Origin: Chiloscyllium plagiosum
Taxonomy: Eukaryota
DNA length: 64,000 bases
Reading direction: 5' to 3'
NCBI RefSeq assembly: GCF_004010195.1
Contig: NC_057752.1
Location: forward strand, 1,805,976-1,869,975
Below are positions 1 through 64,000 of the stretch, one piece after another. Both the position numbers and the translations under genes were made by a program. Positions within the stretch are counted from its first letter, which is position 1, and every line of letters begins with the position of its first letter. The notes under the pieces are model-generated. The model searched no databases and was not told the DNA's origin. It worked only from the letters and a program-made list of their open reading frames with translations.

Positions 1-559
1 AACAACGTCTCTTCTTCCTCAGGCAGCTGAGGAAATTTGGCATGACGGTGAATACCCTCGCCAACTTTTATAGGTACGGCATCGAGAGCATTCTGTCTGT
101 ATGTATCACTACCTGGTATGGCAACTGTACCATTCAAGATCGGAGACGGTTACAGAGAGTGGTGAACCCGGCCCAGACAATCACAAAGGCCAACCTCCCA
201 TCTATAGAATTCATCTACCAGGCCCGCTGTCAAGGAAAGGCCGCCAGCATTCTCAAAGATCCATCCCACCCTGGTAATGTTTTTCTACAACCTCTACCAT
301 CGGGGAGAAGGTACAGAAGCCTGAACACACACACCAGCCAGTTTCGAAACAGTTACTACCTTACTGTCATTAGAATACTGAATGGACTCACAAACTCTTA
401 ACGTTTACCTGTACCTGTGTTTTTGCCGCCATTTACCTATTATTTACTTTCCTACTTAACTCTGTGACCTGCCTGTATTGCTCGCAAGACAAAGCTTTTC
501 ACTGTCCCTTGGTACACATGACAATAAATTTAATTCAATTCAATTCAATTCAATTCAAA
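1..559 (+). mobile_element. 3' end of a Rex1/Babar-type LINE (C-terminal ORF2 domain, 3'UTR and (TTCAA)n tail)
   Basis: ORF 42-401 FYR..IESIL..CIT.WYG......R.LQRVV..A..I....LP......DPSHP....LPSGRRYRS is the typical post-RT region of Rex1/Babar. It is followed by AATAAA and a TTCAA repeat at about 532-558. Confidence 0.85.
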
Positions 560-1526
560 TATTCTTTTATGAAAAGCCAAATGAATTCAACACAAGTACA
601 GCAGATATGGCCCTGTGTCAGCCGATACTGAGAGGCCTGTTTGGGCTTGTCAAGTCTGAGAACTTGCTGTAGGATAGGTATTTCTGCCATCTGTGGCAGG
701 CTTGAGATCAGAAAGGCTGCAAGTTGGCACACAGGAATCACTTGAAAGACTTCAGGTGAGACAGCCATTTTCTCTGCAAGTCAAAAGCGAGGTAGCAGGG
801 CTTACAGGATGGCACCAAGGTGAGTAGGCCGTAAGAGAGAGATGTTAACCCTCAGATTCACCAGAATACATTCCAGTGAGGACCACTTTATACCACACTC
901 CAATTCATGGAAATAAAAAAACTAGGGAAAAAAGTGTAACCTTTCGAACGTAACTGGTGAAATTGGATTGCAAAGTGGAGCACCCAGTTGAGGAGAGGTG
1001 GGGTAATTTCCCACTCTTTTCTTGTTAGATTGTGAAGGGGGTGTTTTAAAATTTGAAAGGAAGGACTTGCTGATCCAGTGGATGTTAGCATGCTGACTAG
1101 AAAGGAATAGCCACACTTCTTTTTTGCTGATGATTTTCAACAAAGAAAGAGATCTGGGTTATCGTTCTGAAACCATTTTGGGTTGAAAAAACATTCAAAG
1201 GTTAATATCTGTCTCCAAACTGCAGCACATCAAAATCCACATGCACAATTACAGATTAAAACTACAATGCGCTCAAACTGTCACGCATAAGAGTATACTC
1301 CCAGGTCATGGCTGGTAGATCTGGCTGTAGTTCACAGGCTTTTCCCTTCTCTTGTTTCAAGATGTGGCTGGAATGTTCCCTTTTCTTCAGGAGAGATTGC
1401 TCTGAAAATCTAGAAGGCTTGCCCGTCGAATTCTCTGCTTATTGGCAGGGATGTAGACACGGCTCAGAACTCAGAAAACAGGGCTCAAAGCTTAGCTGTT
1501 CGAAAGGAGAGACTGTCATTGGAACT

Positions 1527-1962
1527 TAACAACAGGACATTGACAAGTGGGTGGAGAGGTGACAGATGAGGTTTAATGCAGTGAAGTGTGAGGTGATGCA
1601 CTTTAGTTGGAAGAACATTGAAAGACAATCTAAAATCAGGGGGACAATTCTAAAGGGGGTGCAGGAGCAGAGGGAGCTGGGTCTATCTGAGTACAGATCA
1701 TTGAAGGTGGCAGAACAGGTGGAGAGAGCAGATAATAAAGCACACAGTGTCCTCAGCTTTATTAATAGGGACATAGAGAACAAGAGCAGGGAGGTGATGT
1801 TGAACTTGTACAAGACCCTTGTTAAACCTCAGCTGGAGGGTTGTGTCCATTTGTGGGCCCCACACTATAGGAAAGATGTGAACACATTGGAGAGAGAGGG
1901 CTGAAGGGATTTACCAGAATGGTTCCAGGGATGAGAAACTTCAGTGAGGTGGATAGATTGAA
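1527..1962 (+). mobile_element. CR1 LINE fragment (RT C-terminal region)
   Basis: Translation FNAVKCEVMHF...EQRELG...YKTLVKPQLE..VHLWAPHYRKDV..LER is characteristic of CR1 ORF2. Confidence 0.85.
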
Positions 1963-1965
1963 GTC

Positions 1966-2125
1966 GGGATGTGAGTGTTGCTGGTTGGGCCCAGAATTTA
2001 TTGCCCCGTCCGTAGTTGCCCCTTGAGAAAGTGGTTGTGAGCTGCCTTCTTGAACTGCTGCAGTCCACCTGCTGTAGCCAGTAACTGTTGCAACTGGCTT
2101 GCTAGGCCATGTCAGAGGGCAGTTA
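1966..2125 (-). mobile_element. Internally deleted copy of the tRNA-headed LINE family (end of head region joined to the last codons of ORF2 and the 3' tail)
   Basis: Reverse complement reads TAACTGCCCTCTGACATGGCCTAGCAAGCCA (matches about 2410-2440), then CTACAGCAGGTGGACTGCAGCAGTTCAAGAAGGCAGCTCAC...GGGCAATAAA (matches about 4995-5075). Confidence 0.75.
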
Positions 2126-2126
2126 T

Positions 2127-5126
2127 GGGGGAGGCAATAGACTGGTAGTGTTATTGCGAGACTAGTAATCCAGAAACCTAGCTAAAGTTCTGGGGACCTG
2201 GATTCAAATCCTGCCAACGCAGATGGTGGAATTTGAATTCAATCAAACAAGAAATCTGGAATTAAGAGCTAAATGGTGACCATGAATCCACTGTCAATTG
2301 TTGAAAAACCCATCTGGTTCACTCATCTCCTTCAGGGAAGGAAATCTGCCATAGTTACCTGGTCTGGGCCTACACATGACTCCAGACCCACAGTAATGTG
2401 GTTAACTCTCAACTGCGCTCTGAAATGGCCTAGCAAGCCACTCAGTCATATCAATCGCTACGAAGTCTCAAGGAAATGGATCCAGACGGATCACCTGGCA
2501 TCAACCTTGGAACTGGAAAAGACAGTGGCACAAACAGCCCTGTCGACCCTGCAAAATCCTCCTTTCTAACATCTGGGGGCTACTGCCGAAATTGAGAGAG
2601 CCGTCTCACAGACTAGTCAAGCAACAGCTTAACAGAGCCATACTCACGGAATCAGACCTTACAGACAATGTCCCAGACAGTACCATCATCATCGCTGGAT
2701 ATGTCCTGTCCCACTGGCAGGACAGACCCAGCAGAGGTGGTGGCACAGTGGGATACAGTTGGGAGGAAGTTGCCCTGGGAATCCTCAACATAGACTCCGG
2801 ACCCCATGAAGGCTCATGACTTCAAGAGAAACATGGGTAAGGAAACCTCCTGCTGATTACCACATAACGCTATCCCTCAGCGGATGAATCAATATTCCTC
2901 CATGTTGAACAACACTTAGAGGAAGCACAGTGGGTGGCAAGGGTACAAGCTGTATTCTGGGTGGGGGGATTTCAATGTCCACTACCAAGAATGGCTTTGC
3001 AGTAGCACTACAGATCGAGCTTGCTGGGTCCTAAAGGACACAGTTGCTAGACTGGGTCTGCAGCAGGTGGTGAGGGAATCAGCAAGAGGGAAACACATAC
3101 TGGACCATGTCCTTACCAATCTGCCGGCTGCAGATACATCTCTCCATGACAGTATTGGTAACAGTGACGACTGCATAGTCGTTGTGGAGACAAAGTCCTG
3201 CCTTCACATTGAGAGTAACCTCCATCCTGTTGTGTGGAACTATCACCATGCTAAATGGGACAGACTTCAAACAGATTTGCAGCTCAAGGCTGGGCATCCA
3301 TGAGGCACTGTGGGCCACCAACAGCAGCACAATTATACTCCAGCACAATCTATACCCTCACATTCTGGCATATCCCCCACTCAACCATTACCATCAAGCC
3401 AGGGGATCAACCCTGGTTCAATGGAGAGTGCGGGAGTGCATGCCAGGAGCAGCACCAGGTGTACCTGAGGTTGAGGTGTCAACCTGGTGAAGCTACCAAA
3501 CAGGACTACTTGCAAGCCAAACAGCATAAGCAGCAAGTGATGGACAGAGCTAAGCAATCCCACAACCAACAGATCAGATCTAAGCTCTGCAGTCCTGCCA
3601 CATCCAGTCGTGAATGGTGGTGNNNNNNNNNNNNNNNNNNNNNNNNNNNNNNNNNNNNNNNNNNNNNNNNNNNNNNNNNNNNNNNNNNNNNNNNNNNNNN
3701 NNNNNNNNNNNNNNNNNNNNNNNNNNNNNNNNNNNNNNNNNNNNNNNNNNNNNNNNNNNNNNNNNNNNNNNNNNNNNNNNNNNNNNNNNNNNNNNNNNNN
3801 NNNNNNNNNNNNNNNNNNNNNNNNNNNNNNNNNNNNNNNNNNNNNNNNNNNNNNNNNNNNNNNNNNNNNNNNNNNNACAGCCTTGGTTCAAACATGGACA
3901 AAAGAGCTGAATTCCAGAGGGGAGGGGAGAGTGACAGCTCTTGACATCAAGGCTGCATTCGACCAAGTGTAGCATCAAGGAGCCCGAGCAAAACTAGCAT
4001 CGTGTAGCATCAAGGAGCCCGAGCAAAACTAGCATCAATGGGTATCAGGGAGCAAACTCTGTGGTGGTTGGAGTCATACCTGACATGTCGGAAGATGATT
4101 GTGGTTGTTGGAGGCCAGTCATTTTAACTCCAGGACATCTCTGCAGGAGTTCCTCAGGGGAGTGTCCTCGGCCCAACCATCTTCAGCTGCTTCATCAATG
4201 ACCTTCCCTCCGTCGTAAGGTCAGAAGTGGGGATGTTCGCTGATGATTGCACAGTGTTCAGCACCATTCCCAACTCCTCAGATACTGAAGCAGTCCATGT
4301 TCAAGTACAAGAAGATCTGGACAATATCCAGGCTTGGGCTGACAGGTGGCAAGTAGCATTCATGCCACACAAATGCCGGGCTATTACCATCACCAATAAG
4401 AGACAATCTAACCACCACCCCTTGACATTCAATGGTGTTACCATCACTGAATCCCCCACTATCAACATCCTGGGGTTATCATTGACCAGAAACTCAACAG
4501 GACCCATCACATAAACACAGTGGCTACAAGAGGAGGTCAGAGGCTAGGGATACTGTGGTGAGTAACGCACCTCCTGACTCCCCAAAACCTCTCCACCATC
4601 TACAAGGCAAAGTCAGGAGTGTGAGGGAATACTCCCCACTTGCCTGGATGGGGGCAGCTCCAACAACACTCCAGAAGTTCAACACCATCCAGGACAAAGC
4701 AGGCCCCGCTTGATTGGCCCCATATCCACAAGCATCCACTCCCCCCACCACCGATGCTCAGTAGCAGCAGTGTGTACTATCTACAAGATGCACTGCAAAC
4801 ATTCACCAAAGATCCTCAGACAGCTCCTTCCAAACCCACGACCACTTCCACCTAGAAGGACAAGGGAACACCATCCCCTGCAAGTTCCCTTCCAAGCCCC
4901 TCCCCATCCTGACTTGGAGATATATCGCCGTTCCTTCAGTGTCACTGGATCAGAATCCTGGAATTCCCTCCCTAGAGGCATTGTGGGTCAACCCACAGCA
5001 GATGGACTGCAGTGGTTCAAGAAGGCAGCTCACCCCCACCTTCTTAAGGGGGGCAACTAGGGGCAGGGCAATAAAAGCTGGACCCAGCCAGTGACACCCA
5101 TGTCCCAGAAATGAATTTCTAAAAAA
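2127..5126 (+). mobile_element. Near full-length, decayed CR1/L2-group LINE (APE endonuclease + RT) with a tRNA-like 5' head and no visible ORF1
   Basis: EN motifs (ILTES, GDFN at about 2965, LDHVLTN) and RT motifs (LDIKAAFD, GVPQGSVLGP, FADD) are broken by stops and frameshifts. Box-B-like GGATTCAAATCC at 2200-2211. The 3' tail GGGCAATAAA...CCAGCCAGTGACACCCA ends in an A-rich stretch. Confidence 0.85.
3623..3876. other. Assembly gap (254 N) inside a LINE
   Basis: Run of N. Confidence 1.
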
Positions 5127-5134
5127 GTTAAACA

Positions 5135-5392
5135 TCTCACCCACATTACTGTGGGTCTGGAGTCACGTGTAGGCCAGACTGGGTAAACTTCCATCCCTGA
5201 AGGGCACTTCTGAATCAGATCAGCTTTTCCATCAATTATTTCATGACCATCATTAAGTTGCTTTATTCCACATTTTAATAAGAAAAACAGCTAGAAATGC
5301 CACAACAGGGTTTGAACTCAAGGCCCCAGAATGTTACCTTGGTGTCCCAAGTAACAGGTTCATTGATAATACCACTAGGCCATCACCTCCCC
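5135..5392 (-). mobile_element. tRNA-headed SINE-like element (same head as 2127-2450)
   Basis: Reverse complement starts GGGGAGGTGATGGCCTAGTGG (box A), then GAGTTCAAACCC (box B-like), then GTCTGGCCTACACGTGACTCCAGACCCACAG. Confidence 0.75.
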
Positions 5393-5419
5393 AAGCCAAG
5401 GCTGGCTCCCCATAGACAG

Positions 5420-5770
5420 GGAGATCTGAGAGAGGGTTTCAAAGTCATGAGAGGGGGCTGGACAGAGTAGATCGGGAGAGGCTGTTCCCACATGGAAAAG
5501 GGACAGGAACGAGAGGGGCAGAGATTGAAAGGGATGAAGTGAGGGGGAGGTGAGGAAAACCTTTCTCCCCCAGCGAGTAGTTAGGGTCTGGAATGTACTG
5601 CCTGGGAATGTGGGAGGAGGCAGGTTCCATTGAGGCATTCAAGAGGGGCATTGGATGGTTATTGGGATAGAAATGGGGTACAGGGATACGGGGGAAAAGA
5701 CAGGAAATTGGCGCTCGAGGATAGAACCAGTGCAGACATGATACACTGACTGTCCTCTTCCTACATCACA
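5420..5770 (+). mobile_element. Decayed CR1 LINE 3' end
   Basis: Contains GGGAGATCTGAGAGAGGGTTTCAAAGTCATGAG...GACAGAGTAGAT...CTGGAATGTACTGCCTG, the CR1 ORF2 terminus and 3'UTR. Confidence 0.7.
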
Positions 5771-5884
5771 GCATGTTTCTGAAACACAGCGCTTTTCGGC
5801 AACTGTATCTCTGTCCAAATTTAAATCGGAGCACCTTCTATCACATGACCTCTCTCCATGTTGATTGTATATTCCCAAAGAAAG

Positions 5885-6110
5885 GTTAAAAACAAGGACT
5901 GCAGATGCTGGAAACCAGATTCTAGATTAGAGTGGTGCTGGAAAAGCACAGCAGGTCAGGCAGCATCGGAGGAGCAAAGGCAATTAATTCGGGAGAAGTA
6001 AAATACAGTGGATCCTGGAGATGTGAAATAAAAACAGAAAGTGTTGGAGAAACTCAACAACTCTGGTGGTATCGATGGATTGAGACCCAGAGTTAACATT
6101 TCAAATCTAA
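5885..6110. mobile_element. Two Penelope-type terminal fragments (ACTGCAGATGCTGGAAA family)
   Basis: The GACTGCAGATGCTGGA...GCTGGAAAAGCACAGCAGGTCAGGCAGCATC block recurs at about 9325, 20570, 53565 and 53910. The second variant recurs at about 21200, 42030 and 45935. The Penelope assignment is inferred from the hammerhead motif in related copies. Confidence 0.55.
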
Positions 6111-6120
6111 TAGGGCTCAA

Positions 6121-6376
6121 TTAGATTATTTACAGTGTGGAAACAGGCCTTTCGGCCCAACAAGTCCACAACAACCCTCTGAACAGCAACCCACCCAGAC
6201 CCATTCCCCTACATTTACTCCTTCACCTAACAGGAAACCGGAGTACCCGGAGGAAACCCACGCAGACACGGGGAGAATGTGCCAACTCCACACAGACAGT
6301 CGCCTGAGGCAGGAATTGAACCCGGGTCTACTGGCACTGTGAGGCAGCAGTGCTAACCACTGTGCCACCATGCTGC
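6121..6376 (-). mobile_element. HE1-type elasmobranch SINE (tRNA-derived, V-SINE group)
   Basis: Reverse complement GGCAGCATGGTGGCACAGTGGTTAGCACTGCTGCCTCACAG...GGGTTCAATTCC...GTGTGGAGTTGGCACATTCTCCCCGTGTCTGCGTGGGTTTCC, with tail GGCCTGTTTCCACACTGTA. Confidence 0.85.
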
Positions 6377-6854
6377 CCGAAGGGCCTGTTTCCACACTGT
6401 AAATAATCTAATCTAATCTAACCAAATTAATTCAGTTATGGCTGTCGGATTTCTCTCAACCATCTTCATATAGCTAAGGCAATGAATTTTTTTAATGCTC
6501 AGGCAATTACAGCTCATTCGTCAATAGAGATAAGCTGGGATGGAAGTGATCAACACCTTCATGGTGGTCAAAGTGGCTGAGGCAATGACTGGTTTCGAAC
6601 ATCTTGGATTTGGTAAGGTGTGATTTCAATTGAAAACTGACTTGTCTGTTTGAAGTTCATTCTTTGAAATCGGTTGATATCAAATTAACATGAAAAATAA
6701 ACACATCTTCATAACTAACGAAACATTCATTTATTTGGCGGGGTTGGAAGGGGTGAAAGATGCAGAGAAATTTGTGGAAATCTCAACTGTGGTTAGTTTC
6801 CCTCTATCTGGGATGAAATTGAATCAGCCTAACCAAATTAGGCATAATCTTGAG

Positions 6855-7200
6855 TATTGCTGAAAAAAGGCACTTTTTTTCGAAGCACTCATCAGGACAA
6901 TTCACAAGAATATCAATTCAAGGGGGGAAAAGCAAAATGTATACCGCACAGGAGGAGAGTATTGACTGGTTGGCAAGCAGACTCTGATTGTTTCTGGTGT
7001 TGCCAATGCAGAATGCATGGATTGATGATGAGTGACAGTTAGCAGTCAGGCTTTTTTTAAATTTTAAATTTTTAACTGGGCATGTTAACTCTGATTGGTC
7101 AGGCTATTGTCCTGCTAGATGAACCAGTGAATAGCCATCACCTATTTTGTTGATTTGAGACACTGTGTATATGTTCTTTCAGTCTGTGTATTAATATACA
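6855..7200. repeat. Interspersed repeat shared with 46445-46800 (hammerhead-bearing family, hammerhead partly deleted here)
   Basis: GCACTCATCAGGACAA..CACAAGAATA...GGTTGGCAAG..GA.TCTGATTG occurs at both loci. Confidence 0.65.
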
Positions 7201-7387
7201 CATAAGCTCCAATACAGGCAAGTGTCAGAATCCTGGGGACTTCCAAATGAATTTTTCTTGCTAATAAACAAACACTAAATTAAATATTGCGATTGGCTGT
7301 GCATTCATATTTAATTTTATCGATGTACCTGTTTAAATTCCTGTCATGATCATATTCTTGGTAAGAAAATCAACACAACACACCAAC

Positions 7388-7699
7388 TGCAGGATGGCAC
7401 AGTGGTTCAGTGGTGAGCTCTGCTGCCTCACAGCGCCAGGGACCCAGGTTTGATTCCAGCCTCGGGCGACTGTCTGTGTGGAGTTTGCACATTCTCCCCG
7501 TGTCTGCGTGGGTTTGCTCTGGCTTCCTCCCACAGTCCAAATATGTGCAGGTCAGGTGAATTGGCCATTCTAAATTGCCCATCGTGTTAGGTGCATTAGT
7601 CAGAGGGAAATGGGTCTGGGTGGGTTACGCTTCGGAGGGTCGGTGTGGACTGGTTGGGCCGAAGTGTTTCCACACTGTAGGAATTCTAATCTAATCTAA
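7388..7699 (+). mobile_element. HE1-type SINE with (TCTAA)n tail
   Basis: GGCACAGTGGTTCAGTGG box A, GGTTTGATTCC box B, core TGTGTGGAGTTTGCACATTCTCCCCGTGTCTGCGTGGG, tail TTTCCACACTGTAG...TCTAATCTAATCTAA. Confidence 0.9.
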
Positions 7700-8467
7700 G
7701 CTTACCTGGTCTGGCCTACATGTGACTCCTGACCCACAGCAAGGGGGTTGACACTTCGCTGCCCTCTGGAATGGCCGAGAAAGACACTCATTTAAAGGGG
7801 CAATTAGAGGTGAGCCACAAACGTTGTCCTGACCAGCAACACTCCCTTTTCATGAAAGCACAAGTTTAAAAGAAAATGATCAGGTTGAATCAGTCTGTGT
7901 AAGAGTGTGTGAAGGATCCCGAGGGGAGGGGAGCGGGCATGGCAGAAGGAGGGGGGGCACCCTGCAGACAGAAGTGCCTCACAGGAGGACAGGTTGGCAG
8001 AGGTGTACATGCCATGTTGAGTGGCACAACCATGGATTGATTGAGCTCAGTGTGTAATGTGAACACTGCTGCATTTTAATCTGAGTGTTCAAACATTAAT
8101 GCGTGTCAATGTGCCAAGTCTCATTGGTAATGAATAAAAATGTAACCTCCGTCACCATAAAGGATTATCACTTGGAAAGATTTCAGAGTTTGGCAAAAGG
8201 AGATAAAGGATGACTTGACTCCCTATACCCTGAATTCCAACACCATGATCTTCGTAACATCGGCCTTGCTGAGGAAAACAAATGTGTACAGGTTTCACTT
8301 TTTGACTAATTCTGAATGTTGCTAACTATAACTAGACCCACAGCATTTATACTCAGAGGCAAACACTCCCTTGTCAGCTAGAGAAAACATTCCAAACTCT
8401 CTAATGCTTTACTGTATCCAAGGGCTTTCTATGCTAGTGACAAGCAGAGAATTTCGCCCTCTAGAGG

Positions 8468-8575
8468 TGATTTGGAGATGCTAGTGTTGGACTGGGGTGT
8501 ACAAAGTTTAAAATCCACACAATACCAGCTTATAGTGCTATATAACCTGGTTGTTGTGTGAGTTTTAACTTTGTG
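8468..8575. mobile_element. 108-bp palindromic insertion flanked by a 13-bp target-site duplication
   Basis: CGCCCTCTAGAGG at 8455-8467 and 8576-8588. Internal arms ACAAAGTTTAAATCCACACAATACCAGCTTATA / TATAACCTGGTTGTTGTGTGAGTTTTAACTTTGT. Confidence 0.75.
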
Positions 8576-8929
8576 CGCCCTCTAGAGGATCTGCTAGTCC
8601 ATGGCGGAGGAAAGACAGCCAATATCATTCCAAATGGAGCGGCAAGTTCTGCCAACGAAGCCAGTGAGTGAAGTATCCACCAGCACTTTCTGTGGTCCAG
8701 TTTTCCTTAAGTGGGACTTAAACTGTGCAATGGATGGTGAAATCGCACAATTTAATCTTCTTAATCAGATGTATGTTGAAAACTGAGTGACACATTGTCC
8801 AAGAAGGCAAAAAGACCCAACCCCCAAAAATATGGTTCTGTGGACATAAGTCTGATAATGTAACTGTTTCATTTAATAACCTCCCACACTGGGCAATGAT
8901 ATACTTAACTTCAAGTGATAATTTCTGTT

Positions 8930-10045
8930 CATACATTATATAGATTTGGTGCTTCCAAAAGTCATTCAATAAGGTGCCACAATAAAAAATGAATAAGCTA
9001 GATAAGTACTCACAAAGTGTGGGTAATATATTAGCATGGACAGAGGATTGGTTAACAGATAGAAAGCAGAGAGTAGGGTTAAAGCATTCATTTCCATATT
9101 GGCAGACTGTGACTTGTAGTGTGATGCAAGATCAGTGCTGGGGCTTCAATTATTCACAATCTATGTTAATGACAGACAAAGAGACAGGAAATAAGGTTTC
9201 TGGGCTCACTGGCAATACTAAACTCACTGTGAAGAGTTCATAGAGAATTTGCAAAGAGAGAGATGGGGTTAAAGCGAGCAGACAGTAAGAGGATAGGTGG
9301 GAGTATAATGTGATGGAAATGTGTTGCTGGAGAAGCGCAGCAGGTCAGGCAGCATCTAGGGAACAGGAGAATCGACGTTTCGGGCATTAGCCCTTCTTCA
9401 GGAATCAGGGAGTATAATGTGGACAAGTGTGAGGCTATTTAGTTTGGTCCTAAGAATGGAAGAGCAGAATACTTTTTAAAAGGCATGAAACATGTAAATG
9501 TTGATGTTCAGAGAGACTTGGGTGTAACTCACAGAAGCTACACAGAAAGTTAGTAAGCAGGTACCGTGAGTAATTAGGAAGGCACGTGACACATTGGCCT
9601 TTATTGCAGGGAATTAGAATACAGGAATAATGGAGTCTGGTTACAATGGAAAGGCTTTGGTGAGACCACACCTGGAATACTGGGTGCAATTTTGGGCTGG
9701 ATTTAAGGAAAGATATACTTACATTGGACACAATCCAAAGGTCCCTGGGATGAGGTCTACAATAGGAGGCTGAGTAAACTGGGGGGGGGATATTCTCTGG
9801 AGTTAGGAAGAATGACAGGGAATCTCACTAAAACAGGCATGATTCTGAAGGATCCTGACAGAATAGATACCCAAAGATTGTTTCCCCCTGACTGCCAGAG
9901 GTGTAGCACAGTCTGAGGGGAAGGGGCTGATTGTTTGGGACTGTGATGACGAGACATTTCTTCTGGTAAAGGGTGGTGAATATCTGGGATCCTCTACCCT
10001 CGAGGGTTGTGGATGATCCCTCGTGAATACTGAGAAGACTCAGAC
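8930..10045 (+). mobile_element. Old CR1 LINE fragment (RT to 3' end), interrupted by a 95-bp insert
   Basis: GNILAWTEDWLTDRKQRVG, QRDLGV and LVRPHLEY-like segments with many indels. Confidence 0.8.
9369..9406 (-). ncRNA. Minimal type I hammerhead ribozyme motif
   Basis: Minus strand GAUUC-CUGAAGA-A-GGGC(UAAU)GCCC-GAAA-CGUC-GAUUC. The core is intact, stem II is 4 bp, stem III is palindromic (ACGU) with a GUC cleavage triplet, and stem I pairs 4/5. Confidence 0.65.
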
Positions 10046-10207
10046 AGAAACACTGAAAACACTGAAGATTGAGATCCTGAACATTTCCATTTTTTTTTAA
10101 TTATTTCCAAGAATTGGACATTAAATAAGTAAACAGTTTGACAAACATTCAATGAAGAGAAAAGATTTGTTAACAAAACATACAAAGCAACCACACTCAA
10201 ATATAGA

Positions 10208-10213
10208 TTTATT
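10208..10213 (-). terminator. Candidate polyadenylation signal
   Basis: Minus strand AATAAA followed about 10-35 nt later by a GU/U-rich element (GAGTGTGGTTGCTTTGTATGTTTTGT), in non-repeat sequence. Confidence 0.45.
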
Positions 10214-12688
10214 TACAACCACATACATTGTTTTTCTTAAAAAGGAACACTGATTATCTCAGCTGAGCTGTATTATCACGCGATTATTGTATCTGGAAAT
10301 GTGGGTGCGTCGTCATTGGATGTCAAAATGTTCTGGTGAATGGTCATGACTAGTGACTGACCAGTGCAAATCCACAATCGCGTGACATTATCTATCCCCC
10401 CTGCTGCCTTGATTAACGTTTATGGTTCAGGTCGTTACTGAGGGAGGTATGATAAGGGAAGGTATTCCGGCTAACAGTTTGATCAGTAATCATTGATGTT
10501 TGCAGGATTGTGGGTGCTTTAATAAAAATGTGCTGGGATTCCTTTCACCCCTCCTTCCCTCATAACTCTTCATCAATTTTGTCTTGCGAATTAATCACCA
10601 AACGTACCCCTCCCACAGTGTGATCATCAATCTGAAGCACAGCAGAACTGCAGCTCAGGAATTATAGCACCACAATATACCAAGGGCCATGTTGAGAAGG
10701 TCAGACCTTTCACCAAGTCAGCTGTCTGGTGGTATCAAATCTTGGACCAAGGAGCAGCAATGGTGGATGGCTGTGCCTATTGGATCTGCCCTTTCAAACT
10801 CAAGTGATGTACTGTGCAAGGGTTGGAGGAAGAAATCAGATTAAATTATCGAAACTGGTCAATCACTAGGCACAAGAGAGGGTGATGAATACCAATAATT
10901 AGGAGAAGAATGACTCTATTTAAACACATTGGATGCCAAGTGTACAAAAAAATGTAAAGGATTGAAAGGGGCTGAATAAGGCACAAAATTCCAGGGCGAA
11001 ACAGCTACCAGATATTTGCTGTTCACTGATTATAACAGATTGTGTCAGGAGGTCAAACAATGGAGGTGCAGTACAGAAGTAAGAATTTTATGTCAGGTGT
11101 TTTTTTTAACACTTTATGTCACCAATGTGCCCTGTAAAGACTTCTCTATATTAATGCAGGCAAGTCACAGCCAGAGGCCAAACTACTGTCTCACTGAGTT
11201 CAGTATCAAATCCATTCCATACAAGATTATCACAGGCATCCTTCATGGCTTTGTCAATGTGTAGGACAAGTTATAGCTAGGGTTGTTAATCCAGGGGCAA
11301 TGTACATCTCTTGATAAGACACAAGGGGAACAATTTGAAATCATTGTTATTGTAAATCCATTTGTGTATGAAACACTGGCTCTCCCTTTAGGCCATAGGT
11401 TACACAGTTTGATACCCTTCAGAGGTTATCTTCCTCCTCATTACTCAGAGATCAAGATTCATCCTATTATCCCCAATTCTAACTCAATCTTACCCAGGAC
11501 CTCAATGATACAGAATTACAACCTGCAGACTTTAATAATCCCAGCTGAGTACTACTTCAAGGTTTATCTCACCTTTCCCCTCTGTCCAGCTTTGCTGGTA
11601 TCTTGTACAAATCTACCCCTTGCCAGTCATTTGCTACCCTTGAATGTCTATTCCTATTGGTATCTATACTTCCCCAGGATTGAAGAGATAGCTGCAGTTT
11701 TGAATCTGTAACCACACCGAGACACTTTTTCAGGACATTGCAGAAGGGCCAGGTTCCAACTCCTGCATAATTCCCACAAAAGCAGATCGATTCTGGGCTT
11801 GTGGATTCCAAGAGTCACCCATCTCCCACAAGTTTCTAATACGACATCCCTCCTCAGTGTGGTGTGATGAGTGAGTACAAAGCTCCCTGGGTGAATCATT
11901 CAAGTGTAAGAATCTTCAAAATGTTGCACAGAAGGTGCAGCTGGCTCAGTTAATCTGAGGTACTTTCCATCTCAAAGTCCTTAACCTGCACTTTTAGAAA
12001 GGGCAGAAGCAAGTTTCAAATTATTTGAATAGCCACGTAATCATTAAAGGGTACATTTAGTGATCCAAGTCCCCTTGGGAAATCTAACTCTAAGGGTTAA
12101 AGGGGTGAAAGGGGATGGGGGAGAAAGCAGGAACAGGGACTGAGTTGGATGATCAGCCAGGATCGTTTTGAATGGAGGAACAGGCTCAAAGAGTTGAATG
12201 GCCAATTCCTGCTTCTGTGTTTCTACCTACTGCTGATATGACCCTACGCTCAAAGGAAGTGTGGATTTGAGCAACCCACCAATGAATCTGAAATGTTGAT
12301 TATAATTAGGATCTGTAACTGTTAGCTCCAGGACAGGGACAGCAAAGCTGGCCATGAGCAACTAGCCAGTGAGATAACTTGATATGAAAAAACTGCTTCT
12401 AAACGAAAAAGCTGTTGCTAACAACTCGTCTATTCATGATTTGTTGACTAAGGTCCCAGGAGATAAAAGCAGAGGGAGGAACGCTGGTAAGAGAGGCACC
12501 GTGAGAGAACCTGGAGCAGGGTATTAGACTTTGGTGATAAAAATGACGACATCTTTGTCTAGATTTCCAGAATTCTGGGGCAGGCCGAACAAACCAGTGT
12601 CGATATGAAACACAGGGTGCTCCAACTCAGAGAAGATAAAAGCAGATGCAATCAGGAAATGAAAACAGTCACCCTCTACAGCCAAAGG

Positions 12689-12770
12689 GATTTGAGACTC
12701 AAGCAGTTGTGAGCTCCTTTATAAAGGGGCCAGATCCCACTCCCACCCCACAGCCCGAAAGAAGCCAATC
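12689..12770 (-). promoter_or_regulatory. Candidate Pol II core promoter (CCAAT box, CACCC/GT box, TATA, Inr)
   Basis: TATAAA starts at 12723, exactly 30 nt before an Inr match TCAAATC (+1 = 12693). CCCACCCC at 12742-12749 and AGCCAATC at 12763-12770 (about -75). Confidence 0.45.
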
Positions 12771-13598
12771 CACTCCATCAAGCCAAATAGCAGGCACTGC
12801 CTTCGATGGAAGTGCGGCTTGTCTGTAGACACTTGCTTCTTTGTCTGAACAAGTGACTCTTTTGGCGTACAAGCCATGCATGAAAACCTCCAAAGAGTTT
12901 CAACTGGAATTGGGGGGGTGCGAGCAAGGGATCTGGACCTTTGAGCTGATCGAAGGCATGGCAAAATACTGATCAGCTGCAAAGCATACAATATCTGTGA
13001 ACGAACCAAAACTGTAGCATAAGGGGGTGAACGCTGAGGCAGGTTTCACTCTCGATGGTTCAAGCAGTGAGAGCCTTTAAGGTGCGATTGGAAATGAGGA
13101 ACTTGGCTTTCCTTTGACACTGTGCTGAAAGGGCAGTTTGGTTCACTTCAGCTTAGCACTGAACCTGACCTGATACTGCATTCTCCTCCAATCAACTCAG
13201 AGACATTTGTTTAATCATCTTGGTGTTAACGACATAACATCGCACATTCTCACCAAAGGGCTATATTTTTGGAATTGTGCAAACTCTCCCCATGACTGGG
13301 AAGAGCTCGTACCTGTTTATACAGTGTCCAGAAATCCACCCCTTCCCCAACTCCTGTGTTCTGGAGAGACACTGGAGTGTAACCTCAAGAGATAAGAAAT
13401 TGAAGTTGGGAGGGGGGGATTGCTAACAGCCAGTCCTCATGCATCCCATCAGCTGGAGGACCTAGCAGAAGCCTCCTTGACCTGCAGGAGGGAAGTAACA
13501 CAGAGAGAGTACTTCAACAGGCTCCCCCTTTCACAAACCTCCATTCAAAACGGGTGCTGTCGGCCAGGGCTGCATTTCATTGAAAGCATTAGTAATTA

Positions 13599-13916
13599 AG
13601 GGTGGCACGGTGGCTCAGTGGTTAGCACTGCTGCCTCACAGTACCAGGGTCCCAGGTTCGATTCCAGCCTCAGGTGACTGTCAGTGTGGAGTTTGCACAT
13701 TCTCCCCGTGTCTGTGTGGGTTTGCTGCGGGTGCTCCGGTTTCCTCCCACAGTCCAAAAATGTGCAGGTCAGGGTGAATTGGCCATTCTAAATTGCCCGT
13801 CGTGTTAGGTGCATTAGTCAGAGGGAAATGGGTCTGGGTGGGTAACTCTTCGGAGGGTGAGTGTGGACTTGTTGGGCTGAAGGGCCTGTTTTCACACTGT
13901 AGGGAATCGAATCTAA
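13599..13916 (+). mobile_element. Full-length HE1-type SINE
   Basis: GGTGGCACGGTGGCTCAGTGGTTAGCACTGCTGCCTCACAG, GGTTCGATTCC box B, conserved core and tail GGGCCTGTTTTCACACTGTAGGGA. Confidence 0.9.
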
Positions 13917-14144
13917 TTACTGCCATGGTGGGTGCCAGAAGTCAACAAAGCAAGGACAGAAACAAACAGATCCTCTGGCATCCTGTTTTATGTTTGAGCA
14001 GTGCCCACTGAACCCCTACACAACGGGACTGTCCAGTGTCAAGTCCAACAGCTGGCAACCTTAGGTTGGCACAGGCCTGAGGGCAATGTTGTGGAATGAT
14101 GTATTGCCTGGACAGAGCTAAAGGCAAGGCCAAAGACTGGCATA

Positions 14145-14412
14145 CAAGAAGAGTATTGAGCCCCTTGAGCCTGCTCTGTTGTCCAATAGGAGCATGGCTG
14201 AACTGGCTGTGGTCACAATGCCACTGACCTGCCTATACCTTGTTACCCAGGAATCTACCTCCGTCTTCTAAATATCCAATGCCCCAGCCTCCAATGCTCC
14301 TTGGGGAGAGAAATTCCACAGATTGATGACCTTCTGAGAAAATAAAATTCCACTGCTCTGTCTTAAATGGGAGAGCCCTTATTTTAAACTGTGTCCCCTT
14401 ATTCTGGACTCT
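14145..14412 (-). mobile_element. CR1 LINE 3' fragment
   Basis: Minus-strand translation ...GTQFKIRALPFKTE...FS, followed by CR1 3'UTR-like sequence. Confidence 0.65.
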
Positions 14413-16820
14413 CGGACTCTCAGCACTGATAAGTTTGTCCCCCTCTCCCATATTTATACAGTACTGTACAAATGCACAAAGACTGTCATTTTGCAGATTT
14501 ACATGTCAGTGAAAAGGAGTGTTCCTGTCCAATTTGATGCAGTCGCACTAATTGGTCCTCATCTGTCAATTGATAACCATGGCAGACCAAAGAGACTTCA
14601 ATCTCCAATAGATAATGCACGCCTTGCAACTGAAGCACCGATTTAATTTAACACTGTACAGTACCATACACTAAAGGTTACTAACAGTAATTGTTGCTGC
14701 TGAAGGTAGATTTTTCCTTAAAAATTCAGTAGACATGAATTCAGTGTCTATACTCATGAAACAGGTCCCAAGCGACGAGACCAGCAAACAGTAATGTCAA
14801 CCAGATTTTAGCTTTCAATGAACATGGCATCACGCGGCACTCTAAGGATACGGGCACCAGATGTGGCACCTCTGTATAATGTCTGGGGCAGGAAGGCTCT
14901 CTGAATTTCTCTACCCGCCTGCCCAACACCAAGACCTGACACAGTGCAAGCCAATTACTGCAACTGTCAGCCGCCCAAAAGCATCCTGACTCTGCAAGAC
15001 TTAATCTCCAAAATAATTGGCCATTACAGAAATGAGGTTCTCATGGTTTCGTGGTGCAAGAATAGAGCATCTGACTCTCAATCAAAAAATTGCGTGCTTG
15101 AGCAACAAGGGCTCTTGCGGTGTAGTGGTAGTGTCCCTACCTGGAGGCCTTGGGTTCAAGTCCCACCTACTCCAGAGGTGTGCAATCATATCTGTGAATA
15201 GGTTTGTAGAAAAATATGTGGAAGCGATGGACTTGTGTAATAATGTGAGCACAGCTGTGAGGTAACATCAAAGTGGACATTTGAAGCATATATTTTTTTA
15301 AAAAAACTTTGAAGGTGCCAAATTAAAAGTAACAACTGAGAGCCTAGTCCTGTTCATCAGCCTGTTTCAGAATACGCTTCTGAAACATCCTCGATGTGCT
15401 GAGACATTCAAGTGCACAGATTCATTCAGGGGTGAGAGAAGCAAACAGAACACTGTATCTCTGTAACAGGAGCCATAACTGTATGTTTCTGATTACCACA
15501 GTGAAACCTTTTCAGGCTTGGTGTCCAGTTAAGACTGGATTGATTTGACTTGAAGAGGCAGTCACTCCAACTGGATTTCCCTCCAGCCTCAATGTTCATA
15601 CAACCCATAGGGGGAGGGGAAGGATTATTTTAACATTTACCAGATTTCAATCACTGCCCATTTCAAAGGAATTTTGGAGCGTGGTGACAAAGCAGATTGT
15701 GGACACTTCCTTAACCTACAGCCTCACTTCATGGTTCACTTCAGAGTTGGACAAGTGGAAGCTTGGTGTCATTTGCACATGTACTGCAAAGGCTGTTAAT
15801 CCCTTCATTACGCTGAGGGGAAGAGATGGAGAGAGAAACAGCAACTCCAAAACACAGAGAGCAAACAGTGGACATCACTGCAGGTCTTACAGAGAAAGGA
15901 GGGTCTCAGAGTAGAATATTGACCGAGGGTCTCAACTGAAACCTCAAAGTACATCTTCCTTTTTCATACCTGCTGTATTTTCGAGCATTCCTGTTTTTGA
16001 ATATACTTGAAACACTGTGGTCTTCTGGTAATGAAGATATAACTGAATCCTCATACCTCAATTCACATTCATCAGAAGGGAGCTCTGACTTTGACTAAAC
16101 CATCTAGTTTGTGTGGTAGCCTTTATTACGTTCAGTTTTAGTCTCTGATAAAAATGACTTTCTTCTTAAAAAGAAGTAATGGATTAGGATTCACTGTCAG
16201 CATCACTGATCTCCACACTCTTGTGTTGCATCTGTACCGACAGGCCAAACACTGGCCTTAGCCCCATAGCGTTCTGTCAGTAAGTTGTCTGGCAATATAT
16301 AACGGGCCTGTAGTGTCACCTAGGAGATGCCAATGTCATTGAAGTACTGAAAGTGGGCAGTTACCAGCCTGTTTGATGATGTGTTTTAGATGCTTAGAGT
16401 CATCAGTCAGGTCCTGAGAGTGGCCATTTTGAGTTCATGCTGCAGAACAGCTGTTACCCAAAGGACTTCAACAAAAAAGAAAGAGATTTCGATTACATGG
16501 GCACATGCTGACACAGGAGTCAGCAATGGGGGAAACACTGAAACAACCATGTGTGGAGGGAGACTCTCAACATGGATGAGTTGATAGGCCACAGGCTGTA
16601 CCATCCTGTTTATGAAGTGAGCCAGGAACTGGAGTGAGTTGGCAACAGCAATTTTACACCACGCACCCTTGAAAAGAATGAAATCAAGACTACTATCGTT
16701 AGTTTTACCAACACATTGAGGTTGATTTACTAAGTTTGGCTAATGGTCTTTTAAAAATAATTCGTTGTTCAACCCCTCAAATCATTCATTTACCTTTGAT
16801 GACAAGCTGAGTAAGATTCC

Positions 16821-16984
16821 ACATTGTTAAAAGGAGACATGAAATTGAATCTTTCTGTCTTGCCCTTATCAGGGCTGACATGTAAAAAATCCACCCAAAG
16901 ATTGCCTTTTTAGAAGTTGACTTCTTGCATTTCAAGTCCAATGAGTGCAAAAAGATTCAATTCCATGTCTCCTTTGAACAATGT
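16821..16984. repeat. 164-bp foldback (inverted repeat, arms 32/34 identical)
   Basis: ACATTGTTAAAAGGAGACATGAAATTGAATCTTT (16821-16854) versus the reverse complement of 16951-16984, ACATTGTTCAAAGGAGACATGGAATTGAATCTTT. Confidence 0.9.
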
Positions 16985-19316
16985 TTAAGTTCTGTCTTGC
17001 CAAGCAATTATTAATAAGGTTCCTTTATTTTTCCTTACACTCCTGAAAACCAGTAGTTTAATCCTATACAGTATCATGGACTCACGCAGTCCTTTACTCT
17101 ATACTGTTCCACTATTAGTTATCATCTTTGAAGTGTAGCCTCAATATATCCTGTCACAGTCAAATACGCAACTTTAGCCCAAACTTGCTCACAGAATGCC
17201 TTCCTGATCTGGGCGGCTGAATGGAGGTTAGAGAAATGTGGGAGAGAAAGAGAAAATAGAGATCATGGCAGAGGAGAGGGCAAAAACAGAGAAAGAGAGA
17301 GACCATAACATGAGTGCATCATCTTTACTCTCATATTAGCTACTAACGGACTGAGAGATGTGCTTGTCTCGAGGTGACCTCACTTACTGGGAGGAGAGGG
17401 AACGGTAGGCGGGAGAGGACGGACTCAAGATATTTCATATCTCCTCATGTACCTCTTCACCCAAAAGCCCATCTTCCCTGAAGTGTTCTGCAAGATTGTC
17501 CAGGTGATTATACTTGTGATAGGCAGTTTAATGTGACACAAGTGTCAGATACAAATCAATGGGGACAAGGCTACCAAGGCTGAATCTTGAAACAAGTCCC
17601 AGACACTTTGGTGGAATTGGTAAAGGGTCAGTTTGAAAGCACTTCCTCCTGTAAGAAGGTTTCTCTTTCATGTCTCAGACCTGGGTTCTACTGAGCAAAG
17701 TCTGCGCTCACATTCTCACCTCAGAACATAACAGAACAAAGTGCTTTTGCTGTGATGGAAATGGGGACATATTTGCCTGTCAAACCGTAGTCCGTTGGAA
17801 GATGATAATAGAAGGCGACTCCATCCATCCACTGGCCTACCCCAGGTTTAGGAAGGCAATGTACAGAAATGTAGTGATGTCAACTTGTGCAAATCTTTGA
17901 ACACAGTGGGAGAATTGGTACTCACTGTTGGAAACCTGTTCCCATTCCTGCAGTGGCAGGGACAGTTAGTTCAATCAACTCACCCTATAATGAACTGGAT
18001 CAGAAGCACACATGAATTGGGAGTGGTGTGGTGGTAGCGTCCTTAGTTCGAAGACTAGGTGTCCTGGGTTCAAATCCCACCAGCTTTGTTTTCCCCTCTA
18101 CCTAGAAATGCTACTACATACCTCTGGATGCTTTTTTTAAAAAACTACCAACCATGTTTCTCATTATAAAAAAACTCAGCTCCTCAGGGCACTGTGACAA
18201 CAGCAAAAGGAGATAGAGAGGGAGAGGACTAAATTCACACAGAGTTAGAGGGGGTTGTAAAGGGTGCTAATGGATCCTGAGCACTGGAATAACAACTCTA
18301 TAACTGGCTGATGAGAAAAGGGTGATGCTGATTGGATGAGATGAATGGGGCTGGGGTGAGTGAAATGGCATTGACCGATTGGAGTTGGGCCGAATGCCCA
18401 TTTTTGTGTCAGTCTGTATCCTCGCTGTTTGTGGAGTCTTGCTGTGCTCCCCCTAGCCGCTGCAGTAACCAACTGCGATATCCCCCCCCCCATAGGCCTG
18501 AAACGCCACCAAGCCATTCACAGGGTGATGAGGTAGCAAGCGCCCCGTCAAACACAGGTTCTCACCTTCCAAATGTTCACTATTTCTTTCAGACGGCCAC
18601 TTGATTTTCAACATGTCGCCCTGGCCTCTGAATGCCCTAGTCTGTGAGTTAACCCTCCAGGCTCCAGGCTGCTGCCCAAGCACGTTAGCATCAACGTGTC
18701 TCAGGGAGTCAGCAACAGAACAGTCAGACACACGCTGAATTGAGTTGGTTGCATGAGTCAACAGGTCTCAGCTTGCTCTACATGTTATCAATACTGAAAC
18801 CATCAACTCAGGACATCTGTCAGGGAACCCCCTTTTGAGTGCAACATATGCTGGCTGAGAATGAGAAAACTCTATTGTCAGCTTGATAATGGAATAGGGT
18901 TGAAATTCCTGCTTTCCCTCAGAAATATTACACTGAACTTGGAAACCCAAATGATCATCTGATCCCTTCAACAGATATCAGAGTCAAGGCAGGATAGTGG
19001 AAGCGTGGTTTGGCGGGTGGGGAGAGGGGTTCATTATTTGTGGAACTGACTCGTACAAATGACACCAAGTCTGTTAGTGGTTCGGTCGCTGGCACCAGCA
19101 AAGTCTGAAGGGCACGCAAACATCGCAGCAGAAAGTTCTCCAGTGGCAGTTTTGGGTTCGGATGCAAATTTTGTAGCTCCCACTGTCTCAAAACGTCACC
19201 TTGTTCATTTTCAGTGCAGCTGGTTGTTGCTATAATCAGAAACATACGTGGTTTATGTTTGGGGTGGGGTTTTTTTTTTAGGCCGCATTATTAAAGTATA
19301 CAAAAATAAATAAGGT

Positions 19317-19475
19317 TCATGAGTAGCCATCACTGTCAATCCAGTGAGTCATCCATTCCTTCTGATATCGCGTCTTTTTCTCATCCATGTGGAGCTGTCG
19401 CTGTTCTTTGCCAATCCGCACGGCGTGGTATTGTGGGACGGTGTCATTGTAACGGGAACGCTTAAAAAATCCACA
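19317..19475 (-). CDS. ITGA7: Integrin alpha (alpha-6/7 type) terminal exon, B-type cytoplasmic tail CGFFKRSRYNDTVPQYHAVRIGKEQRQLHMDEKKTRYQKEWMTHWIDSDGYS*
   Basis: Acceptor (CT)11GTGTGGTTTGCAG, phase 0 with the TM exon. GFFKR motif and the B-tail signature VPxYHAVxI; TGA at 19319-19317. Family call is strong; ITGA7 versus an ITGA6-like paralogue is less certain. Confidence 0.9.
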   Translation of the reverse strand, partial: CGFFKRSRYNDTVPQYHAVRIGKEQRQLHMDEKKTRYQKEWMTHWIDSDGYS

Positions 19476-19488
19476 CTGCAAACCACAC

Positions 19489-19510
19489 AGAGAGAGAGAG
19501 AGAGAGAGAG
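19489..19510. repeat. (AG)11 microsatellite forming the polypyrimidine tract of the integrin terminal exon
   Basis: Directly visible, 12 nt from the acceptor AG (19477-19476). Confidence 0.9.
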
Positions 19511-20329
19511 CATTTATTTTTGTCTCCGAAATGTGGTACATTCCTAACCAGTCTCGACACCAAGGCCATGGGCTGCTCTTGGTTTCATATAATGCAACAC
19601 ATTGCTTCAGATGCAGCACTCCCAAGCTCCCCCCTTGAATAGCTGTAGTTAAGGGGAGGTGGAGGCCTATCATAACAGGGGAATCCAAGTTCAAATCTCA
19701 CCTAAAGCAGATCATGCAATTTGCATTAAATAAATAGTCTTTAATTACAAATCTAATGATTGCTGTTAAAATCCCACCTGGTTCACTAATCTCCCTTTAA
19801 AGAAGGAAATCTACTCATCTGACTGACATGTATCCATCGATGTGGTTGACCCTTAACTGCCCTCTGGGCAATAAATGCTGTCCATGTTCCCCAACGGAAT
19901 TTTAAAAGGAAGCTCCGCACTATCCAGCGCTGCATGGAAGAGGCCATTCCTCAGCTGCAGTCTCAAACATGGAGTGTCAGCCTGGAGCTTGATTATGGGC
20001 AGCTCAAAGCCAAGCTGAACCAAACCCATTGACAATTTCCCAGCATGCTTTTCTCCCATCCTGCCTCAAGGCCCCATTAGCCACACGGGCTACAGCAGCA
20101 GTAAGGAAGGGAGGAGTTTCCCTCCTGAGGCATTTGTTTGATTTGGGGCACACTCCATTTCTTTTTCTTTCTGAAATACATTTGGCAGTTGTGAAATATT
20201 CTTGAGAAGTCACAAGCTGGTTAGGGCTATCACAACTAAGGCCACCAGTTCTTTGTTGGAGCAGTCTGCTTATTGGGAAATGAGCTGGAATTCATTGAGG
20301 TTCTAGGAGAGCATTGCCTGGACGTCCCA

Positions 20330-20470
20330 GTTCATTGTCCCCCATGCTAGCTCCTGACCAGATCAGGCCCATTGTCCCCAGTGGCAGCTCCTGACCATCA
20401 GGCCCATTGTCCCCAGTGGCAGCTCCTGACCAGATCAGGCCCATTGTCCCCTGTCCCAGCACTTGACCAG
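20330..20470. repeat. Minisatellite, about 3.5 diverged copies of a 37-bp unit (same unit as 21373-21643)
   Basis: Repeated GCTCCTGACCAGATCAGGCCCATTGTCCCC. Confidence 0.85.
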
Positions 20471-20554
20471 GTTAAGCCTGCAATGGGAAAAAATGCAAGG
20501 CCCATTTTGGATGCCGGGGCTGGTCAGAGTTGTCTAAAGGACTTATATCATCCT

Positions 20555-20750
20555 GAGTCAAAAAGTGTGGGGCTGGAAAAGCACAGCTGGTCAGGCAGTA
20601 TCCGAGGGGCAGGAGAGTCAACATTTCGAGCATTAGCTCCGGCCTGAAACGTCAACTCTCCTGCCCCTCGGATGCTGCCTGACCTGCTGTGCCTTTCCAG
20701 CGCCACACTCTCAGCTCTGATCTCCAGCATCTGCAGTCCTCACTTTCTCC
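20555..20750. mobile_element. Palindromic Penelope-type element (two inverted terminal fragments)
   Basis: GCTGGAAAAGCACAGCTGGTCAGGCAGTATCCGAGGGGCAGGAGAGTCAACATTTC is followed by its near reverse complement GAAACGTCAACTCTCCTGCCCCTCGGATGCTGCCTGACCTGCTGTGCCTTTCCAGC. Confidence 0.7.
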
Positions 20751-21372
20751 TTATCTCGTCCTGCACCCACCTAAACTGACACCAGTCAAAAGGCGGAAAC
20801 TCATAACAAATTCTGCCACTGCGGAAGTCCCACTTTCCTTGAGCAGCCATTGGAAGATACACGTGTCTAATGTTTCGAGGCAGGTGGGTACTGTGGTGGG
20901 ATTTGGGAGAGCGAATGGTGGAGCACAGGGTATCATCCCAGTACGTGAATGGGAAGTCCCTGTTCTTGGGGGTCATCTCCATGGAGACAGCGAGCTGTGA
21001 GAACTGGCCAATGAAGAGTTGGGTGAGTCTGTAGCCTCGACTGTGGCTGATCTCCACACACCATCACTGACTGGTAACCAGCGCCTCTCGCCTACCCCCC
21101 TCGGAAATAAGCAAGCTCAGCACAAACGAGGGCTCAAACACACGGCCTGGTCTATGTGTGGCTTCAATTAACATCAGGCGTGACTTCCAGCCAATATAAA
21201 AGTAAAATCCTGCAGATGCTGGAAATCCAAAACAGAAACAGAATGTGCTGGAGAAGCTCAGCAGGTCTGCGGAGAGAGAAACAGAGTTCACGTTGCAAGT
21301 CTGATATGACCTCTTTTAGCTGCAAGGTCATGAGGGGAGCTACAATCTCTTTCTGATAACCATTTTGTCTGA

Positions 21373-21643
21373 GCTCCTGACCAGGTCAGGCCCATTGTCC
21401 CCCGTGCCAGCTCCTGACCAGGTCAGGCCCATTGTACCTTGTGCCAGCTCCTGACCAGGTCAGGCCCAATGTCCCCGTGCCAGCTCCTGACCAGGTCAGG
21501 CCCATTGTCCCCTGTGCCAGCTCCTGACCAGGTCAGGCCCATTGTCCCCCGTGCCAGCTCCTGACTAGGTCAGGCCCATTGTCCCCCATGCCAGCTCCTG
21601 ACCAGGTCAGGCCCATTGTCCCCTGTGCCAGCTCCTGACCAGG
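21373..21643. repeat. Minisatellite, 7 full copies plus a partial copy of a 37-bp unit with internal palindrome CCTGACC-A-GGTCAGG
   Basis: Unit starts at 21373, 21410, 21447, 21483, 21520, 21557, 21594, 21631. Confidence 0.95.
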
Positions 21644-21699
21644 AAGCTCCTTTCCTGAGCTCTTTATTTTACACTCTGCCTCTTCTTGCACAGCAGAGA

Positions 21700-22085
21700 C
21701 AGAGTTGCTTTTATATAGCTTGTTTTACAACCACCGGACAACTCAAAGTGCTCTGCCGCCAATTAGACATTTTTTTTAAGGCACAACAAGCCTTGTCATG
21801 CAGGAAATGTAGCAGCCGACTTGCGCACAGCAGGCTCCCATGGACTGTAACAGTGATCAGATCATCTCCTTTTTGGGATATTTATTGACGGATTGAGGCC
21901 CTCAGGGAGAGCTCCCCCTGCTGTATTAATCTTTTATATCCACCCAAGCAAGGAGATGGGGGGGCCTCCATGTAACAGTTATCCCAAAGCTAGTATCTCT
22001 GACAGTGCGGCACCTCTTCACTCCTGCACTTAAACCTCCCCCAGCCCTGAAGTGGGACCTCAACCAGGAACGATGTTTTCAAGAG
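21700..22085 (-). mobile_element. Old Deu-domain SINE (SacSINE1-like)
   Basis: Reverse complement contains GTGCCGCACTGTCAGAGA...GGTGGATATAAAAGAT...GGGAGCCTGCTGTGCGCAAGTCGGCTGC...GCTATATAAAAGCAA. Confidence 0.6.
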
Positions 22086-22124
22086 ACAAGAGCAACCGAC
22101 TCACTCTTGACGACGCAAAGCAGA

Positions 22125-23035
22125 TAAGGTGCTCAGCAGTAGCAGTTCTGCCTTGAAGTCACAATGTTGTAGGTTCAAGTCTGTTCTGCTGATTCGAATA
22201 CATGCCTGCTCTACCACTGACAGCACTGAGGTGCTCAGGGAGTGCTGCACTGTCAAGAGATACTCTTTATTTTTAGGCAAGAGGTGGAATCAAATTCCCA
22301 TTTGCCACATTCCATGCGTGGTTAAAGATCCTGTGGTGCTATTCTGAAAAATACACAGGTTCAATATTTGTATCTGAATCAATTGTAAAAGCAGATGTTT
22401 ATTTTTCACTTGTGGGATGTGGGTGTCACTGGCTGGGCCCAGCTTTTATTGCCCTGTCCCTAGTTGCCCCCTTGAGAAAGTGGGGGTGAGCTGCCTTCTT
22501 GAACCGCTGCAGTCCATGTGCTGTGGGTTGACCCACAGTGCCCTTAGGAAGGGAATTCCAGGATTTTGACCCAGTGACACTGAAGGAAGGCTGCTATATT
22601 TCCAAGTCAGGATGGTGAGTGGCTTGGAGGGGAACTTGCAGGGAATGGTGTTTCCCTGTATCTGCTGCCCTTGTCCTTCTAGATGGAAGTGGTCATGGGT
22701 TTGGAAGGTGCTGTCTGAGAATCTTCGGTGAATTACTGCAGCGCATCTTGTAGATGGTACACACTGCTGCTACTGAGCGTCGGTGGTGGAGGGAGTGGAA
22801 GCTTATGGATGTGGTGCCAATCCAGTGGGGGCTGCTTTGTCCTGGATGGTGTTGAGCTTCTTGAGTGTTGTTGTAGCTGCCCCCATCCAGGCAAGTGGGG
22901 AGTATTCCATCACACTCTTGCGGTGCCCAAATTGGCTGCCCTGTTTCCTACATTCATACAGTCACTATATTTCATTGGCTTGAAAGCACTTTGGGAAATC
23001 CTGGCATTATTCACTAGCCTATCTTTTTTCTCATG
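22125..23035 (+). mobile_element. Deu-domain SINE split by a minus-strand LINE insertion (22408-22915)
   Basis: 5' half GGGAGTGCTGCACTGTC...GTTAAAGATCCTGTGGTGCTATT. The 3' half resumes at about 22916 with CTTGCGGTGCCCAAATTGGCTGCCCTGTTTCCTACATT...AAAGCACTTTGGGA. Confidence 0.6.
22408..22915 (-). mobile_element. 5'-truncated copy of the LINE family at 2127-5126
   Basis: Reverse complement matches about 4615-5110 (GAATACTCCCCACTTGCCTGGATG...GGGCAATAAAAGCTGG). Confidence 0.85.
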
Positions 23036-23516
23036 AAGAAGTTCAATATAGTTCTTAGGGCTAAAGGGATCAAAGGTTATGGAGAGAAAGTGGGAACAGG
23101 GCACTGAGTTGGATGGTCAGCCATGATCATATTGAATGGTGGTGCAGGCTCGAAGGGCTGAATGGCCTCCTCCTGCTCCTAGTTTCTGTTTCTATGTCTC
23201 CTTGAGACTCCTAGCCCACCCCAGATGCCAAATCTGCTCCGAGTTCACGTTCTCTGAGAGAGTTTGGACAGTGCCATTCTTCTCCCTAACTCCTATTGGG
23301 ATGACATTGTGCATCATGGTGGATGATCCATGCCTGTTCCCTCGCTAATCGAGCTGGAGGACATTACACAGAGATAAGGAGTCTGGTGCACGTTCAAGGA
23401 TTGTAGCTGAAAGCAACCTAGGGAGACCTGAGGAAGATAGCAAGGGAGGGCAGACAGAAACCGAGGCAGTGTTCATCATTCTCAAAACAGGAAGTGTTGC
23501 TGCGGTGACCTTCCTT

Positions 23517-23700
23517 CATGCAAACTGAAACAAGATGGCCGCCACACCCGAAAGGCCAGCAGGAAAGGGGAGACAGACAAACTGATCTAATTGTTTCAAA
23601 GAAAGTGAAAGATGCACAAGCATTTGGGAAGACAAGTGTCTAATACCACAGGGATAAAAATACTCAAATCAAACATGCTGCATGCAGAGCATCTCATGCT
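23517..23700 (-). promoter_or_regulatory. RBFOX (U)GCAUG cluster in the intron downstream of alternative exon A
   Basis: Sense-strand GCATG at 23699-23695, TGCATG at 23686-23681, GCATG at 23678-23674 and TGCATG at 23522-23517. Confidence 0.55.
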
Positions 23701-24504
23701 AGTCTTGTTGTGCACACACCACACACACATTCAGGTGAGGGGCAAAAGGACAGCATCACAGAAATGAACTGAAGAGCATGGGTACCACACAGTGCAAACC
23801 ATTCCATTCCTGCCATCATTATAGAAACTAGGGGGAAATGGGAGGGTGGGGAGGTGGTGTAAGGATTATTCTCTGAGCACGTCACATTGAATATTTCAAC
23901 TGAGGCCTCGCCTCAGGATGTAAAGCGTTGGGCTGGAAGATTGAATCGGTTTGGGCTCTGGATTTACTTGGTAGATAGCCACCAACCCCAGCCCTCACCA
24001 AAAACAAAACCCTCTTGATATTATTGAGTTCAAAGCCTTGTGGCACCAAGCATTGAATTGAGGAGGTCTCGGGAAAGTGAGGCAAGGTCTGGTGACCCAA
24101 CACAAGGTTGATCGAAGAAGCAAAGCAGAGACTCAAAGGAGCTGCAAGCAGCAGTTTTACAGGCCGAAGCAAGCTGGCCCCACCTGAGTTGGAGCATCTT
24201 TGAGTCTCATTGGAATGTGGGCTGGATGAGCTTCACTTGTTGTCAACTGTTTGACACTCACCCAGTTGTTCAGTGTGACTGGCTTGTTCATCATTTCAAA
24301 GGGAGGTTGCAAAATGTGCTTAGTATAAGGAACAACGCCAGTTCTATGTCAATACTTGAGACTTATTGATAATCCTTACACACCTCCAACATCCAAGCGC
24401 TCGGTGCCCGTGCAGAAACACACACTATATCCCACTGGCACTACCACAGCAACCTTGGACTGGGCACAGGCCTGTTGCTACAATTACCGCTGCAGATGCC
24501 AGCA

Positions 24505-24615
24505 TTATGCTTCGGTGGCCTGTTTCTCCTGGTCGGAAGGCTGGGTTTGAAGATGAGCCCTGTGATATTCAGTTTCATACTGAGATTCTTTGTTCGTTCT
24601 CTTGAAGAAACCGCA
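24505..24615 (-). CDS. ITGA7: Integrin alpha alternative cassette exon (full exon 24615-24488, 128 nt), A-type tail CGFFKRTNKESQYETEYHRAHLQTQPSDQEKQATEA*
   Basis: Acceptor TTGCTTCCTTGTAG, GFFKR, A-tail signature YHxA...QPS, TAA at 24507-24505, donor GCG|GTAATT 17 nt after the stop. Absent from the ORF track. Confidence 0.9.
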   Translation of the reverse strand, partial: CGFFKRTNKESQYETEYHRAHLQTQPSDQEKQATEA

Positions 24616-25389
24616 CTACAAGGAAGCAATGTTTGTCCAGCGTTACGACAGGTCAAGCAAATTGGGACGGGTGAAGGTGGCACCCGCATCGGGGTTGGGG
24701 TGGTGGGGGGGGTCGTGGGTGTGTGCCAGGGTTCAGGAATGCAGCCAAGGGATGAGAAATCAGAAGGCTATGCAACCCCTCTTGGTGCACTGTCTTTAGG
24801 TCAGAGGCCTGAGGGAGGCCATGTTTTTTACTGGTTTCAACAATGCAGATTATTTATTGCTGCATATTGGCATTCTTACGTCAATGTGACAGTCGGTTCC
24901 CTCCATCCTGTAAAGCGTTTGGCAGGAATTTCTGAACCCAGCAGGCACCCATGCCAACATCTTAAGCCACTGAGTTTGCCCCTTATTTGACACGATACAG
25001 GATGACCCTTCCAGTCCATTTTGCAAGCATCACCCTCCTTCATAACCACTGATAGAGATTTTCACCAATCTCTGGAGAAAGTTCCCTCTGTGTGTTCGAC
25101 GGTGTAAAATTCCACTTACAACGAATGATTTTGCAATTCCCACACAGCGAAGCGAGGAAGTTTAACCCTTCACTGTTCAAGAATTGCAACTGCATGTTAA
25201 ATACATGTGAAACTGAAGTTTGTAGTTCAGCAAACTGATTTGTTGACCTTACTTCCAAACTTATCACAAGGTCACAGCAAATTGTAACCAAACATTTACC
25301 AGTCTCATGCCCCAGGCCGTGCAAGTCAAAGACTGGGCAACAATACCAAAGTGAAAAGTTTCACCTTGGCGCTCTCTTGGTGCCAAGCT

Positions 25390-25745
25390 CCCCACTCGGA
25401 GAACAGGGATAGAGTACTAAAAGCAAGGAAGTTACGATCAATCAGGAGAAAACACTGGGTTGGACTTGGTTGGAGTATTGCAACTAGTTTTGGGCATCTA
25501 CACTTTAGGCAGAATGTGAAGACACCAGAGACGGTACAGCATGGATTCGAGAGAATGGTCTCAAGGATGGGGAGTTTCAGTTACGTCGGTAGTCTGAAGA
25601 AATTGGGGCGATTTGTCTTTGCGAAGGTGAAGAGGAGATTGGATCGAGGTGTTCAAAATCACAAGGGGTCTGGACGGAGGGGACAGGGAGAAACTGTTCT
25701 CAGTGGTGGAAGGATCAAGAAGTAGAGGGCAGAGATTTAAAGTCC
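25390..25745 (+). mobile_element. Old CR1 LINE fragment
   Basis: FERMVSRMGSFSY..LKKLG and FKITRGLDGGDREKLF..VEGSRSRG.RFK. Confidence 0.75.
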
Positions 25746-26704
25746 AGAGTCAATGTTGGGAACTCCCAGGGCAACTGCTTCCTGATTGGATGCAATGGTG
25801 CCACCCCCTGTGCCAACGGGATAGGATATGCCCAGGGATGGTGATGGTGTTGTGTGGGGCATTGTCAATAAGGTATTAATCTTGCAGAGTGTGCCATGAC
25901 TGAGTCCTTCAGTATATTCAAGGTTGGGAGAGACAGATGTTTAATCCGTATGGGAATTGAGGGTCGTGGGAAAACAGTAGGAAAGTGGAGTTGAGGACTG
26001 TCATATCAGCTGTGATCTCATTGAAGGATGGAGCAGACTCAATGGGCTGAATGGCCATCTCCTGCTTCCACGTCTTATGGTCCCATGCTTCCATGAGTAT
26101 GACGATGTCAAAGCTGTTGCTGTGAGACATTGAGTTCCATTGAGAATCCCAAATGTCAGTGCATGTCCTGCCTTTGTTGATGCCTTATGTAAGTTGATGC
26201 CAGGCTTTATGCTTGATCACCCTTCCACAGGGTAACTGGGAATGGTCAGCAATGTTAACATGGTTCGTACCTCAACAAATAAAACAAATACTCTTTCCAC
26301 CGATCTTTAACACCTGAGAAAGATCAGTGGGAAGAATTCAATTTCAGCACTGTGCGACCTAATAAAGTTCATCTGCTGGTGTCTAAAGATGGAAATACAT
26401 CGATCAATAGAACCACAAAAATCGACTGCCACACCCCAGTATAATCGAGCAGAAATAGCATCAGGTTGAGTTCATTCCCAGCGCTTGGGACAAACATTTA
26501 TAATTGTGCCAAATGTAAATGAGACCAGTGGTTTTATTTTGTTGGAACAGTACATCAAAGTCAAGCAGGTAACTGCAAAAACAAAACATTTTAATATATG
26601 TTTCAACCCGACAGGGCAAGCAACAAAGTCAAAAGTGGTCTGAATTGATTTAAATCAAAGCCCTGCAGTTAAGGAGTGATCTTTTCTATCAGATCCACAC
26701 TTAC

Positions 26705-26830
26705 CTTCCAAAGGAGAAGCACAAGGAGAGCCAACACTAGGATCCCTGCCAGGACAGCAATGAGTATAATCAACCAGGGCGCTCCGACATATCCCACACT
26801 CGTCTTCTCTGGGTATATTTGTATGGTAAA
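26705..26830 (-). CDS. ITGA7: Integrin alpha transmembrane exon FTIQIYPEKTSVGYVGAPWLIILIAVLAGILVLALLVLLLWK
   Basis: Acceptor CTCTTTAATCTCTCCAG, donor AAG|GTAAGT, 126 nt, phase 0. Integrin TM pattern PWxII.AVLAG.L.LALLV..LWK. Absent from the ORF track. Confidence 0.93.
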
Positions 26831-27661
26831 CTGGAGAGATTAAAGAGGAGACCAGTTATTGTAAATACGTGCTCGCACAATCAGAATCCAGCTTGCCATA
26901 TTCTGCTTCTGTGTGTTAGGTCACCAAAACAGTCTCTGGAAACGCCGCAGGACGACCTGGTCACAGATACTGATCACAGCAGCCACCTTGCCATTTCTTG
27001 TCCTCCAGCTCAGGAGGACACTGCAGCTGGAGGTCCTTACACCTGCAGTACCTTCTTATCTCCACAAGGGCATTTCTGACGGTGGGGCAAAAGTGGAAGA
27101 GGAGGAGGTGAGGGATGAGGGGAAGGTGTGGGGGACTTGTGGAGGTGTGAGGAAGGAGGGGCAACAACTGACGGATGGCGATCAGTGAGCTGCTGAAGCT
27201 TGAGAAAGCTTTCCTAGCTCCCCATTGAAAAGCAGGGGAAGTGAGGGGAAAGCTGGCTTCACTTCTTAAAATTGGCCTTTTCTTGCGGTTACATTTTCAG
27301 TATGTCTTGCCAAGCTCATGGCTGGTGGCCCAAGGAGATGAATTTCTGATGATCTGTGTTTCAACCCTTGAAAGCCTTATTGGCGGCGATGCTATGGCAC
27401 ATGTTCCCATAAGACAGTGCATCACGAGTAGGCCATTCAGCCCATCAAGAGTCCTCCACCATTCAATGAGATCACGGCTGATTGGATCATCCTCAACTCC
27501 ACTTTCCTGCCTTTTTCCCATTAACCCTTGATTCCCTCACTGATTGTTGTCCTAGCATAGCGTCAGACAGCCCTGTGGCCCTGCCTTGAAATATTCCAAA
27601 ATATGGCAATAGATTGTGTTGAAGCCTTGAGTAAAGGTGAAATTGGGAATGGTGTCAGTAC

Positions 27662-27760
27662 CTCAGCAGCAGCTTCCTTCACCTTCAGGTTTCGGATGCT
27701 TGACTTCACGCTGATGTTCGCACGGATGGTCAGCTTGATGGAACTGTATGAAGCATATTC
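27662..27760 (-). CDS. ITGA7: Integrin alpha calf-2 exon EYASYSSIKLTIRANISVKSSIRNLKVKEAAAE
   Basis: Acceptor AATTTCAG, donor GAG|GTACTG, 99 nt, phase 0. RANISVKSSIRNL closely resembles recalled mammalian ITGA7 RANITVKSSIKNL. Confidence 0.88.
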
Positions 27761-28121
27761 CTGAAATTTTAACAAGAGGGTTTTTTTTCCGATAAAGCCA
27801 GTTCATCATGTCCCCCTTCCCCAGTCCATGCACTCCTGACTACGATCAGCAGGCTGAGGTATAGTATTCACAGCCCCACAACTTCAGACACCTGAAGTTG
27901 TTTGAAGATGGGCTTTTAGTCGCTCAGCAGCTCACTACCCTGCACCCTGGAGCTGCCCAGTCAGGTGACCTCCAACACATATACAGGGACACCTCACACA
28001 AAGAGGGTCACACTCAGCAATCGGAACATGGCCGCCATTTTCTCTCTTGAGCCCCTCAGAGCAACGGAGGTCAGCAGCCCTGTACACAGTAGGATGTGTA
28101 CAAGTTCCTTTTTTTAAAATT

Positions 28122-28704
28122 ATTCAGGGGACATGGGCGTCACTGGCTGGGCCCAGCCTTTATTGCCCCGTCCCTAGTTGCCCCTTGAGAAGGTGGGGGG
28201 TGAGCTGCCTTGTTAAACCGCTGCAGTTCACCAGCTGTGGGTTGACCCACAATGCCTTCAGGGAGGGAATTCCAGATGGTCATTGCCTGGCATTTATGTG
28301 GCATGAATGTTACTTGCCACTTTTCAGCCCAAGTCTGGATATTGTCAAAATCTTGTTGCATTTGAACATGAACTGCTTCAGTATCTGAGGTGCTGAACAC
28401 TGTGCAATCGTCAGCAAATGTCCCCACCTCTGACCTTATGATGGAGGGAAGGTCATTGATGAAGCAGCTGAAGATGGTTGGGCCTAGGACACTACCCTGA
28501 GGGAGTCCTGCCGAGATGTCGGGAGCTGAGGTGACTGACCTCCAACAACCATGACCTTTGTGCCAGGTATGACTCCAACCAGCGGAGAGTTTGCTTCCAA
28601 AACCCATTGATTCCAGTTTTGCCAGGGCTCCTTGATGCCACTCCCCTCTGGAATTCAGCTCTTTTGTCCATGTTTGAACCAAGGCTGTAATGAGGTCAGG
28701 AGCT
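28122..28704 (-). mobile_element. Internally deleted copy of the LINE family at 2127-5126 (RT core spliced to 3' end)
   Basis: ORF 28140-28736: TALVQTWTKELN..., GLPQGSVLGP, FADD, then a jump to WNSLP...FNKAAH. Confidence 0.85.
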
Positions 28705-29091
28705 GGGTCACTTAAATGCCCTTGGCTCTTGCCCAATAAGGTGCCTTAAGTTCAACCCCAAAGAAGGTTTACCCGAATGATATGATGCTTCAGATTTGAC
28801 AATGTCATGTCAAGGAGGAATACAAGAGGACAGTAGTCGGCTCCTCATGCCTGTTCTGCCCTTCAAACTGGATCTTGAGTGATTTTTCACCTACCCACCT
28901 TGATGCTGTAACCTTCAATAATAACAATTTTGGCCAGTTTTAAACTGTAGCATTATGGTCACCAGGAATTTGATTGAAGCTCGTCCAACTCTACTCCCTT
29001 GATGAACCTCACCAATAGCAGAGCTAAAGCCCTCACTTCCATCAAACTGCCATTAAGTAAATCTCATCACACAACTGGTGGGATAGCTCAC

Positions 29092-29205
29092 CTCCAGAAA
29101 GGTGCTGTTCCACAGTCGAGCACCTATTTTCATTCGGGTTGTTGTGTTGAGAATTTGGAGAGGACACTGGAAGTCAACACATCTGGCAGTGCCCAGTTCA
29201 CAGTC
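29092..29205 (-). CDS. ITGA7: Integrin alpha calf-2 exon DCELGTARCVDFQCPLQILNTTTRMKIGARLWNSTFLE
   Basis: Acceptor TTTCCCCACAG, donor GAG|GTGAGC, 114 nt, phase 0. Conserved C..C.CP and RLWNSTFLE of alpha-6/7. Confidence 0.93.
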
Positions 29206-29564
29206 CTGTGGGGAAATGATGTTCAAGATTAGAGTCCAAATCAATTTGCAAATGGAGGATATGTGACATTTAATCCTGGGTATTCTAATGGAACAACTGT
29301 GTGCATTTGGCATCGCTCTAAGGAGTCTTGGGTTAATCCTTGGACAACTTGACCATCCTGCCTGCTCATGTCGTGCCATGCAACATTTGCAGAGCTGAGA
29401 TGGAGAAATGGGAACAAGGCGTGAGCAAGGCCAATCAAAACCAGCAGCGTAGAATTTCCAGCAGTAACTGGTGACAGGGCTCTCCTCATGTCAGGACAGT
29501 TCTGTAATCGCCAAACAAGGAAACAAACTCAGGAGAGGGATTTCACATTTCAATTGAAACCCAT

Positions 29565-29830
29565 TCCTAATCCCCGACCCTCCATCAAAGACCATCCCTC
29601 TAACCCCCTGACCCTCCATCGAAGACCATCCCTCTAACCCCCTGACCCTCCATCGAAGACCATCCCTCTAATCCCTAACTCTCCATCGAAGACCATCCCT
29701 CTAATCCCTAACTCTCCATCGAAGACCATCCCTCTAACCCCCTAACTCTCCATCGAAGACCATCCCTCTAATCCCCTGACCCTCCATCGAAGACCATCCC
29801 TCTCATCCCTTAAATTTCCATTGAGGACCA
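29565..29830. repeat. Minisatellite, about 8 copies of a 33-34-bp unit (TCCATCGAAGACCATCCCTCTAA...)
   Basis: TCCAT starts at 29581, 29615, 29649, 29682, 29715, 29749, 29783, 29817. Confidence 0.95.
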
Positions 29831-29984
29831 TTTCTCTTGTCTCTTGACTCTCCATCAAAGCTTACCTCTCTGGTTCTGTGAATTGCCCAATAATCCCCTT
29901 CCCTCCTGTACCTTGACTGTCCAATCTAGAAGGGAACGTTACCCCCTGCAACTTCCCCTCTCAGCCATTCATAATCTCGACTGG

Positions 29985-30190
29985 GATAAAAATTGGCGTT
30001 TCTTCACTGTCGCTGGGTAAATATCCTGGAATTCCCTCTCTCATGGGATTGTGGGTCTACCTACAGCACATGGACTGCAGAAGTTCAAGAAGGCAGCTCA
30101 GCCCCACCTTCTCAAGGGGGGCAACTAGGGACGGGGCAATAAATGCTGGGCCCAGCCAGTGATGAGCACATCCCAAGAATGAATACAAAA
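29985..30190 (+). mobile_element. 3' end of the LINE family at 2127-5126
   Basis: CCTGGAATTCCCTC...GGACTGCAG..GTTCAAGAAGGCAGCTCA...GGGCAATAAATGCTGG. Confidence 0.8.
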
Positions 30191-30374
30191 TAAGAACCAG
30201 TTTCTGCCAAAACAGGGCTGATTAAAGTGGTCTTTGAATCAGGAAAGCACAGAAGAAGGCTATTCGGCCCCTTAATCCATGCCAGCCCTCTGAGAAGCAA
30301 TCCAATCAGTCTCATTCTCCCACTGTATCCCTGGAGGAAGTTTGTTTCCCTGAGGTTCATCCGATTTCGAAAGC

Positions 30375-32265
30375 TGATTGGGGGCAGATGGTCGCAGGTA
30401 AAGGGACGGCTGGAAAATGGGAAGCCTTCAGAAATGAGATAACAAGAATCCAGAGAAAGTATATTCCTGTCAGGGTGAAAGGGAAGGCTGGTAGGTAGAG
30501 GGAATGCTGGATGACTAAAGAAATTGAGGGTTTGGTTAAGAAAAAGAAGGAAGCCTATGTCAGGTATAGACAGGATAGATCGAGTGAATCTTTAGAAGAG
30601 TATAAAGGCAGTAGGAGTCTACTTCAGAAGGAAATCAGGAGGGCAAAAAGGGGACATGAGATAGCTTTGGCAAATAGAATTAAGGAGAATCCAAAGGGGT
30701 TTTACAAATACGTTACGGACAAAAGGGTAACTAAGGAGAGAATAGAGCCCCTCAAAGATCAGCAAGGCGGCCTTTGTGTGGAGCCACAGGAAATGGGGGA
30801 GATACTTAAACGAGTATTTTGCATCAGTATTTACTGTGGAAAAGGATATGGAAGATATAGACTGTAGGGAAATAGATGGTGACATCTTGCAAAATGTCCA
30901 TATTACAGAGGAGGAAGTGCTGGATGTCTTGAAACTGTTAAAGGTGGATAAATCCCCAGGACCTGATCAGGTGTACCCGAGAACTCTGTGGGAAGCTAGA
31001 GAAGTGATTGCTGGGCCTCTTGCTGAGATATTTGTATCGTCGATAGTCACAGGTGAGATGCCAGAAGACTGGAGGTTGGCTAATGTGNNNNNNNNNNNNN
31101 NNNNNNNNNNNNNNNNNNNNNNNNNNNNNNNNNNNNNNNNNNNNNNNNNNNNNNNNNNNNNNNNNNNNNNNNNNNNNNNNNNNNNNNNNNNNNNNNNNNN
31201 NNNNNNNNNNNNNNNNNNNNNNNNNNNNNNNNNNNNNNNNNNNNNNNNNNNNNNNNNNNNNNNNNNNNNNNNNNNNNNNNNNNNNNNNNNNNNNNNNNNN
31301 NNNNNNNNNNNNNNNNNNNNNNNNNNNNNNNNNNNNNNNNNNNNNNNNNNNNNNNNNNNNNNNNNNNNNNNNNNNNNNNNNNNNNNNNNNNNNNNNNNNN
31401 NNNNNNNNNNNNNNNNNNNNNNNNNNNNNNNNNNNNNNNNNNNNNNNNNNNNNNNNNNNNNNNNNNNNNNNNNNNNNNNNNNNNNNNNNNNNNNNNNNNN
31501 NNNNNNNNNNNNNNNNNNNNNNNNNNNNNNNNNNNNNNNNNNNNNNNNNNNNNNNNNNNNNNNNNNNNNNNNNNNNNNNNNNNNNNNNNNNNNNNNNNNN
31601 NNNNNNNNNNNNNNNNNNNNNNNNNNNNNNNNNNNNNNNNNNNNNNNNNNNNNNNNNNNNNNNNNNNNNNNNNNNNNNNNNNNNNNNNNNNNNNNNNNNN
31701 NNNNNNNNNNNNNNNNNNNNNNNNNNNNNNNNNNNNNNNNNNNNNNNNNNNNNNNNNNNNNNNNNNNNNNNNNNNNNNNNNNNNNNNNNNNNNNNNNNNN
31801 NNNNNNNNNNNNNNNNNNNNNNNNNNNNNNNNNNNNNNNNNNNNNNNNNNNNNNNNNNNNNNNNNNNNNNNNNNNNNNNNNNNNNNNNNNNNNNNNNNNN
31901 NNNNNNNNNNNNNNNNNNNNNNNNNNNNNNNNNNNNNNNNNNNNNNNNNNNNNNNNNNNNNNNNNNNNNNNNNNNNNNNNNNNNNNNNNNNNNNNNNNNN
32001 NNNNNNNNNNNNNNNNNNNNNNNNNNNNNNNNNNNNNNNNNNNNNNNNNNNNNNNGTGTATTGAATGAGCTGCCAGAGGAAGTGGTGGAGGCTGGTACAA
32101 TTGCAACATTTAAGAGGCATGTGGATGGGTATATTAATAGGAAGGGTTTGGAGGTATATGGGCCGGGTGCTGGCAGGTGGGACTCGATTGGGTTGGGATA
32201 TCTGGTCGGCATGGACGGGTTGGACCGAAGGGTCTGTTTCTGTGCTGTCCATCTCTGTGACTCTA
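30375..32265 (+). mobile_element. Young CR1 (HER1-like) LINE, 5'-truncated, with a 968-N gap (31088-32055) across the RT
   Basis: WMTKEIEGLVKKKKEAY, IKENPKGFYKY, LNEYFASVFT, KVDKSPGPD, PEDWRLANV; 3' end NELPEEVVEAGTI.TFKRH and tail TTGGACCGAAGGGTCTGTTTC. Confidence 0.92.
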
Positions 32266-32470
32266 ATTTCCTTTTGAAGTCTGTGGAAGGGGTAAGTGCT
32301 CTGCCTATCTGCTGTATGGAGTGTTGTGAATGAACTGATGGGGAAACTGGGCTGGTTCCTGTGTCTTCCTTTGCTGGAAGCAGGTTTACCAGATTAACGG
32401 GCGGCGCCTGAAATATGCCAGGCCGGGCCTGTGGGCAGGAAGAGCGCGGTTGATATTTCAGGCCTGTTAC

Positions 32471-32578
32471 CAGGGTCAGAGTCTTCTTGCTTTCTGCCTG
32501 ATGAACTACTGATTGGTGTTGACCTCCGTTCTGTAACCTCTCAGGGCTCCACAACACTGGGTTATCCCCATCGCGTGG
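32471..32578 (-). CDS. ITGA7: Integrin alpha calf-2 loop exon PRDGDNPVLWSPERLQNGGQHQSVVHQAESKKTLTL (position of the heavy/light chain cleavage loop)
   Basis: Acceptor TTGTTTCTTCTGTATTGACAG, donor CTG|GTAACA, 108 nt, phase 0, open frame. Ends AESKKTLTL, like recalled ITGA7 AEKKKNITL and ITGA6 AERKYQTL just before the DC/NC exon. Confidence 0.75.
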
Positions 32579-32877
32579 CTGTCAATACAGAAGAAACAAT
32601 TCAAGCAATGCTGGTACAAAACACATTTCCGCATTCTTATTAAAGAAGAGAGAACTCCTCCAGCCACCCCCCCCCAAGAGGAAATGGCAGTGTCAAATCT
32701 TCCTTTCGGGAAGGGTTTGTGAAACGGTGACATTGTCCTTTCCTCTGGAAGTGTATCCCGTGATGAGTGATCACCCTGAAATATCCTCCCCAGCCGCGAG
32801 ACGGAATGGTCCAACGCAACATGAGACCGAGCAGCTTCAGCTCCGAAGTCCTGCCGATTTACCAGATCAAACAACCG

Positions 32878-33740
32878 CCTGCATTTATACAGCGCCTTTA
32901 ATATAAAGGAGCAGACCACTTCACAGGAGCAAAGTGTCACATCAGGCCCCATGTTCGGTCACATGACCAAAAGCTGAGTCCAAAAGATAGGCTTTGAGGA
33001 GCTTCTTGAAGGAGGAGAGGGTGGGTAGAGAGGCAGGGAGCTTGAGGAAGGCAATTGTAGAGTTTACAACCAAGGCAGCTCAAGGCACAGCCACCAGTGG
33101 TGGAGCAGGTGGAACAGGGAATGCAAAAGAGGCCAGGATTGGAGGAGCCCAGAGATGTCGGAGGATCATGGGGGCTGAAAGAGGTGACAGAGATTGGGAA
33201 GGGGTTGGGGAGGGGCTGAGGGCATGGAGGGGCTTGAAAACAAGGAGAAGAATTCCAATCACAAGCTGCTGCTTGACCTTGTAGGGCAGGGGGAACAAGG
33301 GGTAATAGGGAAATGGGATTGGCTGCGTGATGAAACCTAGGCAGCGGAGATTTGGCTGAGCTCACTTTGGTGAGGGCTAGAATGTTGGGGATCAGCGAAG
33401 AGTCCGTTGGAATATTCTGGTCGCGAGGTCAAAAATGACATGGATGAGGCTGAGCCGAGAGAGGGTGAGGTTGAGTGATCATACTAAAGTAGTGCTCTCA
33501 GTGATACCATGAATACATGAAATTGGAAGCTCATTCCAGGATCGAATATGACACCCAAGATTGGGAACTGTCTGGTTGAATCTCAGACTGTTGCCATGGA
33601 GATGGATGGAGTCAGGAGCTAAGGAATGGAGCGGGCAGGGGCAAGAAAAATGGCTTCCGTCTTCCCAGTGTTTAATAGAGAGGCATTTCTTTGGGGGTAG
33701 ATCTTCATTTTGCTCGATGCTAATAATGATTGTGAGTTTG
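32878..33740 (-). mobile_element. Old L2-type LINE 3' portion, cut by the gap
   Basis: Reverse complement ends TTAAAGGCGCTGTATAAATGC. Fragments read LLNTGKTEAI, NLG, and ILLLVFKPLHALSP. Confidence 0.7.
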
Positions 33741-34240
33741 NNNNNNNNNNNNNNNNNNNNNNNNNNNNNNNNNNNNNNNNNNNNNNNNNNNNNNNNNNNN
33801 NNNNNNNNNNNNNNNNNNNNNNNNNNNNNNNNNNNNNNNNNNNNNNNNNNNNNNNNNNNNNNNNNNNNNNNNNNNNNNNNNNNNNNNNNNNNNNNNNNNN
33901 NNNNNNNNNNNNNNNNNNNNNNNNNNNNNNNNNNNNNNNNNNNNNNNNNNNNNNNNNNNNNNNNNNNNNNNNNNNNNNNNNNNNNNNNNNNNNNNNNNNN
34001 NNNNNNNNNNNNNNNNNNNNNNNNNNNNNNNNNNNNNNNNNNNNNNNNNNNNNNNNNNNNNNNNNNNNNNNNNNNNNNNNNNNNNNNNNNNNNNNNNNNN
34101 NNNNNNNNNNNNNNNNNNNNNNNNNNNNNNNNNNNNNNNNNNNNNNNNNNNNNNNNNNNNNNNNNNNNNNNNNNNNNNNNNNNNNNNNNNNNNNNNNNNN
34201 NNNNNNNNNNNNNNNNNNNNNNNNNNNNNNNNNNNNNNNN
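33741..34240. other. 500-N scaffolding gap
   Basis: Exactly 500 N. Confidence 1.
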
Positions 34241-35029
34241 CTCTTGCTCATTATGAAGGGAGACAAGACTGTGTGAGGTGGCCACCTACTTTATTTCCTG
34301 TCTTCCAATATTCCTGTGGTGGTGTAGGGGACAAATAATTTACCCCTCCATTCCCACAGCACAGAAACATTTGGTCTCAGGAGGTCATTACACAGTATCA
34401 TGAACTGCTGAGTGTAATTGTACAGAAGAGAATCACTCACAAGTTGTAAATCTTTTCATTTTGAAACTGAGAGAAAAACGAAGTTGCCTTCATTAAAATC
34501 TCAGGCATATGAGGGATTCACATCTGGCATTAATCGACAGTACTGAAACACTTCACGCTGTTAATTCTATCGAACCTCAGAGGTTTCACGTTTTCCCACT
34601 TGGAATTGTCCCCAATTAGTTGAGGGTTACTTGCTGTAATTTGTAGGCCTCCCTTGTCCTCACACTCCCAGATTTATACCATGCTTTCAAAATAGTCATT
34701 TTGACAGCCCTGGAACCTACTTAGGGCCAGGTTTCACCTTCATACAACCGAGAGGTTCAGCAGCAGTTGCCTTCACATTTGAAGAGTTCTTTTAGTCGTC
34801 CTTTCCACTGCCTGTCAATGCTGTATGGAACTTGTCTGTACTCTATCCCCCACCATATTGCTCTCATTCAGCCCAATCTTCATTAATCGACATCATTTCC
34901 ATCCCTTAAAATTTCAAATCAACAATGCTCAAACCCTCATGCTCGCAGTCCTCACTACCTATCGCCAAAGTCTTACAAACCTCCTCAACAATCTTCATCC
35001 ATTGGGTTTCTTGTGATTCCACAAGTCCA

Positions 35030-35325
35030 AGCTGTGCCTCCATCGAGAAGGACAAGGATAGGAGATGGATAGGAACGCCACCCCCTGCAAGTTCCCTCCG
35101 AGCCACTCATTGTCCTGACGTGGAAATCTATCGCCGTTCCTTCACTGACGTTGGGTCAAAATCCTGGAATTCCCTCCCTAAGGTCATTGTGGGTCTACCT
35201 ACAGCAGGCGGACTGCAGCAGTTCAACAAGGCAGCTCACCCCCACCTTCTCAAGAGGCAACTACAGGTGGGCGATAAATGTTGGCCCAACCAATGATGCC
35301 CACATCCCAGGAACAAATAAATGAA
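35030..35325 (+). mobile_element. 3' end of the LINE family at 2127-5126
   Basis: EIYRRSFTDVGSKSWNSLP..IVG.PTAGGLQQFNKAAH.HLLK plus tail. Confidence 0.8.
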
Positions 35326-35579
35326 GCCACGTAGGACGCACAATGTACAAGGCTCTTGCTAAATCTCCCTGCTTCCTTGGAGACCCTCCACCTGCCTCCA
35401 TAATCTTCTTTTGTGACTGATCTCCAAATTATTTATTTGATTACACTGTGGTAAACTGCCTGAGATATTCTTTGATGTTAAACTTGCGAAACAAATGCAA
35501 GTTGTAGCTTTTACTGTTCAAAACAAACACAGACCTATTGATGTATTTGCATAGTGCTTTTACCAGAATGAAATGTCTC

Positions 35580-35760
35580 AAAGTAAACATGGAAAATCGG
35601 AGCGGGAGTAGGCCATTCGGCCCTTCAGGCTTGCTTACTTCAGAGGAATCTTCCGATGCAAATTGTGACACCAAGCTAATTAAAGGGATATTTGGACAGT
35701 TGAGGAGGTCAGTTTGAAAGACTGTCTAAAGGAAGGAAACTGAGGTAGACGGAGGTGTGT
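35580..35760. repeat. 181-bp segment duplicated at 36708-36888 (offset 1128)
   Basis: AAAGTAAACATGGAAAATCGGAG...GGTAGACGGAGGTGTGT is near-identical at both positions. Confidence 0.9.
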
Positions 35761-36742
35761 AGGGAGGGAATTCCAGAGATTAGGGCCTCAGTAGCTGAAG
35801 GCCTGGTAACTGTGCACTGATACAAATTGGGGACATTGAAGAGACCAGTGTTGCACACTAATCCTTGCTGAACAAATTAAGAATGAAATACCTTTTCTAT
35901 TTATAGAACAGGCTGGAAGAAAGCAACGTGGCATTCTATTTGGTTCTTTGACTCTGTGTTTGGTTCCTACTGTTTGGACATCCATTAAATAGCCGAAACA
36001 CGGTCAAGGCAAATGGCTGTGTTAATGCTGTTGATATGACCACTTATTATACTGTGCAAGAAAACAATATCTTCACTCATGACGAGGTGTTGTTCACTTG
36101 CGTCGGAAATTGTTCTGAGCACTGAAAAGATTAAACCCGATTATCACTTTAGATTAAATTGCCATGGTAGATCAATCAAATTGAAGAATAATTTGAGGCT
36201 TTAGCGCAGACGATCCTTTCCTCAATGAGCGATCCCCATGCAAAATAGATTTCCGCACAGAGTGTACAAATGTTGGATCATTTAAGAAACACTTGGATGT
36301 TCATTGGGACAGTGACCTAACGCATCCATATCTCTCCTGAGATGAAAGGTTCAACCTTAAATCGAACTTTTCCTTAAAAAGGGATTGACGCCCAAATGGG
36401 AAAGAGTTTCTTTTTATTACATTAGGGGCTAGAAGTCACGTTGCACAGTGCACATTTAATTGGACACTCCTCAGCTACCCAATGCCAGAAAATGCCGAGC
36501 AGGAAGCATGCTCATGTGCCAAGCATGCATCATATTGGCTGGGGACAATCCCGAGTTTTCTGCCTATTCAGAACCCTTTGTTGTGGCATCACAACAGCCT
36601 TGCCTGGTTAAAGGATTCCACAAACAGGTCCATGCCACAAGTTGTACTGTGTGGTAAGTACCTTCCTCAGTCCAAGAGATGACCAGAAGAAGAAAGAAGG
36701 ACAATCGAAAGTAAGCATGGAAAATCGGAGTGGGAGTACGCT

Positions 36743-37639
36743 ATTCGGCCCTTCAGGCTTGCTTACTTCAGAGGAATCTTACGATGCAAATTGTGACACC
36801 AAGCTAATTAAAGGGATATTTGGACAGTTGAGGAGGTCAGTTTGAAAGACTGTCTAAAGGAAGGAAACTGAGGTAGACGGAGGTGTGTCTCGCTAGCTGC
36901 TGCTAAGAGTTCTGCAGAGGCAAATACAGCGTCTAAGACACTTTTAAGGCTTCTGCTACAAAATATTCGTTTCCTTGAGGTATCCAAAGCCATTGGCTCC
37001 TAACTGGATGTGAATGAAGCCAGAACCTCCTAAAACCATCTCCCCAACTCCCTCTGCTAACCCTTCATTCCCAGTTTGTTCCAGCTCTCCAGAGCCTCAC
37101 CACCCACTTTCCCCCATTCCCTTATCCCCACTCTGGATCCCATGGCTCCATAATCTCAACCCCCAAGACCCACCACCTTCCCTCCCCAAAGCCATTCGGC
37201 CCTTCAGGCTTGCTTACTTCAGAGGAATCTTCCGATGCAAATTGTGACACCAAGCTAATTAAAGGGATATTTGAACAGTTGAGGAGGTCAGTTTGAAAGA
37301 CTGTTTAAAGGAAGGAAACTGAGGTAGATGGAGGTGTGTCTCGCTAGATGCTGCTAAGAGTTCTGCAGAGGCAAATACAGCGTCTAAGACACCTTTAAGG
37401 CTTCTGCTACAAAATATTCGTTTCCTTGAGGTATCCAAAGCCATTGGCTCCTAACTGGATGTGAATGAAGCCAGAACCTCCTAAAACCATCTCCCCAACT
37501 GCCTCTGCTAACCCTTCATTCCCAGTTTGTTCCAGCTCTCCAGAGCCTCACCACCCACTTTCCCCCATTCCCTTATCCCCACTCTGGATCCCATGGCTCC
37601 ATAATCTCAACCCCCAAGACCCACCACCTTCCCTCCCCA
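36743..37639. repeat. Tandem duplication, 451-bp period, two near-identical units
   Basis: ATTCGGCCC at 36743 and 37194; ends at 37188 and 37639. The paired ORFs 36808/37259 and 37014/37465 are offset by 451. Confidence 0.95.
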
Positions 37640-38069
37640 CCGAACATCAGTTTCCAAACCAAGTGCAATCAGGATCCCAGCATTTTCCAAAGTTCTCCAC
37701 ACTGGCACCCACATGGCTTGGAGACCACAATAATCAGCCCAGTGTTGTGGGGGTGTTTACAGGCCAGGGCAAAGTGTTGCTTTCAAACAACTCCAACACA
37801 ATATGAATCCCTCCCAGATCGCAAGTCTTTCTTCCTGTCTCAGTCAAATGGATCCATTATTTCCCCCTGCTTATTTGAGCTCAGGTAACATAACAGTGCC
37901 CAATCACAAGGACTGGACACATTTTCCTCAACATTACTTACCTGTTAGGCACTGGAGGTATTTTCCTGTTCGATTTCAGTCAAGGTCAATAAGCTGAATT
38001 GCCTCTTTCTACACTGTTACACTTTTGCGATTCTGACGACTAACTATTGTCTTCCTTACATTGTATTTC

Positions 38070-38790
38070 ACAGAATCCTTACAGTATGCAAACAAGCCAT
38101 TCAGCCCAACAAGACCACACCAACTCTTTAAAGAGCATCCCACCCAGACTTACTCCCCTACCTTATCTCCGTAACCCTGCATTTCGCATGGCCAATCCAC
38201 CCTAACCTGCACATCCCTGGGCACTATGGGGCAAGTTAACATGGCCAATCCACCCTAACCTGCATATCCCTGGACACTATGGGGCAATTTAGCATGGACA
38301 ATCCGCCCTAACCTGCACATCCCTGGGCACTATGGGGCAATTTAGCATGGCCAATCCACCCTAACCTACACATCCCTGGGCACTATGGGGCAATTTAGCA
38401 TGGCCAATCCACCCTAACCGACACATCCCTGGGCACGATGGGACAATGTAGCATGGCCAATCCACCCTAACCTACACATCCCTGGACACTATGGGGCAAT
38501 TTAGCATGGCCAATCCGCCCTAACCGACACATCCCTGGGCACTATGGGGCATTTTAGCATGGCCAATCCACCCTAACCTGCACATCCCTGGGCACTATGG
38601 GACAATTTAGCATGGCCAATCCACCCAACCTGCACATCTTTGGATTGTGGGAAGAAACCGGAGCACCTGGAGGAAACCAGTGCAGTCACGGAGAGAATGT
38701 GCAAACTCCACACAGACAGTCGCCCGAGGGTGGGATTGAACCCGGGGCCCTGGCGCTGTGAGGCAGCAGTGCTAACCATGAAGCCACCAT
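38070..38790 (-). mobile_element. HE1-type SINE with an internal 53-bp unit amplified about 8.5 times (38187-38640)
   Basis: SINE head at 38790-38700. CATGG starts at 38187, 38240, 38293, 38346, 38399, 38452, 38505, 38558, 38611. Confidence 0.92.
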
Positions 38791-39029
38791 CCCACCCCGA
38801 ATCTACCTGGAAAAAAAAACCCGAATTTGGTTTTCATTTTGCACCAATGTTTTGGTCCAGAAACGCAGCTCCAAGGCTGCTTCCCACACTTGACTTCAAA
38901 GATACAAGAATAGATTTTGACTGTTGAGTGCCCTCATTGCTGGCCATTCTGGCAACAAAGAAACCACCGTGGTTTTAAGGCCTACATTGGCTTCATTTGA
39001 ATCCAACCAGCAATCTATGATTTTTTTTT

Positions 39030-39597
39030 AAATCGTGGGACATGGGCATCATTGGCTAATACATTTATTGCCCATCCCTTATAGCTGAGGGGGAAGTTAA
39101 GAGTCAACCACATTGCTGTGGGCCTGGAGTCACATGTAGGCCAGACTAGATAAGGATGGCAGTTTCCTTCCCTAAAGGACATTAGTGAACCAGATGGGTC
39201 TTTCCAACAATGGTTTTGTGGTTATCATTAGACTCTTAATTCCAGAGTCTTATTAAATTCAAACTTCACCATGGTGGAATTCAAAGCCAGGACTGTAGTG
39301 ATTGTAATGAGGGCAGCCAGCTGAACATCATAGAATATGAGTTCCCTGATTAGGGCTGTTAATCCGGTCCAATCAGGGAGCGCTGGCTGACATAAAACAA
39401 TGAACATCAGGGATATTAGGCCCCTAAATGCCTGACTCAGTCAGAGGCAGTGCTATTGTCAAAGGCTGCGCATTTGTAAGTAAAGGGTGATGCGTGATGG
39501 GATGTCAGCCTCTGAAGAATTATTTCACAGGCCGAGAACAGTACCTGAATTTAGTAATTAATAGTCGAGCAATAATACCACTAAGCTAACACCTCCC
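39030..39597 (-). mobile_element. tRNA-headed SINE (head and tail of the 2127-5126 LINE family) interrupted by a solo LTR
   Basis: Reverse complement: GGGAGGTGTTAGCTTAGTGG..., then CATCTGGTTCACTAATGTCCTTTAGGGAAGG...GACTCTTAACTTCCCCCTCAG joined to GGGATGGGCAATAAATG. Confidence 0.75.
39294..39527 (+). mobile_element. Probable solo LTR (234 bp)
   Basis: TG...CA termini, flanks CAGGAC/CAGGCC (imperfect TSD), internal CCAAT, ATAAAA and AGTAAA. It interrupts the SINE at its box B. Confidence 0.6.
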
Positions 39598-41254
39598 TAT
39601 TAAATGCTAAATGAGTATCTTGAGATAGCTGTCAGGTTTTAAGGCATAGGACTGTCAGCCAGCTAGCAAGCTAGTGGCATCTTGTCCATGGGTCACACAA
39701 AATAGATGCCAACTGTTAATATATTGTTTTGTTGGTAAAGAGATAGGACCTAATCAACTAGGAACCAATTGTATGTGTAAATGTTCCAGTGGGCCACATT
39801 TCACGGCTGCACTGGAGCATCAGTGGGCCTAGGCAGTCTTCTGACTAGGAAGCATAGTCATTAGAGTAAAGATAGCGTTCTCATCTACCAGGCTTAAAAT
39901 GATTATTTCAAACATCTGGGCGCCAAAAGATAACCAGAAATCATAATGCCAGCTTAGCTATGAGTCTCTTTGGCTGGACTGCCAATATGTGAACACTAAT
40001 TTAAAGAAAAGACAATTGCATTTTCAGTTCAGAATCTTCTTTTAATCCTGTGTAACATTGCTTTGAAATACAGCCACTTGCTCTGAGGTAGACCAATACA
40101 GATCAAAACTGATATTCAAAAGACATGAAATAAATATTTTGCTCAGAATACATACCAATGAGGTAGAAATGGTTATAGTACAATGTGAAGCCTATACAAG
40201 GATAACGTTTCTGAAAGAAGTATTTTAGGAACCAGTGCTTTGAATACATGAACATGTTTTATCCTCATACATACCATCACTCAATTCTTTCAAAAAGTGA
40301 CAGAGTCGAGAGATGAAAATCTGTTTGACAGTGATAAGGTTGGGTGTTCCATGTTTTCACTGCTGCGCACTTGGAGATCATAACCACTTGCTGCATAAAA
40401 AAAGATTTGCACGTCATCGTTGCATCGCTGCTCTCTGCTTCTTGATGTTTCTACAATAGGAACAGTTTCTCCCTGTCCACTCCTTCCAGTCCCCTCATGA
40501 TTTCGAACACCAAGATCAAACGTCCCTCTCAGGGAGAACAGCCCCAGCTTCCCCTGAAGTTCCTCATCTCTATAACCATCCTGTTCTACCCCCACGACAG
40601 GATCTTCTCATTGTACAATGTTTACTTTGGCGTTGGATTTACTGAGCAATTCTACCCATGAATCCTCCTTTTTCGTTACCTCAAATTTCGTACCAGCCAG
40701 TTAATGAGACAGAGATGTACATATCGAGACACAGACAAGCCAAGGTGATGGCTGAAGTTTCTGTCAGGCTGAATGGAGGGGTGGGGCTACATCCATTAGG
40801 CCCTGTCCACCCCCCCCCCACCCCCACCCCCACCGATTCAGATCCCTGTCATCAGAAACCCCACCAATCAGAGGTCTGTGGCTCATCATCAATACCAGCG
40901 CTCAGGGAAGAGGTGGCTGCTGGGAGAACCACACCCATCAATAATGGGGCAAGGAGGGAATGAGTGAAGGGGATTTGGAGGGACAGGGGTGGCACTCTCC
41001 CTTCCTGATCCTGGGATGTCCCCACCCCCACTCCAACTGAATACACGATGCCTCCTTTACACATACCATCTCCCCTCACACCCCTCCCCATCCACCAGAG
41101 CAAATGCAATAGCTCTCACTGGTCACCTTTCTGAGGGCACAGGGGATCTCTGAGCCGTCCTGGACTAATGGTGCCGTCAGGGACAACGGATGTGAATCTG
41201 CTCATCAGGAAGTTAAATTATCAATGTTTCCTGGTGAAGGCTATGCCTAACTGA

Positions 41255-41500
41255 ATCATAGAATCCCTACAGTGCAAAATGAGGCAATTTAGCCCATTGG
41301 GTCTGCATAGACTCTCTGAAGAGCATCTCACCCAGACCAAGCTCCTAACCCTATTCCCACAGCCAATCCACCCTAACCCGACATCTTTGGATTGTGGGAG
41401 GAAACCAGAGCACCCGGAGGAAGCCTGCACAGACACAGGGAGAACATACAAACTCCACACAGACAGTCACCCGAGGCTGGAATCGAACCTGGGTCCCTGC
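41255..41500 (-). mobile_element. HE1-type SINE (5' truncated, diverged)
   Basis: GGTTCGATTCCAGCC box B, core, and tail ACTGTAGGGATTCTATGATTC on the minus strand. Confidence 0.8.
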
Positions 41501-42194
41501 CACTCTGCTGCACCTATTTTATTTGGATATGAACTGTATTAATAATCTTTCACAAAGCTGCTAAATATCAGAATGCCACTCTGTCCTAATTATTTCACTG
41601 TTGGTCATTTTCAGTCAATATTCACTCAAGGAGCACAAAAGCCTTTACATTTGAATTAAAGATTAAACAAAAATGTTAGTTCTAACATACATTTATACGA
41701 ATTAAGAGGAATGACTCAACCTTGTTCTGCCATTCAGTAAGATTATTGTCCTGTTCCACTTGGGGCCGCAAATCCACATTCCCACCTAGCCCTGATAACC
41801 TTTGACTTCTCTGCTTGTTTACCTCAGCTTTCAAAATATTTGACAATATTTTGTGAAACTTCCAGCTCTGGCTACCCACACAGGGTACAACTGATGATCC
41901 CCGACACAGAATTGAAACATAAACCCCCTTTTCGGAGTGTTCCTCATCTTCCAGTTAGACAAACAGAGGGGAAGAGTGAAGGAGCATTCCAGGAGTGTTA
42001 TAACGCAACAGCACTCTGTATACCAACACAGAAAATGCTGGAGAAACTCAACAGGTCTGGCACCATCTGTGGAGAGAGAAACAGAGTTAAGATTTCGAGT
42101 CCAGTGACCCTCTATTTTCACACTTCTTATAATTCAGTGATGCCAGTAATCTGTTAGGAGAGAGATTAATGCACTTCTGGGGCACGTTGCATGA

Positions 42195-42700
42195 TAAGAC
42201 CATAAGCCATAAGAAATAGGAGCAGAATTTGGCCATTTGGCCCGTCAAGTCTGCTCCAGCATTCAATCATGGCTGATATGTTTCTCAACCCCATTCTCCT
42301 GCCTTCTCCCCATAACCCTTGATCCCCTTACTAATCAATAATCTAGCCATCTCTGTCTTAAAGTCACTCTACAGCCTACTGTGGCAATAATTCTGAGGCT
42401 GTGCCATTGGGTCCTAGTCTCTCCTACCTGTGAAAGCGTCTTCTTCATGTCCACTCTATCCAGGCCTCTCAGTACTCAGTAAGTTTCATTTAGATCCCCC
42501 CCCCACCCCACCTATCCTTCTAAACTCCATTGAGTACAGACACAGAGTCCTCAACCAGTCCTCATATGGCAAGCCCTTCATCTCCAAGATCATTCTTGTA
42601 AAGCTCGTATACTCCCTCTCCACATCAGCACATCGTTCTTTGGATACAGGGCTCAAAACTGCTCACAATATTCCAAATGCAGTTGGCTTGACCAGAGGCT
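42195..42700 (-). mobile_element. CR1 LINE 3' fragments
   Basis: CATAAGACCATAAG tail and CCATTCTCCTGCCTTCTCCCCATAACCCTTGATCCCCTTACTAATCAA 3'UTR. Confidence 0.75.
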
Positions 42701-44904
42701 TGGAACTATGATCTCCACAGTCATGGTGACAATAGTCTGGGTCTGCATGGCAACCAGAGTGGATCACATAAGTGCAGTCTGAACTACCACTATAATACTG
42801 AGAGGTGACCTCTGCCTATGCTGCAATGGAAACTGAGATAGTGACTACCGGACACTGCTTGATAGCTGGGCATGTCACCACTTCTGTGCTGGACCACTAG
42901 AGGAAGATGTTATGGAGTACCATCTCTGCTGTACAGTGCAGGAGACAAAGGTGTGTCTTGTATGCCACCCTCTCTGGCTGTGTGCCTGGCAAGCGAGAGG
43001 AAGCAATGTCAATGATCTTATTACACCGTGTTTTGGTGATACATCTGCCAGGGCTGAATGCCTGGCATATGTGGGCACAGTAAGGTGTGGATGGCAAAAC
43101 TGGAGTGGAGTATCTGAATGTTAACCCTGAGTGCTGGGTGCCAGAGGGTGCTGCAGGGTGAGTGATAGGGTGTAGGACTGTGCTGTGCTCCATGGAGAGA
43201 TGGGAGAGGCTGTTGGTGTTTTGGCTAGATGCATTCACTGACCTTGACCATTCACTGAGCTTGTTCCAGCACTGCTTCCAGGTCCTACAGGAGGGACACC
43301 AGGAGTTCACTTCTCTGGTCACTTGATCCTATTCACTTCACAGGATATGCCCAGAGGGAGACTCCATGCCCCTGTGGAAACACAGTTTCTCACCTTCTCT
43401 ACCTTACTAAGGCCTTCAGGGCCTCAACCAAGAATGTGTGAACTCTCTTCTCAAATGGATGGTCAATTTGTCTTATTCCCACTTACAGACAACTGCATTA
43501 CTGGCAATCAGCAGCAGTTTATTTTCAATTTCTGCAAATTCCTTTTAAGAGGGAATATGGAGTTTGGAAGAACATGGAATTATTCATTTGGAGAGTATAT
43601 CCTGTGTTTTCTAAAGTCTTTCTGGGATGAATGGTGTTTTGCTGCCATTGTTTCCAAATTACCAGGAGCCGGTCGATGTTATGAGTTGCCACCACCATTG
43701 AATATTGTGAATTCTATCTTCAGTGCCAATGAGGTGACTGCATCTACACAAATGAAAAAACATCTCCCGGTTTGCAGGTCTTCCTTCTGATGTGATTCAA
43801 AACGTTTCAAGTGCAGAAGGTGGCCATTTGGCTCATTGTGATTGTCCCATCCCAACTTATTTTTTAAAACTTGCTCATGGGGCATGGACATCATTGAATG
43901 GGCCCAGCATTTATTGCCCCATCCCTAGTTGCCCCCTTGAGAAGGTGGGGGTGAGCTGCCTTCTAGAACCGCTGCAGTCCATGTGCTGGAGGTTGACCCA
44001 CAATGCCTTTCGATGGGGATTTCCAGGATTTTGACCCAACCGGAGTCAATGTTGCCAACTCATCTCACCTAACTGTGCTTTTCCATATCTGTTTGTCTTT
44101 AAATTTTGGCGAATACGTAAGTATGCAGCTCCTTTACAAATGAAAGCATAATCGCTGTTTAACTAAGCATAGTAATATAGTGCTGAAAAGCAGGAGAAGG
44201 CTATTCACCCTTACAGGCTACTTTGCCATGGGTGATCTGGCTGTGGTTCTAAACTCCACTTTCCTGTCTCTCTCTCCCCACATACCCTTCCCCTCCTTGT
44301 TCACCAATTCTGGTAAATAATTCATTTTATGTTCTAATGACTCTCTGTACAAACAAACCCTCTTTGTTCAAGGGAGAATTTTTCATTGATTCCAACTGCA
44401 ATAAAAGACACTGGGAACAGAGACACTACAACTCATTTTGAGATGCCTGATAATGCAATTCTTACTCCAATAACGGAGAATTGTCAGAAGGTCATTTCTG
44501 GAACGAAGCATGCTTAAAATAATTTGAATTTGTCTGCTGCTGGAGCAGTTTCAACACAATACAAGGAGGAATGGGTGTGATGGATTATTTTTGGATGAGG
44601 ATGTCAAACGGCAGTCCCCATCTCTATCCAATTTGTGAAACGTAAGCCTTACCTTCATGGAGTTTAATCAGGACAAAGAGTTCAACTAGTAAAATTGTAA
44701 TTCAACCATAAACTCAACTCTTAAAAAACAAGCAATAAGATTCCATTTTAAATATGCATCTCGTACATCATTAAACCCACTCTACTTAATCTGTATCTTT
44801 CACTGGAATACCTATTTCCTGGAAGACCAATTCATGTGTTCCTACATTTTCCAAATTTTGCCTTCTGTTTTGCAGTACTGAATGCTTAGGTATGTGAATA
44901 TGCC

Positions 44905-45740
44905 AAAGGACACAAGAACTAGGAGCAGGAGTAGGCCATTCAGTCCCTCAAACCTGCTCTGCCATTTAACACAACAGTGACTCATCTCAACTTGGCCTCA
45001 ATTCCACTTCTTTGCCCGTTCTGCATAGCTCTTCAATCCATTATTAATTTTAAAAATCTCCTCCTTCTGTTTACTCAATGTCCCAGCATCCACCGCACTC
45101 TGAGATAGTGAATTCTACACATCACAACCATTCAAGGGAAGTAACTCCTTCTCAGCTGTTTTAAATCTGCGACCCCTTATCCTAAAACATTCTGCACCGC
45201 CCCACAAGGGGAAACATCCTCTCTACGTCTACTTTATCAATCCCCTTTCCCATTTTATACACCTTAATTAGATCTCTCATCCTTCTAAACACTAGCAAAT
45301 AGATGCCTAAACTGTTCAATCTCTCCTCATGAGACAAGCCTTTCATCTCTGGAATTAATCAAGTGAACGACCTCCAATGCCAGTGATTTTGTCTTTCTCT
45401 TGAAGGAATACAACTGTGCTTGTTAATTTATACGGACTGTGTCGATTTGTGTGGCGTAAAGGGGGAAGGTGATATAGACTTTGTTGTTGGTCTTGATTTT
45501 TTTTTAGATGAAAAACAACCTGAGCTGGTATAAGGATGAAGGTTAGATTTAGTTGCTTGCAACAGAGTGTCTTTAAGACAAAGTTGGATTGGGTCTTGAT
45601 TGCTAAGTAGATTAAGGGTTTTGGGGAGAAGGCAGGAGAATGGGGGTTGAGAAACATATCAGCCACGATCGAATGATGAAACAGGCTCAATGGCCGAATG
45701 GTCTAATTCCATTCTTCTACCTTATGGTCGTATGACTTAT
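44905..45740. mobile_element. Two opposed CR1 3' fragments (44905-45355 minus, 45565-45740 plus)
   Basis: AGAACTAGGAGCAGGAGTAGGCCATTCAG and GGGGAGAAGGCAGGAGAATGGGGGTTGAGAAACATATCAGCC tails. Confidence 0.7.
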
Positions 45741-46468
45741 AATGCAATAAATAGTTAGAAACTTCATCTCTACTTGATGCTCCACATTAAGGGGTTTTAT
45801 ATCTGTGTAAATATCTTTTGAAATTTATTTTTGAAGCTTATCTTCAGAGGAGTAGCAAAAGGCAGTGGTATCCTATTTTAGCAAACCAGTGACCACTGAC
45901 AACGCATAGCCAGGCCAATGACAGGATTAAAATGAAAGCAAAATCCTGCAGACGCTGGAAATCTGAAATAAAAACAGCAAGTGTTGCAGAAGCTCAGCAC
46001 ATTTGGCAGCATCTGTGGAAAACAAAATCAGAGTTAACATTTCCAACAAAGGTCCTAGACCTGAAATATTGATGCTGTTTCACTTTTCATAGATGCCTTG
46101 AAAAGCTGACCAAAAACATGCCAAAACGTGGCCTGTGATGCAATTGAATTAAACATTTAAAAACAATGCTTACTTAACAATGTTTCCAGCAGGGATTTGA
46201 AATGTCACCGCTTGTACGTATTATTTTACTAATTCTAGGCTTGTTTCAATATATTTTGCTCTCCAATGCAATATTACAGGGTTTTTTTAAATGTAGAATT
46301 CTGGAACAAAAATAATATAACCGTGTTGTTTTAATCAGAAAATAAATGCAGTTTTTTTACGTATCCTGTACTTTGTAAAACTTCAATCATAATGAGAAGG
46401 AAAGGTAAAGTGACGCTGATGTGCTGTAACAGTGATGAATAATCATTGCTGAAGAAAAACCTTCTTGC

Positions 46469-46502
46469 TGTCGAAGTTTTTCATCTTGCACTCATCAGGA
46501 CA
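46469..46502 (-). ncRNA. Minimal hammerhead ribozyme motif, second family, slightly decayed
   Basis: Minus strand UGUC-CUGAUGA-GUGCAAGAU-GAAA-AACUUC-GACA. Perfect 4-bp stem I, intact core, UUC triplet; stem II closes with G-U instead of G-C. Confidence 0.55.
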
Positions 46503-47090
46503 AAATCACAAGAATACCACATCTCAAAGGGATTAACGATTCATACTGTAGGAGTAGAGGGTGCTGATTGGTTGGCAAGTGGATTCTGATTGGGAGCGGC
46601 ATGGTCATGGAGAATGTACCAAGGAACAGTTAGGTGCCAAGGTTTGATTTCAATTCAAACTGGGCATGTCAACTCTGATTGGTCAATGCATGACCATAAT
46701 GAATGCACCAGGGAAAAGCAGAGCCTCTTATTTTGTTTAATAGGACAACGCTCAATGAGCCTTACTGTTTGTAAAGCCCAAGACCCAACCTTGTGAATAA
46801 TGAGCACTCGTAAAGTGTGTCCCACCCCAACTAATAATCTTAAACTGATTGTTTGTAGAATTCTTAGCCAACAATCAGGATTGTTGACCAAGTGTTGTCC
46901 AAGGTGCAGGTTCAGTCAGATGAAAGGTAAATTTAGAACTGATGTTAATCTTTACACAAACATATAGATTTCTGTGTAAGACAGAAAAGGGAACTCTTGC
47001 AATCACTTAAGTATGTAGTTGGATAAGGGGAGGAGAGAGGATAGGGTAAAGAGGCTGAAAAGGCCGAGTTCCAAAGAGTTGTCACTGGAC

Positions 47091-47455
47091 ATAGAGTCAT
47101 AGAGATGTACAGCACGGAAACAGACCCTTCGGTCCAACCCATCCATGCCGACCAGATATCCCAACCCAATCTAGTTGCACCTCATAATTTTGTAAACCTC
47201 TATAAGGTCACCCCTCAGCCTCCGATGCTCCAGGGAAAACGCCCCAGTCTGTTCAGCCTCTCCCTATAGCTCAAATCCTCCAACCCTGGCAACACCCTTG
47301 TAAATCTTTTCTGTCAATCTTTCAAGTTTCACAACATCTTTCCGATAGGAAGGAGACCAGAATTGCGCACAATATTCCAACAGCAGCCTAACCAATGTCC
47401 TGTACAGCCGCAACATGACCTCCCAACTCCTGCACTCAGTACTCTGACCAATAAA
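47091..47455 (-). mobile_element. CR1 (HER1-like) 3' fragment with internal deletion
   Basis: VMLRLYRTLVR.LLEYC.QFWSPSYRKDV.KLER and tail ATAGAGTCATAGAG. Confidence 0.85.
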
Positions 47456-48364
47456 CATTCACTCTGTTCCTCTCTCCATAGATGCTGCCAGACCCGCTGA
47501 GTTTCTCCAGCATTCTCCATTTACCTGCAGGATTTTGCTTTTATTGGAGAGAGGGGTTTCCTGGTCTGATGCTCTACCATCTTGGGCGCAATGGGACTGT
47601 CAGCTTGGGAGTGGCCTCCTTCAATCACACTTTGTCTCCAGCCCTCCTGTGACATCAGTGGCGATGTTGGCAATGGTGGTGTGCGGGTGCAAACCTGGTC
47701 AGGAAGGTCAGCAGAATCCGACTTAACTGGATGCCAAGCTAAGTCTTGGTTTTTACATCACCCATAGCTGGACTTATGGCAGAATAATGCACAGGACTTT
47801 GGCCATTGTGTCTTTTACTGATTATTTACACCAAAAGGAATATGATGGAAGTGACATTTTAACTTTATCTTTCAAATTTAAACCAGACTCTCTTGATGAA
47901 ACAAACGGCAAATTTTAATCTGGTTTTCTTTATCAGTATCCATGTATACTCTACTATTTGAAGTCACAGTGGAGATATGGTTGACAAGGGAAATTACCGT
48001 ATCATTCTGGTGGCTTTCCCAAGTGCGAATCAATTGGAAAATGACTTTGAGCAGTTTACAAGCCAGAACCCACTTCCTCTTTATGTGCTGCAGAACTGGG
48101 GTTGAAGGCCAGCTTGAACACATGCTGGTTTCTCATAATTTCCAACTGCTGTTCAGGATGTGGAACTACTCAGTGCTGCACCCACTTCAAGGTGTAAGCC
48201 ACGTGAAGAAAATGGAGCTATGAAAGTAGTTCCCATGTTAACATTTACCCATTATCAAGTGCCACAGACAAAATGTACTTGGCTTTGCAAACATAGACCA
48301 GGAGAAATAGTCTTGACTTGTACTCTCTGATTTGTACATATGCGAAATCAAATTTGTTTCCTTT

Positions 48365-49440
48365 AATTCATTTGTGGGATGTGGGCGTCGCTGGCTGGAC
48401 CCAGTATTTATTGCCCCGTCCCTAGTTGCCCCCCTTGAGAAGGTGGGGGTGAGCTACCTTCTTGAACCTCTGCAGTCCACCTGTTCTGGGTTGACCCACA
48501 ATGCCCTCAGGGAGGGAATTTCAGGATTTTGACCCAGTGACCCTGGAGGAATGGCGATATATTTCCAAGTCAGGGTGGTGAGTGGCTTGGAGGGGAGATG
48601 GTGTTTCCATATATCTGCTGTTTGTTTTAATAGTACAATCACCCATTAAAAATAAACAGGCTAATTCCTTTCAAATGACCCTGGAGGGGTGGTGTTGTTG
48701 AGCTGTTGTCTGTAGTCAATGTTCTGGAGGAGAACTCACAATGCCCTGAGGGAGGGAATTCCAGGATTTTGTCCCAGTGATGCTAAAGGAACAGTGATAT
48801 ATTTCCAGGATGGTGAGTGGCTTGGAGGGGAATGTGCAGCTGGTATGGTGTTCCTATTGGACTAGCGTTGATCCCCTGATTTGATGGTAAGGGTCGAGTG
48901 GAGAATACACCTGGACATAAAGTTACAGATTGTGATTGAATGCAATTCTGCTGCTGATGGTGGCTCATAGCATCTCACGATGGCCCAATTATTAGTTTCC
49001 AGATCTGTTCAAAATCTATCCCATTTATCTTGGTGGGCATGCTTAGTGTGAAGACAGGACTTTGTCATAACAAAAGCTGTACAGCAATCACTCCTACTTA
49101 TACTGTTGTGGACAGATGCATCTACAACAGATAGATTGGTGAGGACAATGTCCAGTTGGTTTTCCCTTTAGTCATGGGACTTTATTGCCTGTCTCCAGTA
49201 CCAATTTATCATCAAGGTGGCACAGAATGGTGGGCAGGAATCAGTTGGAGACTTCCTTCCCCATATTCGACCTAACCCTTCATGAGCTTCAGAGTCAATG
49301 TTGAGGGCTCCCAGGCAATTCTCTCCCAACTGTGCCACCGCAACTGCTGGGTCTGTCCTGCTGGTGGGACAGGACATATCCAGGGATAGGGATATACTCA
49401 CTGAAACACACTTTACAATGTTGCTTGACTCGTCTGAGGG
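48365..49440 (-). mobile_element. Decayed pieces of the LINE family at 2127-5126 (3' end and endonuclease region)
   Basis: TTTATTGCCCCGTCCCTAGTTGCCC tail. CTGCTGGGTCTGTCCTGCTGGTGGGACAGGACATATCC is the reverse complement of the EN segment at about 2695-2735. Confidence 0.7.
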
Positions 49441-50769
49441 ACCCTTGATGGTGTTAAGTTTCGAGGATGACCCATGGTTCCTATCCAAAGTAGGCCTGTT
49501 TCGTTTGTAAGCCGACAGAATGGATGCTGACTCTCATGTTTCTCATTCCTTAGCAGCCATTAAAGCTGCTGGACCCTGTTGTATCCTTGCCAATTATCCC
49601 CACATAGCACAATCTGCTCTCCTGGTTAGCCATCCAGAGCAGGAACTCTGATTGATTTCCCATTTCCCAGCCTAGCAATACTACCAGCTTAATCAGGACA
49701 ATTAGCTCCTGTCTTTAATAATGTAACCAGCTAACCTAAAACTGCTTGATTGAATCTAGCGCAGAGAATTCACCACATACCTTTAAGCTAAATAGTCATA
49801 GTTGTCTTCAGCAGCTGAAGAAATACTCTCATAAAACAGCGCAATTTTAAGAGCAAAATGAAAACAGATTGTGTTTTACCCACAGTGGGACAAAACCAGC
49901 CAGCGTGTGCTGTTATCTTCACAATGGGGATAAGTACCATAACATCCAGAGAGAAATAGCCTACACTTGGAGTGAGCCAGTAGCAATACTTTTTTCAAAA
50001 ATATGCAATTCTGATTAATTTGAGCTGCAATTAAATCAGAATTTATGAAGGTTTAAACGGTAACCAGTATCAGGAACATTACTACCACCTACAGAAGTTA
50101 CCATCAGCGGATTTTGGAGATATTATCGAGATTAATACGAGGACTTGGGAAATTAGCATGTCCCTTTTCGGAAATCTCACACGAATCGCTCTCGGATTGG
50201 GAGGCGCAGGGAGCCCTGGATTTCAGGCCTGTGACTTCATCGTAATATCGTGGGAAGAGCCTGAAGCCGGGTTAATGCCCCGGTTTCCAGGCAGTTAAAC
50301 AGGTGAATCGCGGGGCTCTCAGGGAGTCCACGACTGCTTTCGGGTGGAGAGCCGGCAGTTCGGGTCAGGAGGAGATCAATGCTGGAAAGGTTTGGAGGTT
50401 GAAGTTAGGAGTGAACTCTGGGGTCTCAGCGATGGAGATTTGCTCGTTTTCACATGTGTGGTGTTTAGCTCTGGTTTCCCCAGAGCTCATCAGCTCAGAC
50501 CCTCACTACCTCATAGAAAATCGAAATTATAGCAAGGGCCAGAGGCAGGTGGAAGACACTCATTTGTATATGCAAATGGACTAACATCCGCTTCAGTGTG
50601 GGTGAAGGATGCCCCTGGTTTATCAAGATGGTATCTGAACAGCTCAGGCCATTCCAGTGCCCAAACAGCATCCTTGGCATCCAAACTGATCCCAATCGTG
50701 CTGTTCACTTTGTGGTACAGACCAGCTTCTCCCCACTGCTATTCCACCCGACCCTCACAAACGTCGCGG

Positions 50770-52974
50770 TCAGACACCAGTTCCGAATAACCTGCTCCAC
50801 TCCATGTACAGCTTGAGTTCCTTTTGCGAAACGCTGGGCTGAACTTTGCAAAGAGCGTTTTCAAAGTCCTTGTAGGTGGTAGGCTGTAATGGTGCGGTCA
50901 GACTGTGCCCCGGTCCTAATGCTGCCTGTTGACAGAGCTGGATCAGGTCACTCCCAGAATACCCCTCTGTGTGCTCAACAATGGAGCTAATTTCCCCATC
51001 ACTGAGGCAGTGGTCTTGTTGAGACAAACCACAGATTAAAATTTGACGCCTTGCAATGTTGTCGGGCGGAGAGATGTAAAGTCGCTTTACAAAGTACCTG
51101 TGTATGGTCTCCTCTATATCATCTGGATGCCTGGTACCTCCAATGACGATAATATGGTCACTGCTCGAGTTCATCACACCTTCCACGTGAGACAAGAGTT
51201 TGGCTTTAATGGAGCTTAGATGGTTACTCTCTTCACCCGCTGTGTTAGAGAGCATGGCATCGAGCTCATTTATAAAGATAACAGATGGCTGGCGGGATCG
51301 GGCAATGAGAAACATAGTCTGCAAGATCATCTCTCCATCTCCCTTCCACTTGGAGATGAAAGCTGACCCACTGACCTTGAGGAAGGTCGCCCCGAGACAG
51401 GAGGCAATACACCTTGTGAGCATTGTTTTACGCCCACCGCGAGGGCCGAACAGCAAGATGCTTTTGGGTGGTCCGTTTCCACCGCTGTACGCACCAGGCC
51501 TCATCAGGGGCCACAACACGTGCTCTTCAATCACTGCTTTCGCAGTATCCAGCCCAGCAACATCACCCCAGTGGACTGGAGGACCACAGTCAACAATTTC
51601 ATTTGTTACAAGGTTTAAAAGCTGGGAATCTAGGTTCTTCAACTGCTCCTCTAACCCACTACTTGCCAGAACCGGTTCGGCTCGCTGGAGCTGAAGCTGG
51701 TGACTAAATATGAGGCCACGGTCATTGGCCATTTCTCGATTTATTAATGTAGGGGTGAATTTCACAAGCGCCTCAGTTGATCTTGATTGCAGCGCATGTT
51801 TGTCACGGCTGTAGGGTGGAGGCATCATTCCTTTGCTTTCCTGGCCAATGTATTTACCAATAAGGTCATCCACAACTCCTTGTTTCCCCTTCAATTCGAC
51901 AGGTAATGCCTCATCATTTCTGCCGAAGCCATTACCTTTCGGGTCATCAGGAACTACATCAGCTGGCAACTGGTAAGAACCTGAAGTAGTCCTTTGTTGT
52001 CCGTAACTGTACCTTCTGTATCGACCAGTACTCTCAGGCTCCTTCGCTGCTGCGGCTTTTCTCGAACCATTGTTGACGGGCGACACCGAGTCAGGAGTCA
52101 CCTTGTGGCTTTGGTAATCATAGCCAGAGACGGTGGAAGGTCGTGCTGAGGGGGGAAGAGGGAAAGGAGCCGGAATGCCTGAGGGGACGTACGAAGATGG
52201 GAGATGTGCTCCAGCATAACCAGGGCCCATGCTTGGTTGGCATGGGTAACTATTTGAAGGGTACGTGTGCAGTGGGCTTGCTCCAGCTAAAGTTGACCTG
52301 TAAGACGGGACTATAGTGGGTGTGGGGTGCACTGGCTGCAGAAGGCTCGAGCTAGTTAAAGGTGAGGAATAAGAGGAAGGGGCTGCCAATGATGTTTGGC
52401 TGCAGTAACCTGAGGGTAAGTAAGTACCATTGTAACCTGATGAATATTCTGGAGATGTTCCAACTGGGACAAGGCTCGATTGATGACTCGGGAGAGTGGT
52501 GGGACCACATACATGACGTGGATAGCGAGATTCAGAGTGACTATTGGTTACGACAGAGGAGCCACTTATCCCTACACCGCCATCAACTGGTTGGAGAGTG
52601 GAATTAGTTCCTGTTCTACTGCCAGAAAGGCCCTCATGGATAGAGTTTACAGAATATGCATCATCTACACTCAGTGACATTTGCCAGGTATCATTTTCAT
52701 TCTTTTGTTCATGAACTGGCCCAAAAGATGCCTCTGCGTAAGCATTTAGCTCAGGTCTCTCACAGGAAGAGTTCACAAGCCCAGAGTATTTCTCTGCAAA
52801 CTTCTTGAGCAGATTAGAGGCAGACAGTGCAGAAATGTCATCATTCGCCCACACATGCTGGTGACGTTGCTGGCTGAGATTGTTATCGTCTGGTTTGGGT
52901 GCTGGAGAGGACGTCGTAAATGAGATGTCGAGGTACTGCTCTGGCTTCTGGGCATGCTCCGGTGTCCAATGCAT
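50770..52974 (-). CDS. FIGNL2: Fidgetin-like protein 2 (fidgetin-family AAA+ protein), single large coding exon, 734 aa from MHWTPEHAQ
   Basis: N-terminus MHWTPEHAQ...WANDDISALSASNLLKKFAEKYSG, Pro/Ser/Tyr-rich middle, C-terminal AAA domain (WGDVAGL, GPRGGRKT, SKW.G.GE, YKDFENAL.KV.PSVS.KEL). MHW start, ERP...Y.EASF, CQQAA and the GTGV end favour FIGNL2 over FIGN. Confidence 0.88.
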   Translation of the reverse strand: MHWTPEHAQKPEQYLDISFTTSSPAPKPDDNNLSQQRHQHVWANDDISALSASNLLKKFAEKYSGLVNSSCERPELNAYAEASFGPVHEQKNENDTWQMSLSVDDAYSVNSIHEGLSGSRTGTNSTLQPVDGGVGISGSSVVTNSHSESRYPRHVCGPTTLPSHQSSLVPVGTSPEYSSGYNGTYLPSGYCSQTSLAAPSSYSSPLTSSSLLQPVHPTPTIVPSYRSTLAGASPLHTYPSNSYPCQPSMGPGYAGAHLPSSYVPSGIPAPFPLPPSARPSTVSGYDYQSHKVTPDSVSPVNNGSRKAAAAKEPESTGRYRRYSYGQQRTTSGSYQLPADVVPDDPKGNGFGRNDEALPVELKGKQGVVDDLIGKYIGQESKGMMPPPYSRDKHALQSRSTEALVKFTPTLINREMANDRGLIFSHQLQLQRAEPVLASSGLEEQLKNLDSQLLNLVTNEIVDCGPPVHWGDVAGLDTAKAVIEEHVLWPLMRPGAYSGGNGPPKSILLFGPRGGRKTMLTRCIASCLGATFLKVSGSAFISKWKGDGEMILQTMFLIARSRQPSVIFINELDAMLSNTAGEESNHLSSIKAKLLSHVEGVMNSSSDHIIVIGGTRHPDDIEETIHRYFVKRLYISPPDNIARRQILICGLSQQDHCLSDGEISSIVEHTEGYSGSDLIQLCQQAALGPGHSLTAPLQPTTYKDFENALCKVQPSVSQKELKLYMEWSRLFGTGV

Positions 52975-52985
52975 TTTCCACAGGT

Positions 52986-53005
52986 CTGAAAGACAACAAA
53001 AGACA
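52986..53005 (-). promoter_or_regulatory. Splice acceptor of the FIGNL2 coding exon (exon starts 52985)
   Basis: TGTCTTTTGTTGTCTTTCAG|ACCTGTGGAAAATG, 11 nt before the ATG; the same layout as recalled for FIGN/FIGNL2. Confidence 0.8.
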
Positions 53006-53556
53006 TTGTGACTGGGAGCTTCAAAGAGCAGAGCATTCAATTGGAACTGCCAGGTTATCCAGTTGCCTGACTGTCAGAGTTGGATGTCCCTAGGTACTTG
53101 CTTTACCCTGAATATGAAACTCCTTGGGTACTACCGATCAGGCACAGGAGCACACAGTTTCAGATATGAGCGCTATTTCGAGATGGAGGTGTTGTTCTCT
53201 CAATGTTCAGTGGCCAACCATCTACCTCACAGGGAACTGAATGACTACCGACAAGGAGAGTCCCAAATTAAGTTCAGCTAAGGGCAGGGCAGGTTATGAC
53301 ATGCAATGCACAATCTATTTACTCGACTTACATTTCCCTACGCTTTCTATCGATATAATTCAAAGGGTTTGGGGAGAAAATGGGAACAGGAGACTGAGTT
53401 AGATGACCAGCTATGACCGTGTTGAATGGTGGAATAGGCTCGAAAGGCCGAATGGCCAACTTCTGCTCCGAAGGCCCATAAGATATATGGCTGACATGTT
53501 TCGCAAAGCCATTCTCCCACCTTCTCCCTGTTCACCCTCGATCCCCTTTTCAATTA

Positions 53557-53745
53557 GGTGAAAGTGAGGACTGCAGATGCTGGAGATTAGAGTCGAGAGT
53601 GTGGCGCTGGAAAAGCACAGCAGGCCAGGAAGCATCCGAGGAGCAGGAGAATCCCCCTACAAGGGCTTTTGCCCGAAACGTCAATTCTCCTGCTCCTTGA
53701 ATGCTACCTAACCTGCTGTACTTTTCCAGCAACACAGTCTCGACC
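53557..53745. mobile_element. Palindromic Penelope-type element with a truncated hammerhead (stem II plus GAAACGTC, CUGAUG missing)
   Basis: Inverted arms around AAGGGCTTTTGCCCGAAACGTC. Confidence 0.65.
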
Positions 53746-53945
53746 TCTTTGGAATTAGCAACTTATCTATCGTTGTCTTAAAAACTATTTTTTTCTGCTT
53801 GAGTGTTATAATGTACCAAGACAGGGCTCATTGCTTGCAAAATATTCCGTTCAAAGGCCTAAGCTGATTGATTTTCAAAGTAACTGGCTCAGGGTCTAGG
53901 CTCTGGATTAGTGGTGCTGGAAAAGCACAGCAGTTCAGGCAGTAA

Positions 53946-53981
53946 AATCGATGTTTTGGGCAAAAGCCCTTCATCAGGAAT
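53946..53981 (-). pseudogene. Decayed hammerhead motif (GAAA to AAAA)
   Basis: ATTC-CTGATGA-A-GGGC(TTTT)GCCC-AAAA-CATC-GATT. The differences from the 9369-9406 copy include two CpG transitions. Confidence 0.6.
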
Positions 53982-54240
53982 AGAGGTATCATGCAGTAAC
54001 CATATGTATGGACTGAGATTCCCTCCCCGACTTGAACAAATATTCTTCCAAAACTCATTGTTACTTTTTACAGCAATCCACCATCTTTCATTGTTTGGTC
54101 CAGCCCACAAGCTATTTAAAGATTAACCTTGATTCCAGGACTTGGAAGTTATTCCGAATCAAATTATTTTTACAATGCAAGAAGGATCAATGCACCCTGA
54201 TATTTTTTTTATCCCAGATTAGTTTACAGTTTACTTCAGG

Positions 54241-54740
54241 NNNNNNNNNNNNNNNNNNNNNNNNNNNNNNNNNNNNNNNNNNNNNNNNNNNNNNNNNNNN
54301 NNNNNNNNNNNNNNNNNNNNNNNNNNNNNNNNNNNNNNNNNNNNNNNNNNNNNNNNNNNNNNNNNNNNNNNNNNNNNNNNNNNNNNNNNNNNNNNNNNNN
54401 NNNNNNNNNNNNNNNNNNNNNNNNNNNNNNNNNNNNNNNNNNNNNNNNNNNNNNNNNNNNNNNNNNNNNNNNNNNNNNNNNNNNNNNNNNNNNNNNNNNN
54501 NNNNNNNNNNNNNNNNNNNNNNNNNNNNNNNNNNNNNNNNNNNNNNNNNNNNNNNNNNNNNNNNNNNNNNNNNNNNNNNNNNNNNNNNNNNNNNNNNNNN
54601 NNNNNNNNNNNNNNNNNNNNNNNNNNNNNNNNNNNNNNNNNNNNNNNNNNNNNNNNNNNNNNNNNNNNNNNNNNNNNNNNNNNNNNNNNNNNNNNNNNNN
54701 NNNNNNNNNNNNNNNNNNNNNNNNNNNNNNNNNNNNNNNN
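54241..54740. other. 500-N scaffolding gap
   Basis: Exactly 500 N. Confidence 1.
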
Positions 54741-54890
54741 ACCTCTATAAGGTCACCCCTCAGCCTCCAACACTCCAGGGAAAACAGCCCCAGCCTGTTC
54801 AGCCTCTCCCTATTGCTCAATCCTCCAACCTGGCAACATCCTTGTAAATCTTTGCTGAACCCTGTCAGGTTACACAACACCTTTCCAATA
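54741..54890 (-). mobile_element. CR1 fragment abutting the gap
   Basis: ERLNRLGLFSLE..RLRGDLIE. Confidence 0.8.
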
Positions 54891-55221
54891 CTGACGCACA
54901 TTTACTTTGGACACATGGATCAGCAGGAGTCGTTAATAAAATGGCCTTCCTTTGGCTGCTGGTACAAGTCATCCAGTGGGCCAATTTAATTTGCCTGAAG
55001 CTATGTAAGACCAGTGCTTCAAGAGCCAAAAGCCGAAATCGACACAGGTTTTAATAAGGGAGAAATTAGTCAATGTGTCATCTTCCTGAAGTAGCATTCA
55101 TTGAGGAAGAATGTTGATGAGACCATGATATACCTGCCACTCTCACTGCTTGCTTTTTGATTATAAATATGATGTTTTAAACATTTTAAACATTGAAAGA
55201 CATCAACTTGCAATAAAGTTT

Positions 55222-55500
55222 GGGCGGCACAGTGGCTCAGTGTTTAGCATTGCTGCCTCACAGCACCAGGGTCCTGGGTTCATATTCCAGCCTCGGGCAA
55301 CTGTCTGGGTGGAGTTTGCACATCCTCCCCGTGTCCCACAGTCCAAATTTGGGTAGGTTAGGTTAGGTGGGTTGGCTGTGCTAAATGTAGGGTTATAGGA
55401 ATAGGGTGGGGGGTTGGGGGGGCGGTCTGGTGAGATGCTGTTCCGAGGGTCAGTGCAGACTTGATGGCCAAATGGCCTCTTTCTGCACTGAAGGGATTGT
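55222..55500 (+). mobile_element. HE1-type SINE (diverged)
   Basis: GGGCGGCACAGTGGCTCAGTGTTTAGCATTGCTGCCTCACAGC head, GGAGTTTGCACAT core. Confidence 0.8.
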
Positions 55501-56269
55501 ATGAAAACAGCATCAAAGCCAGCTATCAGGCTGATTAGACTAATATGCACCACTCTCCTGCTGCTTTCTTGTAGCCCTGCAAATTAATCCTCTCTGAGTC
55601 CTTGTCTAACTGCCTTTTGAAAATCTTTGCACGCTCTACCACTTTAAGGTCATCATTTCAGATCATGAAAGCCCTCCGTGAAAAATCGTTTTGCCATCTC
55701 GCTTTTGTTTGCCAATCATTTCAAATCAATAATGTCTGCAATTGATTGCCACTGACATGTTGCGAGCTGGAGTTCCTAATTTCAGGCGAATTCATGTCTG
55801 CAGAGAGCAGCTGTATTCAACAGCAGCAGGAGTGACAAGGAGGTGTTGGTAAAATCAACTCTTTGAACATCTTTTAGCAATGGAGCACGCATTCCAGGAA
55901 TTGAGCCAGTGAAAGAATACCAGCTGCAGAAGTTACACAAGAATAGAGAGAAAATATAGACTGCAAGAACATGTGATGTTTTTGTAAAACACAAACCCCG
56001 ATACGTGTACCATTGGCAGAGCAAAGGGCAAAATATTGCTTTTTATCACGTTTTTGTACTCGTTACACACTCAGTTTGTAGTTTGCTTCGGCTGGGTGAC
56101 CAAGATGATTTTGTAGTGTGACAGACATCGTTACATCACGTGGCACTGTCCTTTGGGTTTCAACTGAAGTGGTGGTTAGATTGTGGCCAGACCAACATAA
56201 ATATGCCAGAAAACACGTGAATATATTCTTTCAGTACTTTATTGAGGGAAGAAAGGGATGAGGAAGAAA

Positions 56270-56550
56270 GGAAGGCGCACACTTTAAATGAGCGGAATTT
56301 CAAATGGAGCTTTGCAACCACTATTCGAGCACAGGAAACATGGCAGTCAATTTGTCCACAGCAAGATCCCACAAGTAGCAATTGTATAATGACCAGGAAA
56401 TGGATCAATTTTTGTGAGGGGGTTGGAGAGAACCCGCTTGCTCTTCTTTGAGTAGTACTGCAGAGGTTTTTACGTCCACCTGAGAGGGCATTTGGTTTAA
56501 CGTGTCATCGGAAAGCCAGTACCTCGTACAGTGCAGCACTGCCTCAGCTC
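56270..56550 (-). mobile_element. Old Deu-domain SINE fragment
   Basis: Reverse complement GCAGTGCTGCACTGTACGAGG...TTTCCGATGACACGTTAAACC...CCCTCTCAGGTGGACGTAAAA. Confidence 0.65.
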
Positions 56551-57839
56551 CACACAGGCGCCATGTTATAGTTCCTCAAATGGGAGGGATGCAGGAGCCC
56601 TGTCTCTGCCAAAAGGAGGAGTTTGAAGAGGTGGCCTGGGACAAAACCATAAAGCGGGGTTTGTAATTGAGGAGCAATTGGGACGAACAGGGATGGAGTG
56701 AAGGTTGCCAATGGGAAGGAGCTAATTCTTCACATGCCTGGTCCGCCAGGCACTTTGTCAAACGCTTCTGAACACAGGCACCTTCTGTTCCTCACAGTTC
56801 CTGCCTTGTCACACTGATGTCCTTCATTCTGTAACGCCTAGATATATGGCCGTGTAGCTTTGCGCTCCCAATGCTATTTCAGGCACTTAATGGGCTCCTT
56901 ATTGCAGACCACAACTGTTTGCGAGCATTTATAGTTGCGCCTGTTTCATTTTGCAAGGCAGATGATTCCTCACTTTAGCGCATAAACTGGAAACAACAAA
57001 ACGGGCGTATAAATAGAAGGCAGATATTCTTCCAAAAGTCTTTATTAATCTACAGTCAGCCCACAAGACTTCACCCACTTCACCCTCCTACCCCCACCAA
57101 GCTCGGACTAATATTTACTGCTATCTTTTGATTTGCCCTCTTTGAGCTTTGAATGTATGCTACCTTTCGAACTTTCGTGTCATGTCCCTGGTGTAGATTT
57201 TAACATAACAGCCAGTTTCATGAGGCCCACAAGGCACGGAGTGTGCAATTCATTTTGAGAAAAGACCGCACACAGAAATTGGAAACGTTTTGCGATCTAC
57301 TGTGCCATTTTGAGCAAGGGTTTGTGAGACTCGGGTCCTGGGTTTTCAGCAGTAAGATGCAACTCGTCGGCTAAGTTTCTGCAATCTTATAGTCACGGAG
57401 GTCGACAGCAGTAAAAAAGTACCCTTCAGCCCATTGAGCCTGTGCCAGTCAAAAACAAGTTCCAAACTATTCTAATCCCATTTTTCAGCAGTCTTTCATC
57501 ACTCTTTTCCTCCAAGGCGATCAGCCAGTGAGGCTGAAAGAATAAACTGCAACAATATCTTCAAATGACAAAGCACAGCAGGTGGACTCTGATACCCACA
57601 TGAAAAATAGTGGAGAGGAATTGTGAATTGACACTGCTGATGTTTATTTCCAAAGTCATTGATGATGACAGCCCTAAGGGTCAAAAATGAACATCATGTG
57701 TTCCCAAGGATAAATATTTTCTTGTTTTAAAAAAAAAATCAAGTTGCCTCTTGGGACAAGAACTTGGACCTTCTAGCCGAGAGAAAGAGACTCGACCACA
57801 GCAGCCTTTCAATGCCCCCTCGAAAATGAGAGGGATTCA

Positions 57840-57877
57840 CCAAGGCCTGGTACCTTAGACCACTTGGCCATTCTCAC
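57840..57877 (-). pseudogene. 5' fragment resembling tRNA-Leu (acceptor and D arm only)
   Basis: GTGAGAATGGCCAAGTGGTCTAAGGTACCAG versus recalled tRNA-Leu GTCAGGATGGCCGAGTGGTCTAAGGCGCCAG. No T-arm found. Confidence 0.35.
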
Positions 57878-58351
57878 ACTGATGTCACCATGTAACAAAC
57901 TCCTCAGATAATTGGAAGCGGTGAGGCTGACTATTGCTGGGGTGAAATACTATCGCCTGTTTCAACTGTAAATTGAAGGACCCCATTTGAATAGGTTTTT
58001 TTTTGATACGATGATGATTGCAAATGGATTGTGCTTCCGATTGCAAATCAGCAAACAGTTAAAGGCAATGAGTTTGAATAAACCCAGTAAGCAGGCCCCT
58101 ACATGTGCAGAATGAAACCCTTCATCCACCAAGTATTTCGCAATATTTTTTCTCAGGTTACTATGCATCAGTCAAGCTCTCGTGCAGAAGATAAGATCGG
58201 AAATCTTCACTGTGCCTGTACCTGAATAGATGGAGTTCCAACGCCAACTGCTTCAAATTTCAGCTCTCAGCTCTGAGGTTGTACCTGCTTATACATGCAT
58301 CTGTGTGAACTCTTCACCAAGACCTCTGGCGACGCGCATTTGATCCACTGA

Positions 58352-58365
58352 AGGTCAAAAGGTCA
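58352..58365 (+). promoter_or_regulatory. Perfect DR2 nuclear-receptor element AGGTCA-AA-AGGTCA
   Basis: Exact consensus half-sites with a 2-nt spacer in non-repeat sequence. Confidence 0.4.
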
Positions 58366-60022
58366 TCACGATATTCTGTTTTCCCAACGTAGCAACTGAA
58401 AGACAGGAGAGAGTTCAACAGAAGCTGCAGATCACGTCTTCCCTGCAAACCGACCTGACACCACTTCCCTTCCCACATTCCCTTCTTAACCCACTTAGGT
58501 CTCCCTGGAGGTGGTCAGAAGGGGAAATGACGGGAGAAATCTCCCCGAGAGAGAAAACTCAACCCCTTTCTCGCCACCGCTACAGTTAAGAAAGTTCAGG
58601 AGTCATTTTTGACTCGCCCCCCGCCCCCGGCTTGGCCCTGAAGTGGTCCGTTAATGGCCACCACACACACCCTCAACTCACCACCTCCCCAGCTATCTGC
58701 CACCATTCAGGTGAAATCGGTGGCTACTTTCTCACTGTGAAACCATGGTAACCCACCTGCTGAGTTAGGGGAGCAGAGGTGGGGGTGTCCTTCAGTTGCC
58801 CCAATCTGGGGGGGGGGGGTGGGTGTGCAGTGGGAGGAACGGACAGAAGGCACAAGGGAGTAGCCTCTGAAAGCTACCCCACCATCCTTGTCTACAACCC
58901 TTCTGACTCTGATTCCCTGTGGTCCCCACCCCACAGGATGGGATGAAAAGACAATCTGTTGGAAAATCTGTGAAATGGCTGCCCCAGAAATGCGACGGAT
59001 GCTGGGCCATTGAGTAAACGTGCGAGGAGGAGATCAACAGATTTTTAATTAATAATGGATTGAGAGTGGGCGGGAAAGTGGAGTTGAGGCTGAGATGAGA
59101 TAGTATTAAATGGCAGAGCCGGTTCAAGGGACTGAATGGCCTACTCTGGTTCTCATGTTCTTTCACCCCTTTACACGCCAATGAAAATTGCATCACAGAG
59201 CCCTGATGATTACATTTAAAAAGTTGCAATTGGATGATCTTAATGAATTATATGTGAAGGAATAATTTGCATTGTAGCTTGCAGCTGTCGAAACAGAAAC
59301 AGTCACTTGAACTGGCGAGAGTTATCAAACCAACACTTTTATTCAGGAAACAATTTTTAAACTGTGCAGCCAGGGAAAAAAAAGGCGATTTGTCATCATT
59401 CAACTTCTATTTTCACCACGTGAGGGAGGTGTTTAATGCAAACTTAATAGAAACGGCTCAATTTGTACGTGTTTCAGCGTAATGCATTTGGTTAAATGAG
59501 TAGGGGGCGACCGGGAAAGGAATTGCCGATAAGGGGCGGTCGAACATCACAGATTCCCAAGACTTGATATGGATCTGAGATCGCTTTAAGATTAAACATC
59601 AAAAAGCGACCACCTGTTTTCAGTAAGAGGAGTCAAGCACTGCCTTGCATTTTCCTTAACAACGCTACCTCAGTCAAAAATGCACTTGAATCACATCCAA
59701 GGCTGTCAGCTCCTGATAAGCGAGCAAGGAAAACCAGCAACATTTGCCAGAGAGCCTTCTCACAGCAGCTCCGCCACACATTTCTTGAAGGAGCTGTGCA
59801 CATTCCTCCAGATTCTGGCCTGAGTTAACAAATTACACTGAGCACCTGAAAGACATTTTCACTGAGGCAGTTGAACACCATGTGTTTTCACCAGCACCTT
59901 CTGATCGGTGGGTAATGTTAAAGGCATCCGTCTTTATGTCCAGAGGTCTCAGAGTAGTTAATTATTGCCTTTCTGGAGCAGAGAGACTGTTCTGTCACTG
60001 CGTGCGATCTGTGTCCCCACTC

Positions 60023-60425
60023 AGACTGGTTCCCAGGATGGCAGGACAGACGTATGAAGAGAGATTGGATCGGTTAGGACTATATTCACTGAAATTTAGA
60101 ACAAAGAAGGGGGATATCTTAGGGACTGATAAAATCCAAACAGGACTAGACAGGGTAAACACAGGAAGGATGTTCCTGATGACCAGGGAGTCCAGAACCA
60201 GGGGTCACAGGCTAAGGATCTGGGGTAGGCCATTTCGGACTGAGATGAGGAGAAATGTCTTCACCCAGAGTTTGGGAGCCTGTGGAATTCTGTCACAGAA
60301 AGTGATAGAGACCAAAACATTGAATGTTTTCAAGAAGGAGTTAGATATAGTTCTTAGGGATCAAAGGGAATGGGGAGAAAGCAGGAACAGGGACTGAGTT
60401 GGATGATCAGCCAGGATCAGATTGA
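60023..60425 (+). mobile_element. CR1 LINE 3' end
   Basis: RLVPRMAG.TYEERLDRLGLYSL.FR..KGD, SRTRGH.LRI.GRPFRTEMRRN.FTQ. Confidence 0.88.
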
Positions 60426-60429
60426 ACCT

Positions 60430-62970
60430 ATTGTACAGCACAGTGCATGCCCTTCAGCCCTCAATGTTGTGCCGACCTTTTATCCTACTCTAAGATCAGA
60501 CTAACCCACATACCCATCATTTTCTATCATCCATATGCCTATCCAAGAGTCGCTTAGATGTCCCCAATGTATCTGACTCTACTCCCACTGCTGGCAGTGC
60601 ATTCCACACACCCACCACTCTCTGTGTCAAGGACCTACCTCTGACATCTCCCCTAAACCTTCCTCATTACCTTAATTACCTTAAAATTATGCACCTTTGT
60701 GATAGCCATTTCCGCCCTGGGAAAAAGTCTCTATCTATCCATTCAATCTATGCCTCCCATCATCTTGTACACCTCTATCAAGTCATCTCTCATCCTTCTT
60801 CATTCCAATGAGAAAAGCCATAGCTCCCGCAACCTTTCTTCATAAGACCTGCCCTCCCAGTCCAGGCAGCATCCTGGGAAATCTCCTCTGCACCCTCTCT
60901 AAAGCTTCCACATCCTTGCTATAATGAGGCACCCAAAACTGAACACAGTATTCCAAGTATGGTCTAACCAGGGCTCTGTAGAGCTGCAGCATAACTGAAC
61001 GGCTCTTAAGCTCAATATCCCGCTAATGAAAGCCAACACACCATACGCCTTCTTGACATCCCTATCAACTTGGGTGGCAACTTTGAGGGATCTATGGACG
61101 TGGACCCCAAGATCCGACTGTTCCTCCAAGCACCAAATCCAATATGGCCTCCCCTCTAGTCGGCCTATCTACATATTGAGTGAGGAATCCTTCCAGGACA
61201 CACCCATAACAACAACCCTGTTTCTTCTGCACCTTTCCAAAATCTGCCTCCCAATTCGCTGCTCGATGTCTCTGTTGTTATTGGGGGGGGGGGGATCTGT
61301 GGGAAACTCCCAATGAAGTGACTGCTCTTTTTCTGTTTCTGACTGCCACCCATACTGACTCTGTAGACAAACCCTCCTCGACCACCTACCTTTCTGCAGC
61401 TGTGGCACTATCCCTGATTAGCAATGCCACTCTTGCACCTCTTTTACCACCCCCCACCACAACCATTCTTTTTGAAACGTCTAAATCCTAGAACATCCAA
61501 CAACCATTTCTTCCCCCTGTGATATTCAAGTCTCCATAATGGCCACAACATCATAGTTCTAAGTACTGCTCCGTGCTCCTCAGTTCATCACCCTTATTCC
61601 TGATATTCTTGCATTAAAATAAACATACTTCAACGCATCACACTAACTGCACCTTTGCCCTATCGAGTGCCTATCATTCCTCACAGATTCTGCATGCTGT
61701 ATCTGGCTGTTCCCTACCGTCATCTGATCCGAAGCTCTGGTTCCCAACCCCTGCCAATGTAGTTTAAACCTTCCCAAAAAGCTTGAGCAAACCTGCCCTG
61801 GTGTCCCTCCAGTTCAGATGCAGTCCATCCTCCTTGTATAGGTCCCATCTTCCCCAGAAGGTATCCCAATGATCCACATATCTGAAGCCCTCCCTCCTAC
61901 GCCAGTCCTGCAGCCACATGCTCATCTTCACTTGCTCTCTGTTCCTAGCCTCAGTAGGCTGTGGCACTGGGAGTAATCCTGAGATTACTACTCTGCTCAT
62001 CCTGCCTTCGAGCATCCAACCTAACTCTCCATATTCTCTTTACTCTTTTCCTATCTATGTCATTGGTACTGATGTGTACCATGACTTCTGGCTGCTCTCC
62101 TTCCCTCTTAACAATCCTGTGGACTCGATCCAAGACAACCCTGACCCTGGCACCTGGGAGGCAACACACCATCCAGGAGTCTCATTCGCAACCACAGAAA
62201 CTCCTGTCTGTCCCTCTCACCATTGAATCTCCCATCACGATTGCTCTCCTATTCTCCCCCCTTCTCTTCTGAGCTACAGAGCCAGGCTCAGTGCCAGAGA
62301 CCTGGCTGCTGATCCCTTCCCCCCCCCAACAGTATCCAAAACGATATACCTATTATTGAAGGGAACGGCCACAGGGAGTCCCTGCACTGTCTGCCTATTC
62401 TCTTTCCCCCTCCTGACGGTCACCCAGCTCCCTTTATCCTGTAACTTAGGTGTGACTACCTGCCTATAACTCCTCTCTATCACCCCCTCAGCCTCCCAAA
62501 TGATCCAAAGTTCATCCAGCTCCAGCTCCAGTTCCCTAACACGGTCTGTGAGGAGCTGGAGTTGGGTGCACTTCTCTCAGGTGAAGTCAGCAGAGACACC
62601 AGAGGACCCGTACCTCCCACACCCTGCAAGAGGAGCATGCAACTGTCCTAGCCTCCATCCCCTCTGCTCGAAATTACTGAGAGAGATTGAATAAATGAAA
62701 AAAGAAACCTTACCTTACCAACCCCCCACACATGGTCTTTGTTTTGGTTAGAGGACTAGGATGGGTGGGAGATACTATACGTGTAAGTGTTTCGGGTTTA
62801 GCCACAGCACGAATATATCAGTTCACATGTCCAGCAATCCCCGTGTCTGTGTCCACTCCTGTTGAACCTTTGCTCCACCTATTCACGAGGTAAGTCCTTT
62901 TGGAGGGAAATTTAGCTTGCCGGCAGCCCCCTGGTCCTCGCTCTCACCCCTTCCACTGCTGCTGCAAAAT
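60430..62970 (-). mobile_element. CR1 LINE with 5'UTR, ORF1 (SGNH esterase), endonuclease and 3' end, but with the RT core deleted
   Basis: ORF1 VCCLPGARV, VHISTNDI, VVISGLLPVP, DLYKEDGLHLN. The EN end EAILDLVLG is fused at about 61125 to EEQSDLGVHVHRSLKVATQVD. Confidence 0.88.
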
Positions 62971-63121
62971 GGAGGCCACTGACTCTCACACACACTCTTC
63001 TCTCACACGCACTCTGTCTCCGTCACAGTCTCTTTCACACACATGCACACTGCTCAAGTGTGGCTGATTGTTCCTCTCCTTCATCCAGCCATCATGCCAC
63101 AGGTCATACAACCCATTGTTC

Positions 63122-63505
63122 TGGGGAGACAGTGGTTCAGTGGTCAAGGCATTGGACTCCCACTCAAGAGGCTAATGACCTGGGCTGTGGGTTCAAATCC
63201 CATCACCACTGCAGCTGATAGATTTGGGATGTAGTTGAATCAGTCTGGAATTGCAAACTAGTCTCAGAGAATGGTCACTAGGACAGCTATTGTTAAATAC
63301 TGTACAAACCCAACTGGTTCATGAGTGTCCTTCAGAGAAGGAAATCTGCCATCCTTACCTGGTCTGGTCCACACATGACTCCAGACCCATAACAATGTCG
63401 TTGTCTTTGAAGTGGCTGAACATGCCATTCAGTTCAAGGGGCAGTGAGGGATGGGGTGAGAAATATTGGCCTTGCCAGTGATGCCCACCTCCCGTGGAAG
63501 AATAA
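63122..63505 (+). mobile_element. tRNA-headed SINE (head plus tail of the 2127-5126 LINE family)
   Basis: TGGTTCAGTGG box A, GGTTCAAATCC box B, GAAGGAAATCTGCCATCCTTACCTGGTCTGG..CATGACTCCAGACCCA core, then directly TCAAGGGGCAGTGAGGGATGGGG...GCCAGTGATGCCCAC. Confidence 0.8.
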
Positions 63506-64000
63506 AGAGAAATATTTGGCTGTGTTTCAACACTGTGGCCCCTCTCCAGTCAACTGCTGTACCATCCCGAGCTTCAATTGCTGTGCATTGGATTGGTAAC
63601 CTGCCCTTAAGGAAGATCAATTTGGGGCACTTCTTCAACTTTGAAGACTGCGCACATCTGGGCAGATGAAGCACACACTTGTTTCTTTCTCCTGGGCAAT
63701 TTGTCTCTCCTGGGAGAGATCACAACGTGTGCCCAGAGGCTACCGATTGAGGGTTGGCACAGTGTGGCTGATGGGAGGCTGTTTGGCTCTTACCCCTTGC
63801 TGCTGGCTTGGTGGGAGGATTTACACATCAACACTCAGCCTGTTCGGCCACGTCACAAAACTACTTCCCTTGGCCATCAAGTCGCAGATGAGGCTGGAAC
63901 TTGGACCTTCCTGAGCCAGAAGCGGGGACGCTCTGTACCATGGGGAAACTGAACTGTGTGGTTTGGTTCAAAACAATGACAAAAGCCTTGATCTGAGAGA

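What the first reader, a model, noticed from the sequence alone, without database searches (positions are those of the whole stretch)
19317..32578. Hidden integrin alpha gene with an ITGA7-like ectodomain but ITGA6/ITGA3-style A and B tails
Seen: six phase-0 exons with canonical AG/GT join into ...AESKKTLTL|DCELGTARCV...RLWNSTFLE|EYAS...AAAE|FTIQ...LLLWK| followed by either of two GFFKR tails. Established (recalled): alpha-3/6/7 have A/B cytoplasmic variants. In ITGA6 the A exon carries its own stop (ending SDA) and B ends W.T.W...YS. In mammalian ITGA7 the A exon reads on, out of frame, into the B exon. Here the extracellular and TM exons match ITGA7 (DC..GTA.CV.F.CPL, RANI.VKSSI.NL, LVLALLVLLLWK), while A stops internally (QPSDQEKQATEA*) and B ends WMTHWIDSDGYS*. 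Inference: either a shark ITGA7 that kept the ancestral tail design, or a fourth paralogue lost in mammals.
Basis: partly seen in the sequence, partly recalled or inferred. Interest (0 to 1): 0.72.

Follow-up and report, generated by a model that had tools for sequence, protein, structure and literature searches.

The report
Shark integrin alpha-7, ancestral-type tails
This is the last six exons of an ordinary shark integrin alpha-7 gene, whose short self-stopping A tail is also found in alpha-7 of fishes, amphibians, reptiles and birds, so it is neither a mosaic nor a lost fourth gene, and mammals are likely the odd ones out.

Summary
All six exons, their AG/GT ends and both GFFKR tails are there. 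Spliced contigs show all six junctions, including 26705>24615, 24488>19475 and 26705>19475. The gene is ITGA7. Its ectodomain groups with bony-vertebrate ITGA7 at 100/100; trees placing it with ITGA6, or outside ITGA6+ITGA7, are rejected (p-AU about 1e-8). The genome has three such loci: this one, an ITGA6 (C7) and an ITGA3 (C33). BLOC1S1 lies head-to-head with exon 1. The tails are not ITGA6/ITGA3-specific: all 25 A tails among 170 bony-vertebrate ITGA7 proteins end within 32-38 aa, from coelacanth to chicken; 104 of 128 non-mammalian B tails carry W-x-T-x-W. The shark A tail itself groups with ITGA7 A tails (97/96). RefSeq already annotates both forms in related sharks. The gene looked 'hidden' because its 5' exons lie about 150 kb away on the opposite strand, while one transcript contig spans both parts: a likely scaffolding error. 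The mammalian read-through was not tested on sequence here.

The parts
32471..32578 (-). ITGA7 coding exon (membrane-proximal ectodomain, residues 898-933 of P0002); first ITGA7 exon in the window
   Evidence: AG/GT, 108 nt; tblastn; loose end of contig X15 at 29206 matches its end
29092..29205 (-). ITGA7 coding exon, Integrin_A_Ig_3 domain
   Evidence: PF20806 E 5e-9; joint in 3 of 4 runs
27662..27760 (-). ITGA7 coding exon, last fully extracellular exon
   Evidence: 99 nt, AG/GT; both joints in 3 of 4 runs
26705..26830 (-). ITGA7 transmembrane exon; its donor is spliced to either A or B
24488..24615 (-). cassette exon A: 36-residue tail, stop at 24507-24505, 17 non-coding nt, donor
   Evidence: X15 contig covers exactly 24488-24615, joint to 26705 and loose end into exon B; same tail in RefSeq isoforms P0022, P0026
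19317..19475 (-). last exon, coding part: 52-residue B tail and stop; read as 3' UTR in the A form
   Evidence: 100% identical to the tail of P0002; loose ends in X1 and X15
14615..19316 (-). inferred 3' UTR of about 4.7 kb
   Evidence: inference: X1 contig has 4861 nt after the TM exon, which would end near 14615 if unspliced; ATTAAA at 14647.
33741..34240 (.). 500-N scaffold gap 1.2 kb upstream of the first exon; likely edge of the misoriented piece
   Evidence: the 5' part of the gene ends about 65 bases before another 500-N gap (L022:3742-4241)

Best explanation
These are the last six exons of this shark's ITGA7 gene, spliced in two ways, and the product likely works as the alpha-7 chain of a laminin-binding integrin. 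Skipping the 128-nt cassette exon joins the transmembrane exon to the last exon and gives the 52-residue B tail (shown). Including it gives a 36-residue A tail that stops inside the cassette, and the B exon becomes 3' UTR (shown). The stop lies 17 nt before the last junction, so the A mRNA should escape nonsense-mediated decay (inferred from the 50-nt rule, recalled). This design is shared with the ITGA6 and ITGA3 of the same genome (all three stop at exon nt 109) and with a lamprey gene, so it is likely older than the three paralogues. Mammalian ITGA7 is likely the lineage that changed it. Pairing with beta-1, laminin binding and a muscle role are inferred from orthology.
For: Ectodomain tree, 22 rows x 1025 columns: shark gene plus 3 cartilaginous-fish orthologues sister to 7 bony-vertebrate ITGA7, 100/100; same grouping with 41 rows, SH-aLRT 100. 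AU tests reject shark+ITGA6 (p 2.4e-8) and ITGA6+bony ITGA7 without the shark gene (p 4.2e-8). After 17 cartilaginous-fish proteins, the other 103 of the 120 best hits of P0002 are 99 proteins named integrin alpha-7 and 4 hypothetical or unnamed ones; none is named alpha-6 or alpha-3. One conserved exon finds 3 loci among 13 candidates in G000: C43, C7, C33; C7 falls in ITGA6 and C33 in ITGA3. BLOC1S1 family match at C43:1.386-1.400 Mb (-), head-to-head with exon 1 at 1.531 Mb (+), as in human (recalled). Tandem X1 and X2 exons present, used one at a time or together in RefSeq isoforms of relatives. A tails: 25 of 25 end within 32-38 aa; A-tail tree puts the shark tail with ITGA7 at 97/96. Splicing.
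Against: The 121 columns encoded in the window alone do not resolve the ITGA7 node (open fork); only identity favours ITGA7 (60-74 of about 121 against 35-57 for ITGA6, leaving out the poorly aligned P0231 at 31). The B tail alone is unresolved: 30/52 identical to this genome's ITGA6 B tail, 23-31 of 50-52 to bony ITGA7; neither grouping is rejected (p 0.42 and 0.38). RefSeq names the orthologue 'alpha-6-like' in 2 of the 16 close hits and in one skate isoform. The runs laid are not on record as RNA, and each tail form rests on one contig in one run. No mammalian A-form protein was retrieved, so the mammalian read-through rests on recall plus one paper. Trees used LG+G4; ITGA6 and ITGA3 sampling was thin.
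Confidence: 0.96

Rival explanations
1. A fourth laminin-type integrin alpha paralogue (HoxA-linked), kept in sharks and lost in mammals.
For: Cartilaginous-fish copies form a clade of their own (100/100), as a distinct paralogue would.
Against: That clade is sister to bony-vertebrate ITGA7, following the species tree; the alternative is rejected. G000 has only three loci, so there is no other ITGA7. The gene is on C43, not on the three contigs with Hox clusters (C5, C7, C33). Teleost itga6-like sits inside ITGA6, and searching G000 with it finds the same three loci plus weak single matches on C23 and C1.
Confidence: 0.01
2. ITGA7 whose B exon was overwritten by gene conversion from ITGA6 early in cartilaginous fishes, a true small mosaic.
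For: The shark B tail keeps features of ITGA6B that bony ITGA7B lacks and is as close to ITGA6B (30/52) as to bony ITGA7B; a shark+ITGA6 grouping is not rejected (p 0.38).
Against: An all-ITGA7 grouping fits as well (p 0.42). Codons at shared residues are identical in 13 of 27 against ITGA6, 12 of 24 against ITGA3, and 11 of 26 between ITGA6 and ITGA3: no excess, so no recent conversion. The genes lie on different contigs. Slow evolution of a 52-residue tail explains the likeness.
Confidence: 0.03
3. The opposite orientation of the 5' and 3' halves is real (an inversion allele that breaks the gene in the sequenced animal), so the window holds an orphaned gene end.
For: In G000 the exons for residues 1-843 of P0002 lie on C43 + (1.531-1.684 Mb), one exon on the 1-kb contig C371, and the last six on C43 -.
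Against: Both halves end beside 500-N scaffold gaps. The 8076-nt contig of X1 lies on the 5' exons at its positions 2417-2598 and on the window exons at 2876-3215, leaving 277 nt for two exons of 171 + 108 nt; the 6511-nt contig of X15 does the same. No stop was seen inside the six window exons.
Confidence: 0.02

Closest known systems
ITGA7 of cartilaginous fishes (RefSeq 'integrin alpha-7(-like)', e.g. XP_060677076.1 and XP_060677079.1, Hemiscyllium ocellatum)
   Same: B tail 100% identical; A tail identical to that of isoform X3; X1/X2 exons; 1082-1138 aa models
   Different: A few substitutions in the ectodomain; in G000 the gene is split by the assembly
ITGA7 of non-mammalian bony vertebrates (coelacanth, gar, bichir, sturgeon, cichlids, axolotl, Xenopus, anole, turtle, alligator, birds)
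   Same: One clade; self-stopping 32-38-residue A tail; coelacanth A tail ends in the same six residues as the shark's; W-x-T-x-W in 104 of 128 B tails
   Different: The middle of the B tail has a conserved stretch in bony vertebrates that sharks lack; the T-E-A end is not kept in the tetrapods and ray-finned fishes sampled
Mammalian ITGA7 (alpha7A/alpha7B)
   Same: Orthologue; A/B tails and X1/X2 ectodomain variants (PMC2132957, passages); cassette exon of length 3n+2 (mouse 113 bp, PMC3025562 passages; shark 128 nt)
   Different: B tail 76 aa without W-x-T-x-W in the 13 carnivore proteins seen; A exon reads on into the B exon (recalled; the paper says only that it is out of frame and gives another C terminus)
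ITGA6 and ITGA3 (G000 C7 and C33)
   Same: Same A/B exon design, A stop at exon nt 109 in all three; W-x-T-x-W in the B tail
   Different: Separate clades and contigs; A tails only 13 and 12 of 36 identical to the window's

Membership tests
ITGA7 | Ectodomain groups with vertebrate ITGA7 to the exclusion of ITGA6 and ITGA3 | tested here: met
   100/100; rivals rejected; window-only part unresolved
ITGA7 | Head-to-head with BLOC1S1 in the human 12q13 block (human order recalled) | tested here: met
   PF06320 at C43:1.386-1.400 Mb (-), exon 1 at 1.531 Mb (+); a fidgetin-family gene and POU6F1 also on C43. The 130 kb between BLOC1S1 and exon 1 was not read
ITGA7 | Separate ITGA6 and ITGA3 genes in the same genome | tested here: met
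   three loci, placed by tree
ITGA7 | Alternative X1 and X2 exons in the beta-propeller | tested here: met
ITGA7 | A and B cytoplasmic variants by a cassette exon, each with GFFKR | tested here: met
ITGA7 | Pairs with beta-1, binds laminin, strong in muscle | not testable with these tools
   inferred from orthology; tissues of the runs are not given
ITGA6 | Ectodomain inside the ITGA6 clade | tested here: not met
   p-AU 2.4e-8; the ITGA6 of G000 is on C7, 3.3 Mb from a Hox cluster
Fourth paralogue / teleost itga6-like | Branches outside ITGA6+ITGA7, or with itga6-like, alongside a separate ITGA7 | tested here: not met
   p-AU 4.2e-8; itga6-like nests in ITGA6; no fourth locus
Class I PDZ-binding tail (GIPC ligand, as alpha6A) | S/T-x-hydrophobic at the C terminus, and binding to GIPC | tested here: inconclusive
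   The A tail ends T-E-A, like the S-D-A of alpha6 and S-E-A of alpha5 that bind Xenopus GIPC (PMC2871791, passages); binding not tested

The most novel reading that the evidence does not exclude
The ancestral alpha7A tail, kept in sharks and coelacanth, ends in a class I PDZ motif (T-E-A) and binds GIPC as alpha6A does; the motif decayed in other bony vertebrates, and mammals then lost the stop and built a new alpha7A end from a second reading frame of the B exon, the same frame (carry-over of 2 nt) that the shark exon enters as UTR. The mammalian muscle alpha7A tail would then be a young overprinted peptide.
Probability: 0.4. Interest if true: 0.3.

Novelty: already known. Interest (0 to 1): 0.13.

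Why it matters
Little by itself: the gene and both tails are in RefSeq for related sharks. Two small uses remain. It sets the direction of change: the self-stopping A tail is the old state, so work on mouse and human alpha7A concerns a derived tail, and fish, frog or chick alpha7A may bind other partners. It also marks a likely misoriented scaffold piece on C43 that would break gene models in this assembly. Eight paper searches on alpha-7 tails or integrin evolution listed no study of ITGA7 tail evolution, but the library lacks most subscription papers, including the 1993 descriptions of alpha7A.

Tried and rejected
PDB search with one exon: 0 hits; with P0002 the best hit is the alpha-6 headpiece, and no alpha-7 or alpha-3 chain was listed, so it cannot assign the paralogue. 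A search meant to collect A tails across vertebrates returned 2 shark proteins of 3 candidates. No mammalian A form among 401 stored proteins. No run is on record as RNA; raw-read run X20 laid 0 reads, no test. Window-only tree (P0229 and four outgroups left out; P0231 aligned poorly) and B-tail tree are unresolved. The 41-row tree is a quick search without bootstrap; one search used 22 of those 41 rows. tblastn found no integrin exon in window 33000-64000, explained by the split assembly. A HoxC cluster was not seen on C43; its one homeobox hit is POU6F1 (150 of 412 candidates scored). Pfam scan of 34 other ORF pieces: one AAA ATPase, three retroelement pieces, one weak match under its cut-off. 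No earlier findings near this place. No structure or complex job was run.
Full report
Observation. The six exons are in the sequence as described, on the minus strand: 32578-32471, 29205-29092, 27760-27662, 26830-26705, 24615-24488 (A) and 19475-19317 (B, to the stop). All have AG before them, the internal ones GT after them, and the joined frames run open to the two stops. The A exon is 128 nt, with its stop at nt 109-111 and 17 nt of UTR before the donor.

Splicing. No holder of the last exon is on record as RNA, but contigs of three of four runs laid on 24200-29300 skip the introns at the predicted GT..AG ends. The 6511-nt contig of X15 carries the 29092, 27662, 26705 and A exons in a row; its loose end at 24488 is the start of the B exon and its loose end at 29206 is the end of the 32471 exon. 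The 8076-nt contig of X1 goes from 26705 straight into the B exon. X20 laid no read.

What the gene is. The B tail finds 16 cartilaginous-fish proteins at 85-100% identity: 13 named integrin alpha-7 or alpha-7-like, 2 alpha-6-like, 1 hypothetical. Their clusters hold isoforms with the same A tail. With P0002 as query, the 103 hits after the 17 cartilaginous-fish proteins are 99 named alpha-7 and 4 hypothetical or unnamed. In G000 the family has three loci, on C43, C7 and C33 (a single conserved exon gives 3 matches of 13 candidates). I rebuilt the three proteins from exon matches and made ectodomain trees with proteins. With 41 rows (quick search) and with 22 of them (full search) this gene and its cartilaginous-fish orthologues are sister to bony-vertebrate ITGA7 (100/100); C7 falls in ITGA6, C33 in ITGA3, and teleost itga6-like inside ITGA6. 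Trees that force the shark gene with ITGA6, or outside ITGA6+ITGA7, are about 50 log units worse (p-AU 2.4e-8 and 4.2e-8). The 121 columns encoded in the window alone leave the node open.

Synteny. A BLOC1S1-family gene lies head-to-head with exon 1, about 130 kb away. C43 also carries a fidgetin-family gene, in this window at 50773-53073, with two paralogues on C7 and C5, and POU6F1. That ITGA7, BLOC1S1, FIGNL2 and POU6F1 lie on human 12q13 is recalled, and the name FIGNL2 is by elimination. Hox clusters are on C5, C7 and C33; the ITGA6 and ITGA3 loci share contigs with two of them. Tandem X1 and X2 exons are present; alpha7X1/X2 and alpha7A/B are described in PMC2132957 (passages).

The tails. 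Of 170 bony-vertebrate ITGA7 proteins (P0056-P0225), 25 have an A tail, 141 a B tail and 4 no tail. All 25 A tails end within 32-38 residues: coelacanth, gar, bichir, sturgeon, cichlids, axolotl, frogs, lizards, turtle, alligator and birds. The coelacanth tail ends in the same six residues as the shark's. The shark A tail is 17-26 of 36 identical to these, 13 and 12 of 36 to the ITGA6 and ITGA3 of its own genome, and groups with ITGA7 at 97/96. Of 128 non-mammalian B tails 104 have W-x-T-x-W and 117 W-x-[TSV]-x-W; the 11 without are birds; the 13 mammalian ones (all carnivores) lack it. The B tail alone cannot be placed, and codon identity to ITGA6 is at the background of the other pairs (13/27, 12/24, 11/26). 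All three shark paralogues stop at nt 109 of exon A, and a lamprey protein has the same kind of tail (P0227), so the design likely predates the split of ITGA3, 6 and 7. These A forms are mostly automated gene models.

Mammals. I retrieved no mammalian A form. PMC3025562 (passages) gives the mouse exon as 113 bp, out of frame, yielding another C terminus and specific to skeletal muscle. That it reads on into the B exon is recalled. Both 113 and 128 are 3n+2, so a lost stop would enter the B exon in the frame the shark exon enters as UTR (inference).

Why it looked hidden. Exons for residues 1-843 of P0002 lie on C43 + at 1.531-1.684 Mb, one exon on the 1-kb contig C371, and the window's exons on C43 - (1069 of 1138 residues of P0027 covered by the stretches fetched). 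Both halves end beside 500-N gaps. The X1 and X15 contigs that carry the window exons also carry the last two plus-strand exons, at the spacing a single mRNA needs. A misoriented scaffold piece is the likely cause.

Mechanism. Shown: a cassette exon switches the cytoplasmic tail; inclusion gives a 36-residue tail with its own stop, skipping gives a 52-residue tail. Inferred: the A mRNA escapes decay because the stop is 17 nt from the last junction; the chain pairs with beta-1 and binds laminin; the T-E-A end could bind the PDZ protein GIPC, as the alpha6 and alpha5 tails do in Xenopus (PMC2871791, passages; PMC4043246, passages). That end is not kept in the tetrapod and ray-finned fish A tails sampled.

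Novelty. The gene and both isoforms are already annotated in related sharks. Eight searches listed no paper on ITGA7 tail evolution; I saw listings and the passages named, no supplements, and the original 1993 papers were seen only as references. Verdict: real, ordinary ITGA7; interest 0.13.

Noticed in passing
window 33741-34240; L022:3742-4241; L021: ITGA7 is split in G000: 5' exons on C43 +, one exon on unplaced C371, 3' exons on C43 -. Transcript contigs span the parts, so the piece holding the window's exons is likely misoriented.
   Followed up: yes
window 50773-53073 (-): Uninterrupted 767-codon frame of a fidgetin-family AAA ATPase; paralogues on C7 and C5, so likely FIGNL2. It lies between two 500-N gaps.
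   Followed up: partly
G000:C43 (16.4 Mb): Carries BLOC1S1, ITGA7, a fidgetin gene and POU6F1, a human 12q13 set (recalled). The zebra shark X is homologous to part of human chromosome 12 (10.1101/2022.10.17.512540, passages), so ITGA7 may be X-linked in sharks. Not tested by read depth.
   Followed up: partly
window 24507-24498 and L013 (C33 exon A): The stop of exon A and the 7 bases after it are identical in ITGA7 and ITGA3 of this genome: non-coding letters kept or converged on in two old paralogues, perhaps a splicing element.
   Followed up: no
window 21370-21640 and 20340-20480: Tandem array of a roughly 37-bp unit in the last intron, in two patches; another short array at about 29600-29800 (seen by eye).
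   Followed up: no
window 2920-3300, 4128-4511, 28143-28745: LINE-type endonuclease and reverse-transcriptase fragments; the one at 28.1-28.7 kb draws very many contigs.
   Followed up: no
P0008, P0015, P0046: Sawfish, stingray and one skate isoform of this gene are named 'integrin alpha-6-like' in RefSeq; the first two group with ITGA7, the third shares a cluster with proteins named alpha-7.
   Followed up: yes
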